Of a DNA stretch of 40,000 nt, positions 1-40,000 are shown in pieces. Positions within the stretch are counted from its first letter, which is position 1, and each line of letters begins with the position of its first letter. Below the pieces are notes generated by a model. The model was not told the origin of the DNA, did not search any database, and worked only from the letters and a program-made list of their open reading frames with translations. A program made the position numbers and the translations under genes. Source of the stretch: Pseudoxanthomonas sp. 10H (GTDB taxonomy: Bacteria; Pseudomonadota; Gammaproteobacteria; Xanthomonadales; Xanthomonadaceae); contig NZ_JBGNUG010000002.1 in assembly GCF_041464125.1 (NCBI RefSeq), positions 142,596 to 182,595 on the forward strand, written 5' to 3'.

Positions 1-107
1 ATCCGCGCCTGTCCGCGCATCCGCACGCCGAGGCGACCGCCGCCTACGCCGCCCAGTACCAGCGTTTCCTCTCCCACCTCGACGCGATCCGGCCGCTGTA
101 CGCCTGA
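1..107 (+). CDS. xylB: 3' end of an upstream gene, probably xylulokinase (last ~34 codons only; the gene starts left of the window)
   Basis: Frame 3 is open from the window edge to TGA at 105-107. It reads ...[22 protein letters not shown], which resembles the C-terminal tail of FGGY xylulokinases (E. coli XylB tail recalled from memory). The position directly upstream of xylA fits. The fragment is too short for a firm call. Confidence 0.4.
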
Positions 108-153
108 CGCGCCCTCCCAGACCACCCCCCACACTCCCGACGGAAGCACAGAC

Positions 154-1488
154 ATGAGCAGCAAGCCCTTCATCGGCGCCAAGGAATATTTCCCCGGCAT
201 CGGCGCGATCCCCTACGAGGGTCCGAAGTCCGACAACCCGCTGGCCTTCAAGGTCTACGATGCCGACAAGGTGATCGGCGGCAAGACCATGCGCGAGCAC
301 CTGCGCTTCGCGGTCTGCTACTGGCACACCTTCTGCAACGCCGGCGCCGACCCGTTCGGCCCGGGCACCCGCCACTTCCCGTGGGAGCGCGACAACGCGA
401 TGGCCACGGCCGAGGCCAAGGTCGACGCGGCGTTCGAGTTCTTCACCAAGATCGGCGTGCCGTACTACTGCTTCCATGACGTCGACCTGGCGCCGGACGC
501 CGAGGACGTCGGCCAGTACGAGAAGAACCTCAAGCACCTGGTCGGCCTGGCCAAGGAGCGCCAGAAGGCGACCGGCGTCAAGCTGCTGTGGGGCACGGCC
601 AACCTGTTCTCGCACCCGCGCTACATGAACGGTGCCTCCACCAATCCCGACTTCAACGTCGTCGCGCGCGCCGCGGTGCAGGTCAAGTCGGTGCTGGACG
701 CGGTGGTCGAGCTGGACGGCGAGCACTACGTGTTCTGGGGCGGCCGCGAAGGCTACGCCTCGCTGCACAACACCAACATGAAGCGCGAGCTCGAGCACTT
801 CGCCCGCTTCCTGACCGTGGCCCGCGACTACGGCCGCAGCATCGGCTTCAAGGGCCAGTTCTTCATCGAGCCCAAGCCGATGGAGCCGATGAAGCACCAG
901 TACGACTTCGACAGTGCCACCGTGGCCGGCTTCCTGAAGGAGCACGGGCTGGAGAAGGACTTCTCGCTCAATATCGAAGCCAACCACGCCACCCTGTCGG
1001 GCCACACGTTCGAGCACGACCTGCAGGTCGCGGCCGACCACGGCCTGCTGGGCAGCATCGACGCCAACCGCGGCAACGCGCAGAACGGCTGGGACACCGA
1101 CCAGTTCCCGACCGACCTGTACGACACCGTCGGCGCCATGCTGGTGGTGCTGCGCCAGGGCGGCCTGCCGGGCGGCCTGAACTTCGACGCCAAGCCGCGC
1201 CGCGAGTCCACCGACATGGAGGACCTGTTCCTGGCCCACATCGGCGGCATGGACGCGTTCGCCAAGGGCCTGGAAGTGGCGCACGCCCTGCTCAACGACT
1301 CGCCGTGGGAGACCTGGCGCAAGGAGCGTTACGCCAGCTTCGACGGCGGTGCCGGCAAGGACTTCGAACTGGGCAAGCTGTCGCTGGCCGACCTGGCCGC
1401 GCTCGGCGCCAGGAACGGCGAGCCGAAGCAGATCAGCGGCAAGCAGGAACGCTACGAGAACCTGCTCAACCAGTACCTGCTGCGCTGA
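154..1488 (+). CDS. xylA: xylose isomerase (class II)
   Basis: 444-aa ORF. Hallmark motifs are present: [45 protein letters not shown] and [12 protein letters not shown]3 codon bias is strong in this frame. Confidence 0.97.
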
Positions 1489-1673
1489 GGCGATACGCCG
1501 CTGCGGCGGCCGGTGCCCGCGTCCGCGCCCGAGGGAGGCGTGCGGGCGCGGGCCGCCACGGCGCCGGAGCGGCGGGTTCCACCCGTACGTGCTTCACCTG
1601 ATCGAGGAGGGGATCGATGGGCGGCGACGCCGTCATCGCGCGCATCGTCATCGGGGCCGGCCGGCCCGCGCGG

Positions 1674-2735
1674 TCAGCCGCGCTTGCCCGGCGTGCCGAC
1701 CGAACCGCGCACCACCAGCCGGTGCGGCACCACCTGGTCGACGAGGACGCGGGTGGTGCGGTCCCGGCGGCGGATGGTGCGCAGCAGGACGTCGATGGCC
1801 GCGTTGGCCATCGAGGCGATCGGCTGGTGGATGGTGGTCAGCTCCGGCCACACCGTGGTCGCCGAGGAACTGTCGTCGAAGCCCACCACCGACAGGTCGC
1901 GGGGAACGTCCAGCCCGCGCCGGTGCGCGACCGAGACCACCGCGGCGGCCATGTCGTCGTTGGAGGCGATGATCGCCGTGGGCGGGCGCTTGTGGGCCAG
2001 GATCTTCTCGCCGGTCTTCAGCCCGGAACGGTAGGTGTAGTCGCCCTGCTGGACCAGCGAGGCGTCGATCGCCAGCCCGGCCTCGAACATCGCGGTCTGG
2101 AAGCCCTCGTAGCGCCGCGCGCTGGCGCTCAGGTCCGGGCGTCCCTTGATGAAGCCGATGCGGGTGTGGCCCTGCGCGATCAGGTATTCGGCCAGTTCCT
2201 TGCCCGCGCGCAGGTCGTCGATGCGCACGCAGGAGATCTCGTCGCTGGAACGGCCCGCGGCAATCGCCACCACCGGCACGTCGGCACGCACGAATTCGCT
2301 GACCGCCGCGTGCGACTCGCACACCGGCGGCGGCAGGATGACCCCGTCCACCTTGCCGGCCATGGCCCGCGCGGCCTTGCGCTCGGCGTCGGCGTCGGCG
2401 TTGTCCCAGTAGTCGATCACCAGCTGGATCGACGTGCGCGAGGCCACGCGCAGCAGGCCGACCAGCATCTCGCGCAGGTAGGCGCCGCTGGGATTGTTGT
2501 AGACCAGGGCGATGCGGGTGTGCTGCGCGGCCGCCAGCGAACTGGCCGCCAGGTTGGGCGTGTAGTCCAGCTCGCGCACCGCCTGCATGACCCGCTCGCG
2601 GGTCGCGTCGCGGACCTTGCCCTGGCCGTTCATCACCCGCGACACGGTCATCGGCGACACGCCGGCGAGCGTGGCGACTTCGTCGATGGTGACGCCGCGG
2701 CTCTTGCGGCGCACCGATTTCCTCGGTTTCTCCAA
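1674..2735 (-). CDS. xylR: LacI-family transcriptional repressor, XylR-type (xylan/xylose regulon)
   Basis: N-terminal [26 protein letters not shown] is followed by a periplasmic-binding-protein-like sugar-binding core (IALVYNNPS..., [16 protein letters not shown]). The stop at 1674-1676 is firm. The start is ambiguous: TTG 2735 (given), GTG 2714 (preceded by GAGGA) or ATG 2816. The 574-aa track ORF extension upstream is rejected. Confidence 0.85.
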
Positions 2736-2843
2736 CGTGGGTCCCTTCGGTCGGTCGGCGGCAACGGGGGCCGGGTCGCCGCGGCCTGCGCCACGACCGG
2801 GCCGATGGATCCCCATCCCGTACCCGTACTCCGGAGGTTTTGA

Positions 2844-2857
2844 TGGTATCGCTAACA
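2844..2857. promoter_or_regulatory. imperfect XylR-box-like operator (TGGTATCGCTAACA) in the xylR / GH67 divergent promoter
   Basis: It matches the perfect palindrome TGGTAGCGCTACCA (found at 37161-37174 in this window) at 12 of 14 positions. It lies between the divergent xylR and aguA starts. Confidence 0.5.
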
Positions 2858-2881
2858 GGTAGGACTGGCGAACAGGGTCGC

Positions 2882-5062
2882 ATGCATGCGGCGGGGCGCC
2901 GCATCCGGCGGGGCCTGCGCCTGGCCGCCTGCTGGCTGGCGGCGCTGCTGCCCGCCGGCCCCGTGCTGGCCGAGGACGGCCATGACCTGTGGCTGCGCTA
3001 CGTGCCGGTGCAGGAAGAGCGCGCCGCCGACTACCGCGCCCGCGCCACCGAACTGGTGGTCGCCTCGGCGACCCCGACCGGCCAGGCCACCCGCGAGGAA
3101 CTGGTGCGCGGCCTGCGTGGCCTGCTCGGCACCGCGCCGGCGCTGGCCGCCCGCGCCGGCCGCGATGGCGCCGTGGTCGTGGGCACGCCGGCCGGTTCGC
3201 CGCAGCTGGCGGCGCTGGCACCGGACCTGGCCGCGCTGGGCGAGGAGGGTTACCTGATCCGCAGCCTGCCCATCGGCGGACGCAAGGCCACGGTGGTGGC
3301 CGCCAACACCGATCGCGGGGCGTTGTACGGCGCGTTCCACTTCCTGCGCCTGATCCAGACCGGCCAGCCGCTGCACGCGCTGGACATCCGCCAGGCACCG
3401 AAGACGAAGGTGCGCGTGCTCAACCACTGGGACAACCTGGACCGCTACGTCGAGCGCGGCTACGCCGGCGAGTCGATCTGGGACTGGCACCGGCTGCCGG
3501 GCTGGAAGGACCCGCGCTACACCGGTTACGCGCGTGCCAACGCCTCGATCGGCATCAACGGCACGGTGCTGAACAACGTCAACACCAGCGCGCAGATGCT
3601 CACGCCGATGTACCTGGAGAAGGCGGCGGCGCTGGCCGGCGTGTTCCGCCCGTACGGCATCAAGGTCTACCTGAGCGCGCGCTTCAGCGCACCGATCGAG
3701 ATCGGCGGGCTGAAGACCGCCGACCCGCTCGACCCGGCGGTGCGCCGCTGGTGGAAGGCCAAGGCCGACGAGGTCTACCGCACCATCCCCGACTTCGGCG
3801 GCTTCCTGGTCAAGGCCAACTCCGAGGGCCAGCCCGGGCCGCAGGATTACGGCCGCTCGCACGCCGACGGCGCCAACATGCTGGCCGAGGCGCTGGCCCC
3901 GCATGGCGGCATCGTGATGTGGCGCGCGTTCGTCTATTCGCACGAGGAGCCCGACGACCGCGCCAAGCAGGCCTACACCGAGTTCGTGCCCTACGACGGC
4001 ACGTTCGCCCCGAACGTGCTGGTCCAGGTCAAGAACGGCGCGATCGACTTCCAGCCGCGCGAGCCGTTCCATCCGCTGTTCGGCGCGATGCCGAAGACGC
4101 CGCTGATGATGGAGTTCCAGATCACCAAGGAGTACCTCGGCTTCGCCACCCACCTGGCCTACCTGGCGCCGCTGTACGAGGAGGCGCTGCGCGCCGACAC
4201 GCAGGTGCGCGGGCCGGGTTCGACCGTGGCCAAGGTGGTGGACGGCTCGCTGGAAGGGCATGCGCTGACCGGCATGGCCGGCGTGGCCAACATCGGCAGC
4301 GACCGCAACTGGAGCGGCTCGCACTTCGACCAGGCCAACTGGTTCGCCTTCGGTCGACTGGCCTGGGACCCGTACCTGGAATCGGAAGCCATCGCCCGCG
4401 AGTGGGTGAAGATGACGTTCTCCACCGATCCGGCGGTGGTCGATCCGGTGGTGGCGATGATGATGGGCTCGCGCGAGGCGGTGGTCGACTACATGACCCC
4501 GCTCGGCCTGCACCACCTGATGGGCCGTGGCCACCATTACGGCCCGGCGCCGTGGGTCAGCGGCGGCCCGCGCGCGGACTGGACCTCGGTCTACTACCAC
4601 CGCGCCGACGCGAAGGGCATTGGCTTTGACCGCAGCGCGACCGGCAGCAATGCCGTGGCCCAGTACGCCGCGCCGGTGGCCGCGCAGTTCGGCGACCTGG
4701 CCACCGTGCCGGAGGAGTTCCTGCTGTGGTTCCACCACGTGCCGTGGGACCACCGCATGGCCTCGGGCCGCACGCTGTGGGACGAGCTGGTGCACCGCTA
4801 CGGCCGCGGCGTCGACTACGTGCGCGGCATGCGCACGACCTGGGACGGGCTGGCCGGCAAGGTCGACGCCGAACGGCACGCGCAGGTCGCCGCGTTCCTG
4901 GCGATCCAGGAGCAGGAGGCGCAATGGTGGCGCGACGCATCCATCGCCTATTTCCAGACGTTCTCGAAGCGGCCGCTGCCGGCCGGCGAAGCCGCGCCGC
5001 CGCACGACCTCGCGTACTACCAGTCGCTGCAGTTCCCGTTCGCGCCGGGAGACGGCAAGTGA
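2882..5062 (+). CDS. aguA: GH67 alpha-glucuronidase, secreted
   Basis: The ATG at 2882 gives a signal-like N-terminus ([22 protein letters not shown]), then [10 protein letters not shown]. Length is ~726 aa. Conserved blocks include [31 protein letters not shown] and [10 protein letters not shown], typical of GH67 as I recall the family. The track start at 2840 (TTG) is less likely. Confidence 0.88.
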
Positions 5063-7086
5063 GGGCGGTCGTCGAAGCGGGCGCGCGCCGCGCGCGCTGC
5101 CTGGCGGCGGCGGGGCTCGTCCTGGTGGCGGTGATGGCCGCCACTCCGGCGGCGCGCGCCGACGACGCGCCGGCGCCGCTGCTGCACGCCCTGTTCCAGG
5201 ACCATGCGGTGCTGCAGCGTGGCCAGCCGGTGCGGGTCTGGGGCCAGGCACGACCCGGCCAGGAAGTGAAGGTCGAGCTGGCGGGGAAGCGCGTGCGTGC
5301 CCGTGCCGGCGAGGACGGCCGCTGGGACGCGCAGCTGCCGGCGATGAAGGCCGGCGGCCCGTACACGCTGACCGCCACGGCGGGCGAGGCCAGGCAGTCG
5401 GTCGCCGACGTGCTGGTCGGCGATGTCTGGTTGTGCTCGGGCCAGTCGAACATGGAACTGCAGGTGTGGCGCACGCTGGACGCGCGCGCCGAGATCGCCG
5501 GCGCCGGCAATGACCGCATCCGCCTGCTGACGGTGCCGCAGTCGGGCAATGCGCGGCCGCAGGCCACGTTTTCCAGCCCGGTGCGGTGGCAGCCGGTGAA
5601 TCCGGACTCGGTGCGCGACTTCTCCGCCGCCTGCTACTACTTCGCGCGCGAACTGCAGAAGACCGTCGACGTGCCGATGGGCCTGGTCAACGCGGCCTGG
5701 GGCGGTTCGCGCATCCAGGCCTGGACCAGCGCGCCCGCCCTGCGCACCGCCGGCGGGTACGACGCCGAGCTGGACGTGCTCGCGCGCTACGCCGTCGATC
5801 CGGTCGCCGCGCTCGGCGACTGGGGCGCGCTGTGGCAGGGCTGGTGGTCCGGACGCCCGGGCGTGGCCGGCGGCGACGAACCCTGGAACGCGCATGGCGT
5901 GCCGGGCGGCGACTGGCGCACGGCGCCGGCGCAACTGGGCGCGTGGGAACGCTGGGGCGTACCGGAGCTGGCCGACTTCAATGGCATGGTCTGGTACCGC
6001 ACCACGGTCGAGCTGACCGCCGCGCAGGCGGCGCAGGACGCGGTGCTGGCGCTGGGCCCGGCCGACGAGATCGACATGACCTGGGTGAACGGCCGCGCGG
6101 TCGGCAGCACCTACGGCGCCGGCCCGGGCCGCGAGTACCGGCTGCCACCGGGCCTGCTGCGCCCGGGCGCGAACACGGTGGTGGTCAACGTGCTCGACAC
6201 CTACCGCGACGGCGGCCTCGGCGGGCCCGGTTCGGCGCACGTGCTGCACTTCGCCGACGGCGGCAAGGCGCCGCTGGACGGCCAGTGGCACTACCGGGTC
6301 GTCCCGCCGGAAGCCGGCACGCCGCCGCGCGCGCCGTGGCAGACCGCCGCCGGCCTGTCGACGCTGCACAACGGCATGATCGCGCCGCTTGGTCGCTACG
6401 GCCTGCGCGGCGCGCTCTGGTACCAGGGCGAATCGAACACCTTCGAACACGAGCGCTACGCCGACCTGCTGCGCACGTTGCGCCAGGACTGGCGCGCGCA
6501 GTTCGGCGCCGGCCTGCCGCTGCTGGTGGTGCAGCTGCCCAATTACGGCACGCCGGCGAGCAAGCCGGGCGAGAGCGACTGGGCGTCGATGCGCGCGGCC
6601 CAGCGCCAGGTCGCCGCCGAGGACCCGCGCACCGGCCTGGTGGTGGCGATCGACCTGGGCGACCGCTACGACATCCACCCGAGCAACAAGCAGGAGCTGG
6701 GCCGGCGCCTGGCCCGGGCCGCGCGCCATGTGGTGTACGGCGAGGCGCTTCCTGCCGCAGGTCCGGTGCCGCGATCGGCCAGCCGCAATGGCGACGCGGT
6801 CGTGGTCGAGTTCGGCGACGTCACCGACGGCCTGGTCGCCTATGGTGCCGACGGCCCGATCGGCTTCGAGCTGTGCGGCCCGGACAAGGGCTCCTGCCGC
6901 TATGCCGACGCCCGGATCTGGAACCACCGCGTGACCCTGCGCACGCCCGAGGCGCACGCCGCCACCCGCATCCGCTACTGCTGGGCCGACAGCCCGGTGT
7001 GCACCCTGTTCGACGGCGCCGGCCTGCCGGCCGGTCCGTTCGAGCTTTCCCTTTCCCCCATGCCCCACGACGACCACGCCCGATGA
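5059..7086 (+). CDS. SASA/DUF303-type carbohydrate O-acetylesterase (sialate O-acetylesterase-like; probable acetyl-xylan esterase)
   Basis: The GTG at 5059 overlaps the aguA stop (GTGA). A signal peptide ([19 protein letters not shown]) is present. The catalytic block [11 protein letters not shown] and the later WYQGESN are characteristic of this esterase family. Length is ~675 aa. Confidence 0.85.
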
Positions 7087-8339
7087 GCACGACCGCCCCC
7101 ACCGAAACCACCACGCACGGCTCGAAGAATGACCGCGAGATCGTCGATGCCAAAGTCATCGTCACCTGCCCGGGCCGCAACTTCGTCACCCTGAAGATCA
7201 CCACCCGCTCGGGCGTGTACGGCCTGGGCGACGCGACCCTCAACGGCCGCGAGCTGGCCGTGGCCTCGTACCTGCAGGACCACGTGGTGCCGAACCTGAT
7301 CGGCCGCGACGCCGGCCGGATCGAGGACATGTGGCAGTTCCTGCACCGCGGCGCCTACTGGCGGCGCGGCCCGGTGACGATGAGCGCCATCGCCGCGGTC
7401 GACGTCGCGCTGTGGGACATCCTCGGCAAGATGGCCAACCTGCCGGTCTACCAGCTGCTCGGCGGCCGCTCGCGCGAAGGCGCGCTGGTCTACGGCCACG
7501 CCAACGGCCGCGACATCGCCGAGGCGTCCGACGCGGTCGGCAGGTTCATCGAGCAGGGCTTCCTGGCGGTGCGCGCGCAGTGCGGCGTGCCGGGTGTGAA
7601 GAAGGCCTACGGCATCTCCAACGCCAAGGGCTACGAGCCGGCCGAGAGCGAACTGCCGCTGGAGACGGTGTGGAACACGCCGCGCTACCTGGAGGTGGTG
7701 CCGCAGCTGTTCGAGCAGCTGCGCAAGGACCACGGCAACCACGTCGAGCTGCTGCACGACGTGCACCACCGCCTGACCCCCATCGAGGCCGCGCGCCTGG
7801 CCCGCGACCTGGAGCCGTACCGCCTGTTCTGGCTGGAGGACTCCACCCCGGCCGAGAACCAGAAGTCGTTCGAGCTGATCCGCAAGCACTCGGTCACCGC
7901 GCTGGCGGTGGGCGAGGTGTTCAACTCGATCTGGGACTGCAAGCACCTGATCGAGAACCAGCTGATCGACTACATCCGCACGACCATCGTCCATGGCGGC
8001 GGCATCACCCACGTGCGCCGGCTGGCCGACTTCGCCGCGCTGCACTCGGTGCGCACCGGCTTCCACGGCGCCACCGACCTGTCGCCGGTGACCATGGGCG
8101 CGGCGCTGCACTTCGACACCTGGGTGCCGAACTTCGGCATCCAGGAATACATGTTCCACACCGAGGAAACCGACGCGGTGTTCCCGCACGACTACGTCCT
8201 GCGCGCCGGCCGGCTGCATGTGGGCGACACGCCGGGCATTGGCGTGGACATCGACGAGAAGCTGGCGGCGAAGTACCCGTACGCGCCCAAGCAGCTGCCG
8301 GTCGCGCGGCTGGAAGACGGCTCGATGTGGGACTGGTGA
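7083..8339 (+). CDS. manD: D-mannonate dehydratase of the enolase superfamily (ManD/RspA subgroup)
   Basis: The ATG overlaps the upstream stop (ATGA). The sequence [44 protein letters not shown]...[28 protein letters not shown]...YQLLGGRSR closely follows ManD sequences I recall (Novosphingobium and Caulobacter types). Length is 418 aa. Confidence 0.9.
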
Positions 8340-8381
8340 GCACCAGCGCCGAAGCGATCGCATAACAGGAGGAACAGGCCG

Positions 8382-10091
8382 ATGGGGAAGGGCGGGTCGA
8401 TCAGGAACAGGTGGCGCGGGCTGGCGCTCGCGCTGGCCGCGTGCGCCCCGGTGGCGCACGCCGCCGGCGGCGCGGCGGCGCCGGCGGTCTTCGACTGGTT
8501 CGAGTACACCGGCCGCGACGCCGCGTTCGAAGCGCCGCTGCCGGCCGGCCACTACCGCAACCCGGTGCTGGCCGGCTTCCATGCCGACCCGAGCGTGACG
8601 GTGGGGCCGGACGGGACGTTCTACCTGGTCAACTCCAGCTTCACCTTCTTCCCCGGCGTGCCGGTGTTCAAGAGCACCGACCTGGTCCACTGGACCCAGG
8701 TCGGCAACGCCATCGAGCGGCCGGACACGCTGGACTTCGACGGCCTGGGCGTGTCGCGCGGCATCTTCGCCCCGGCGATCCAGTACCACGACGGCCTGTT
8801 CTACGTGGTCACCACCGCGGTGGACAGCGGCGGCAACTTCTTCGTCACCGCGAAGGACCCGGCCGGCCCCTGGTCCGAGCCGGTCTGGCTGCCGGGCATC
8901 GGCGGCATCGACCCGTCGCTGTTCTTCGACGAGGACGGCAAGGCCTACATCGTCAACAACGACGCGCCGGCCGGCACCCCGCGCTACGACGGCCACCGCG
9001 CGATCTGGATGCAGCAGATCGACGTCGCGGCAGGCAAGCCGGTGGGGCCGCGCAAGGTCCTGATCGACGGCGGGGTGAAGCCCGAAGAGAACCCGATCTG
9101 GATCGAAGGCCCGCACGTCTACAAGATCGACGGCTGGTACTACCTGTCCGATGCCGAGGGCGGCACCGGCCCGCAGCACTCGCAGGTGGTGCTGCGCAGC
9201 CGGAACGTATGGGGGCCGTACGTGCCCTACGAACGCAATCCGATCCTGACCCAGCGCGACCTGCCCGACGACCGCGCGCTGCCGGTGACCAACGCCGGCC
9301 ACGCCGACCTGGTGCAGGGGCCGGACGGCAGCTGGTGGGCGGTGTTCCTGGCCAGCCGCAACTACGACGTGCGCCACTACAACACCGGCCGCGAGACCTG
9401 GCTGCTGCCGGTGACGTGGAAGGACGGCTGGCCGGTGATCCTCGATCCCGGCCAGGCGATCCCCTACGTGGCCAAGGCGCCGTCGTTCATGCGCGGCGAC
9501 GCCTCGCAGGCGCCGAACACCGGCAACTTCACCTGGCGCGACGAGTTCGACGCGCCGGCGCAGCGCCGCGAATGGCTGTCGGTGCGCGTGCCCAGGCACG
9601 CCTGGGCCGACTTCACCGCCACGCCGGGCGCGCTGTCGATCCACCCGCGGCGCGAAGGCCTGGACACGCTCGGCAATCCCTCGTTCCTGGCCCGCCGCCA
9701 GCAGCACCTGGTGTTCGAGGCCAGCACCGCGCTGGCGCGGCCCGAGCGCGGCATCGCCGCCGGCCTGGCCGCGTTCCAGAACGAGAAGTACTGGTACTTC
9801 CTCGGCGTGCGCCGCGCCGGCGACGACGGCACCGAGGTGTTCCTGGAGAAGCGCGCGGGCGAGGGTCCGTCGGAGATCGTCGCCATGCGCGCGGCCGGTC
9901 CGGCGCAGGCACTGAAGCTGAAGGTCAGCGGCGAGGAGGGCGACTACGGCTTCGCGTACGACGCCGGCGACGGCCGCGGCTGGCAATGGCTGGCCCGCGA
10001 CCAGGACGGCACCGTGCTGAGCACCGAGACCGCCGGCGGTTTCGTCGGCGCCATGGTCGGCCCGTACGCGCGCGACGAACGCGCACCGTGA
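8382..10091 (+). CDS. GH43 beta-xylosidase / alpha-L-arabinofuranosidase with C-terminal beta-sandwich domain, secreted
   Basis: An AGGAGG RBS precedes the ATG and a signal peptide is present. GH43 blocks are NPVLAGFHADPSV, FAPAIQYHDGLFYV, IDPSLFFDEDGKAYIV and IEGPHVYKIDGWYYL. Length is 569 aa. Confidence 0.92.
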   Translation: MGKGGSIRNRWRGLALALAACAPVAHAAGGAAAPAVFDWFEYTGRDAAFEAPLPAGHYRNPVLAGFHADPSVTVGPDGTFYLVNSSFTFFPGVPVFKSTDLVHWTQVGNAIERPDTLDFDGLGVSRGIFAPAIQYHDGLFYVVTTAVDSGGNFFVTAKDPAGPWSEPVWLPGIGGIDPSLFFDEDGKAYIVNNDAPAGTPRYDGHRAIWMQQIDVAAGKPVGPRKVLIDGGVKPEENPIWIEGPHVYKIDGWYYLSDAEGGTGPQHSQVVLRSRNVWGPYVPYERNPILTQRDLPDDRALPVTNAGHADLVQGPDGSWWAVFLASRNYDVRHYNTGRETWLLPVTWKDGWPVILDPGQAIPYVAKAPSFMRGDASQAPNTGNFTWRDEFDAPAQRREWLSVRVPRHAWADFTATPGALSIHPRREGLDTLGNPSFLARRQQHLVFEASTALARPERGIAAGLAAFQNEKYWYFLGVRRAGDDGTEVFLEKRAGEGPSEIVAMRAAGPAQALKLKVSGEEGDYGFAYDAGDGRGWQWLARDQDGTVLSTETAGGFVGAMVGPYARDERAP

Positions 10092-10134
10092 CACCGCACG
10101 AATGACGATGACGAACTCCAGGGAGGCAGGGCCC

Positions 10135-12885
10135 ATGCAGTCGAACACGAGGACCGCGCGCGACGCGGCGAACCATCGCACCACCCCCGCACCGCGCCGC
10201 CGCGCGCTGGCCCGCTGGTGCGCCGCCGCGCTGCTGGCCACCGTCCCCGCGCTGCAGGCCCACGCCGCCGACGCACGGCCGTGGCTGGACACCCAGCGCA
10301 GCTTCGAGGAGCGCGCCGCCGCGCTGGTGTCGCAGATGACGCTGGAGGAGAAGGCTGCGCAGATGCAGAACGACAGCCCGGCGATCGAGCGCCTGGGGGT
10401 GCCGGCCTACGACTGGTGGAACGAAGCGCTGCACGGCGTCGCCCGCGCCGGCGGGGCCACCGTGTTCCCGCAGGCGATCGGCATGGCCGCCAGCTTCGAC
10501 ATCCCGCTGATGGACCAGGTCGCCGCGGCGATCAGCGACGAGGCACGCGCCAAGCACCACCGCTTCTTCGCCGAGGGCAAGCACGGCCGCTACCAGGGCC
10601 TGACCTTCTGGTCGCCGAACATCAACATCTTCCGCGACCCGCGCTGGGGCCGCGGCCAGGAGACCTACGGCGAGGATCCCTACCTGACCTCGCGCATGGG
10701 CATCTCGTTCGTGCGCGGCCTGCAGGGCATGGACCCGGTGACCGGCGCGCCGCTGGACCCGACCTACCGCAAGCTCGACGCCACCGCCAAGCACTTCGCC
10801 GTGCACAGCGGCCCGGAGGCCGACCGCCACACCTTCGACGTGCATCCGTCCAAGCGCGACCTGTACGACACCTACCTGCCGGCGTTCGAGGCGCTGGTCA
10901 AGGAAGGCGACGTCTACGCGGTGATGGGCGCCTACAACCGCGTCTACGGCGAATCGGCCAGCGCCAGCCAGTTCCTGCTGCTGGACACCCTGCGCCGCGA
11001 CTGGGGCTTCAAGGGCTACGTGATGTCCGACTGCTGGGCCATCCGCGACATCTGGGAGAACCACAAGATCGTGGCCACTCCCGAGGAAGCGGCGGCGCTG
11101 GCGGTGAAGAAGGGCACCGAGCTGAACTGCGGCAGCACCTACGCCAAGCACCTGCCGCTGGCGGTGAAGCAGGGGCTGATCACCGAGGCCGAACTGGACG
11201 ACGCGCTGGGCCGCCTGTTCACCGCGCGGATGCGGCTGGGCATGTTCGACCCGCCGCAGCAGGTGAAATGGGCGCAGATCCCGTATTCGGTCAACCAGTC
11301 GGCCGCGCACGACGCGCTGGCGCGGAAGATGGCGCAGGCCTCGATGGTGCTGCTGAAGAACGACGGCGTGCTGCCGCTGTCGCGCGACACGAGGAAGATC
11401 GCGGTGGTCGGCCCGACCGCCGACGACACCATGGCCCTGCTCGGCAACTACTACGGCACCCCGGCCGCGCCGGTCACCGTGCTGGCCGGCCTGCGCGCGG
11501 CGCTGCCGGATGCGCAGATCACCTACGCGCGCGGCGCCGACCTGGTCGAAGGCCGCAACGACCCGGCCGCCACGCCGCTGGTCGAGGCGCAGTTCCTGCG
11601 CCCGTCCGCCGACTCGCCCGAGCGCGGCCTGCGTGGCGAGTACTTCCGCAACACCGACCTGTCCGGCACGCCGGCGCTGGTGCGGGTCGACCCGGTGATC
11701 GGCTTCAGCTGGGACCGCGGCTCGCCGACCGACAACCTGATGGCCCGTGGCGAGGCCGGCCCGGACGAGGCGGTGCCCAGCGACAACTTCTCGATCCGCT
11801 GGAGCGGCCAGCTGCTGCCGCCGGTGTCGGGCGAGTACGAGCTCGAGGCGGCCGCCAACGACGGCGTGCGCGTGTACCTGGATGGCAAGCGCGTGATCGA
11901 CCACTGGGAAAAGGCCGACCGGCTGACCTCGCACGGCGCGAAGGTGACGCTGCAGGCCGGCCGCGCCTACGACCTCCGCCTGGAATACCAGGAGCAGGAA
12001 CGCGATGCCGGCGTGCGCCTGGCCTGGCGCATGCCCGGCGCCAAGCCCGCGTTCGAGGAAGCGGTGGACGCGGCGCGCGACGCCGACGTGGTGGTGTTCG
12101 TCGGCGGCCTGACCGGCGACGTCGAAGGCGAGGAGATGAAGGTCAACTACCCGGGTTTCGCCGGCGGCGACCGCACCGACACCCGCCTGCCCGCGACCCA
12201 GCAGAAGCTGCTGGAGGCCGTGCACGCGACCGGCAAGCCGGTGGTGCTGGTGCTGACCACCGGTTCGGCGCTGGCGGTGGACTGGGCCAAGCAGCACCTG
12301 CCGGCGATCCTGGTCGCCTGGTACCCGGGCCAGCGCGGCGGCAGCGCGGTCGCCGACGTGCTGCTCGGCGACGCCAACCCCGCCGGCCGCCTGCCGGTCA
12401 CCTTCTACACCGCCGACGCGAAGATGCCCGCGTTCTCCGACTACACCATGGACGGACGCACCTACCGCTACTACGACGGCCAGCCGCTGTACCCGTTCGG
12501 CCACGGCCTGTCGTACACCCGGTTCGGCTACTCGGCGCTGGCGCTGGACCGCGCGCGTGCGGCGGCGACCGATCCGGTCACGGTCTCGGTCAAGGTGAAG
12601 AACACCGGCACCCGCGCCGGCGAGGAAGTGGTGCAGCTGTACCTGCATCCGCTCGACCCGGCCCGCGACCGCGCGGCGAAGGAACTGCGCGGCTTCCAGC
12701 GCGTGGCGCTGCAGCCGGGCGAGGAACGCACGCTGCAGTTCACCGTGGTGCCGGAGAAGGACCTGCGCACCTGGGACGAGAAGGCCGGGGCCTACGTGGT
12801 CGACCCGGGCCGCTACGAAGTGCAGGTCGGCGCGTCCAGCGCCGACATCCGCGCCCGCGTGCCGCTCACGGTGGGCAGGCGCTGA
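10135..12885 (+). CDS. GH3 beta-xylosidase/beta-glucosidase with inserted PA14 domain, secreted
   Basis: GGGAGG precedes the ATG at 10135 (alternative ATG at 10102). A signal-like N-terminus is present. GH3 blocks are TVFPQAIGMAASFD, KHFAVHSGPE and GYVMSDCWAI. The PA14-like segment is GLRGEYFRNTDLSGTPALVRVDPVIGFSWD...IRWSGQLLPPVSGEYEL. Confidence 0.92.
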   Translation: MQSNTRTARDAANHRTTPAPRRRALARWCAAALLATVPALQAHAADARPWLDTQRSFEERAAALVSQMTLEEKAAQMQNDSPAIERLGVPAYDWWNEALHGVARAGGATVFPQAIGMAASFDIPLMDQVAAAISDEARAKHHRFFAEGKHGRYQGLTFWSPNINIFRDPRWGRGQETYGEDPYLTSRMGISFVRGLQGMDPVTGAPLDPTYRKLDATAKHFAVHSGPEADRHTFDVHPSKRDLYDTYLPAFEALVKEGDVYAVMGAYNRVYGESASASQFLLLDTLRRDWGFKGYVMSDCWAIRDIWENHKIVATPEEAAALAVKKGTELNCGSTYAKHLPLAVKQGLITEAELDDALGRLFTARMRLGMFDPPQQVKWAQIPYSVNQSAAHDALARKMAQASMVLLKNDGVLPLSRDTRKIAVVGPTADDTMALLGNYYGTPAAPVTVLAGLRAALPDAQITYARGADLVEGRNDPAATPLVEAQFLRPSADSPERGLRGEYFRNTDLSGTPALVRVDPVIGFSWDRGSPTDNLMARGEAGPDEAVPSDNFSIRWSGQLLPPVSGEYELEAAANDGVRVYLDGKRVIDHWEKADRLTSHGAKVTLQAGRAYDLRLEYQEQERDAGVRLAWRMPGAKPAFEEAVDAARDADVVVFVGGLTGDVEGEEMKVNYPGFAGGDRTDTRLPATQQKLLEAVHATGKPVVLVLTTGSALAVDWAKQHLPAILVAWYPGQRGGSAVADVLLGDANPAGRLPVTFYTADAKMPAFSDYTMDGRTYRYYDGQPLYPFGHGLSYTRFGYSALALDRARAAATDPVTVSVKVKNTGTRAGEEVVQLYLHPLDPARDRAAKELRGFQRVALQPGEERTLQFTVVPEKDLRTWDEKAGAYVVDPGRYEVQVGASSADIRARVPLTVGRR

Positions 12886-13066
12886 CCCCGTTGTACCGGC
12901 CGTTCCGCTCCCCGGAGGGGCGGCCGGGCGAGGCGAGGCGGAGCCGGCGGCGACTCTCCCAGGTCGCCGGCTTCGCCGGACCTCTTTCTTCCGCATGCCG
13001 GCCCCCGTCCGGCATCGATGCCTGCGGCGGCACCTGCGCCTGCGGCATCCGCACTTCCAGGAACCG

Positions 13067-14587
13067 ATGATCCCGATGTCCGTGACTTCCGCCGTCCCCC
13101 GCCTGTCCGATGCCACCCTCGCCGCGCTGCCGGCAGCGGTACGGCGTCCCGCCTACGATCGCGCCGGCACGCGCATCGGCGTGGTCCACTTCGGCCCCGG
13201 CGCGTTCCATCGCGCGCACCAGGCCGTGTACTTCGACGACCTGCTCGCGTCCGATCCGGACTGGGCGATCAGCGCGGTGTCGCTGCACAGCGCCGGCGTG
13301 CGCGACGCGCTGCGCCCGCAGGACGGCCTGTACACGCTGGCGCTGCTGGACCAGGCGCAGGCCGACGGGTCGCCGGCGCTGCGCGTGGTCGGCTCGATCC
13401 GCGAAGTGCTGTGCGCGCCGGAGGAGGGCGCGGCGGTGCTGGCGCGGCTGGCCGACCGCGACGTGCGGCTGGTGACCCTGACCATCACCGAGAAGGGCTA
13501 CTGCCTGTCGCCGGACGGGGTGGACCTGCAGCACCCGGACATCGTGCGCGACCTGGCCACGCTTGACGCGCCGACCCGTGCACCCGTCAGTGCGCCCGTC
13601 AGTGCCATTGGCTGGCTGGTCGCCGGCCTGCGCGCGCGCCGCGCGCAGGGGCTGGAGCCGTTCACCGTGCTCAGCTGCGACAACCTGGCCGACAACGGCG
13701 GCCGCCTGCGCCGCGCGGTGCTGCAGTTCGCGCGCCAGTCCGATCCCGCGCTGGCCGACTGGATCGACACCGAAGTCGCATTCCCGCGCTCGATGGTCGA
13801 CAGCATCACCCCGGCCACCGACGACGCGCTGCGCGCCCGGGTCGCCGCGCAGCTCGGCATGGACGACGCCTGGCCGATCCAGCGCGAGCCGTACACGCAG
13901 TGGGTGGTGGAAGACGATTTCCGCAACGGCCGCCCGCCGCTGGAGCGCGCCGGCGTGGTCCTGAGCGACGACATCGCCGGCTACGACAAGGCCAAGCTGC
14001 GGCTGCTCAATGCGCCGCATTCCACGCTCGCCTACCTCGGCTCGCTGATGGGGATCGAGGCGGTGGCCGACGCGATGCGCGAGCCGGCGCTGGCCGGTTT
14101 CGTCGCCAGGCTGATGCACGAGGACATCGTGCCGTCGCTGCAGCTGCCGCAGGGCTTCGATCCGGACGCGTACATCGAGGCGATCCTGGCCCGCTTCCGC
14201 AACCCGGCCATCCGCCACCTGCTCGCGCAGATCGCCTGGGACGGCTCGCAGAAGATCCCCGTGCGCCTGCTCGGCACGATCGCCGAGGCGCTGGCCGCCG
14301 GCCGCGCCGTCGACCGGCTGTGCCTGCCGGTGGCCGGCTGGCTGCGGTTCGTGCGCCGCCAGTCGCTGGCGGGCGTGGCGATCGTCGATCCGCTGGCCGA
14401 CGCGCTGGCGCGGATCGGCGCGGCCACCACCGGCGAAGCCGCGCACGACGTCGATGCGTTCCTCGCGCTCGATGGCGTGTTCGGCCCGCTGGCCGGCGAC
14501 GCGCGTTTCGTCGAGGCGTTGCGCCGCGCGTACGCCGCGCTCGGCGACGGCTCGCCGGCCGCGGTGGCGCGCGCGCTGGCGGCGTGA
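13067..14587 (+). CDS. uxuB: mannitol-dehydrogenase-family oxidoreductase, probable fructuronate reductase (D-mannonate oxidoreductase)
   Basis: The dinucleotide-binding N-terminus is IGVVHFGPGAFHRAHQAVY. A long-chain mannitol dehydrogenase C-terminal domain follows (MVDSITPATD, KLRLLNAPHSTLAYLG). Its position in a hexuronate cluster fits. The start is ATG 13067 or 13076. Confidence 0.85.
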   Translation: MIPMSVTSAVPRLSDATLAALPAAVRRPAYDRAGTRIGVVHFGPGAFHRAHQAVYFDDLLASDPDWAISAVSLHSAGVRDALRPQDGLYTLALLDQAQADGSPALRVVGSIREVLCAPEEGAAVLARLADRDVRLVTLTITEKGYCLSPDGVDLQHPDIVRDLATLDAPTRAPVSAPVSAIGWLVAGLRARRAQGLEPFTVLSCDNLADNGGRLRRAVLQFARQSDPALADWIDTEVAFPRSMVDSITPATDDALRARVAAQLGMDDAWPIQREPYTQWVVEDDFRNGRPPLERAGVVLSDDIAGYDKAKLRLLNAPHSTLAYLGSLMGIEAVADAMREPALAGFVARLMHEDIVPSLQLPQGFDPDAYIEAILARFRNPAIRHLLAQIAWDGSQKIPVRLLGTIAEALAAGRAVDRLCLPVAGWLRFVRRQSLAGVAIVDPLADALARIGAATTGEAAHDVDAFLALDGVFGPLAGDARFVEALRRAYAALGDGSPAAVARALAA

Positions 14588-14731
14588 CGTCGGAGGGCCA
14601 TGCCGCGAGCCCCAGGCATCGGCGGTCCGGCCCTCCGTGTTGAAGCGGTACCTCCGGCGCCCGCCCGGAGGGCGATGCAAGGAAAGCGCGTCCCGGAGTA
14701 GCTGTTCCCACCCTGTCCCGTGGAGCCCCAC

Positions 14732-15580
14732 ATGCCTGCGACCCTGACCCGCCACACCACGCCCGACGGCCCGCGCTGGGCGCTCGATGGCCACTGGCTG
14801 CCGGCCGACTTCCACCTCGGGGCCTGGCTGGCGCTGCCGGCGGCGCAGGCCGACGCGCAGCTGGCCGCGCTGCCGCGCGGCGGCGCGGTCGGCGATGCGC
14901 CGCGGCTGGCGCCGATCGAGGACGCGCAGGAAGCCTGGGCCAGCGGCGTGACCTACCTCAGCAGCCGGATGGCGCGCGAGGCCGAATCGCAGAACGCCGA
15001 CGTCTACGCCAAGGTCTATTCGGCGGCGCGGCCGGAGCTGTTCTTCAAGGCCGCCGGCTGGCGCGTGCGCGGTCCCGGCGCCGGCATCCGGGTGCGCGCC
15101 GACAGCCACTGGAACGTGCCCGAGCCCGAGCTGGTCCTGCTGGTCGACGCGGCCGGCACGATCCGCGGCTGCACCGCCGGCAACGACGTGTCCTCGCGCA
15201 GCATCGAAGGCGAGAACCCGCTGTACCTGCCGCAGGCCAAGGTCTACGACGGCGCCTGCGCGATCGGCCCGGCGATCCGCCTGTGCGGCGCCGACGCGCT
15301 GCGCGACCTGCCGATCTCGCTGGCCATCGACCGCGGCGGCACCCGCGTGTTCTCCGGCGCCACCCGCACCTCGCAGATCAAGCGCACGCTGGAAGAGCTG
15401 GCCGGCTACCTGTGCCGCGAGCTGAGCTTCCCGCACGGCGCGTTCCTGTTCACCGGCACCGGCGTGGTCCCCGGCGAGGACTTCACCCTGCAGGCCGGCG
15501 ACGTGGTGCGCATCGACATCGACGGGCTGGTGCTGGAGAACGCGGTCGAAGACGCCGCGCCCGGGAGCGCGGCGCCATGA
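14732..15580 (+). CDS. fumarylacetoacetate hydrolase (FAH) family protein; candidate 2-keto-3-deoxy-pentonate dehydratase
   Basis: GGAG lies 6 nt before the ATG at 14732. The C-terminal FAH fold signature is [13 protein letters not shown]...[18 protein letters not shown]...[34 protein letters not shown]. The gene is coupled by an ATGA overlap to the following sugar-acid dehydratase. The specific substrate is inference. Confidence 0.75.
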
Positions 15581-17580
15581 GCGCGCCCGGCGAGCTCGAC
15601 GCCATCCTCGGCGACGGCGCGCCGCTCGCCAGCACGCGCACCTCCGGCGAAGGCCCGCACGGGCACCTGCCGATCGACGCGCGGATGCTGCGCGAGGCCG
15701 CCAGCGGCGACCTGTTCGGCCTGACCCAGAACGCCGGCATGGGCTGGCGCGCCAGCGAGGTCGCGCGCGACCCGTACCTGATCGTCAGCACCCAGGGCGG
15801 CCTGCGCGGCGCCGACGGCACGCCGCTGGCGCTGGGCCTGCACACCGGCCACTGGGAGATCGACCGGCTGGTGCGCACCGCCGCCGAGACCTTCGCCGCC
15901 CACGGCGGGTTGCCGTTCTCGGTGATGTGCTCGGACCCGTGCGACGGCCGCACCCAGGGCACGACCGGCATGTTCGACAGCCTGCCGTACCGCAACGATG
16001 CGTCGATCGCGATGCGCCGGCTGATCCGCTCGCTGCCCACGCGCCGCGGCGTGCTCGGCATCGCCACCTGCGACAAGGGCCTGCCGGCGATGATGCTGGC
16101 GCTGGCCGGATGCAGCGACCTGCCCGGCGTGATCGTGCCCGGCGGTGTGACGCTGCCGGCGCGCGGCGCCGAGGACGCCGGCCAGGTGCAGACCATCGGC
16201 GCGCGCTTCGCGCACGGGCTGATCGACCTGGAGCACGCCGCGGCGATGGGCTGCCGCGCCTGCGGCTCGCCCGGCGGCGGCTGCCAGTTCCTCGGCACCG
16301 CGGCGACCTCGCAGGTGGTGGCCGAAGCCCTCGGCATCGCCTTGCCGCACAGTGCGCTGGCGCCGTCCGGCGAGCCGGCGTGGACCGACATGGCGCGGCG
16401 CTCGGCACTGGCGTTGCTGCGCATGGCCGGGCAGGGCACGCCGCTGTCGGCGGTACTGACCCGCCAGGCGGTGGAGAACGCGCTGCTGGTGCATGCCGCG
16501 TTCGGCGGTTCGACCAACCTGCTGCTGCACGTGCCGGCGATCGCGCACGCCGCCGGCGTGACGCGGCCGACCGTGCAGGACTGGATGGCGGCCAGCCGCG
16601 CCACCCCGCGCCTGGTCGACGCGCTGCCCAACGGCCCGCGCCACCACCCGACCGTGCAGGTGTTCATGGCCGGCGGCGTGCCCGAGGTGATGCTGCGCCT
16701 GCGCGACATGGGCCTGCTGCACCTGGACGTGCCGACCGTGAGCGGACGCACCGTCGGCGAGAACCTGGCCTGGTGGGAGCACAGCGCCACCCGCGCCGCC
16801 GCCCGCGCGCGGCTGCGCGAACTCGACGGCGTCGATCCCGACGTGGTGATCATGGGCCCGGACGCGGCGCGCAAGGCCGGCCTGTCGAGCACGATGGTGT
16901 TCCCGGTCGGCAACCTCGCCCCGCAGGGCGCGGTGATCAAGGCCACCGCGATCGATCCTTCGCTGGTCGACGAAGGCAACGTCTACCGGCATACCGGCCC
17001 GGCACGCGTGTTCGCCTCCGAGCACGACGCGATCCGCGCGATCAAGAGCAAGGGCGACGACGCGGTGCGCGCCGGCGACGTGGTCGTGCTCGCCGGCTGC
17101 GGGCCGATGGGCACCGGCATGGAAGAAACCTACCAGCTCACGTCCGCACTGAAGTACCTGCCGTGGGGCAAGCACGTGGCGGTGCTGACCGACGCGCGCT
17201 TCTCGGGCGTGTCCACCGGCGCCTGCATCGGCCACGTCGGCCCGGAGGCGCTGGCCGGCGGCCCGCTGGGTCGGCTGCGCGACGGCGACATCGTGCGCAT
17301 CGAGATCGACCGCGCGAGGCTGGAAGGGCGCGTGGATTTCATCGGCGAGGATGCGCAGCGGCCGCTCGATGCGGATGCCGCCGCCGCGGTGCTGGCCGCG
17401 CGCCCGCTGCATCCGGCGATCGCCCCGCATCCCCGGTTGCCGGACGACACCCGGCTGTGGGCCGCGCTGCAGGACGCCGGCGGCGGCACCTGGGCCGGCT
17501 GCGTGTACGACGTGGACGCGATCATCGAGACGCTGCGCGCCGGGCGCGAGGCGCTGGCCGGCAAGGGGTGCAGCGCATGA
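15577..17580 (+). CDS. IlvD/Edd-family sugar-acid dehydratase, YjhG/YagF (D-xylonate dehydratase) type
   Basis: 667 aa. Long blocks are nearly identical to what I recall of E. coli YjhG/YagF: [98 protein letters not shown] and [21 protein letters not shown]. Confidence 0.85.
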
Positions 17581-18887
17581 CCGTCTTCCTGGTCATCGCC
17601 GCGGCGATCGCGCTGCAGATCTTCCTCACCGCGCGCAAGCTGAGCCCGTTCCTGTCGCTGCTGGTGGTGGCGATCCCGATGGGCCTGCTGCTGGGCATGA
17701 CGCCGCAGGAGCTGCTCAAGACCATCGACGCCGGCGTCGGCAGCACCCTGGGCGGGCTGGCGCTGGTGATCGTGCTCGGCGCGATCCTGGGCAAGGTGCT
17801 GGAGGAGAGCGGGGCGGCGGAGAAGATCGCCATCACCCTGATCGCCCGCTTCGGCGAGCGGAACATCCAGTGGGCGCTGCTGCTCACCGGCTTCCTGGTC
17901 GGCATCCCGCTGTATTTCAATGCCGGCTTCATCATCCTGGTGCCGCTTATCTTCTCGCTCGCGCGCAGGACCGGCCTGCCGATCCTGTACCTGGCCATCC
18001 CGACGGTGGCCTCGCTCAGCACCACCCACTGCTTCCTGCCGCCGCACCCGGGCCCGGTGGTGCTGGTCAACGCGTTCGGCGCCGACATGGGCCTGACCCT
18101 GGTGTACGGCATCGCGATGGCGGTCCCGGCGGTGGTCGTCGCCGGGCCCTGGCTGGGCCGGCGCCTGCAGGCGATCAACCCGCCGCTACCGGACCTGTTC
18201 ACCGCCAGCGAAGCGCCGCGCGAGCTGCCGGGCGCGTGGTGTTCGTTCCTGATCGCGCTCTCGCCGGTGCTGCTGATCAGCGCCTCGGTGCTGGCCGACG
18301 CGCTGCTGCCCGACGGCGTGTGGCGGACCGCGCTGCTGTTCCTGGGCAATCCCACCGTGGCCCTGCTGCTGGCCACGCTGGTCGCGTTCTGGTGGCTGGG
18401 GTATCGCCGCGGCGTGGGCCTGGAGGTGCAGACGCGCTGGCTCAATGCCGCCATCGCCGGGATCGCGGTGATCCTGCTGATCATCACCGCCGGCGGCGTG
18501 TTCAAGCAGGTGCTGGTGGACAGCGGCGTCGGCGCCCGCATCGCCGCGCTCAGCGCCAGCTGGCACATGCCGCCGCTGGTGTTCGCCTGGCTGGCCACCG
18601 CGATCCTGCGGGTGATGATCGGCTCGGCCACCGTCGCGGTGATCACCGCCGCCGGCATTGTCAGCCCGCTGATCGCCAGCACCGGCGCCTCGCCGGAGCT
18701 GATGGTGCTGGCGGTGGGCGCCGGCAGCGTGTTCGGCTCGCACGTCAACGACTCCGCGTTCTGGATGTTCAAGGAGTTCTTCGGCCTGTCGATGAAGCAG
18801 ACCTTCCAGTCGTGGACGGTGATGGAGTCGCTGATCTCGGTGATCGGGCTGGCGGGGGTGCTGGTCCTGGAGCGGGTGGTGGGGTGA
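17577..18887 (+). CDS. GntP-family sugar-acid:H+ symporter
   Basis: The ATG overlaps the upstream stop (ATGA). The protein is 436 aa and highly hydrophobic, with a GntP-like organisation ([17 protein letters not shown]..., [44 protein letters not shown]). Confidence 0.88.
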
Positions 18888-18979
18888 GCCGGCGGACGCC
18901 GCAGATCGCGGCATGAACGCCGGCGTTGCCGCGGGAACCTGGCCCCCGCGGTCCCGATCGCCCGCCTCCCCGTCCAGCG

Positions 18980-19540
18980 CGCAAGCCACGGAGCCTTGCG
19001 CGCACGGCAAAGGGCCCCGTGACCGGAGTTCCCGGGCCTCGCGCGCGAGGCACATCGCCTTGCGACCGGAGCCCTGGAGCCTGGTGCGCGAGGCAAAAAG
19101 CCCCGCGATCGGAGCCCTCGAGCCCCGTGCGCAAGGCAAAAAGCCTTGCGCGCAAGCCTCCGAGCCTTGCGATCGGAGCCCTGGAGCCCCGTGCCTAAGG
19201 CAAAAAGCCCCGCGATCGGAGCCCTGGAGCCCCGTGCGCAAGGCAAAAAGCCCCGCGATCGGGGCCCTGGAACCTCGTGCGCAAGGCAAAAAGCCTTGCG
19301 ATCGGAGCCCTGGAGCCCCGTGCCCATGGCATAAAGCCCCGTGATCGGAGCCCTGGCGCCCCGTGCGCGAGGCCAAAAGCCCCGTGATCGGGCCCCGGAG
19401 CCCCGTGCGCAAGGCAAAAAGCCTCGTGATCGGAGCCCTGGAGCCTCGTGCGCAAGGCGAAAAGCCTTGCGCGCAAGCCTCCGACCCTTGCGCGCAGGCC
19501 CGGAAGCCTTGCGCGCAGCGCCTGGGGCCTTGCCGGCTTG
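18980..19540. repeat. tandem array of ~10 copies of a 43-bp unit (consensus GTGCGCAAGGCAAAAAGCCCCGCGATCGGAGCCCTGGAGCCCC) with a nested ~21-bp sub-repeat (CCTTGCGCGCAAG core)
   Basis: Well-phased units were read at 19084, 19127 (64 bp, carrying a 21-bp insertion), 19191, 19234, 19277, 19320, 19363 (42 bp), 19405 and 19448. Degenerate copies occur on both ends. The array lies between the convergent gntP and intI 3' ends. Confidence 0.9.
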
Positions 19541-19562
19541 CCGCCGCCGGCCGCGCGACCCG

Positions 19563-20570
19563 TCAGCGGTCCAACGGACTCAGCACCCCGTGCGCGCCCC
19601 GGTTGAGGACATGGGTGTAACGCTGCGTGGTCGCCACGTCCTTGTGGCCGAGCAGCTCCTGCACCGTGCGGATGTCGGCCCCGGCTTCCAGCAGGTGGGT
19701 GGCGAAGCAGTGGCGCAGGGTGTGCGGCGTGACCGGCCGGTCGAAGCCCGACTCCAGCGCCGCCCGCCGCACCGCCTTCTGCAGCACCTTCTCGTCGATG
19801 TGGTGGCGCCGCTGCACGCCATCGCGCGGGTCCACCGAGAGGCGCGTGGCCGGGAACACGTACCGCCAGGCCAGCTCCACCGCCGCGTTCGGATACTTGC
19901 GCGCGAGCGCATGCGGCAGGTGCACGCGGCCGAACCCCGCCGCGAGGTCGCGCGCGTGCAGCACGCGCACCTCGGCCAGCTGGCGCGCCAGCGCTTCGCG
20001 CAGCGCCGCCGGCAGCACGGTCATCCGGTCCTTGCCGCCCTTGCCGTCGCGCACGAGCAGTTCGTTGCGCGCCAGGCCCACGTCCTTGACCCGCAACCGC
20101 ACGCATTCCATGAGGCGCAGGCCGCTGCCGTAGAGCAGGCCGGCCATCAGCGCCTCGCGCCCGGCCAGGCGGGCGAGCAGCTGCCCGACCTGCGCCCGCG
20201 ACAGCACCACCGGCAGCCGCTGCGGCCGCCTGGCCCGGACCACGTTCTCCATCCACGGCAGCTCGATCCCCAGCACCTCCCGGTAGAGGAACAGCAGCGC
20301 CGACAGGGCCTGGTTCTGGGTGCTGGCGGCGACGTGGTCGCGGGTCGCCAGGCGGGTGAGGAAAGCCTCCACCGCCACCCCGTCAAGTTCGCGCGGATGC
20401 CGCGGCAGGTTCGCCCGGATATACCGGCGGATCCAGTACAGGTACGCCTGCTCGGTGCGCAGGCTGTAGTGCCTGAGCCGCATCCGGCCGCGCACCTGCT
20501 CCAGCAGGCGCGGCTCCCCGCCCTGGCGTCCGCCGGAAGATATCGGGGTGTGCTCGCCGTCATAAGACAT
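19563..20570 (-). CDS. intI: integron integrase IntI (tyrosine recombinase), apparently intact
   Basis: 335 aa. AAGGAGG lies 7 nt upstream of the ATG. The N-terminal block is [30 protein letters not shown]...[15 protein letters not shown]. The IntI-specific insertion is [25 protein letters not shown]. The catalytic blocks are [33 protein letters not shown] and RYTHV. There are no internal stops. Confidence 0.95.
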
Positions 20571-20729
20571 ATCGGGGCCTCCTTGCCGCCTTTACCCGGC
20601 AGCGTGGCCCCGTCGCGGACCCCGGCGGTATCGGCCAAGTCCGTGATCGGCGTAGGAGTTTCTCGATTGACGGCCCGCCGGACGTGGCCACAGACTCGGC
20701 GCTACACCCCTGCTGGGGGTCTACTGGTA

Positions 20730-20736
20730 GTTAGGC
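20730..20736 (+). other. attI recombination core site (G|TTAGGC)
   Basis: This is the first GTTRRRY core downstream of the intI start, 160 bp from the intI ATG. The TTAGGC that follows is complementary to the R'' (GCCTAA) of the first attC at 20917, as expected for an inserted cassette. Confidence 0.75.
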
Positions 20737-20916
20737 GGGTTGTGGCGTTCGTGTTTGGGGTGGGTCGTCGGACTTCGGTAGGGGAATCGCAATGGATCGT
20801 TGGCGTGCGGCATCGCAGCGGGTCGGACGCGGGGAAGGCGTTCGGTCGGCGCGCGTCTCGCACAATCACCAGGCTGGCGCTTCGGCTATCCAGGCTTCTT
20901 GCCTGATGGGTCGCCG

Positions 20917-20976
20917 GCCTAACCACTCGTTCAAGGCGATGCCGCTTCGCGGCACGCCTTAACTCCGGCGTTAGGC
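20917..20976 (+). repeat. attC site 1 (60 bp)
   Basis: GCCTAAC...central stem TGCCGC-TTC-GCGGCA...GTTAGGC. It carries compensatory changes (AAGGCG / CGCCTT) relative to the other attCs (AAGCCG / CGGCTT). Confidence 0.88.
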
Positions 20977-20979
20977 GCG

Positions 20980-21237
20980 ATGAAGCTAAGTGGGTCTATC
21001 AGCAAGCTTGGACTCTTTCTGGCGGTTTCAATGCTGGCGGCTGGCGGCTACCTCACGGCCTTTCCCGCGGACATGGTCGCCTCGCATCCAAATATGATGC
21101 CCCGTGGGAATACACCTTCGCGCTTCGTCACGCCCACGCAGCATGTGACTCCCGCGCAATCCAGGTTCCATGGAATTGCGTTGATGGTTTTTGGCCTGGT
21201 TGTTGGTGCCGTCTCGCTGTACCGGCCCAAGGAGTGA
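20980..21237 (+). CDS. cassette 2 ORF: 85-aa hypothetical small membrane protein (two hydrophobic helices)
   Basis: It is the only sizeable plus-strand ORF in cassette 20971-21312. The ATG lies 9 nt after the cassette boundary. Hydrophobic segments are LGLFLAVSMLAAGGYL and IALMVFGLVVGAVSL. No family was recognised. Confidence 0.6.
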   Translation: MKLSGSISKLGLFLAVSMLAAGGYLTAFPADMVASHPNMMPRGNTPSRFVTPTQHVTPAQSRFHGIALMVFGLVVGAVSLYRPKE

Positions 21238-21258
21238 CCCAGCAATGCTGAAGTTTGC

Positions 21259-21318
21259 GCCTAACAACTCAATCAAGCCGAACTGGCTTCGCCAGTCGGC
21301 TTATCTCGGGCGTTAGAG
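21259..21318 (+). repeat. attC site 2 (60 bp)
   Basis: GCCTAACAACTCAATCAAGCCGAACTGGCTTCGCCAGTCGGCTTATCTCGGGCGTTAGAG. R'' complements the cassette start TTAGGC at 20971. Confidence 0.9.
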
Positions 21319-21323
21319 CCCTT

Positions 21324-21803
21324 ATGACGCGGAATCGCGACTTGAAAGGAATAGCCAACAGCCTTGTTGAGACTTTCATCAGTCGCAACAACGACGTGTC
21401 TGGATATTGGGGTATCGGTAAGCTCTACCAAGATGCGCTGACGCACTCGGCTTCAAGCATCGACCTGGATCTCTTGATTGGCATCTCGCAGCCAAACACC
21501 CCCGTTACCCGAGCGGTTGTTCTGCACTACGCCACTTACTTAACATCTAGGCTGGATGGGCTGGCCATCAGTGCCGCTCATATAACTCTTGAGTTCGGAG
21601 CCCTCGTACCACACACAAAGCCCTCGCGGCTCACTTATGGCGATCCATTTGTTTGCGCTGTATCGCTCACTTCGATGCAAGGCCGCACATATGTAGCCTC
21701 ACGCGTCGGTCATTGCGCGCCACACTCTCCGCGAGAGCTCCGTCGTAATCGGGCGGGCTCTAACAATTCATTCAAGCCGAACCCGCTTCGCGGGTCGGCT
21801 TAA
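21324..21803 (+). CDS. cassette 3 ORF: 159-aa hypothetical protein
   Basis: The first ATG lies after the cassette boundary at 21313. The track ORF start at 21255 lies in the previous cassette and attC and is rejected. The last 14 codons (SNNSFKPNPLRGSA*) are encoded by attC3. No recognisable domain. Confidence 0.6.
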   Translation: MTRNRDLKGIANSLVETFISRNNDVSGYWGIGKLYQDALTHSASSIDLDLLIGISQPNTPVTRAVVLHYATYLTSRLDGLAISAAHITLEFGALVPHTKPSRLTYGDPFVCAVSLTSMQGRTYVASRVGHCAPHSPRELRRNRAGSNNSFKPNPLRGSA

Positions 21804-21817
21804 TTCAGGCGTTAGGT
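21758..21817 (+). repeat. attC site 3 (60 bp)
   Basis: CTCTAACAATTCATTCAAGCCGAACCCGCTTCGCGGGTCGGCTTAATTCAGGCGTTAGGT. R'' CTCTAA complements the cassette start TTAGAG at 21313. Confidence 0.9.
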
Positions 21818-21821
21818 GGCC

Positions 21822-22091
21822 ATGGAAGAGCTTCGCGAACTCGAAGAGACTCTGCGCGACCTTGTTCGGCAACTTGGCGAGCCGGAAGCCAAGCAATGGC
21901 GCAAACGCGTCGAGAAATACGTCGATCAGATTGCTTCCGGAAGCACATCTGGCACTCCTGCATTTTTGGCAATGTATCAGGGCGGCATGGGATCATTTCT
22001 AGACTTGCAGGGAGCCAACCCGGAGTCGCATCGGGAGCTACTCGCCTTGCGAGACCGCGCGTATGACTTGGCCAATCGCATCCGCAGATGA
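21822..22091 (+). CDS. cassette 4 ORF: ~90-aa hypothetical, predicted helical, charged N-terminus, GGMGSFLDL motif
   Basis: Start is ATG 21822 (alternative GTG 21816). It is the single ORF in cassette 21812-22161. The sequence MEELRELEETLRDLVRQLGEPEAKQWRKRVEKYV... looks coiled-coil-like. No family assigned. Confidence 0.6.
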   Translation: MEELRELEETLRDLVRQLGEPEAKQWRKRVEKYVDQIASGSTSGTPAFLAMYQGGMGSFLDLQGANPESHRELLALRDRAYDLANRIRR

Positions 22092-22107
22092 ATCTCGCAA
22101 GCTGGCC

Positions 22108-22167
22108 ACCTAACAGTTCCTTCAAGCCGACGCCGCTTCGCGGCGCGGCTTAACTCCGGCGTTAGCC
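22108..22167 (+). repeat. attC site 4 (60 bp)
   Basis: ACCTAACAGTTCCTTCAAGCCGACGCCGCTTCGCGGCGCGGCTTAACTCCGGCGTTAGCC. R'' ACCTAA complements the cassette start TTAGGT at 21812. Confidence 0.9.
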
Positions 22168-22175
22168 ATCACACT

Positions 22176-22982
22176 ATGCGTCAGTTGATTCCCGCAGCAG
22201 TCCTCGCACTTACCGCTGAGCTCAGCTCCGAGCGCGAGACGCACGCCACCTTGGACAGCCTCTTTACGTATGCCGGCGCGCCTGGCGATCCGCCAGAGGG
22301 AAGCAAGCACGCTAAAGCTCTGGCTTGGCTGCGCCGTGCCAATAGCGAGTCTGCCAACCCGCTGCAGGTGTTAGGTCGCATCCTCGAAGGCTACATGGAG
22401 CAGGTACTAGACCCGAACGACCGCTGGGACAAGGAAAAGATTGCCCAACGTGACAAGTTGGTCCGCGCACTGGCAGACGCCAATCTTCAATATGTCAAAG
22501 GTGGCCGAGTCGTCGGGGCCATGGGCACACCGACCAGAACCTTGTCGGAGTTCATTCGCGAGGGTGACCTAGAGTCAATAGATCAAGAATTTCAGCGCGC
22601 GGTCCAGAACGCCGCGACCTCCCCCCGTGAGGCCGTGTCTGCTGCAAGCAACATTCTTGAATCCGTGTGCAAGATCGTGATCTCGGATGAGGGTTTGCCC
22701 ATGCCCTCCAAGCAGGACCTACAGTCAGTGTGGAGTGTTGTGCGCAAGCACCTTGGGATTGATCCGAGCAAGATCGAAGATCAGGATCTTCAGCAGATTC
22801 TTACTGGGCTCATTTCCGTCGTACATGGCATCGGATCGCTGCGTACGCATGCGAGTTCGGCACACGGCGCGGGCAAGGCACCGTACCGCTTGGAGCCGCG
22901 TCACGCCCGGTTGGCTATTCATGCGGCTCACACTCTGGCGCTCTTCGTGCTCGAGTCTTGGAGGAAACGAGGCAATGGCTAA
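22176..22982 (+). CDS. cassette 5 ORF: 268-aa Abi_C / HEPN-like domain protein (AbiJ-like abortive-infection family candidate)
   Basis: The C-terminal ~70 aa, ILTGLISVVHGIGSLRTHASSAHGAGK...RHARLAIHAAHTLALFVLESW, looks like the Abi_C (abortive infection C-terminus) domain as I recall it. It contains an R-x6-H HEPN-type motif (R223..H230, nt 22842-22865). The stop TAA lies inside the attC5 R''. Confidence 0.6.
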   Translation: MRQLIPAAVLALTAELSSERETHATLDSLFTYAGAPGDPPEGSKHAKALAWLRRANSESANPLQVLGRILEGYMEQVLDPNDRWDKEKIAQRDKLVRALADANLQYVKGGRVVGAMGTPTRTLSEFIREGDLESIDQEFQRAVQNAATSPREAVSAASNILESVCKIVISDEGLPMPSKQDLQSVWSVVRKHLGIDPSKIEDQDLQQILTGLISVVHGIGSLRTHASSAHGAGKAPYRLEPRHARLAIHAAHTLALFVLESWRKRGNG

Positions 22983-23036
22983 CAATTCGTCCAAGCCGAC
23001 GCCGCTTCGCGGCGCGGCTTAACTCAGGTGTTAGGC
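22977..23036 (+). repeat. attC site 5 (60 bp)
   Basis: GGCTAACAATTCGTCCAAGCCGACGCCGCTTCGCGGCGCGGCTTAACTCAGGTGTTAGGC. R'' GGCTAA complements the cassette start TTAGCC at 22162. The cassette ORF stop TAA lies inside R''. Confidence 0.9.
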
Positions 23037-23039
23037 CGC

Positions 23040-23354
23040 ATGACCAACTTCACGCTCCCTTTGTTCTTTGCACTGTTCTGCCTCGCCATTGTTTGGCTGG
23101 TACTAGTGCAAATGCTTTTTCGGGCCTTGGCCGACAAGCATCCCGAGATGCACCAACGCATTGGCAGCCCTCGCGGCTTTGGGGCTCAGGCTACGTCCGC
23201 GCTTCTCAGCTTCCTGCTTACTCGCAAACCCGAATCATTGGGTGATCGCGCGGTTCTGTTACAGGCCAACGTCATGCGCGTTTTGCTGGTCGTCTACGTG
23301 GCCAGCTTTGCCATACTCGTCTACGGCATCATGTCGGCGCAGAATGCGGCCTAA
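23040..23354 (+). CDS. cassette 6 ORF: 104-aa hypothetical membrane protein
   Basis: The ATG at 23040 lies 9 nt after the cassette boundary. Hydrophobic segments are LPLFFALFCLAIVWLVLVQMLF and VLLVVYVASFAILVYGI. The stop lies inside the attC6 R''. Confidence 0.6.
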   Translation: MTNFTLPLFFALFCLAIVWLVLVQMLFRALADKHPEMHQRIGSPRGFGAQATSALLSFLLTRKPESLGDRAVLLQANVMRVLLVVYVASFAILVYGIMSAQNAA

Positions 23355-23408
23355 CAACTCATTCAAGCCGAACTGGCTTCGCCAGTCGGCCTAACTCCGG
23401 CGTTGGGC
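23349..23408 (+). repeat. attC site 6 (60 bp)
   Basis: GCCTAACAACTCATTCAAGCCGAACTGGCTTCGCCAGTCGGCCTAACTCCGGCGTTGGGC. R'' complements the cassette start TTAGGC at 23031. The ORF stop lies inside R''. Confidence 0.9.
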
Positions 23409-23421
23409 CACAGGAGGGTCG

Positions 23422-23649
23422 ATGAAGGACTTCAAGAGGTGGCTAGCCATCTTTCTTCCAGCAATCGGATGCCTCGCTCCTGGCTTGGTTGGCGTCACGA
23501 TTGGCCGCACGTATGCAGCGGCTCTGGGTACCTCTCCCTCTTGGCTAGGCCCGGCAGTCCTTGTCGGCTCAATCGCGTTGGTACTTGTGGGTGTTCTCTT
23601 GCTGCCTGCTGCTTTCAGGTCGCTGAGGCGCGGCAGGCGCGCGGCCTGA
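23422..23649 (+). CDS. cassette 7 ORF: 75-aa hypothetical small membrane protein
   Basis: An AGGAGG RBS lies 4-5 nt before the ATG. Hydrophobic segments are WLAIFLPAIGCLAPGLVGV and PAVLVGSIALVLVGVLLLPAAF. The stop TGA lies inside the attC7 R''. Confidence 0.65.
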   Translation: MKDFKRWLAIFLPAIGCLAPGLVGVTIGRTYAAALGTSPSWLGPAVLVGSIALVLVGVLLLPAAFRSLRRGRRAA

Positions 23650-23703
23650 CTATCCACTCAAGCCGGCACCGGTTCGCGGTGCGGCGTAACTCCGGCGTTA
23701 GGC
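23644..23703 (+). repeat. attC site 7 (60 bp, R'' degenerate: GCCTGAC)
   Basis: GCCTGACTATCCACTCAAGCCGGCACCGGTTCGCGGTGCGGCGTAACTCCGGCGTTAGGC. The length and central stem are conserved, but R'' carries TGAC instead of TAAC. Confidence 0.8.
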
Positions 23704-23720
23704 CTGATGAGGATCCCTTG

Positions 23721-23960
23721 ATGACACATGAGAGTGAAGTAGTAGATTCGCGAATCATGCTTCGGGTTATCAGTGGCGCATTGGCCGCTGTGGGCCTTCT
23801 GTCCGTAGCGTTCGCTGCACTTGAACTCTTCGCTGCTGGCTCAATTGACGGGTGGTCGGGATTGCTTGCGGTTTCCGCTTGCTACGGAATCTACCTGTTC
23901 GGCTGCTACGCAATCACTGGTCGCCTGCCGCTGGGAAGCAGGTTTGGCAAGAAGGGCTGA
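23721..23960 (+). CDS. cassette 8 ORF: 79-aa hypothetical small membrane protein
   Basis: The first ATG lies after the cassette boundary at 23698. Hydrophobic segments are VISGALAAVGLLSVAFAALELF and GLLAVSACYGIYLFGCYAI. The stop TGA lies inside the attC8 R''. Confidence 0.55.
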   Translation: MTHESEVVDSRIMLRVISGALAAVGLLSVAFAALELFAAGSIDGWSGLLAVSACYGIYLFGCYAITGRLPLGSRFGKKG

Positions 23961-24014
23961 CAACTCATTCAAGCCGAACCGGCTTCGCCAGTCGGCTCAG
24001 TTCCGGCGTCAGGC
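23955..24014 (+). repeat. attC site 8, terminal (60 bp; both cores degenerate: GGCTGAC ... GTCAGGC)
   Basis: GGCTGACAACTCATTCAAGCCGAACCGGCTTCGCCAGTCGGCTCAGTTCCGGCGTCAGGC. The central stem has one mismatch. No further attC-like sequence follows. Confidence 0.75.
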
Positions 24015-24246
24015 GGGTAGTGGCGCTCGTATCGGTGGGGCACCGGTCTGGCTGTCCAGACAGGGGCGCCGGTCTGCCAGCGAGCGGTTCCAGTGCGGGG
24101 CGGCAGGATGGCTTGGCTGTTCGTGCGGGCCGCTGCGCAGCCCTGCGAGCTGCACTTGGCACTCCCCGCTGCAGTGCCGTGACCCGTCATTGCAGGCACT
24201 ATGCCGGGCGGCGGACCCGACCGCGCCCCCACCTCGACGACGACCC

Positions 24247-24546
24247 ATGCCCACTGCCCCCGACGACCATTTCTACGACCGCGCCGACGCCCACATCCAC
24301 CTGGCGAACGGACAGCTCAAGGACGCCGACCGCGGACGGGTCAGTGCGTCGTTCCTGTACGGCGCATCCCGCTTCAACGTGCATGTCGCCGCATGCAACA
24401 GCGGGTCGCGCGACGCGCTGGTCGACGGGCGTGCCGGCATCCGCGACTATTACGTGGCCGAGTACGCCAAGATGCTGGAAGCGCACCTGGACGACTACAT
24501 CGCCCATTACCACCGGTACATGTCCAGCGACGACCGGCAGGCCTGA
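24247..24546 (+). CDS. 99-aa hypothetical protein, DUF3144-like
   Basis: The N-terminal FYDRADAHIHLANGQLKDADRGRVSASFLYGASRFN resembles the DUF3144 family pattern as I recall it (FY..A..FI.LAN...). GC3 is high in this frame. Confidence 0.55.
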   Translation: MPTAPDDHFYDRADAHIHLANGQLKDADRGRVSASFLYGASRFNVHVAACNSGSRDALVDGRAGIRDYYVAEYAKMLEAHLDDYIAHYHRYMSSDDRQA

Positions 24547-24681
24547 GCGGTCATCCGTACGCCGTCGCCCGCCGCGCGTGCCGTCCCATGCGTGCCGCGC
24601 ACGCGGGAGTCCTGCGCGGGCTGCACCCATGCCGCGCCGGGGCGGGCCGATTGACCCACGTACGAAAGGAGCCTGCGGTCG

Positions 24682-25188
24682 ATGCCCTTCACCCCCCTGC
24701 ATCTCGGCGCCGGCGCGGTGTTCAAGGCGGTCGCCGGCCGCCGGATGAGCTTCCTGGTCTTCGCCGGCACCCAGGTGCTGATGGACTTGGAGCCCCTGGT
24801 CGGCATCCTCCGCGGCAGTGCGGTCCTGCATGGCCCGACGCACACGCTGGCCGGGGCCGTGCTCATCGGCGGCGTGGGCGCCGTCACCGGCAAGCCGGTG
24901 ACCAATGCGGTGCTGCGGCGGGTGTCGCCGGCGAGCGTGCCGGTCGGCTGGCCGGCGGCGTTCGCCGGCGCCTGGGCCGGCAGCCTGTCGCACATCGTGC
25001 TCGATGCGTTCATGCATGCCGACATGCGGCCGTTCTGGCCGCTCACGTCCGCCAATCCGCTGCTGTACCGGATCGACGTGGACCACCTGGGGCTGCTCTG
25101 CCTGCTCGGCGCCACGGCCGGTGGCGCGGCGGTCCTGTTGCGGCGAACATGGCGGCGCAGGGGCGCGGCGCGCGCGACGGGTGATTGA
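24682..25188 (+). CDS. 168-aa membrane-associated metal-dependent hydrolase-like protein (DUF4184 / YdjM-DUF457-like)
   Basis: An AAGGAG RBS is present. The N-terminus is MPFTPLHLG. The His-rich blocks HGPTHTLAGAVL and SHIVLDAFMHADMRPFWP resemble the YdjM/DUF4184 motifs. Hydrophobic stretches are present. Confidence 0.5.
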   Translation: MPFTPLHLGAGAVFKAVAGRRMSFLVFAGTQVLMDLEPLVGILRGSAVLHGPTHTLAGAVLIGGVGAVTGKPVTNAVLRRVSPASVPVGWPAAFAGAWAGSLSHIVLDAFMHADMRPFWPLTSANPLLYRIDVDHLGLLCLLGATAGGAAVLLRRTWRRRGAARATGD

Positions 25189-25267
25189 GGGGCCCGGGAG
25201 TAAAGCGGGGGCAGGGCCGGGCGAATGCCCGGCCGGGCGGGGGCGATGACGGAAACAGGGGGACGCC

Positions 25268-25651
25268 ATGCGATGGCGCATCGGGATGTCGTTGATCGTG
25301 CTGCTGGCACTGGCCGGCGGCGCGCTGGTGTTCTTCCGCGGGACGCCGCTGGCGCTGTCCGGCGTGGAGGTGGCCAGCGATGTGTGCGATGCATCGCTGG
25401 CGACCGGCACCACGGTACGCAGCCGCTGGTCCGGCGACGCCCTGCACCTGGCGATCGCGCAGGTGGAGAACTGCGGCCTGGGCCTGGAGTCGGTCGCGGT
25501 GCAGCGGGTGGGCGGGCATCTGTTCGTCCGCACCGGCTACCGCGCGCCGGAAGGCCCGCAGCCGGCCTGCTACTGCACCCATCGCACCACCCTGCAGGTC
25601 CGCGGCGTGCCGGTGCGCGACTACCGCGTGCATGCGTACGCATGGCCGTGA
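25268..25651 (+). CDS. 127-aa hypothetical protein with N-terminal signal/anchor
   Basis: The ORF has strong GC3 bias. The hydrophobic N-terminus is MSLIVLLALAGGALVFF. It has four Cys. No family was recognised. Confidence 0.5.
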   Translation: MRWRIGMSLIVLLALAGGALVFFRGTPLALSGVEVASDVCDASLATGTTVRSRWSGDALHLAIAQVENCGLGLESVAVQRVGGHLFVRTGYRAPEGPQPACYCTHRTTLQVRGVPVRDYRVHAYAWP

Positions 25652-25681
25652 CCCGGACGGCGCCCTGCGCCGGGAGCGCTG

Positions 25682-26194
25682 ATGGCCATCCGTGACCGGC
25701 TCGATGCGCGCTGCCCGCGCTGCGGCGGACGCGCGCTGTTCGTGGAGCCTTACGTCTTCAGCGCGAAGCCGGTGGCCGAGGCGGGCATCCGTCGCTGGGG
25801 CGGCTGGCACATCCGCGAGCGTTATCCGGCGCTGCTGCCCTGGCAGGCGCCGAAGGGCAGCACGCACACCTTCCTCACGGACGGGCCTTCGGATGGCCAG
25901 GGCTACCGGCTGCTGCATCGCGGGGTGGTCGAGTGCGCACGGTGTGGTCCGCCATTCGTGCACACGCTGGCGTGGCCCGACGATGCCTGGTGGCAGTGGT
26001 CGATCCGCGGCAGGCTGCTCTGGGCCTGGGATCGCGAACACGCGCTGCAGATCCTGGCCTACGTCCGCGCCAGCGACCGCCCGCCGCGGTCGACCTCCGG
26101 CCCGCTCGGCAGCATCCCCAGCGATTTCCTGACCGCGAAGGCGCGGCCGGCGGTGGTCAAGGCGATCGAGCGTTCGCTCGGCGCGGCGGGCTGA
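25682..26194 (+). CDS. 170-aa hypothetical protein with split zinc-ribbon-like CxxC pairs
   Basis: CPRCGG lies near the N-terminus and CARCG ~75 aa later. The protein is Trp-rich (WWQWSIRGRLLWAW). Codon bias is good. No family was recognised. Confidence 0.5.
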   Translation: MAIRDRLDARCPRCGGRALFVEPYVFSAKPVAEAGIRRWGGWHIRERYPALLPWQAPKGSTHTFLTDGPSDGQGYRLLHRGVVECARCGPPFVHTLAWPDDAWWQWSIRGRLLWAWDREHALQILAYVRASDRPPRSTSGPLGSIPSDFLTAKARPAVVKAIERSLGAAG

Positions 26195-26236
26195 CCGGCG
26201 GCGTGCCGCGCGCGTCCGAGGATGCGGGCGCGGCGC

Positions 26237-27421
26237 TCAGGGGCCGGCCGCGGCCGGTGGGCGCCGCGGCACCGCCAGGACCGCGTCCAGCGCCGGCTTG
26301 GGCCGGTACTGGCGGTCGAACAGCAGCGGATAGTTGGTGCGGTCGGGGATGGGATAGCCGTTCTTCCACGACATCGGATCGTGCACGCCCCACACGCTGA
26401 CCCGGTCGATCACCTCGCGCCTGCGGTGGAAGATGCCGAACAGCTCGGCGTAGCGCGCGGCCAGCCGCTGCTGCACCTCCGCCGGCAGGCCGGCCTGGTA
26501 GGGATCGAGGTAGCGCTTGAACTCGGGCAGCTGGAACTGCGGGTGCTCCATCACCGTGCCGATGACCTGGCCCTCGCGGGTCAGCGGCAGCACGTCCACG
26601 TCCAGCTCGGTGATCATCACCTTGACCCCGAGCGCGGCGTAGGCGTCGATCGCCGCCTCGATGTCGGCGGTGGACGGGTAGTTCAGGCCCCAGTGGCCCT
26701 GGATGCCGATGCCGTCGATGCGGATGCCGGCGGCCTGCAGCATCTTCACCATGCGCACGATGCCGTCGCGCTTCTCCGGCCGCCAGGCGTTGAAGTCGTT
26801 GTAGTACAGCTCCGCATCGGGCGCGTACCGGTGGGCGAAGGTGAACGCCAGGCGGACCAGCTCGTCGCCGTCGCCGATGCCTTCGACCCACCTGGTGGGA
26901 CGGTAGCGGCCGTCCTCGCCCATGACTTCGTTGACCACGTCCCAGGCATCCACGCGCCCGCGGTAGCGTCCGGCAACCTGTTCGATGTACTGGCGCATGC
27001 GCTCGACCAGCGCCTCGCGGCCGACCGGCGTGCCGTCGGGCCTGCGGAAGAACCAGTCCGGCGTCTGGTTGTGCCAGACCAGGGTGTGGCCGACGATGAA
27101 CATGCCGTGCTTCTCGCCGAAGTCCACGAACGCGTCGGCCGCGGCGAAATCCCAGGTGCCCGGCTGCGGGTTGACCACCTCGGCCTTCATCGCGTTCTCC
27201 AGGGTGATCGCGTTGAAGTGCAGCGGCACCAGCGCCTGCGCGCGCGCGTCGCGGCCGGAGACGATGTCGTCGTTGACCGCGGTGCCGAGCAGGAAGTCGC
27301 CGGCGAAGGCCTGCTTCAAGGTCTGCGCCGCGGGCCGGGCCTGCGATTCGCCGCGGCCGGCGGGAATGACGCCGGCCATCAGCGCCAGCAGTGCGAAGGT
27401 CATGGAGTAGGGCCTGCTCAT
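26237..27421 (-). CDS. GH10 endo-1,4-beta-xylanase, secreted
   Basis: This is only the last 394 codons of the 1954-aa track ORF. The ATG at 27421 is preceded by GAGGA. A signal peptide (MTFALLALMAGVIPA) is present. GH10 catalytic blocks are AWDVVNEV (acid/base) and VMITELDVDV (nucleophile), plus HTLVWHNQTPDW. Confidence 0.95.
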   Translation of the reverse strand: MSRPYSMTFALLALMAGVIPAGRGESQARPAAQTLKQAFAGDFLLGTAVNDDIVSGRDARAQALVPLHFNAITLENAMKAEVVNPQPGTWDFAAADAFVDFGEKHGMFIVGHTLVWHNQTPDWFFRRPDGTPVGREALVERMRQYIEQVAGRYRGRVDAWDVVNEVMGEDGRYRPTRWVEGIGDGDELVRLAFTFAHRYAPDAELYYNDFNAWRPEKRDGIVRMVKMLQAAGIRIDGIGIQGHWGLNYPSTADIEAAIDAYAALGVKVMITELDVDVLPLTREGQVIGTVMEHPQFQLPEFKRYLDPYQAGLPAEVQQRLAARYAELFGIFHRRREVIDRVSVWGVHDPMSWKNGYPIPDRTNYPLLFDRQYRPKPALDAVLAVPRRPPAAAGP

Positions 27422-27468
27422 CGCATTCCTCGTCGGTGGTGCGTCGGCATCGCCGCGCGATCGCGGGC

Positions 27469-30400
27469 TCAGTCGCAGCCGCGCGTGCGGGCCTGCGCCG
27501 CCCAGCCCAGCGCGCCGTCGATCATCGCCAGGTGCAGCGGCTCGGCATAGGTCGCGGCCTGGTGGCCGAGCGCGGAATAGAACACCCGGCCCGTGCCGAT
27601 GCAGCGGGTCCACACGACCGGGTGGTCGCCCATGCGCTGCTTCGGGTCGGGTTCGTAGGTGGTTTCGTCCAGGCGCGCCAGGATCCGGGTGCCGTGGCCG
27701 CTGGGCACGCGGTCGAAGGCGTACCACTCTTCCTCGCGCTGCCAGCGCGCCGGCAGCGGGCGCATCGCCGGGTGGCCAGGCTCGGCCACCGCGACGACAC
27801 CCTGCTGGAACTGCGGCGCATAGGTATGGCCGATGAACCGCGCGCCCAGCACGGTGTCGGCGTACCAGCGCCAGTCGTAGTGGGGGTCGCCGCCGGCGCC
27901 GTGCAGGGCGACCAGGCCGCCGCCCTGCTCGAGCCAGTGGCGGAAGGCATCGCGCTGGGTGGGCAGGAACGTGTCGCCGCTGGTGCTGTTGAGCACGACC
28001 ACGTCGAACTTCGCCAGCGCCTCCGGATTGAACAGCGCGGCGTTCTCGCTCACGTACACGTCCCAGCCGCGGGCCTCGCCCAGCCGGCGCAGGGCCTGGT
28101 TGGCGGCCTGGATCTGCGCGTCGTCGCGGAAGCCGTTGGTCTTGGAGAACACCAGCACCGCGCGATCGCGCACGAACGCGGGCAGCGGCGGTGGCACCGT
28201 GTCCATCACCGGCGTCGGCCAGTGGGGTGGGGTCTTGACGAAGGGCTGGCCGCCGACCTGGAGCGTGGCGCTGTCGCCACGCAGGTCGCCCGACTCGGCG
28301 TGCACCGTCACCATGCCCTGCTGCCCGGGCTGGCCGGCGATGATCGCCAGCACCTGGCCGCTGAACGCATCGCGCGCGGGCGAGGGGAACGGGGTCATGT
28401 CGGTGGGATCGCCGTTGTCGGTGGCCACGATCCGCGCCGGACCGTCGAGGCGGAAGCGCACGTGGTCGCTGGCGGTGGGCACCGGGTTGCCTTCGGCGTC
28501 GACGAAGCCGACCGTGGCGAAGGCCAGGTCGCGGCCGTCGCCGGCGATGTGGCCGCGGTCCAGCGACAGCTCCAGCCTCGCCGGCGCGCCGGCGGTGCGC
28601 ACCGTCTCGCTGGCCCACGGCTTGCCGTCGCGGTACGCCTGCACCCGCACCTCGCCGGGCTGGTAGACGACCTCGTCCCAGCGCAGGCGGTACTCGTACG
28701 GACCCTTCTTCTTCCGGCCTTGCGAAACGCCGTTGACGAACAGCTCGGCCTCGTCGCCGGAGGTGAACACATGCACCGGCGTGACCTGGCCTTCGCGGCC
28801 GGGCCAGGTCCAGTGCGGCAGCAGGTGCGCCATCGGCAGGTCCGGGCGCCAGCGCGACTGGTACAGCCAGTAGCGGTCCTTGGGGAAGCCGGCCAGGTCG
28901 ACGATGCCGGTATACGAGCTGCGCGCGTCGTAGTAGGGCGTCGGCTCGCCGAGGTAGTCGAAGCCGTTCCAGACGAACTCGCCGGCCACGTACGGATGGC
29001 GGTCCAGTGCGGCGAACACCTTGTCGGCGGAGGAGCCGAAATCGACCGCATGCAGTTCGTAGGCGCTGACCTGGCTGATGGAGGAATCGCCGCCGCTGCC
29101 GTCGCGGATCGGCGCGCTGGTTTTCGGCGTGACCGGGAACAGGTAGACGCCGCGGCTGCTGGCGGCCGAGGCGGTCTCGCTGCCCATGATCAGCTTGCCG
29201 GGGAACGCGGCGCGGAACGCCGGGTACTGTGGCGGCGTGCGGATGCGGTCGGTGCCGTCGAACTCCGGCTCCTGGCGGATGCCCTCGCCCTGGTAGTTCA
29301 GGCTGATGGTGTCGAACGCGGTGGCGAACGGCATGTCCGGCTTGGCCCAGTTCATCGAGGCGGCCGTGGGCCGGGTCGGATCCTCCTCGTGGGCGATCGC
29401 GGTGAGCCGGCGGCCGATCGCCGCGCCTTCCTCGCCGGTGTACTGCTCGCCGACCTCGTTGCCCACGCTCCAGGCGATGACCGAGGGATGGTTGCGGTCG
29501 CGGCGGACCATCGCGCGCAGGTCGGCCTCGTGCCAGTCGGGGAAGACCAGGTGGAAATCCAGCGGCGTCTTCTTCCGTTCCCAGGAGTCGAACACCTCGT
29601 CGATCACCAGCAGGCCCATCCGGTCGGTCAGCTCGAGCAGCTGCGGATCGGGCGGGTTGTGCGCCAGGCGGATCGCGTTGACGCCCATGCCGCGCAGGAT
29701 CTCCAGCTGGCGCTCGGCCGCGCGCAGGTTGAACGCGGCGCCGAGCGCGCCGAGGTCGTGGTGCTGGTTGACGCCCTGCAGGCGGACCGGTTCGCCGTTG
29801 ACGACCACGCCGCGGTCCGGATCGAAGCGGACGTCGCGGATGCCGAAGCGGGTTTCGTAGCGGTCCACGACCCTGCCGTCGCGGGTGACGGTGGTGATGG
29901 CGACGTGGCGGTGGGGCTGCTGGGACGGCGGCGGGCCCCACAGGCGCGGGCGGGCGATGCGTGCCGAGGCCTGCGCGCGCGCGCTTGCGCCGGCACCGAG
30001 GTCGAGGGCCTGCGGCGCGATGCGTGCGACGGGCGGGCCGTCGGGGCGGCCCGCTTCGTCCAGGGCGAAGATCTCGCTGGCGACCAGCACGCGCGCGGCG
30101 CGTGGCCCGGCGTTGTCGACATCCACGCGCAGGTCCACCGTCGCCGCGTCCGCCGACACGTCGTGGGTGGTGACGTGTGTGCCCCACTGCGCCACGTGCA
30201 CCGGGTCGGCGATGGTCAGCCACACGTCGCGGTACAGGCCGCCGCCCGGGTACCAGCGCGCCGATTCGGGCGGATTGTCCAGGCGGATGACGAGCTGGTT
30301 GTCGCCGCCGAACTCGATGTACGGGGTGAGGTCGACGCGCCAGGAGTTGTAGCCGTAGGGCCAGCCGCCGACCAGCCGGCCGTTGAGCCAGACCGTGGCA

Positions 30401-31014
30401 TAGGACATCGCGCCGCCCACATCGAGGAACACGCGCCGGCCCGCGGCGCTGGCGGGAAGGTCGAGCGCACGCCGGTACCAGCCCACGCCCCAGCTCGGCA
30501 GGCGGCCCATGCCGCCGTACGGGCCTTCGACCAGGAACGGGCCGGCGATCGCCCAGTCGTGCGGGAGGGTCACCGTCTGCCACGCGCGGTCGTCGAAGTC
30601 GCGCTGCAGGAAGGCGACGTCGCCGCCGGGCGGCGGGCCGTCGGGGCGCGCATGCCGGCGCGCCGGATCGGCGATGAAGGGATTGGCGGTCGGCAGGATC
30701 CACGGCTTGAGCACGGGGCGCGTGCGCTCGACCTTTTCGGCCGCGTCGGGTCGCGCATCGGCGACCTTGCCGTCGGCGCTCTGCACGACCTCGGGGCGCA
30801 CGTCGTAGTCCAGGCGGCCGTCCACGCCCGGCGGATCGCCGCGGTGGAAGCGCCAGCCGTCGTCGAGGCGGATGCGTTCGCGCGGGCCGTCGGCGGACGC
30901 CGCACGCGCAGGAAGCACGACGGCCGCGGCGAGCGCGAACAGCAGCAGGAGGGCGGCGGCGCCGGTGCCTGCGGGGCGGGGAATCGCGGGCGCTGCCGCC
31001 GGGGTCTTCTGCAT
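27469..31014 (-). CDS. GH2 glycoside hydrolase fused to a C-terminal ThuA-like domain, secreted (1181 aa)
   Basis: A GGAGG RBS and a signal peptide are present. GH2 blocks are WLNGRLVGGWPYGYNSWRVDLTPYI, GVNAIRLAHNPP and IAWSVGNEV. The last ~240 aa (LVFSKTNGFRDD...LVALHGAGG...MGDHPVVWTR..GTGRVFYSALGH) match the ThuA (trehalose-utilisation) domain pattern. Confidence 0.85.
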   Translation of the reverse strand: MQKTPAAAPAIPRPAGTGAAALLLLFALAAAVVLPARAASADGPRERIRLDDGWRFHRGDPPGVDGRLDYDVRPEVVQSADGKVADARPDAAEKVERTRPVLKPWILPTANPFIADPARRHARPDGPPPGGDVAFLQRDFDDRAWQTVTLPHDWAIAGPFLVEGPYGGMGRLPSWGVGWYRRALDLPASAAGRRVFLDVGGAMSYATVWLNGRLVGGWPYGYNSWRVDLTPYIEFGGDNQLVIRLDNPPESARWYPGGGLYRDVWLTIADPVHVAQWGTHVTTHDVSADAATVDLRVDVDNAGPRAARVLVASEIFALDEAGRPDGPPVARIAPQALDLGAGASARAQASARIARPRLWGPPPSQQPHRHVAITTVTRDGRVVDRYETRFGIRDVRFDPDRGVVVNGEPVRLQGVNQHHDLGALGAAFNLRAAERQLEILRGMGVNAIRLAHNPPDPQLLELTDRMGLLVIDEVFDSWERKKTPLDFHLVFPDWHEADLRAMVRRDRNHPSVIAWSVGNEVGEQYTGEEGAAIGRRLTAIAHEEDPTRPTAASMNWAKPDMPFATAFDTISLNYQGEGIRQEPEFDGTDRIRTPPQYPAFRAAFPGKLIMGSETASAASSRGVYLFPVTPKTSAPIRDGSGGDSSISQVSAYELHAVDFGSSADKVFAALDRHPYVAGEFVWNGFDYLGEPTPYYDARSSYTGIVDLAGFPKDRYWLYQSRWRPDLPMAHLLPHWTWPGREGQVTPVHVFTSGDEAELFVNGVSQGRKKKGPYEYRLRWDEVVYQPGEVRVQAYRDGKPWASETVRTAGAPARLELSLDRGHIAGDGRDLAFATVGFVDAEGNPVPTASDHVRFRLDGPARIVATDNGDPTDMTPFPSPARDAFSGQVLAIIAGQPGQQGMVTVHAESGDLRGDSATLQVGGQPFVKTPPHWPTPVMDTVPPPLPAFVRDRAVLVFSKTNGFRDDAQIQAANQALRRLGEARGWDVYVSENAALFNPEALAKFDVVVLNSTSGDTFLPTQRDAFRHWLEQGGGLVALHGAGGDPHYDWRWYADTVLGARFIGHTYAPQFQQGVVAVAEPGHPAMRPLPARWQREEEWYAFDRVPSGHGTRILARLDETTYEPDPKQRMGDHPVVWTRCIGTGRVFYSALGHQAATYAEPLHLAMIDGALGWAAQARTRGCD

Positions 31015-31032
31015 CGTGCCGTCGCCTCCGTA

Positions 31033-32457
31033 TCAGAGCCGGTAGGCGCGCTTGGGCAGGTGGTAGGCCAGGTCGATGGCCACGTCGGCGGCCTCGTCCT
31101 CGTCGATGCGGTGCTCGGCCACCAGCTTCGCCAGCACTGCGCAGTCGATGCGGCGGGCGACGTCGTGGCGCGCCGGGATCGACAGGAACGCGCGGGTGTC
31201 GTCGTTGAAGCCGACCGTGTTGTAGAAACCCGCGGTGGCCAGCGTCTGCTCGCGGAAGCGCCACATGCCTTCGGGCGCATCGTGGAACCACCAGGCCGGG
31301 CCCAGGAACAGGCTCGGATAGTGGCCGGCCATCGGCCCCAGTTCGCGCGAGTAGGTGCTCTCGTCGAGGGTGAACAGGATCAGGGTGAAGCCGGGCTCGT
31401 TGCCGAAGCGGTCCAGCAGCGGCTTGAGCGCGTGCACGTACTCGGTCGCCACCGGCAGGTCGGCGCCCATGTTGCGGCCGTGGCGCTGGAACAGCCGCGG
31501 GTTGTGGTTGCGGAAGCAGCCCGGGTGGATCTGCATCACCAGGCCGTCGTCCAGGCTCATCGCGGCCATCTCGGTCAGCACCTGGGCGCGGAACAGCTCG
31601 GCCTCGGCCGGGGTGAAGCGGCCGGAGACGACCTTGGCGAACAGCAGCCGCGCCTCGTCCGGCGACAGGTCGGCGGTGGCGCAGGTGGGGTGGCCGTGGT
31701 CGGTCGACGTGGCGCCCATCGCGGCGAAGAACGCGCGGCGCTGGCGGTGCGCGCGCAGGTAGCCCTGCCAGCTGTGCACGTCCTCGCCGGTCAGCTCGCC
31801 GAAGCGGCGCAGCGCCTCGGGGAACTGCTCGTGCTCGGGATCGACCACGTCGTCGGGCCGGTAGGCGGTGACCACCCGGCCCTGCCAGCCGCTGGCGCGG
31901 ATCGCGGCGTGGTGCTCGAGTGGGTCCAGCGGAGACTCGGTGGTGGCGATGACCTCGATGCCGAAGCGCTCGAACAGGGCGCGCGGGCGGAAGGCGTCGG
32001 TCTGCAGCGCGGCGGTGATGGTGTCGTAGTAGTCGTCGGCGGTCCCCGCATCCAGCCGCGTGCGCAGGCCGAACACGTCGTGGAAGACATGGTTGAGCCA
32101 CATCGAGGAGGGCGTGCCGCGGAACAGGTGGAAGTTCCCGGCGAACACCCGCCAGGCCGCGCGCGGGTCGACCTCGGCGCGCGACCCGTCCGCGCGCGGG
32201 ATGCCCAGCGCATCGAGCGGGATCCCCTGGCTGTAGAGCATGCGGAAGACGTAGTGGTCGGGTACCAGCAGCAGTTCGGTGGCGTTGGCGAAGGCGGCGT
32301 TGCCGGCGAACCAGGCCGGGTCGGTGTGCCCGTGCGGGCTGACGATCGGCAGCCCGGCCACCTGCGCGTACAGGCGGCGCGCGATCGCGCGCGGGGTCGG
32401 GTCGGCCGCGAACCGGCGGGGTTCGTGGAGGTGCAGCGGCTGGCCGGGGGTGGTCAT
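31033..32457 (-). CDS. uxaC: glucuronate isomerase (uronate isomerase)
   Basis: 474 aa. Blocks are IARRLYAQVAGLPIVSPHGHTDPAWF, PDHYVFRMLYSQG and FNDDTRAFLSIPARHD, typical of UxaC. Confidence 0.93.
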   Translation of the reverse strand: MTTPGQPLHLHEPRRFAADPTPRAIARRLYAQVAGLPIVSPHGHTDPAWFAGNAAFANATELLLVPDHYVFRMLYSQGIPLDALGIPRADGSRAEVDPRAAWRVFAGNFHLFRGTPSSMWLNHVFHDVFGLRTRLDAGTADDYYDTITAALQTDAFRPRALFERFGIEVIATTESPLDPLEHHAAIRASGWQGRVVTAYRPDDVVDPEHEQFPEALRRFGELTGEDVHSWQGYLRAHRQRRAFFAAMGATSTDHGHPTCATADLSPDEARLLFAKVVSGRFTPAEAELFRAQVLTEMAAMSLDDGLVMQIHPGCFRNHNPRLFQRHGRNMGADLPVATEYVHALKPLLDRFGNEPGFTLILFTLDESTYSRELGPMAGHYPSLFLGPAWWFHDAPEGMWRFREQTLATAGFYNTVGFNDDTRAFLSIPARHDVARRIDCAVLAKLVAEHRIDEDEAADVAIDLAYHLPKRAYRL

Positions 32458-32656
32458 GGCGTCGGTATCGGCGGGGGGGGCGGGGGGGGGCGGCCGCCCG
32501 CCCGCCCGGCCACCTGCGCGTACAGGCGGCGCGCGATCGCGCGCTGGGTCGGGTCGGACGCGAACAGGCGGTCTTCGTGGAGGTGCAGCGGCTGGCCGGG
32601 GGTGGTCATGGCGTCGGTATCGGCTGGGGGTGCGGGGAGGGCCTGCGGGCGGTCAG
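32353..32656. repeat. 152-bp tandem direct duplication spanning the uxaC start codon and upstream leader (copy A 32353-32504, copy B 32505-32656; high-identity core 120 bp)
   Basis: Core A (32353-32472) versus core B (32505-32624) has 5 mismatches by eye. Copy B keeps an ATG at 32609-32607 (minus strand) and 35 uxaC-like codons (MTTPGQPLHLHEDRLFASDPTQRAIARRLYAQVAG). Confidence 0.9.
32473..32490. repeat. two adjacent homopolymers, G8 (32473-32480) and G9 (32482-32490), 16 nt upstream of the uxaC ATG
   Basis: Read directly as GGC GGGGGGGG C GGGGGGGGG C. The homologous stretch in copy B is TGGGGGTG C GGGGAGGG. Confidence 0.9.
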
Positions 32657-35523
32657 CGGCGCGCGCTTTCGACCGGGCCGAGGGTGGTGGGCGGCCGCGG
32701 CCGGCGCACGACCTCGATGCGCTGGAACACCAGGCCCGGGTCGACCAGCCACAGCTTGAGCGTATTGGCGCCGGCACGCACGCGGTGGCGCGACACCGAG
32801 GCATGCGAGTTGTCGATCACCGCCGCCTCCCAGGCGCGGAAGTCGCGGTCGCCGGGGGTGGGATCCAGGCGCATGTTCACCACCTGCGGGGCTTGGTCGC
32901 CGATGGAGGCGGCGTAGCGCAGGCCGCCGCGGTGGCGGATGTCCAGGGTCGGCGCGGTCACCACCCGCACCTCGACTTCGCCGTCGTGGTCCATCACCAG
33001 CGGATACTCCAGGCGTGCGCCGTCGCCGCCGGGCGTGGCCGCCGCGCCCGTGGCCGGCCACGCGATGACGCCGGACAGGGTGCGGCCGAGGTTGGGCACC
33101 ACCTGCCACTGGCCGCCGGCCGGGGCCACGGCGCGGCCGTAGTGCTGCGCCTCGACGGCGACTCCGCCGTTGCCCTCGACGAAGCCGCGCGCGCCGCGGT
33201 GCGCCGGCGGCTTGTGCACCGGCACGGCCACCGTGACCTCGGTCCAGTCCTTGCCGCGCACGTACACCTGGCCCACGTGTTCGCCCTCGGGCAACGCGTT
33301 CCAGTCGACCTCGATCGAGAGCGGCTGCGCGTCGGCGATCTCGCCGGACGCGGGCGAGACCTTCAACCACGGCGTTTTCGAGCTGGCGGTGAAACCGATC
33401 TTCTGCCGGCCGCCGTTGAACAGGGTGACGGCGCGGGTCGGCGCGGCGACCGGATCGAGCACCGGCAGGGTGGCGCTCTGCAGCGGCGTGGGCCAGCGCC
33501 GCGCGTCGCCCTCCACCGCCACGCCGAGCACGCCCCGGTCGGGCACGTCGACCGTGGCCAGGTAGGGCAGGACGTTGCGCTCCGGCGACTGCCAATGGGT
33601 ATAGCCGATGCGCGGCTGCGCCATCATGCTGGTCCACTTGCCGCCGGCGATGTCCTGCTCGTAGACGCGCTGCAGTTCGGCGTCGCGCGCGAACAGGGCC
33701 CTGGCCTTGTCCGCCCAGGCGTTGGCCGAGGCCCGCCCCTGCGCCGCGTACAGGCGGTTGCGGCCCACGGCCACGTGCAGGTGGTTGAGGTTGGCGCTGG
33801 CCAGGACCGGGTACTCGACCAGCTGGTACCAGGCGTCGCGGTGGCTGGCGGGAACCTGCTTAGCCAGCCGCAGCGTGCGCTCGACCAGCGCGTCCCATTC
33901 GCCCAGCACGCGGTCGGCCTCGCCGTCGTGGACCAGGCTCCAGGTGTCGGGCGTGATCAGTTCCGGCTTGCGGCGCGCGTTGTACTGCGTGTAAAGGCTC
34001 AGGATCGTGCCGATCTCCTGCGCGTGTTCCGGCCCGAACTGTTCGGTGGCCCAGGCGGCCGGGTAGCGGCTGATCCACGCCAGGTCGGCGGCGTCCGGAT
34101 CCCAGGCCTGGTCGAGGAACGCGCTGATCGGCAGTTCCATCGGCTTGATGTCGCCGACGTTGACGATCCACAGACGCTCCACGCCGTGCGCCCACGCCAG
34201 CCGCATCTGTTCCCACGCGCGTTCGACCTGGGTGGAATTGACCCACTTGTAGTTGCGCGGGCCGCCGACGTAGTCGAAGTGGTAGTAGACGCCGTAACCC
34301 CCCGGGCGCGTGCTGGCCGGGTCGGGCAGGCGCCTGATGTTGCCCCAGTTGTCGTCGGCGAACAGCAGGGTGACGTCGTCGGGCACCTTCATCCCGGCGT
34401 CGTAGTAGTCCTGCACTTCCTTGTACAGCGCCCACACCTGCGGGGTCTGTTCGGCCGGCTTGCCGGTCACCTCGGTGATGATCCTGCGCTGGTCGGCGAC
34501 GATCCGCTCCAGCAGCGCGGTCGCGGTGCCCTCGGTCATCGCCTCGTCGCCGTCGCCGCGCATGCCCAGGGTGACCACCGCCTCGCGGCCCTGCAGCCGC
34601 TCCATGCCGCCGCGCCAGAACTGCTGCAGGGTCGCGGCGTTCTTCGTGTAGTCCCACGGGCCCTTGCCGTAGCGGCTCCACTCGTCGTGGGCGCGCATCA
34701 TCGGCTCGTGGTGGGTGGTGGCGATGACGATGCCGTACTCGTCGGCCATTTCCGCGTTGCGCGCGTCGTCGTCGTAGAACGCGCGCGGGATCCACATCGC
34801 CGGCCACAGGTAGTTGGCCTTGTGCCGCAGCAGCAGCTGGAACACGCGCTCGTAGAAGCGGTGGTCGGCGACGCCGCCGTAGTGCGCCTTGAGCCAGCCG
34901 CCCAGGGCCGGGTCTTCGTCGTTGATGAAGATGCCGCGGTACTTCACCTTCGGCGCGTCGACGAAGCGGCCGGGCGCCACGTACAGGTCCGTGCGCGTGG
35001 GCGGCGGCACGTCCGCCCACCAGGTCCATGGCGAGACGCCGATCCGGCGCGACAGCTCGTAGAGGCCGAAGGCGGTGCCGCGGCGGTCCGCGCCGACCAC
35101 CAGCAGGGCGCGGTCGATGCCGGGTTCGGGCCTGTCGACCACCTGCAGCAGGTAGGCCTCCCAGGTACCGGCCACGCCGGTGGTGTCGATCGCCTTGTCG
35201 CGCACGATGCGGTCGATGCGCGCGCTGTGGCCGAGGGTGCCGGCGATGATCGCCAGGCGGGGCGCGGGAGCGATCGCGGCCGCCTTGCCGGCGACGGCGG
35301 CCAGGTCGCCGCGCACGGCCTCGGCGGCGCGCTGCACGGCGGCGTGGTCGCCTTCGTCCACCAGGATCGGCAGCGGCGTGCCGCGTTCGATCACGGCCAG
35401 GCTGCCCGCGCCGCGCGCTTCGCACACGGCCGCCGGGGCGCCGCAGCCGGCGCGCGCGCCGGCATACGCCAGGCCCGGCAGGGCGAAGGCGACGAGCAGG
35501 AGGGCAAGGACGGATCGGGTCAT
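32653..35523 (-). CDS. GH115 xylan alpha-1,2-glucuronidase, secreted
   Basis: The ATG at 35523 is preceded by GAGGA. A signal peptide (MTRSVLALLLVAFALPGLAYA) is present. GH115-type blocks are KYRGIFINDEDPALGGW, NYLWPAMW, IATTHHEPMMRA and VTLGMRGDGDEAM. Length is ~956 aa. Confidence 0.85.
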   Translation of the reverse strand: MTRSVLALLLVAFALPGLAYAGARAGCGAPAAVCEARGAGSLAVIERGTPLPILVDEGDHAAVQRAAEAVRGDLAAVAGKAAAIAPAPRLAIIAGTLGHSARIDRIVRDKAIDTTGVAGTWEAYLLQVVDRPEPGIDRALLVVGADRRGTAFGLYELSRRIGVSPWTWWADVPPPTRTDLYVAPGRFVDAPKVKYRGIFINDEDPALGGWLKAHYGGVADHRFYERVFQLLLRHKANYLWPAMWIPRAFYDDDARNAEMADEYGIVIATTHHEPMMRAHDEWSRYGKGPWDYTKNAATLQQFWRGGMERLQGREAVVTLGMRGDGDEAMTEGTATALLERIVADQRRIITEVTGKPAEQTPQVWALYKEVQDYYDAGMKVPDDVTLLFADDNWGNIRRLPDPASTRPGGYGVYYHFDYVGGPRNYKWVNSTQVERAWEQMRLAWAHGVERLWIVNVGDIKPMELPISAFLDQAWDPDAADLAWISRYPAAWATEQFGPEHAQEIGTILSLYTQYNARRKPELITPDTWSLVHDGEADRVLGEWDALVERTLRLAKQVPASHRDAWYQLVEYPVLASANLNHLHVAVGRNRLYAAQGRASANAWADKARALFARDAELQRVYEQDIAGGKWTSMMAQPRIGYTHWQSPERNVLPYLATVDVPDRGVLGVAVEGDARRWPTPLQSATLPVLDPVAAPTRAVTLFNGGRQKIGFTASSKTPWLKVSPASGEIADAQPLSIEVDWNALPEGEHVGQVYVRGKDWTEVTVAVPVHKPPAHRGARGFVEGNGGVAVEAQHYGRAVAPAGGQWQVVPNLGRTLSGVIAWPATGAAATPGGDGARLEYPLVMDHDGEVEVRVVTAPTLDIRHRGGLRYAASIGDQAPQVVNMRLDPTPGDRDFRAWEAAVIDNSHASVSRHRVRAGANTLKLWLVDPGLVFQRIEVVRRPRPPTTLGPVESARR

Positions 35524-35604
35524 CGTGTGCTTCCTCGGCATTTCATGGCCACGGCGCCACGCGGCGCCGCAACCGGGGTTTCGCGTGCCCGCGGGCACGC
35601 GGCG

Positions 35605-36912
35605 TCAAGCGGCCGGTCGTGGCGGCGCAGCGGCATCCAGGCGGGCCGGCTCCAGGCGCGGCGCCAGCAGGTGCACGCACAGCAGTGCGAACAGGTAGGC
35701 CGATCCGGCGATCATGAAGATCGTGGCGTAGCTGCCGGTGGACTGCAGCTGGGCGCCGGTGAAGTACGACATGGCCATGCCGCCGACCGCGCCGGCGAAG
35801 CCGCCGATGCCCACCACCGAGGCCACGGTCTGCCGCGGAAACATGTCCGACGGCAGGGTCAGCACGTTGGCCGACCATCCCTGGTGGCCCGCCATCGCCA
35901 GGCCGATCAGCGCCACCGCCAGCCACAGGTTGTCGACCTGGGTGACGAACACCACCGGCGCCACGCACAGGGCGCAGACCAGCATGGCGCTCTTGCGCGC
36001 GCGGTTGGGGCCCCAGCCCAGGCGCATGAACCGCCCGGCCAGCCAGCCGCCGGCGATCGAGCCGACGTCGGCCATCAGGTACACCACGATCATCGGCAGG
36101 CCGATGCGCGCCAGCGACAGCTCGTACTCGGACGCCAGGAACTTGCCGAGCCAGAACAGGAACAGCCACCACACCGGATCGGTGATGAACTTGGCCGCCA
36201 CGAACGACCAGGCCTGGCGGTGGCGCAGCAGCTGCGCCCACGGCACCTTGACCGATGGTTCCGGGGGATCGCTGCGGATATGCGCCAGCTCCGCCGCCGA
36301 CAGCTTCGGGTGCTGCTCGGGCGTGCGGTAGAACACCAGCCAGGTCACCAGCCAGGCGGCGCTGAGCACGCCGGTGCACAGGAACGCGGCCTGCCAGCCC
36401 CAGGCCGCGGCCACGACCGGCACCATCAGCGGGGCCACGATCGCGCCGATGTTGGAGCCGGCGTTGAAGATGCCGACCGCGAACGCGCGCTCGCGCCGCG
36501 GGAACCACTCGGCCACCGTCTTGATCGCGGCCGGGAAGTTGCCGGCCTCGCCCAGGCCCAGCGCGAAGCGGGCGACGATGAAGCCGAGCACGCTTGCCGC
36601 CAGCGCATGGCCCATCGCCGCCAGCGACCACACGCTGATCGCCAGCGCATAGCCGATGCGGGTGCCGAACCGGTCGATCAGGGCGCCGGCGCAGAGCAGG
36701 CCGATCGCATAGGCGGCCTGGAAGGCCATGACGATGTAGCCGTACTGGATTTCGTTCCAGCCGATCTCGTCCTGCAGGAACGGCGCGAGCACGCCGAGCA
36801 CCTGGCGGTCGATGTAGTTGATGGTGGTGGCCGCCAGCAGCATGGCGCAGACGCGCCAGCGGTAGCGACCGGGATTCGACGACGGCGCCGCGGCCACGTC
36901 GTGCGCGCTCAT
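35605..36912 (-). CDS. exuT: MFS transporter, ExuT-like hexuronate / aldouronate permease
   Basis: 435 aa from the ATG at 36912 (the track start at 36957 is TTG). MFS blocks are INYIDRQVLGVLAP and GALIDRFGTRIGY, with ~12 hydrophobic segments. It lies in the operon with GH115 and uxaC. Confidence 0.85.
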   Translation of the reverse strand: MSAHDVAAAPSSNPGRYRWRVCAMLLAATTINYIDRQVLGVLAPFLQDEIGWNEIQYGYIVMAFQAAYAIGLLCAGALIDRFGTRIGYALAISVWSLAAMGHALAASVLGFIVARFALGLGEAGNFPAAIKTVAEWFPRRERAFAVGIFNAGSNIGAIVAPLMVPVVAAAWGWQAAFLCTGVLSAAWLVTWLVFYRTPEQHPKLSAAELAHIRSDPPEPSVKVPWAQLLRHRQAWSFVAAKFITDPVWWLFLFWLGKFLASEYELSLARIGLPMIVVYLMADVGSIAGGWLAGRFMRLGWGPNRARKSAMLVCALCVAPVVFVTQVDNLWLAVALIGLAMAGHQGWSANVLTLPSDMFPRQTVASVVGIGGFAGAVGGMAMSYFTGAQLQSTGSYATIFMIAGSAYLFALLCVHLLAPRLEPARLDAAAPPRPAA

Positions 36913-36994
36913 GCCACAACCCCGGCCAGCCGGCGGTTTCGCAGTGGATGCATGCAATGCCCCTCCCAGGGCACGGCCAGGCAGGCCGATTTTC

Positions 36995-37008
36995 TGATAG
37001 CGCTATCA
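36995..37008. promoter_or_regulatory. XylR-box variant, perfect palindrome TGATAGCGCTATCA
   Basis: Perfect 14-bp palindrome located 83 bp upstream of the exuT-like ATG. It differs from the 37161 box only at the symmetric positions 3 and 12. Confidence 0.6.
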
Positions 37009-37160
37009 TAATCACACCGCGCGCCGATGCGGCCGCATGCGTCGCCGCCTCATACGAATTGATGAATTCGTCGGGAAAAACGTGGTGCGACGCATCATCA
37101 GACCCGCGCCGGCGGACCCTTCCGACAGTCATGCTGCTATGCAGCGTGCGCCCCCGGAAA

Positions 37161-37174
37161 TGGTAGCGCTACCA
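37161..37174. promoter_or_regulatory. XylR box, perfect palindrome TGGTAGCGCTACCA
   Basis: Perfect 14-bp palindrome located 127 bp upstream of the TonB-dependent receptor ATG. It is identical to the xyl-box motif reported for XylR-regulated xylan genes of Xanthomonas campestris, as I recall it. Confidence 0.7.
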
Positions 37175-37300
37175 TCTGCCGTCGTCCGCAGGACCCGATT
37201 TAGGACTCGATCCGGCCGGGCCCGTCCAAAGGGACGATCCAGGCTTCCTTCAATTCCGGAGGGGCCACATCACCAGAAACGGGAGGGGAGTACGGTGCAG

Positions 37301-40000
37301 ATGCATCTCGCTAAGACCACGCTGTCGCGCGCGCTGAGCGCGGCCATCTTCGGCATGGCCGCTTCGGCCGCCATGGCCCAGGAACAACCGGCGCCGCCGG
37401 CGCAGGACCCGGCGCCCGCCGAACAGGTCACCGACCTGGACAGCGTGGTGGTGAAGGGCTTCCGCCAGAGCCTGCAGTATTCGACCGAAGCCAAGCGCGA
37501 CTCGACCGGCTTCACCGATTCGATCTTCGCCGAGGACATCGGCAAGTTCCCCGACACCAACATCGCCGAATCGCTGGCGCGCGTGCCGGGCATCCAGCTC
37601 AACCGCGACGTGAACGGCGAAGGCCTCAACATCGCCATCCGCGGCCTGCCCAACAGCTTCACCAAGACCACCATCAACGGTGCGTCGGTGGCCACCGCCT
37701 CGATCGGCCTGGACGCCACCAACCAGAACCGCGAAGTCGACCTGAACCTGTTCCCGACCGAGTTCTTCAACCAGGTCACCGTGTACAAGTCGCCGACCGC
37801 CAGCCTGGTCGAGGGCGGCGCGTCCGGCGTGGTCGACATGCGCAACTCGCGTCCGTTCGACATCGCCCGCAACCAGATCACCTACTCGCTGCAGGGCGAC
37901 CACAACACCAATTCCGGCGGCGTGAGCCCGCGCGGCTCGGTGATCGGCAACTGGACCAACGAGGAAGGCACCTTCGGTGCGCTCGTGGGCCTGACCTCCT
38001 CGCGCGGCAAGATCGGCGTGGAAGGCTACGAGACCATCGGCTGGACCAATCCCAACCTCACCAACGCCCAGTGCGGCAACGGCGGCGCGGCCGGTGGCTT
38101 CCCGGCGCTGGGCCAGCCCTGCAACGTGACCGGCGGCAACGGCTGGCGCATCCCGGACGTCGTCCCGAACAACGCCGCGACCATCGGCGCCGGCCTGACC
38201 CCGGGCCAGGCCATCGACGCGAACTGGCTGCTGGCCAACAACCCGGGCCTGACCACCGCGCAGATCGGCGAAGCGCTGATCCCGCGCCTGGGCCGCCCGG
38301 TGCACATGTCCGGCGACCGCGACCGTGACGGCTTCCTGGGTTCGTTCGAGTACCGGCCCAGCGACAGCATGCACTTCTGGGTCGACATGATGTACACCAA
38401 GGCGCACCGCACCAACAGCCGCGTCGACATGAACCTGGTCGGCCGCAACGGCGGCATGATCCCGCTCGACATGCAGCTGGACGAGAACAACGTCGTCACC
38501 AGCGCCACCTTCACCAACGCGCAGTTCTTCCTCGAGCACCGCGAGTACATCGAGGACGTGCAGTACTGGCAGGTGACCCCGGGCGCGCGGTTCTGGTTCG
38601 GCGACGACCAGGACATCAGGCTCGACGTGCAGGCCAACACCAGCCGCAGCTGGATGTTCCGCGAATCGCCCACGATCCTGGTCAACTCGCCGTTCACCAC
38701 GCTGGACTACACCAACGGCGGCGACATCCCGTCGTGGAGCAGCGGCCTGGACCTCAACGACCCGAACCTGGGCTGGACCTGGGCGGGCGGCCGCCTGAAC
38801 GTGCAGAACGAGAAGCGCGTGACCGAGACCAGCGGCGTGCGCGCGGACCTGCAGTTCGGCGAAGACAGCCGGAACGTCAAGGTCGGCGTCGCCTGGGACC
38901 GCAACGAGCGCCGCATCCAGGGCTTCGACAACAGCGGCGCCTGGGAAGACCTGGTCTGCCGCGGCCTGAACCCGGACGGCAGCGTGCCCAACCCCCGCCC
39001 GGCCTGCGCCGGCGGCCCGCTGGCCCTGGTCTCCAACGCGGAACTGGCCGGCTACCTGCGCCCGGGTCCGTTCGGCTTCATCGTGGTCGACGCCGACCGC
39101 TTCAAGAACGACACCAACTACGCGTTCTACCGCGACAACGCCCCGGAGTCCGGCGGCCCGAACACCGGCGGCTCGACCGGCGGCTTCGACGAGGACACCA
39201 TCGCGGCCTACATGGAAGTGAACGGCGAATCGGAAATCTGGAACCGCAACCTGCGCTTCAACTTCGGCGTGCGCTACGCCCAGACCGACCAGAACGTGTC
39301 GGGCCCGGTGACCATCGGCGGCGTGCGCCAGTGGCAGTCGCTGGACGGCGACTACAGCGAGTGGCTGCCGTCGTTCAGCGCCGCGTGGGACGTGGCCGAC
39401 GACGTGGTCCTGCGCATGTCCGGTTCGCGGACCATGACCCGCCCGAACCCGAGCTCGATGCTGCCGGCCACCACCTTCACCGACCAGTCGGCGCAGGTGG
39501 CCAACCAGGGCAACCCCGACCTGACGCCGTACATCTCCAACAACTTCGACCTCGGTGGCGAGTGGTACACCGGCGACGAAGGCTTCGTCGGCCTGACCCT
39601 GTTCAACAAGCGCATCGAGGGTTACACCTTCCAGGGCGTGACCACCCGTCCGTTCACCGACCTGGGCATCCCGTTCGAGGACCTGACCGACACCCAGCAG
39701 CTGGCGATCAACAACCGCGGCGGCCCGAACGTGGCCACCGTCAACGTGAACCAGCAGGTCAACGCGGACGCCGAGCTCGAGATCCGCGGCTGGGAAGCGA
39801 TCTGGGTGCAGCCGCTGAGTTTCGTGCTCGACGGCCTGGGCTTCATGGCCAACTACACCGAGATCGACATCAAGACCCTGGGCAAGGACGCCAAGGCGCT
39901 GTCGGGCAACGTCTACGGCGTGGCGCCGTCGATGTGGAACGCCACGGCGTACTGGGAAAACGACGTCGCCTCCGCGCGCCTGTCGTACACCTGGTCCGAG
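37301..40000 (+). CDS. TonB-dependent outer-membrane receptor (xylan/xylo-oligosaccharide CUT-locus type), 5' 900 codons; continues past the window
   Basis: It is absent from the ORF track because no stop is reached. GGGAGGGGAG lies 10 nt before the ATG at 37301. A signal peptide (AAIFGMAASAAMA) is followed by the plug domain (DLDSVVVKGFRQSL...FTDSIFAEDIGKFPDTNIAESLARVPGIQLNRD..GEGLNIAIRGL). The frame stays open to 40000 (...ARLSYTWSE). Confidence 0.9.
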   Translation, partial: MHLAKTTLSRALSAAIFGMAASAAMAQEQPAPPAQDPAPAEQVTDLDSVVVKGFRQSLQYSTEAKRDSTGFTDSIFAEDIGKFPDTNIAESLARVPGIQLNRDVNGEGLNIAIRGLPNSFTKTTINGASVATASIGLDATNQNREVDLNLFPTEFFNQVTVYKSPTASLVEGGASGVVDMRNSRPFDIARNQITYSLQGDHNTNSGGVSPRGSVIGNWTNEEGTFGALVGLTSSRGKIGVEGYETIGWTNPNLTNAQCGNGGAAGGFPALGQPCNVTGGNGWRIPDVVPNNAATIGAGLTPGQAIDANWLLANNPGLTTAQIGEALIPRLGRPVHMSGDRDRDGFLGSFEYRPSDSMHFWVDMMYTKAHRTNSRVDMNLVGRNGGMIPLDMQLDENNVVTSATFTNAQFFLEHREYIEDVQYWQVTPGARFWFGDDQDIRLDVQANTSRSWMFRESPTILVNSPFTTLDYTNGGDIPSWSSGLDLNDPNLGWTWAGGRLNVQNEKRVTETSGVRADLQFGEDSRNVKVGVAWDRNERRIQGFDNSGAWEDLVCRGLNPDGSVPNPRPACAGGPLALVSNAELAGYLRPGPFGFIVVDADRFKNDTNYAFYRDNAPESGGPNTGGSTGGFDEDTIAAYMEVNGESEIWNRNLRFNFGVRYAQTDQNVSGPVTIGGVRQWQSLDGDYSEWLPSFSAAWDVADDVVLRMSGSRTMTRPNPSSMLPATTFTDQSAQVANQGNPDLTPYISNNFDLGGEWYTGDEGFVGLTLFNKRIEGYTFQGVTTRPFTDLGIPFEDLTDTQQLAINNRGGPNVATVNVNQQVNADAELEIRGWEAIWVQPLSFVLDGLGFMANYTEIDIKTLGKDAKALSGNVYGVAPSMWNATAYWENDVASARLSYTWSE

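Follow-up and report, generated by a model that had tools for sequence, protein, structure and literature searches.

Is the DNA that lies between the two groups of xylan-utilisation genes of Pseudoxanthomonas sp. 10H a complete integron that resides in the chromosome, and, if it is, does it belong to a kind that has been described before? Based on the analysis presented here, the locus at positions 19563-24014 of the window (the whole 40-kb stretch of DNA that was analysed) is very probably a chromosomal integron that is complete in structure and belongs to the Xanthomonadales (Lysobacterales) type, with one recombinase gene, an attI docking site and eight cassettes (Table 1). The sequence-only reading had proposed just this, namely that an intact IntI, an attI and eight cassettes form a complete integron amid xylan-utilisation genes, and this central proposal passed the IntI model, the attC model and the comparison of cassette turnover with strain NC8, as discussed below. 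The source contig is chromosomal and has a length of 614 kb. On one flank is a GntP permease gene preceded by the gene of an IlvD/Edd-family protein, named YjhG/YagF D-xylonate dehydratase in RefSeq, and xylan/glucuronate genes are present on either side of the integron, so that the RefSeq names and the neighbouring genes agree with the setting proposed before. The drop in GC content that had been noticed is also present, with 0.55-0.65 in the cassettes versus 0.70-0.76 in the flanks.

Table 1. Positions of the integron features, counted from the first letter of the window.
Feature	Position	Strand	ORF	attC	Description
intI	19563-20570	-			integron integrase, 335 aa, intact, one uninterrupted reading frame
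TTGAC	20667-20671	+			candidate -35 box of Pc, between intI and attI; invariant in 12/12 aligned loci
attI	20701-20736	+			conserved CCCC-N5-GGGG inverted repeat, TCTACTGGTA, core GTTAGGC
Cassette 1	20731-20970	+		attC1 20917-20976	240 bp, no convincing ORF, GC 0.65
Cassette 2	20971-21312	+	20980-21237	attC2 21259-21318	85 aa, two hydrophobic segments
Cassette 3	21313-21811	+	21324-21803	attC3 21758-21817	159 aa, conserved uncharacterised family
Cassette 4	21812-22161	+	21822-22091	attC4 22108-22167	89 aa, DUF6966 just at threshold
Cassette 5	22162-23030	+	22176-22982	attC5 22977-23036	268 aa, predicted AbiJ-like HEPN (Abi_C)
Cassette 6	23031-23402	+	23040-23354	attC6 23349-23408	104 aa, small membrane protein
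Cassette 7	23403-23697	+	23422-23649	attC7 23644-23703	75 aa, two-TM, AGGAGG RBS; R'' GCCTGAC (AAC -> GAC)
Cassette 8	23698-24008	+	23721-23960	attC8 23955-24014	79 aa, two-TM; R'' GGCTGAC, R' GTCAGGC

The recombinase gene had been read as a full-length intI with a strong ribosome-binding site, the IntI-specific insertion and all the catalytic blocks, and the comparisons bear out each of these points. The product gives a full-length match to the NCBIfam model TIGR02249 'integron integrase' (472.1 bits against a cut-off of 265, model positions 1-314 of 315), whereas the Xer models give it just 146-166 bits, which are under their cut-offs. In the alignment with VchIntIA (PDB 2A3V; E=1.7e-92), which contains a single gap of one residue located inside the IntI additional segment (query 193-240), residues R152, K177, H283, R286, H309 and Y318 correspond to the catalytic residues R135, K160, H267, R270, H293 and Y302 of VchIntIA, respectively, and the protein has the IntI-specific segment, with W235, P248 and H256-H257 among its residues. 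The ribosome-binding site AAGGAGG is located 7 nt ahead of the ATG, and the protein is already in RefSeq as WP_372018036.1, 'integron integrase'. Note also that a 43-bp tandem repeat, which is separate from the attC sites, adjoins the gene.

The eight attC sites are each of 60 bp, as had been read, and they are the sole ones in the window. With a covariance model built from the eight sites themselves and run on the 40-kb window, the sites score 72-84.5 bits, the next best match (15.6 bits) is the opposite strand of the same eight sites, and elsewhere in the window no attC is found, with scores never exceeding 12.4 bits. The hairpin that the sites form is the canonical one of R stem and L stem, with a bulged G and a bulged T in the L stem; at the paired positions 93.5% of the cells pair and 7 pairs have changes on both sides (compensatory), while none of 500 shuffles reaches the observed score and in the slid controls the paired cells amount to 43% or less. 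The homogeneity among the eight sites is high, with a mean column identity of 86%. The AAC/GTT triplets are canonical in six of the eight sites; as an addition to the earlier account, the triplets are mutated in attC7 (GAC in R'') and in attC8 (GAC and GTC). The lowest score (72 bits) is that of attC7, which folds no better than shuffled sequence does (z = -0.59).

As the 60-bp elements are GC-rich hairpins at the 3' ends of genes and a separate tandem repeat adjoins intI, it could be argued that they are common palindromes of intergenic DNA, such as REP-like elements or terminators, and that the recombinase is a Xer or a phage-type integrase which is adjacent to them by chance. This argument, to which we give practically no weight, is refuted by the score on the integron model, by the confinement of the elements to the array within the window and by their position relative to intI in the relatives: among the 259 sites that the covariance model finds in the loci of 80 relatives, all 259 share the strand of intI and are located upstream of it, and dozens of Lysobacterales genomes have the 60-bp attC type upstream of their intI. 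Moreover, the core sequences co-vary with the next cassette and not within the site, and attC5 is identical to the proven attC of aadB of the clinical class 1 integrons at 58 of 58 positions (58 of its 60 bases).

With the elements taken as attC sites, the following pathway is proposed. A circular cassette would be bound by IntI, a tyrosine recombinase, at the folded bottom strand of its 60-bp attC hairpin, and IntI would join that attC with attI at G^TT (20730/20731); therefore, new cassettes would enter beside attI, with the older ones being pushed distally, while recombination between two attC sites would excise cassettes as circles. The attI core GTTAGGC (20730-20736) had already been placed at 20730, and its boundary is now set by alignment with the 11 closest relatives. 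In the 12 aligned loci (10H included), the conserved block (TTGAC ... CCCC-N5-GGGGTCTACTRGTAGTTAGGY) stops exactly at the attI core, and to the right of the core the sequences are unrelated in 12 of 12 loci, the homology stopping directly after GTTAGGY; the nucleotide homology to the closest platform, L099, stops at 20738. Since the homology among the relatives ends right after GTTAGGC, the predicted crossover between G20730 and T20731 is confirmed.

The cassettes themselves carry a corresponding pattern. In cassettes 1-6, the G and the first six bases complement the R'' of the cassette's own attC at 7 of 7 positions each, which agrees with what had been noticed before, while the R' of the same linear site matches at just 5-6 of 7 positions in cassettes 2-6 and also at 7 of 7 in cassette 1; in cassettes 7 and 8 the match to the own R'' is 5 of 7. 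This cognate match of the cores shows the footprint expected of single-cassette recombination at G^TT. The six proximal cassettes look mobilisable, and the two distal ones, with GAC/GTC replacing AAC/GTT, are probably fixed. All seven cassette ORFs point away from attI, as the sequence-only reading had it, with the starts 4-20 nt past the upstream core and the stops just ahead of the own attC (cassettes 2 and 4) or inside it (the rest). Because the cassettes are co-oriented and have no promoters of their own, their transcription would start from a promoter in the spacer between intI and attI. The conserved TTGAC element, with a weak CAnAnT-like (-10-like) element about 18 nt downstream of it, may belong to this cassette promoter, Pc.

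A consensus promoter scan makes no call at TTGAC, so that Pc is not found by it, and it finds no Pint for intI. These results would be expected if the integron were structurally complete and its integrase were unexpressed or recombination-dead, the whole being a stable, vertically inherited island. The shortness of the array (eight cassettes), the degeneracy of the two distal attC sites and the state of the sister strain NC8, which is already without intI at the same site, are also consistent with such an island, as is the common loss of integrase activity in Xanthomonas (PMC12444791); for the Xanthomonadales integrases, SOS control is not known and decay is frequent (PMC3108266, PMC12444791). 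It is, nevertheless, unlikely, because intI has an uninterrupted ORF, no catalytic residue is missing, the ribosome-binding site is strong, and cassettes 1-6 keep perfect cognate cores. Moreover, a 99% nucleotide-identical cassette 5 is present in metagenomes behind a different upstream attC, with the homology beginning at G^TTAGCC, which argues for recent transfer of this cassette, and the GC content of the cassettes remains about 15 points lower than that of the host (73%), amelioration thus not having taken place. We infer that IntI would still be active in strain 10H.

We now consider the same site in the relatives. In strain NC8, the nearest complete genome, gntP and GH10 also flank the site (83-91% nucleotide identity), which is without intI and shares no cassette with 10H, while 3-4 attC sites follow gntP in the same orientation as in 10H. 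With the content wholly different and gntP and GH10 kept, the comparison shows that the cassette content turns over between relatives. SRR33906184 is the only other sample found to hold the 10H integrase, flanks and cassettes 7-8, and there they are identical to 10H in all recovered sequence. In L099, which is the closest relative in intI-attI (87% amino acid identity), the neighbour is an aldehyde dehydrogenase gene, and the homology to 10H is lost 15 nt after the stop codon of intI on one side and 8 nt after the crossover on the other. The intI-attI part is thus a discrete block, with the homology ending near both of its edges, and the genes downstream of intI vary among the Lysobacterales loci, with at least 10 contexts. 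Together with the identity of attC5 to a clinical attC, this may suggest a mobile integron, or a portion of an island (transposon, ICE or prophage) that was inserted recently, instead of a resident chromosomal integron. We regard this as very improbable, because no transposase, IS, conjugation or phage gene is found between the xylan genes, the attC sites are homogeneous as in chromosomal arrays, the attC sites of NC8 occupy the same gntP-GH10 site in the same orientation, and the contig is a long chromosomal one.

Returning to the resident chromosomal integron, we look at what it carries. The earlier statement that the seven cassette ORFs are without known function stands except for cassette 5, the match of cassette 4 to DUF6966 being just at the threshold. 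The cassette 5 protein, named 'abortive infection family protein' in RefSeq, matches Pfam Abi_C (2.8e-21, 75.8 bits against a cut-off of 24) and PADLOC AbiJ (2e-14, profile positions 170-275 of 281), and its R223-x6-H230 fits the HEPN Rx4-6H motif; in the profile searches, residues 1-150 give no match to the AbiJ_NTD families. It has more than 2000 homologues, and the cassette is also present, at 83% nucleotide identity, in an array of Lysobacter daejeonensis. The protein is predicted to be an AbiJ-like HEPN (Abi_C) abortive-infection protein. In the V. cholerae integron, the cassette-borne Abi_C protein 'Taranis' has been shown to act against phage (bioRxiv 10.1101/2024.07.02.601686). The protein of cassette 3 has no Pfam match, and neither has any of its 29 homologues; they share the motifs SRNNDxxGxWGxG, C111, H134 and E138, the S-R-N-N-D, G, W, C, H and E residues being invariant, and its structure model (pLDDT 78.5) gives no PDB fold match. 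Wherever the context is checkable, the family is in integron cassette arrays, in one case within an array of 28 or more attC sites. That at least one of the uncharacterised cassettes encodes a new single-gene function is a rather doubtful prospect, for which cassette 3 is the strongest candidate; its product may be a compact protein of an uncatalogued type that acts against phage or as a toxin. Cassette 2 has a relative with at least 90% identity on a JGI metagenome contig. The first 23 bp of cassette 1 resemble the 23 bp after the last attC, and this ORF-less cassette with its host-like GC could be the trace of a cassette made from chromosomal DNA flanking attI. The cargo would thus be partly anti-phage (cassette 5) and partly small membrane proteins of unassigned role.

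The integron of 10H is sound but ordinary, being of a kind that has been well described and is frequent in its bacterial family. Its attC type is documented (PMC8352920), and its integrase is annotated in RefSeq. The locus leaves the current understanding unchanged, and it adds a clean, intact integron of the Xanthomonadales type from a genus other than Xanthomonas and from a chromosomal site away from ilvD, with NC8 showing the integrase-less state of the same site. It also shows directly an environmental Pseudoxanthomonas cassette with an attC equal to the clinical aadB attC over 58 of 60 bases, which fits the published view that the order supplies cassettes to mobile integrons. Its practical value is that of a small tractable array with six cassettes that are apparently mobilisable, an AbiJ-like gene and a conserved uncharacterised family, which could be used for recombination or phage-defence assays.

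Finally, we compare the 10H integron with the known systems. Chromosomal integrons of Xanthomonas were reportedly described by Gillings et al. 2005 (PNAS 102:4419, cited in PMC8352920), and they have been treated by Colombi et al. 2025 (PMC12444791). The 10H integron shares with them the IntI clade (66% identity to the X. arboricola IntI), the 60-bp attC type (in X. arboricola, the attC that comes first upstream of intI scores 82.5 bits with a model derived from the 10H sites), the layout of an intI divergent from a co-oriented array, and arrays of mostly uncharacterised cassettes with some abortive-infection genes. In the Xanthomonas integrons the relatives often drop intI while the attC array stays, and the same is seen in NC8 at the 10H site. 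By contrast, the 10H integron is in another genus, with 73% GC, an intact intI and a small array, and its intI is not downstream of ilvD but beside gntP and the xylonate dehydratase gene. Among the GTDB loci, true ilvD adjoins intI only in four, including those of X. arboricola and [Pseudomonas] boreopolis, and the 10H dehydratase is just 31-33% identical to those true IlvD proteins; the likeness to the Xanthomonas ilvD site at which the sequence-only reading had hinted is a superfamily coincidence. Integrons with the 10H attC type, the 'Xanthomonadales-like' clade of Ghaly et al. 2021 (PMC8352920), are documented across Xanthomonadales, Pseudoxanthomonas included; strain 10H is outside that survey, and its array holds no resistance gene. 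With the superintegron of V. cholerae, the 10H IntI shares the recombinase fold and the catalytic residues, the substrate of recombination would likewise be an attC hairpin of single-stranded DNA that has extrahelical bases, and both arrays encode Abi_C-domain proteins. However, the Vibrio array has about 180 cassettes and VCR sites of about 120 bp, as compared with eight cassettes and 60-bp sites here, and the Vibrio intI is under SOS/LexA control, whereas canonical LexA control is not expected in Xanthomonadales (PMC3108266). Having eight attC sites, the 10H integron differs from the sedentary chromosomal integron of Cury et al. 2016 (PMC4889954), which has more than 19. The cluster of attC sites lacking an integrase, termed CALIN by the same authors, corresponds to the state of NC8 at this locus, while 10H, because of its intact intI and its attI, is a complete integron.

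Because the product of intI matches the 'integron integrase' model TIGR02249 at 472 bits (cut-off, 265) over the whole model, aligns with the solved integron integrase of Vibrio cholerae (PDB 2A3V; E=1.7e-92) with only one gap, of one residue, and in that alignment has R152, K177, H283, R286, H309 and Y318 in the places of the catalytic R135, K160, H267, R270, H293 and Y302, together with the integron-specific segment (W235, P248 and H256-H257 kept), and because AAGGAGG lies 7 nt upstream of the ATG, the gene is intact by all available sequence criteria. The XerC, XerD and XerA models give 146-166 bits, all under their cut-offs. The integrase is already annotated as such in the 614-kb contig of Pseudoxanthomonas sp. 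10H. Integrases of the Xanthomonadales are regarded as lacking canonical LexA control (PMC3108266). At its 5' end intI has two copies of ATATCGGGG, one overlapping the ribosome-binding site and start codon and the other lying about 30 nt into the coding region; both copies are kept in the closest relatives (alignment A3), and they could act in regulation or as an alternative start.

In the alignment of the intI-proximal spacer of the window with those of its 11 closest relatives, a TTGAC is invariant and the conserved attI block CCCC-N5-GGGGTCTACTRGTAGTTAGGY stops at 20736, with unrelated sequence rightward of it. The closest platform found anywhere, on the metagenome contig L099 (IntI 87% identical), has nucleotide homology with the window limited to 19548-20738, that is, to intI and attI. 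Based on these two ends, the crossover is placed at G20730/T20731, in agreement with the attI core position of the sequence-only reading. An exact 25-mer of the 10H attI has no match in metagenome contigs, and a consensus promoter/terminator scan gave neither Pc nor Pint, its sole match falling within cassette 8. On the other side of intI, the 675-bp spacer separating the gntP and intI stop codons is occupied by about 12 tandem copies of the 43-bp unit GCCCCGTGCGCAAGGCAAAAAGCCCCGCGATCGGAGCCCTGGA, which consists of two sub-units of about 21 bp with GCGC-centred palindromes. The repeat was seen only in strain 10H (in the window and in SRR33906184 contigs from Logan), being found neither in the sister strain NC8 nor in 160 IntI loci. 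An attC-like or CRISPR-like nature of this repeat was considered and rejected, as it has no unique spacers and is confined to 10H.

The bottom strands of the attC sites, numbered outward from attI, fold into an R stem of 5-7 bp and an L stem, with an unpaired spacer between the two; one G and one T bulge out of the L stem, which is closed by a GAA loop. In their minimum-energy folds, attC4 and attC7 lack the R stem. The folding beats that of shuffled sequence in seven of the eight sites (z between -2 and -5.5) and is no better than the shuffles in attC7 (z = -0.59). In the attC alignment, pairing is present in 93.5% of the cells, against at most 43% in slid controls; seven pairs are changed on both sides, and the covariation score was reached by none of 500 shuffles. 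A covariance model built from these eight sites finds in the window the eight only, at 72-84.5 bits; the next-best match, on the reverse strand of these eight, scores 15.6 bits, and other parts of the window stay at 12.4 bits or less. Since this test is circular for the window, the model was also run on the loci of IntI relatives in GTDB genomes, 80 in all; its 259 matches there all lie upstream of intI, on the same strand as that gene. With filters off, no extra attC or second array was found in the window, and an Rfam search of the whole window matched no family.

For cassettes 1-6, the G and the first six cassette bases complement the R'' core of the cassette's own attC at 7/7 positions, while in cassettes 2-6 the R' core of the same linear attC matches R'' at just 5-6 of 7. 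The cognate 7/7 cores are what is expected from the insertion of circular cassettes at G^TT. In cassettes 7 and 8 the core match is 5/7 and the conserved triplets are mutated (GAC in R'' of attC7; GAC and GTC in attC8), so these two distal cassettes can probably no longer be mobilised. A further observation is that the 23 bp from the attI crossover (GTTAGGCGGGTTGTGGCGTTCGT) and the 23 bp from the last attC crossover (GTCAGGCGGGTAGTGGCGCTCGT) are identical at 20 of 23 positions (z about 4.7 versus shuffles), a likeness seen in the 10H genome only; no homology between the cassette 1 start and the post-array flank extends past the 23 bp, and its 19-bp part, with the first four bases dropped, gave no other occurrence in the loci fetched at that stage when up to 2 mismatches were allowed. 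The repeat may be left over from what first lay to the right of attI, or may reflect the way in which cassette 1 arose.

Features of the integron and its flanks (positions in the window)
Feature	Position	Strand	Description
Left flank			GH67, acetylesterase, GH43, GH3, mannitol-dehydrogenase-family, FAA-hydrolase-family, YjhG/YagF xylonate dehydratase, GntP
43-bp tandem repeat	18990-19533		GCCCCGTGCGCAAGGCAAAAAGCCCCGCGATCGGAGCCCTGGA
intI	19563-20570	minus	335 aa; integron integrase by NCBIfam TIGR02249
ATATCGGGG copies	20540-20559, 20569-20588		intI 5' end
TTGAC	20667-20671		intI-attI spacer; predicted -35 of Pc
23-bp repeat, attI side	20730-20752		GTTAGGCGGGTTGTGGCGTTCGT
23-bp repeat, post-array side	24008-24030		GTCAGGCGGGTAGTGGCGCTCGT
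attC1-attC8	starts 20917, 21259, 21758, 22108, 22977, 23349, 23644, 23955		60-bp repeats
Cassette 1			240 bp, GC 0.65, without convincing ORF
Cassettes 2, 6, 7, 8			small membrane proteins of 75-104 aa, two hydrophobic segments each
Cassette 3			159 aa; in a 29-member family whose motifs are strongly conserved
Cassette 4			product barely at DUF6966 threshold
Cassette 5			268 aa; Pfam Abi_C 2.8e-21; PADLOC AbiJ 2e-14, C-terminal part only
Last attC to GH10	24247-26194		four co-oriented genes of host-like GC: DUF3144, YdjM-like metal-dependent hydrolase, unknowns of 127 aa and 170 aa
GH2-ThuA	27469-31032	minus	single 1181-aa ORF
Right flank			DUF3144, YdjM, two unknown genes, GH10, GH2-ThuA, UxaC, GH115, MFS transporter, TonB-dependent receptor

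All seven cassette ORFs are directed away from attI, starting 4-20 nt past the upstream core and stopping shortly ahead of their own attC (cassettes 2 and 4) or otherwise within it. The GC content of the cassettes is 0.55-0.65 versus 0.70-0.76 in the flanks; that of the ORF-less cassette 1 is host-like. The product of cassette 5, named 'abortive infection family protein' in RefSeq and belonging to a family of more than 2000 members, bears the HEPN-type motif R223-x6-H230 and has one PHROG match, of unknown function. For an Abi_C cassette protein of a V. cholerae integron, phage blocking was demonstrated (bioRxiv 10.1101/2024.07.02.601686). The cassette 3 protein has no match in PADLOC or PHROGs, none of the 29 members of its family matched Pfam, and its confident structure model (pLDDT 78.5) has no fold match in the PDB (best Foldseek E=0.21). 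As one homologue lies in an array of at least 28 attC sites and others have attC-encoded tails, the family is cassette-borne wherever its context could be checked.

When all the window cassettes were sought among the 160 IntI loci and 17 other fetched loci, only cassette 5 was found again. At least six metagenome runs contain it, at 99% nucleotide identity, on contigs the size of a cassette; on these, the homology with the window starts at G^TTAGCC, behind an attC that is longer than, and different from, the one in the window. A four-attC array of Lysobacter daejeonensis contains a copy with 83% nucleotide identity. The Logan contigs L083-L088, from SRR31053xxx runs, carry this shared cassette; in L083 the match to the window is lost 14 nt inside the attC of that cassette, after GGCTAACAATTCGT, the point at which L088 stops. 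Either a truncated attC or a break in the assembly at a repeat could account for this. Abortive-infection-type cassettes lie also in other integron arrays of this family, in that of L099 (AbiTii, 1233-2129, minus strand) and in that of Lysobacter daejeonensis (AbiJ_NTD4, L092, 12527-12816), which fits the published idea of chromosomal integrons storing anti-phage genes.

The check proposed with the sequence-only reading, variable content between fixed flanks, is borne out by the complete genome of NC8. There the left flank through gntP and the GH10 gene are kept at 83-91% nucleotide identity, while the interval between them holds no attI and, by tblastn, no intI, and has 3-4 attCs in the same orientation from about 500 bp past gntP (13532-15440 of the fetched locus L095, from CP060419), with no cassette shared with the window. 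Since attCs are kept without intI, the NC8 locus is a CALIN, a cluster of attC sites lacking an integrase, at the same site. Its array contains a 107-bp empty cassette. Frameshift-type sequencing errors are suggested by the many genes that are fragmented in the NC8 assembly (GH3, GntP and the mannitol-dehydrogenase-family gene). The four genes between the last attC and GH10 showed no attC remnants; all four are missing from NC8, where a DUF3300/DUF2950 gene and a series of small ORFs take their place. An integron adjoining GH10 in P. kaohsiungensis or strain Soil82 was rejected, other genes and no attC being present there, and the P. daejeonensis contig breaks off at an IS element. ThuA is called separately (245 aa) in P. 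kaohsiungensis and Soil82, and in P. daejeonensis the GH2 gene is of 908 aa with no adjacent ThuA called.

With the intact intI, the attI boundary, the eight attCs, the core footprint and the turnover relative to NC8, the observation of a complete chromosomal integron is confirmed and its interpretation supported. The element is an integron of a well-known kind, partly annotated already. Our literature search found no paper on the integron of Pseudoxanthomonas sp. 10H. The integrons described for Xanthomonas lie on the downstream side of ilvD; their integrases have frequently decayed, and some of their cassettes are of the abortive-infection kind (PMC12444791), whereas the 10H integron adjoins GntP and the YjhG/YagF xylonate dehydratase. 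That the two sites are the same was rejected, the neighbouring dehydratase being a paralogue. Because the gene downstream of intI in the Lysobacterales occurs in at least ten unrelated contexts (true ilvD adjoining intI in 4 of 80 GTDB loci and 2 of 80 metagenome loci) and the window dehydratase has 31-33% identity with the true ilvD product, the likeness to the Xanthomonas site is a coincidence of superfamily. Independently of the covariance model, bases 3-60 of attC5 (22977-23036) are 100% identical with the attC after aadB (ant(2'')-Ia) in class 1 integrons on clinical plasmids, the query matching 2563 plasmid records, of which 322 reach at least 99% identity, with intI1-aadB-aac(6')-Il-blaIMP-1 as the example checked.

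Follow-up and report, generated by a model that had tools for sequence, protein, structure and literature searches.

A predicted AbiJ/Abi_C-family HEPN ribonuclease carried as a single-gene integron cassette in Pseudoxanthomonas sp. 10H

A chromosomal integron of Pseudoxanthomonas sp. 10H has as its fifth cassette the gene for a 268-aa protein that is a well-supported candidate for a HEPN ribonuclease of the AbiJ/Abi_C family, and the role that its sequence makes most likely is single-protein anti-phage defence, possibly directed also against other mobile elements. We consider it quite probable that the product is a latent single-protein enzyme that would receive a phage cue through its N-terminal domain and abort infection by RNA cleavage at R223/H230. 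The gene was analysed within a window of 40,000 nt (the whole stretch of DNA under study, to which all positions refer unless another locus is named). A first-pass annotation, made from the letters of this window, had read the protein as Abi_C/HEPN-like; Pfam, the PADLOC match to the C-terminal part and the conservation of the motif support this reading, and a fold search agrees with it though at no significant E-value; from these results we infer the function. An exact-sequence look-up retrieved the identical protein as WP_372018040.1 of Pseudoxanthomonas sp. 10H, which RefSeq names "abortive infection family protein".

A single-gene cassette in an integron array

The integron of Pseudoxanthomonas sp. 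10H is complete and chromosomal, and its integrase is intact (Table 1). Eight attC sites follow the attI-like core on the + strand and the array ends at 24014; the number given to cassette 5 in the first-pass annotation is therefore correct, the cassette being the fifth of eight when counted from the attI (GTTAGGC at 20730). We place its limits at 22162-23030 because the R' boxes lie at 22161 (GTTAGCC) and 23030 (GTTAGGC); of the span proposed earlier, 22162-23036, the start was exact and the end differs by no more than the R' box. The attC sites on either side of the cassette have an identical 31-mer in common, where chance would give 0 matches. Cassette 5 thus has one ORF, is bounded by attC sites, is oriented with the array and lies near intI and attI. 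The GC content of the cassette array (56-59%, versus approximately 72% in the host) shows that the array is of foreign origin.

Table 1. Integron, cassette and protein features (window positions, and conservation of single residues among 68 relatives)
Feature	Position	Strand	Remarks
intI, integron integrase	19563..20570	-	TIGR02249 472 bits (cut-off 265); Pfam Phage_integrase and SAM_4
attI-like core GGGGTCTACTGGTAGTTAGGCG	20716..20737	+	GTTAGGC at 20730; array starts here
Upstream attC, part of cassette 4	22110..22167	+	58 nt; covariance model 82.2 bits; R' box GTTAGCC at 22161
Cassette 5	22162-23030	+	869 bp, between two 58-nt attC sites; limits from R' boxes
Abi_C-family gene	22176..22982	+	ATG start; 268 aa; stop codon included; from the ORF list
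N-terminal domain, aa 1-115	22176..22520	+	five helices and a beta-hairpin; pLDDT >90
C-terminal all-helical HEPN-like domain, aa 123-266	22542..22973	+	from the secondary structure of the model
R-Thr-x5-H motif, predicted catalytic residues	22842..22865	+	R223 at 22842-22844; H230 at 22863-22865
attC of cassette 5	22979..23036	+	58 nt; covariance model 90.9 bits; R' box GTTAGGC at 23030
R223			kept in 67/68 relatives
E162			kept in 67/68 relatives
H230			kept in 64/68 relatives
R242			kept in 64/68 relatives
R141			kept in 63/68 relatives
H243			kept in 60/68 relatives

The 268-aa ORF described earlier, with the sequence quoted for it, is present on the + strand and takes up 807 of the 869 bp of the cassette. 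Its TAA stop codon falls inside the R'' box of the downstream attC, and at the other end only 8 nt separate the upstream R' box (22161-22167) from the ATG at 22176; these 8 nt contain no Shine-Dalgarno-like sequence. No promoter-like site or terminator was found within cassette 5, and an Rfam search of the window gave no match. Since the cassette has no promoter-like site and so short a distance from R' box to ATG, its gene is presumably transcribed by read-through from the integron promoter, and a promoter-less fifth cassette may be poorly expressed in Pseudoxanthomonas sp. 10H. Very short leaders, of 8-15 nt from the R' box of the attC to the start codon, were seen in the homologous cassettes of the window (22162-22178) and of five other loci (L008, L029, L030, L032 and L038), which come from different genera; CATCACACT-ATG and ACTCATAGCYC-GTG are two examples, and none of these leaders is Shine-Dalgarno-like. 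Such short-leader Abi_C cassettes may start translation in an unusual way, or in coupling with the cassette that precedes them.

The rest of the array held no match to a defence family, and its single match was to DUF6966 in cassette 4 (window 21816-22091), whose 91-aa protein barely passes the Pfam threshold (27.2 bits, cut-off 27) and whose gene is not conserved beside Abi_C homologues elsewhere. The first cassette past the attI (window 20731-20970, 240 bp) is devoid of a convincing ORF; it may be empty or non-coding, possibly with a regulatory or promoter role for the array. Four of the eight cassettes (20980-21237, 23040-23354, 23422-23649 and 23721-23960) have genes for small, hydrophobic and apparently membrane-embedded proteins of 75-104 aa, which matched nothing in Pfam or PADLOC. 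The last attC (window 23957-24014) has the core boxes CTGAC...GTCAGGC instead of the usual CTAAC...GTTAGGC, and because these boxes are degenerate the terminal cassette is probably no longer excisable. Downstream of the integron, in high-GC sequence, an open frame of 3,206 aa runs through 27391-37011 on the + strand, which could be a giant gene or a high-GC artefact.

Family assignment and domain architecture of the encoded protein

The Abi_C domain, which the first-pass annotation had proposed, is borne out by Pfam: PF14355 covers aa 185-260 and model positions 3-83 of 83 with 75.8 bits (E 2.8e-21), a score three times the gathering cut-off of 24, and all 68 diverse relatives match Abi_C as well. 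PADLOC, which had been suggested as a check, returned its AbiJ model (PDLC02347, E 2e-14), but over the C-terminal part only (aa 154-260, model positions 170-275 of 281); because the alignment is limited in this way, an automated caller with coverage rules might miss the AbiJ call. Beyond these models, PHROG 23253, whose function is not known, matches aa 87-264, and NCBIfam has no specific model for the 268-aa protein. The family itself is large, with more than 2,000 matches in a database clustered at 90%, among them many full-length ones of 64-99% identity, and with 2,693 clusters at E <=1e-3 in a 50%-clustered library, of which 186 at E <=1e-30. When solved structures were searched by sequence, first with the protein itself as query and also with a profile of 68 sequences, chance or repeat artefacts were all that came back: a match to ribose-5-phosphate isomerase (E 0.54) was rejected as chance, and designed armadillo-like repeats, matching a 24-residue stretch, were rejected as a repeat-protein artefact.

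An AlphaFold2 model of the full-length protein, built on 61 homologues (mean pLDDT 87.3, pTM 0.56), consists of two domains, between which aa 117-120 form a linker of low confidence. When modelled alone, the N-terminal domain reached a pLDDT of 92.3 and a pTM of 0.85. The boundary seen in the model agrees with the existence of relatives that align over aa ~110-265 only, behind unrelated N-termini. These results redraw the uncharacterised N-terminal part, earlier put at about 190 aa: no function could be assigned to aa 1-115, as had been said, but the part extends over about 115 aa and not 190, because Pfam Abi_C spans no more than the second half of the HEPN domain, which is roughly 145 aa long and starts near aa 123. 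As to the four-helix HEPN bundle that had been expected, the C-terminal domain is modelled as an all-helical bundle and HEPN structures top the PDB search, but no Foldseek E-value was significant. The best PDB match of this domain is the HEPN protein 2hsb (probability 1.0, TM 0.61 on the target, E non-significant), followed by Csm6 (8jh1), sacsin HEPN and a HEPN-MNT toxin, with 3o10 and 7bxo_H among the top matches. Loop residues 227-231 are poorly modelled (pLDDT <50). Foldseek against viral structures (BFVD) gave nothing meaningful.

For the N-terminal domain, the search of PDB by Foldseek with the domain-only model gave no match (best E 0.38, TM <0.4), and the BAG-domain and 14-3-3 helices that appeared were rejected as generic helix matches. 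Neither Pfam, NCBIfam nor PADLOC recognised this domain in the Pseudoxanthomonas protein, nor did Pfam across the 68 relatives; in particular, the Pfam models AbiJ_NTD3, AbiJ_NTD4 and AbiJ_NTD5 had no match at E <=1 in the protein or in the 68 full-length relatives. One relative of 426 aa (P0153) carries an AbiJ_NTD3 domain (E 6e-42) in front of a region that shares 45% identity with aa 23-262 of the Pseudoxanthomonas protein. By this layout the latter is the two-domain core of a subfamily to which some members add an N-terminal NTD3. Another relative (P0141, 510 aa as called) has a C-terminal fragment of Hsp70 fused to a full Abi_C protein, and this fusion is most likely a gene-calling artefact.

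The R-x6-H motif reported by the first-pass annotation is indeed present, as R-T-H-A-S-S-A-H within SLRTHASSAHGAGK, with R223 and H230 at the nucleotides assigned to them. Its conservation was followed in 68 full-length diverse relatives, 31-81% identical to the protein (Table 1). Position 224 is polar in 63 of the 68 (T in 53, N in 7, S in 3), so that the R-polar-x5-H motif, as defined for SadR, is found here as R223-T224-x5-H230. Across the same relatives mean identity is 34% in the N-terminal domain versus 47% in the HEPN domain, a pattern of variability that fits a putative conserved effector joined to what may be a faster-evolving recognition or regulatory module.

Distribution, proposed function and alternatives

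Comparison with other genomes shows that the Abi_C cassette has travelled from one genome to another and to different places in arrays. The window and Lysobacter daejeonensis GH1-9 (L004) are similar in nucleotide sequence only over 22161-23034, which agrees with the edges of the cassette within a few nucleotides, while the copy of L. daejeonensis stands at a different array position and between unrelated flanks. In that genome (contig20, L004 5900-6870) the cassette comes first in an attC array that begins at a GTTGGCC site right behind an NnrS gene; no integron integrase was found within 6 kb of it, and the arrangement resembles a cluster of attC sites lacking an integrase, or else an insertion at a GTT site other than attI. 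With a covariance model built from 19 attC sites, we found attC sites of 56-128 nt, unrelated in sequence, immediately flanking homologues in Marilutibacter maris, Thiobacillus, Rhizobacter, a Lysobacterales MAG, Derxia gummosa, a Comamonadaceae chromosome and several other MAGs; one further homologue locus (L030), the sole one with an integrase fragment, has a piece of intI approximately 170 nt upstream. On account of the attC-flanked loci and of this fragment, at least 11 of 61 genome loci are cassette-borne, a lower bound given that the covariance model is narrow. Just upstream of the M. maris homologue (L006 800-840) lies GGGGTCTACTAGTAAGTTGGCC, which resembles the attI core of the window (20716-20737); the 838 nt of sequence upstream of this homologue yielded no integrase coding sequence. 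In Cognatilysobacter bugurensis the homologue (L001, 8001-8819) is 82% identical, has no attC flanks and sits approximately 2 kb past the end of an oppositely oriented integron array (10836-15174), whose attC sites are nearly identical to those of the window.

Homologues are also found outside integrons. The one of Rubrivivax gelatinosus belongs to a defence island, beside Thoeris (SIR2-STALD and TIR), an AAA_13 ATPase, Mrr and TA genes. Plasmids carry homologues in 186 records, of which 82 are predicted to be conjugative, with full-length relatives in 115, and one phage homologue occurs in Escherichia phage ESSI2_ev040. Several others are inserted among housekeeping genes, for example those of ribonucleotide reductase and Mfd, where no defence island could be recognised, and such settings weigh against a defence role.

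The action of this protein is best pictured as follows. The Abi_C protein would be made in a latent state until a phage component lifts the inhibition through the N-terminal domain, for which we propose the role of a sensor or autoinhibitory module; the HEPN domain, probably dimeric, would pair two R...H motifs and, once activated, would cut RNA, whereupon translation would stop and the infection would be aborted. AbiJ and SadR suggest, by analogy, that a single-strand annealing or recombination protein may act as the trigger. We infer ribonuclease activity, latency, the sensor or autoinhibitor role, dimerisation and the nature of the trigger. Three other readings of the gene are less likely than a latent defence RNase.

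One of them is that cassette 5 encodes an addiction toxin that stabilises the array or its carrier element, the antitoxin being supplied in trans or by its own N-terminal domain. In favour of such a role, chromosomal integrons commonly contain TA cassettes, HEPN proteins often act as TA toxins, the type III TA systems include AbiV and AbiF, and the homologues of Rubrivivax and C. bugurensis lie near TA genes. The 869-bp cassette, however, leaves no room for an antitoxin gene and contains no tandem repeats that could serve as a type III RNA antitoxin; cassette 5 has neither an adjacent antitoxin gene nor a tandem-repeat RNA beside it. When all ORFs within 3 kb were compared all against all in 54 loci, no neighbour was common to more than four of them, and the families that reached up to four came from loci of related genera. 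Because the cassette has neither space for a partner nor an RNA antitoxin, and because the 54 loci show no recurrent neighbour, the Abi_C gene is autonomous, which upholds the earlier description of a stand-alone gene. Dependence on an antitoxin in trans would moreover bar the cassette from new hosts, yet it is found in many genera and array positions, and the toxin explanation seems to us improbable.

A second explanation holds that the gene is a silent or decaying passenger, too distant from the integron promoter to have a current function in this host. It is indeed the fifth cassette, with no promoter-like site and no Shine-Dalgarno-like sequence in its 8-nt leader, but the short leader without such a sequence recurs in homologous cassettes elsewhere, and silence in Pseudoxanthomonas sp. 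10H would leave the encoded product unchanged. The frame is also intact: compared with the L. daejeonensis copy (96% amino acid and 83% nucleotide identity), dN/dS is 0.022 at a dS of 1.26, where synonymous divergence is saturated. Because of this ratio at such divergence, the Abi_C gene is seen to be under strong purifying selection and is no decaying passenger, and we give this explanation a low probability. The last one, by which the protein would have the HEPN fold but bind or process RNA in a housekeeping or regulatory capacity outside any conflict with phages, is the least probable of the three, for although some HEPN families are non-defensive and several homologues adjoin housekeeping genes (ribonucleotide reductase, Mfd), the family has a patchy, mobile distribution (integron cassettes, 186 plasmids, one phage and a defence island), as is typical of accessory conflict genes, the array GC (56-59% vs ~72% in the host) marks a foreign origin, and the relatives keep the R/H pair that proven defence RNases also have.

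Part of the picture drawn here is already known, namely the RefSeq annotation of the exact protein, an Abi_C defence cassette in an integron (Taranis) and a motif-dependent Abi_C RNase (SadR). The mild novelty lies in the two-domain subfamily, for whose N-terminal domain no relative is known, and in the recurrence of this subfamily as a cassette with many attC types in Beta- and Gammaproteobacteria. A bolder reading, which we hold only tentatively, would be that the 115-aa N-terminal domain, which some of the AbiJ_NTD3 proteins also have, is a phage-sensing or autoinhibitory module not described before, that together with the HEPN domain it forms one of the smallest self-regulated abortive-infection proteins, and that the two-domain family is a recurrent cassette passing between genera of Beta- and Gammaproteobacteria with very different attC types. 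On that reading the family would lend itself to studying how an RNase with lethal potential is passed on as a promoter-less and partner-less cassette. The present case adds an example from Xanthomonadales/Lysobacterales to chromosomal integrons as stores of phage defence, so far mostly those of Vibrio, and it depicts one AbiJ-type subfamily that circulates via cassette, conjugative plasmids, phage and defence islands. As a compact and partner-less predicted HEPN RNase with a clean two-domain model, the protein is usable for questions on latency and N-terminal sensing in the AbiJ type; the practical value is modest and no new category is opened.

Comparison with known systems

AbiJ (Abi-859) of Lactococcus lactis was placed in the HEPN RNase superfamily by Anantharaman et al. 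in 2013, who proposed that the variable N-terminal domains of AbiJ proteins bind phage components and may restrain the toxin domain, and who listed some HEPN families as non-defensive (PMC3710099). Like AbiJ, the Pseudoxanthomonas protein has a C-terminal HEPN domain with R-polar-x5-H and belongs to single-gene systems of approximately 270-280 aa in which a variable N-terminal domain precedes a conserved HEPN effector. The two differ in that only aa 154-260 align to the AbiJ model (170-275 of 281), in that the 115-aa N-terminus matches none of AbiJ_NTD3, NTD4 and NTD5, and in that the gene described here is carried on an integron cassette by a high-GC gammaproteobacterium.

A close parallel for the proposed mechanism is SadR, an Abi_C protein of S. 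aureus that acts alone, breaks down RNA in vitro and defends against both phages and plasmids, and in which the substitutions R225A, N226A and H232A within RNEYGDAH abolish both RNase activity and defence (PMC13590631). Both are lone Abi_C proteins, and the spacing of RNEYGDAH equals that of RTHASSAH; no similarity was detected between them outside the Abi_C domain. While RNase activity and defence have been demonstrated for SadR, for the Pseudoxanthomonas protein they are predicted from sequence. The genomic settings also differ, since the SadR gene adjoins rlmH or sits in SCCmec whereas the present gene lies in an integron. In the classification of Abi_C proteins given with SadR, the Pseudoxanthomonas protein would belong to the "no NTD" class, which is by far the largest, with 2,257 of 2,815 proteins (PMC13590631). 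[quoted passage not shown]

With regard to the carrier, a closely similar case is Taranis, an Abi_C cassette of the V. cholerae integron for which phage resistance was shown (Darracq et al., 10.1101/2024.07.02.601686), and a HEPN AbiU2 cassette of V. mimicus protects against T4 and T7; the statement of the first-pass annotation that integron cassettes carry phage-defence genes had thus already been published, with these two cassettes among the examples. Taranis, like cassette 5, is a single-gene Abi_C cassette of a sedentary chromosomal integron, and its anti-phage activity is experimentally proven. Its N-terminus is reported to be distantly related to AbiJ_NTD5, whereas no such relationship was detected for the Pseudoxanthomonas protein, and the two are likened here by description only. 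In architecture, the protein is also close to AbiJ_NTD3 proteins such as the 426-aa relative mentioned above, which have the same N-terminal helical and HEPN domains (45% identity over aa 23-262) but carry in front of them an extra AbiJ_NTD3 domain of 150 aa (E 6e-42), the Pseudoxanthomonas protein being the shorter, two-domain form. With AbiJ of L. lactis, SadR and Taranis, what it has in common is the C-terminal domain only.
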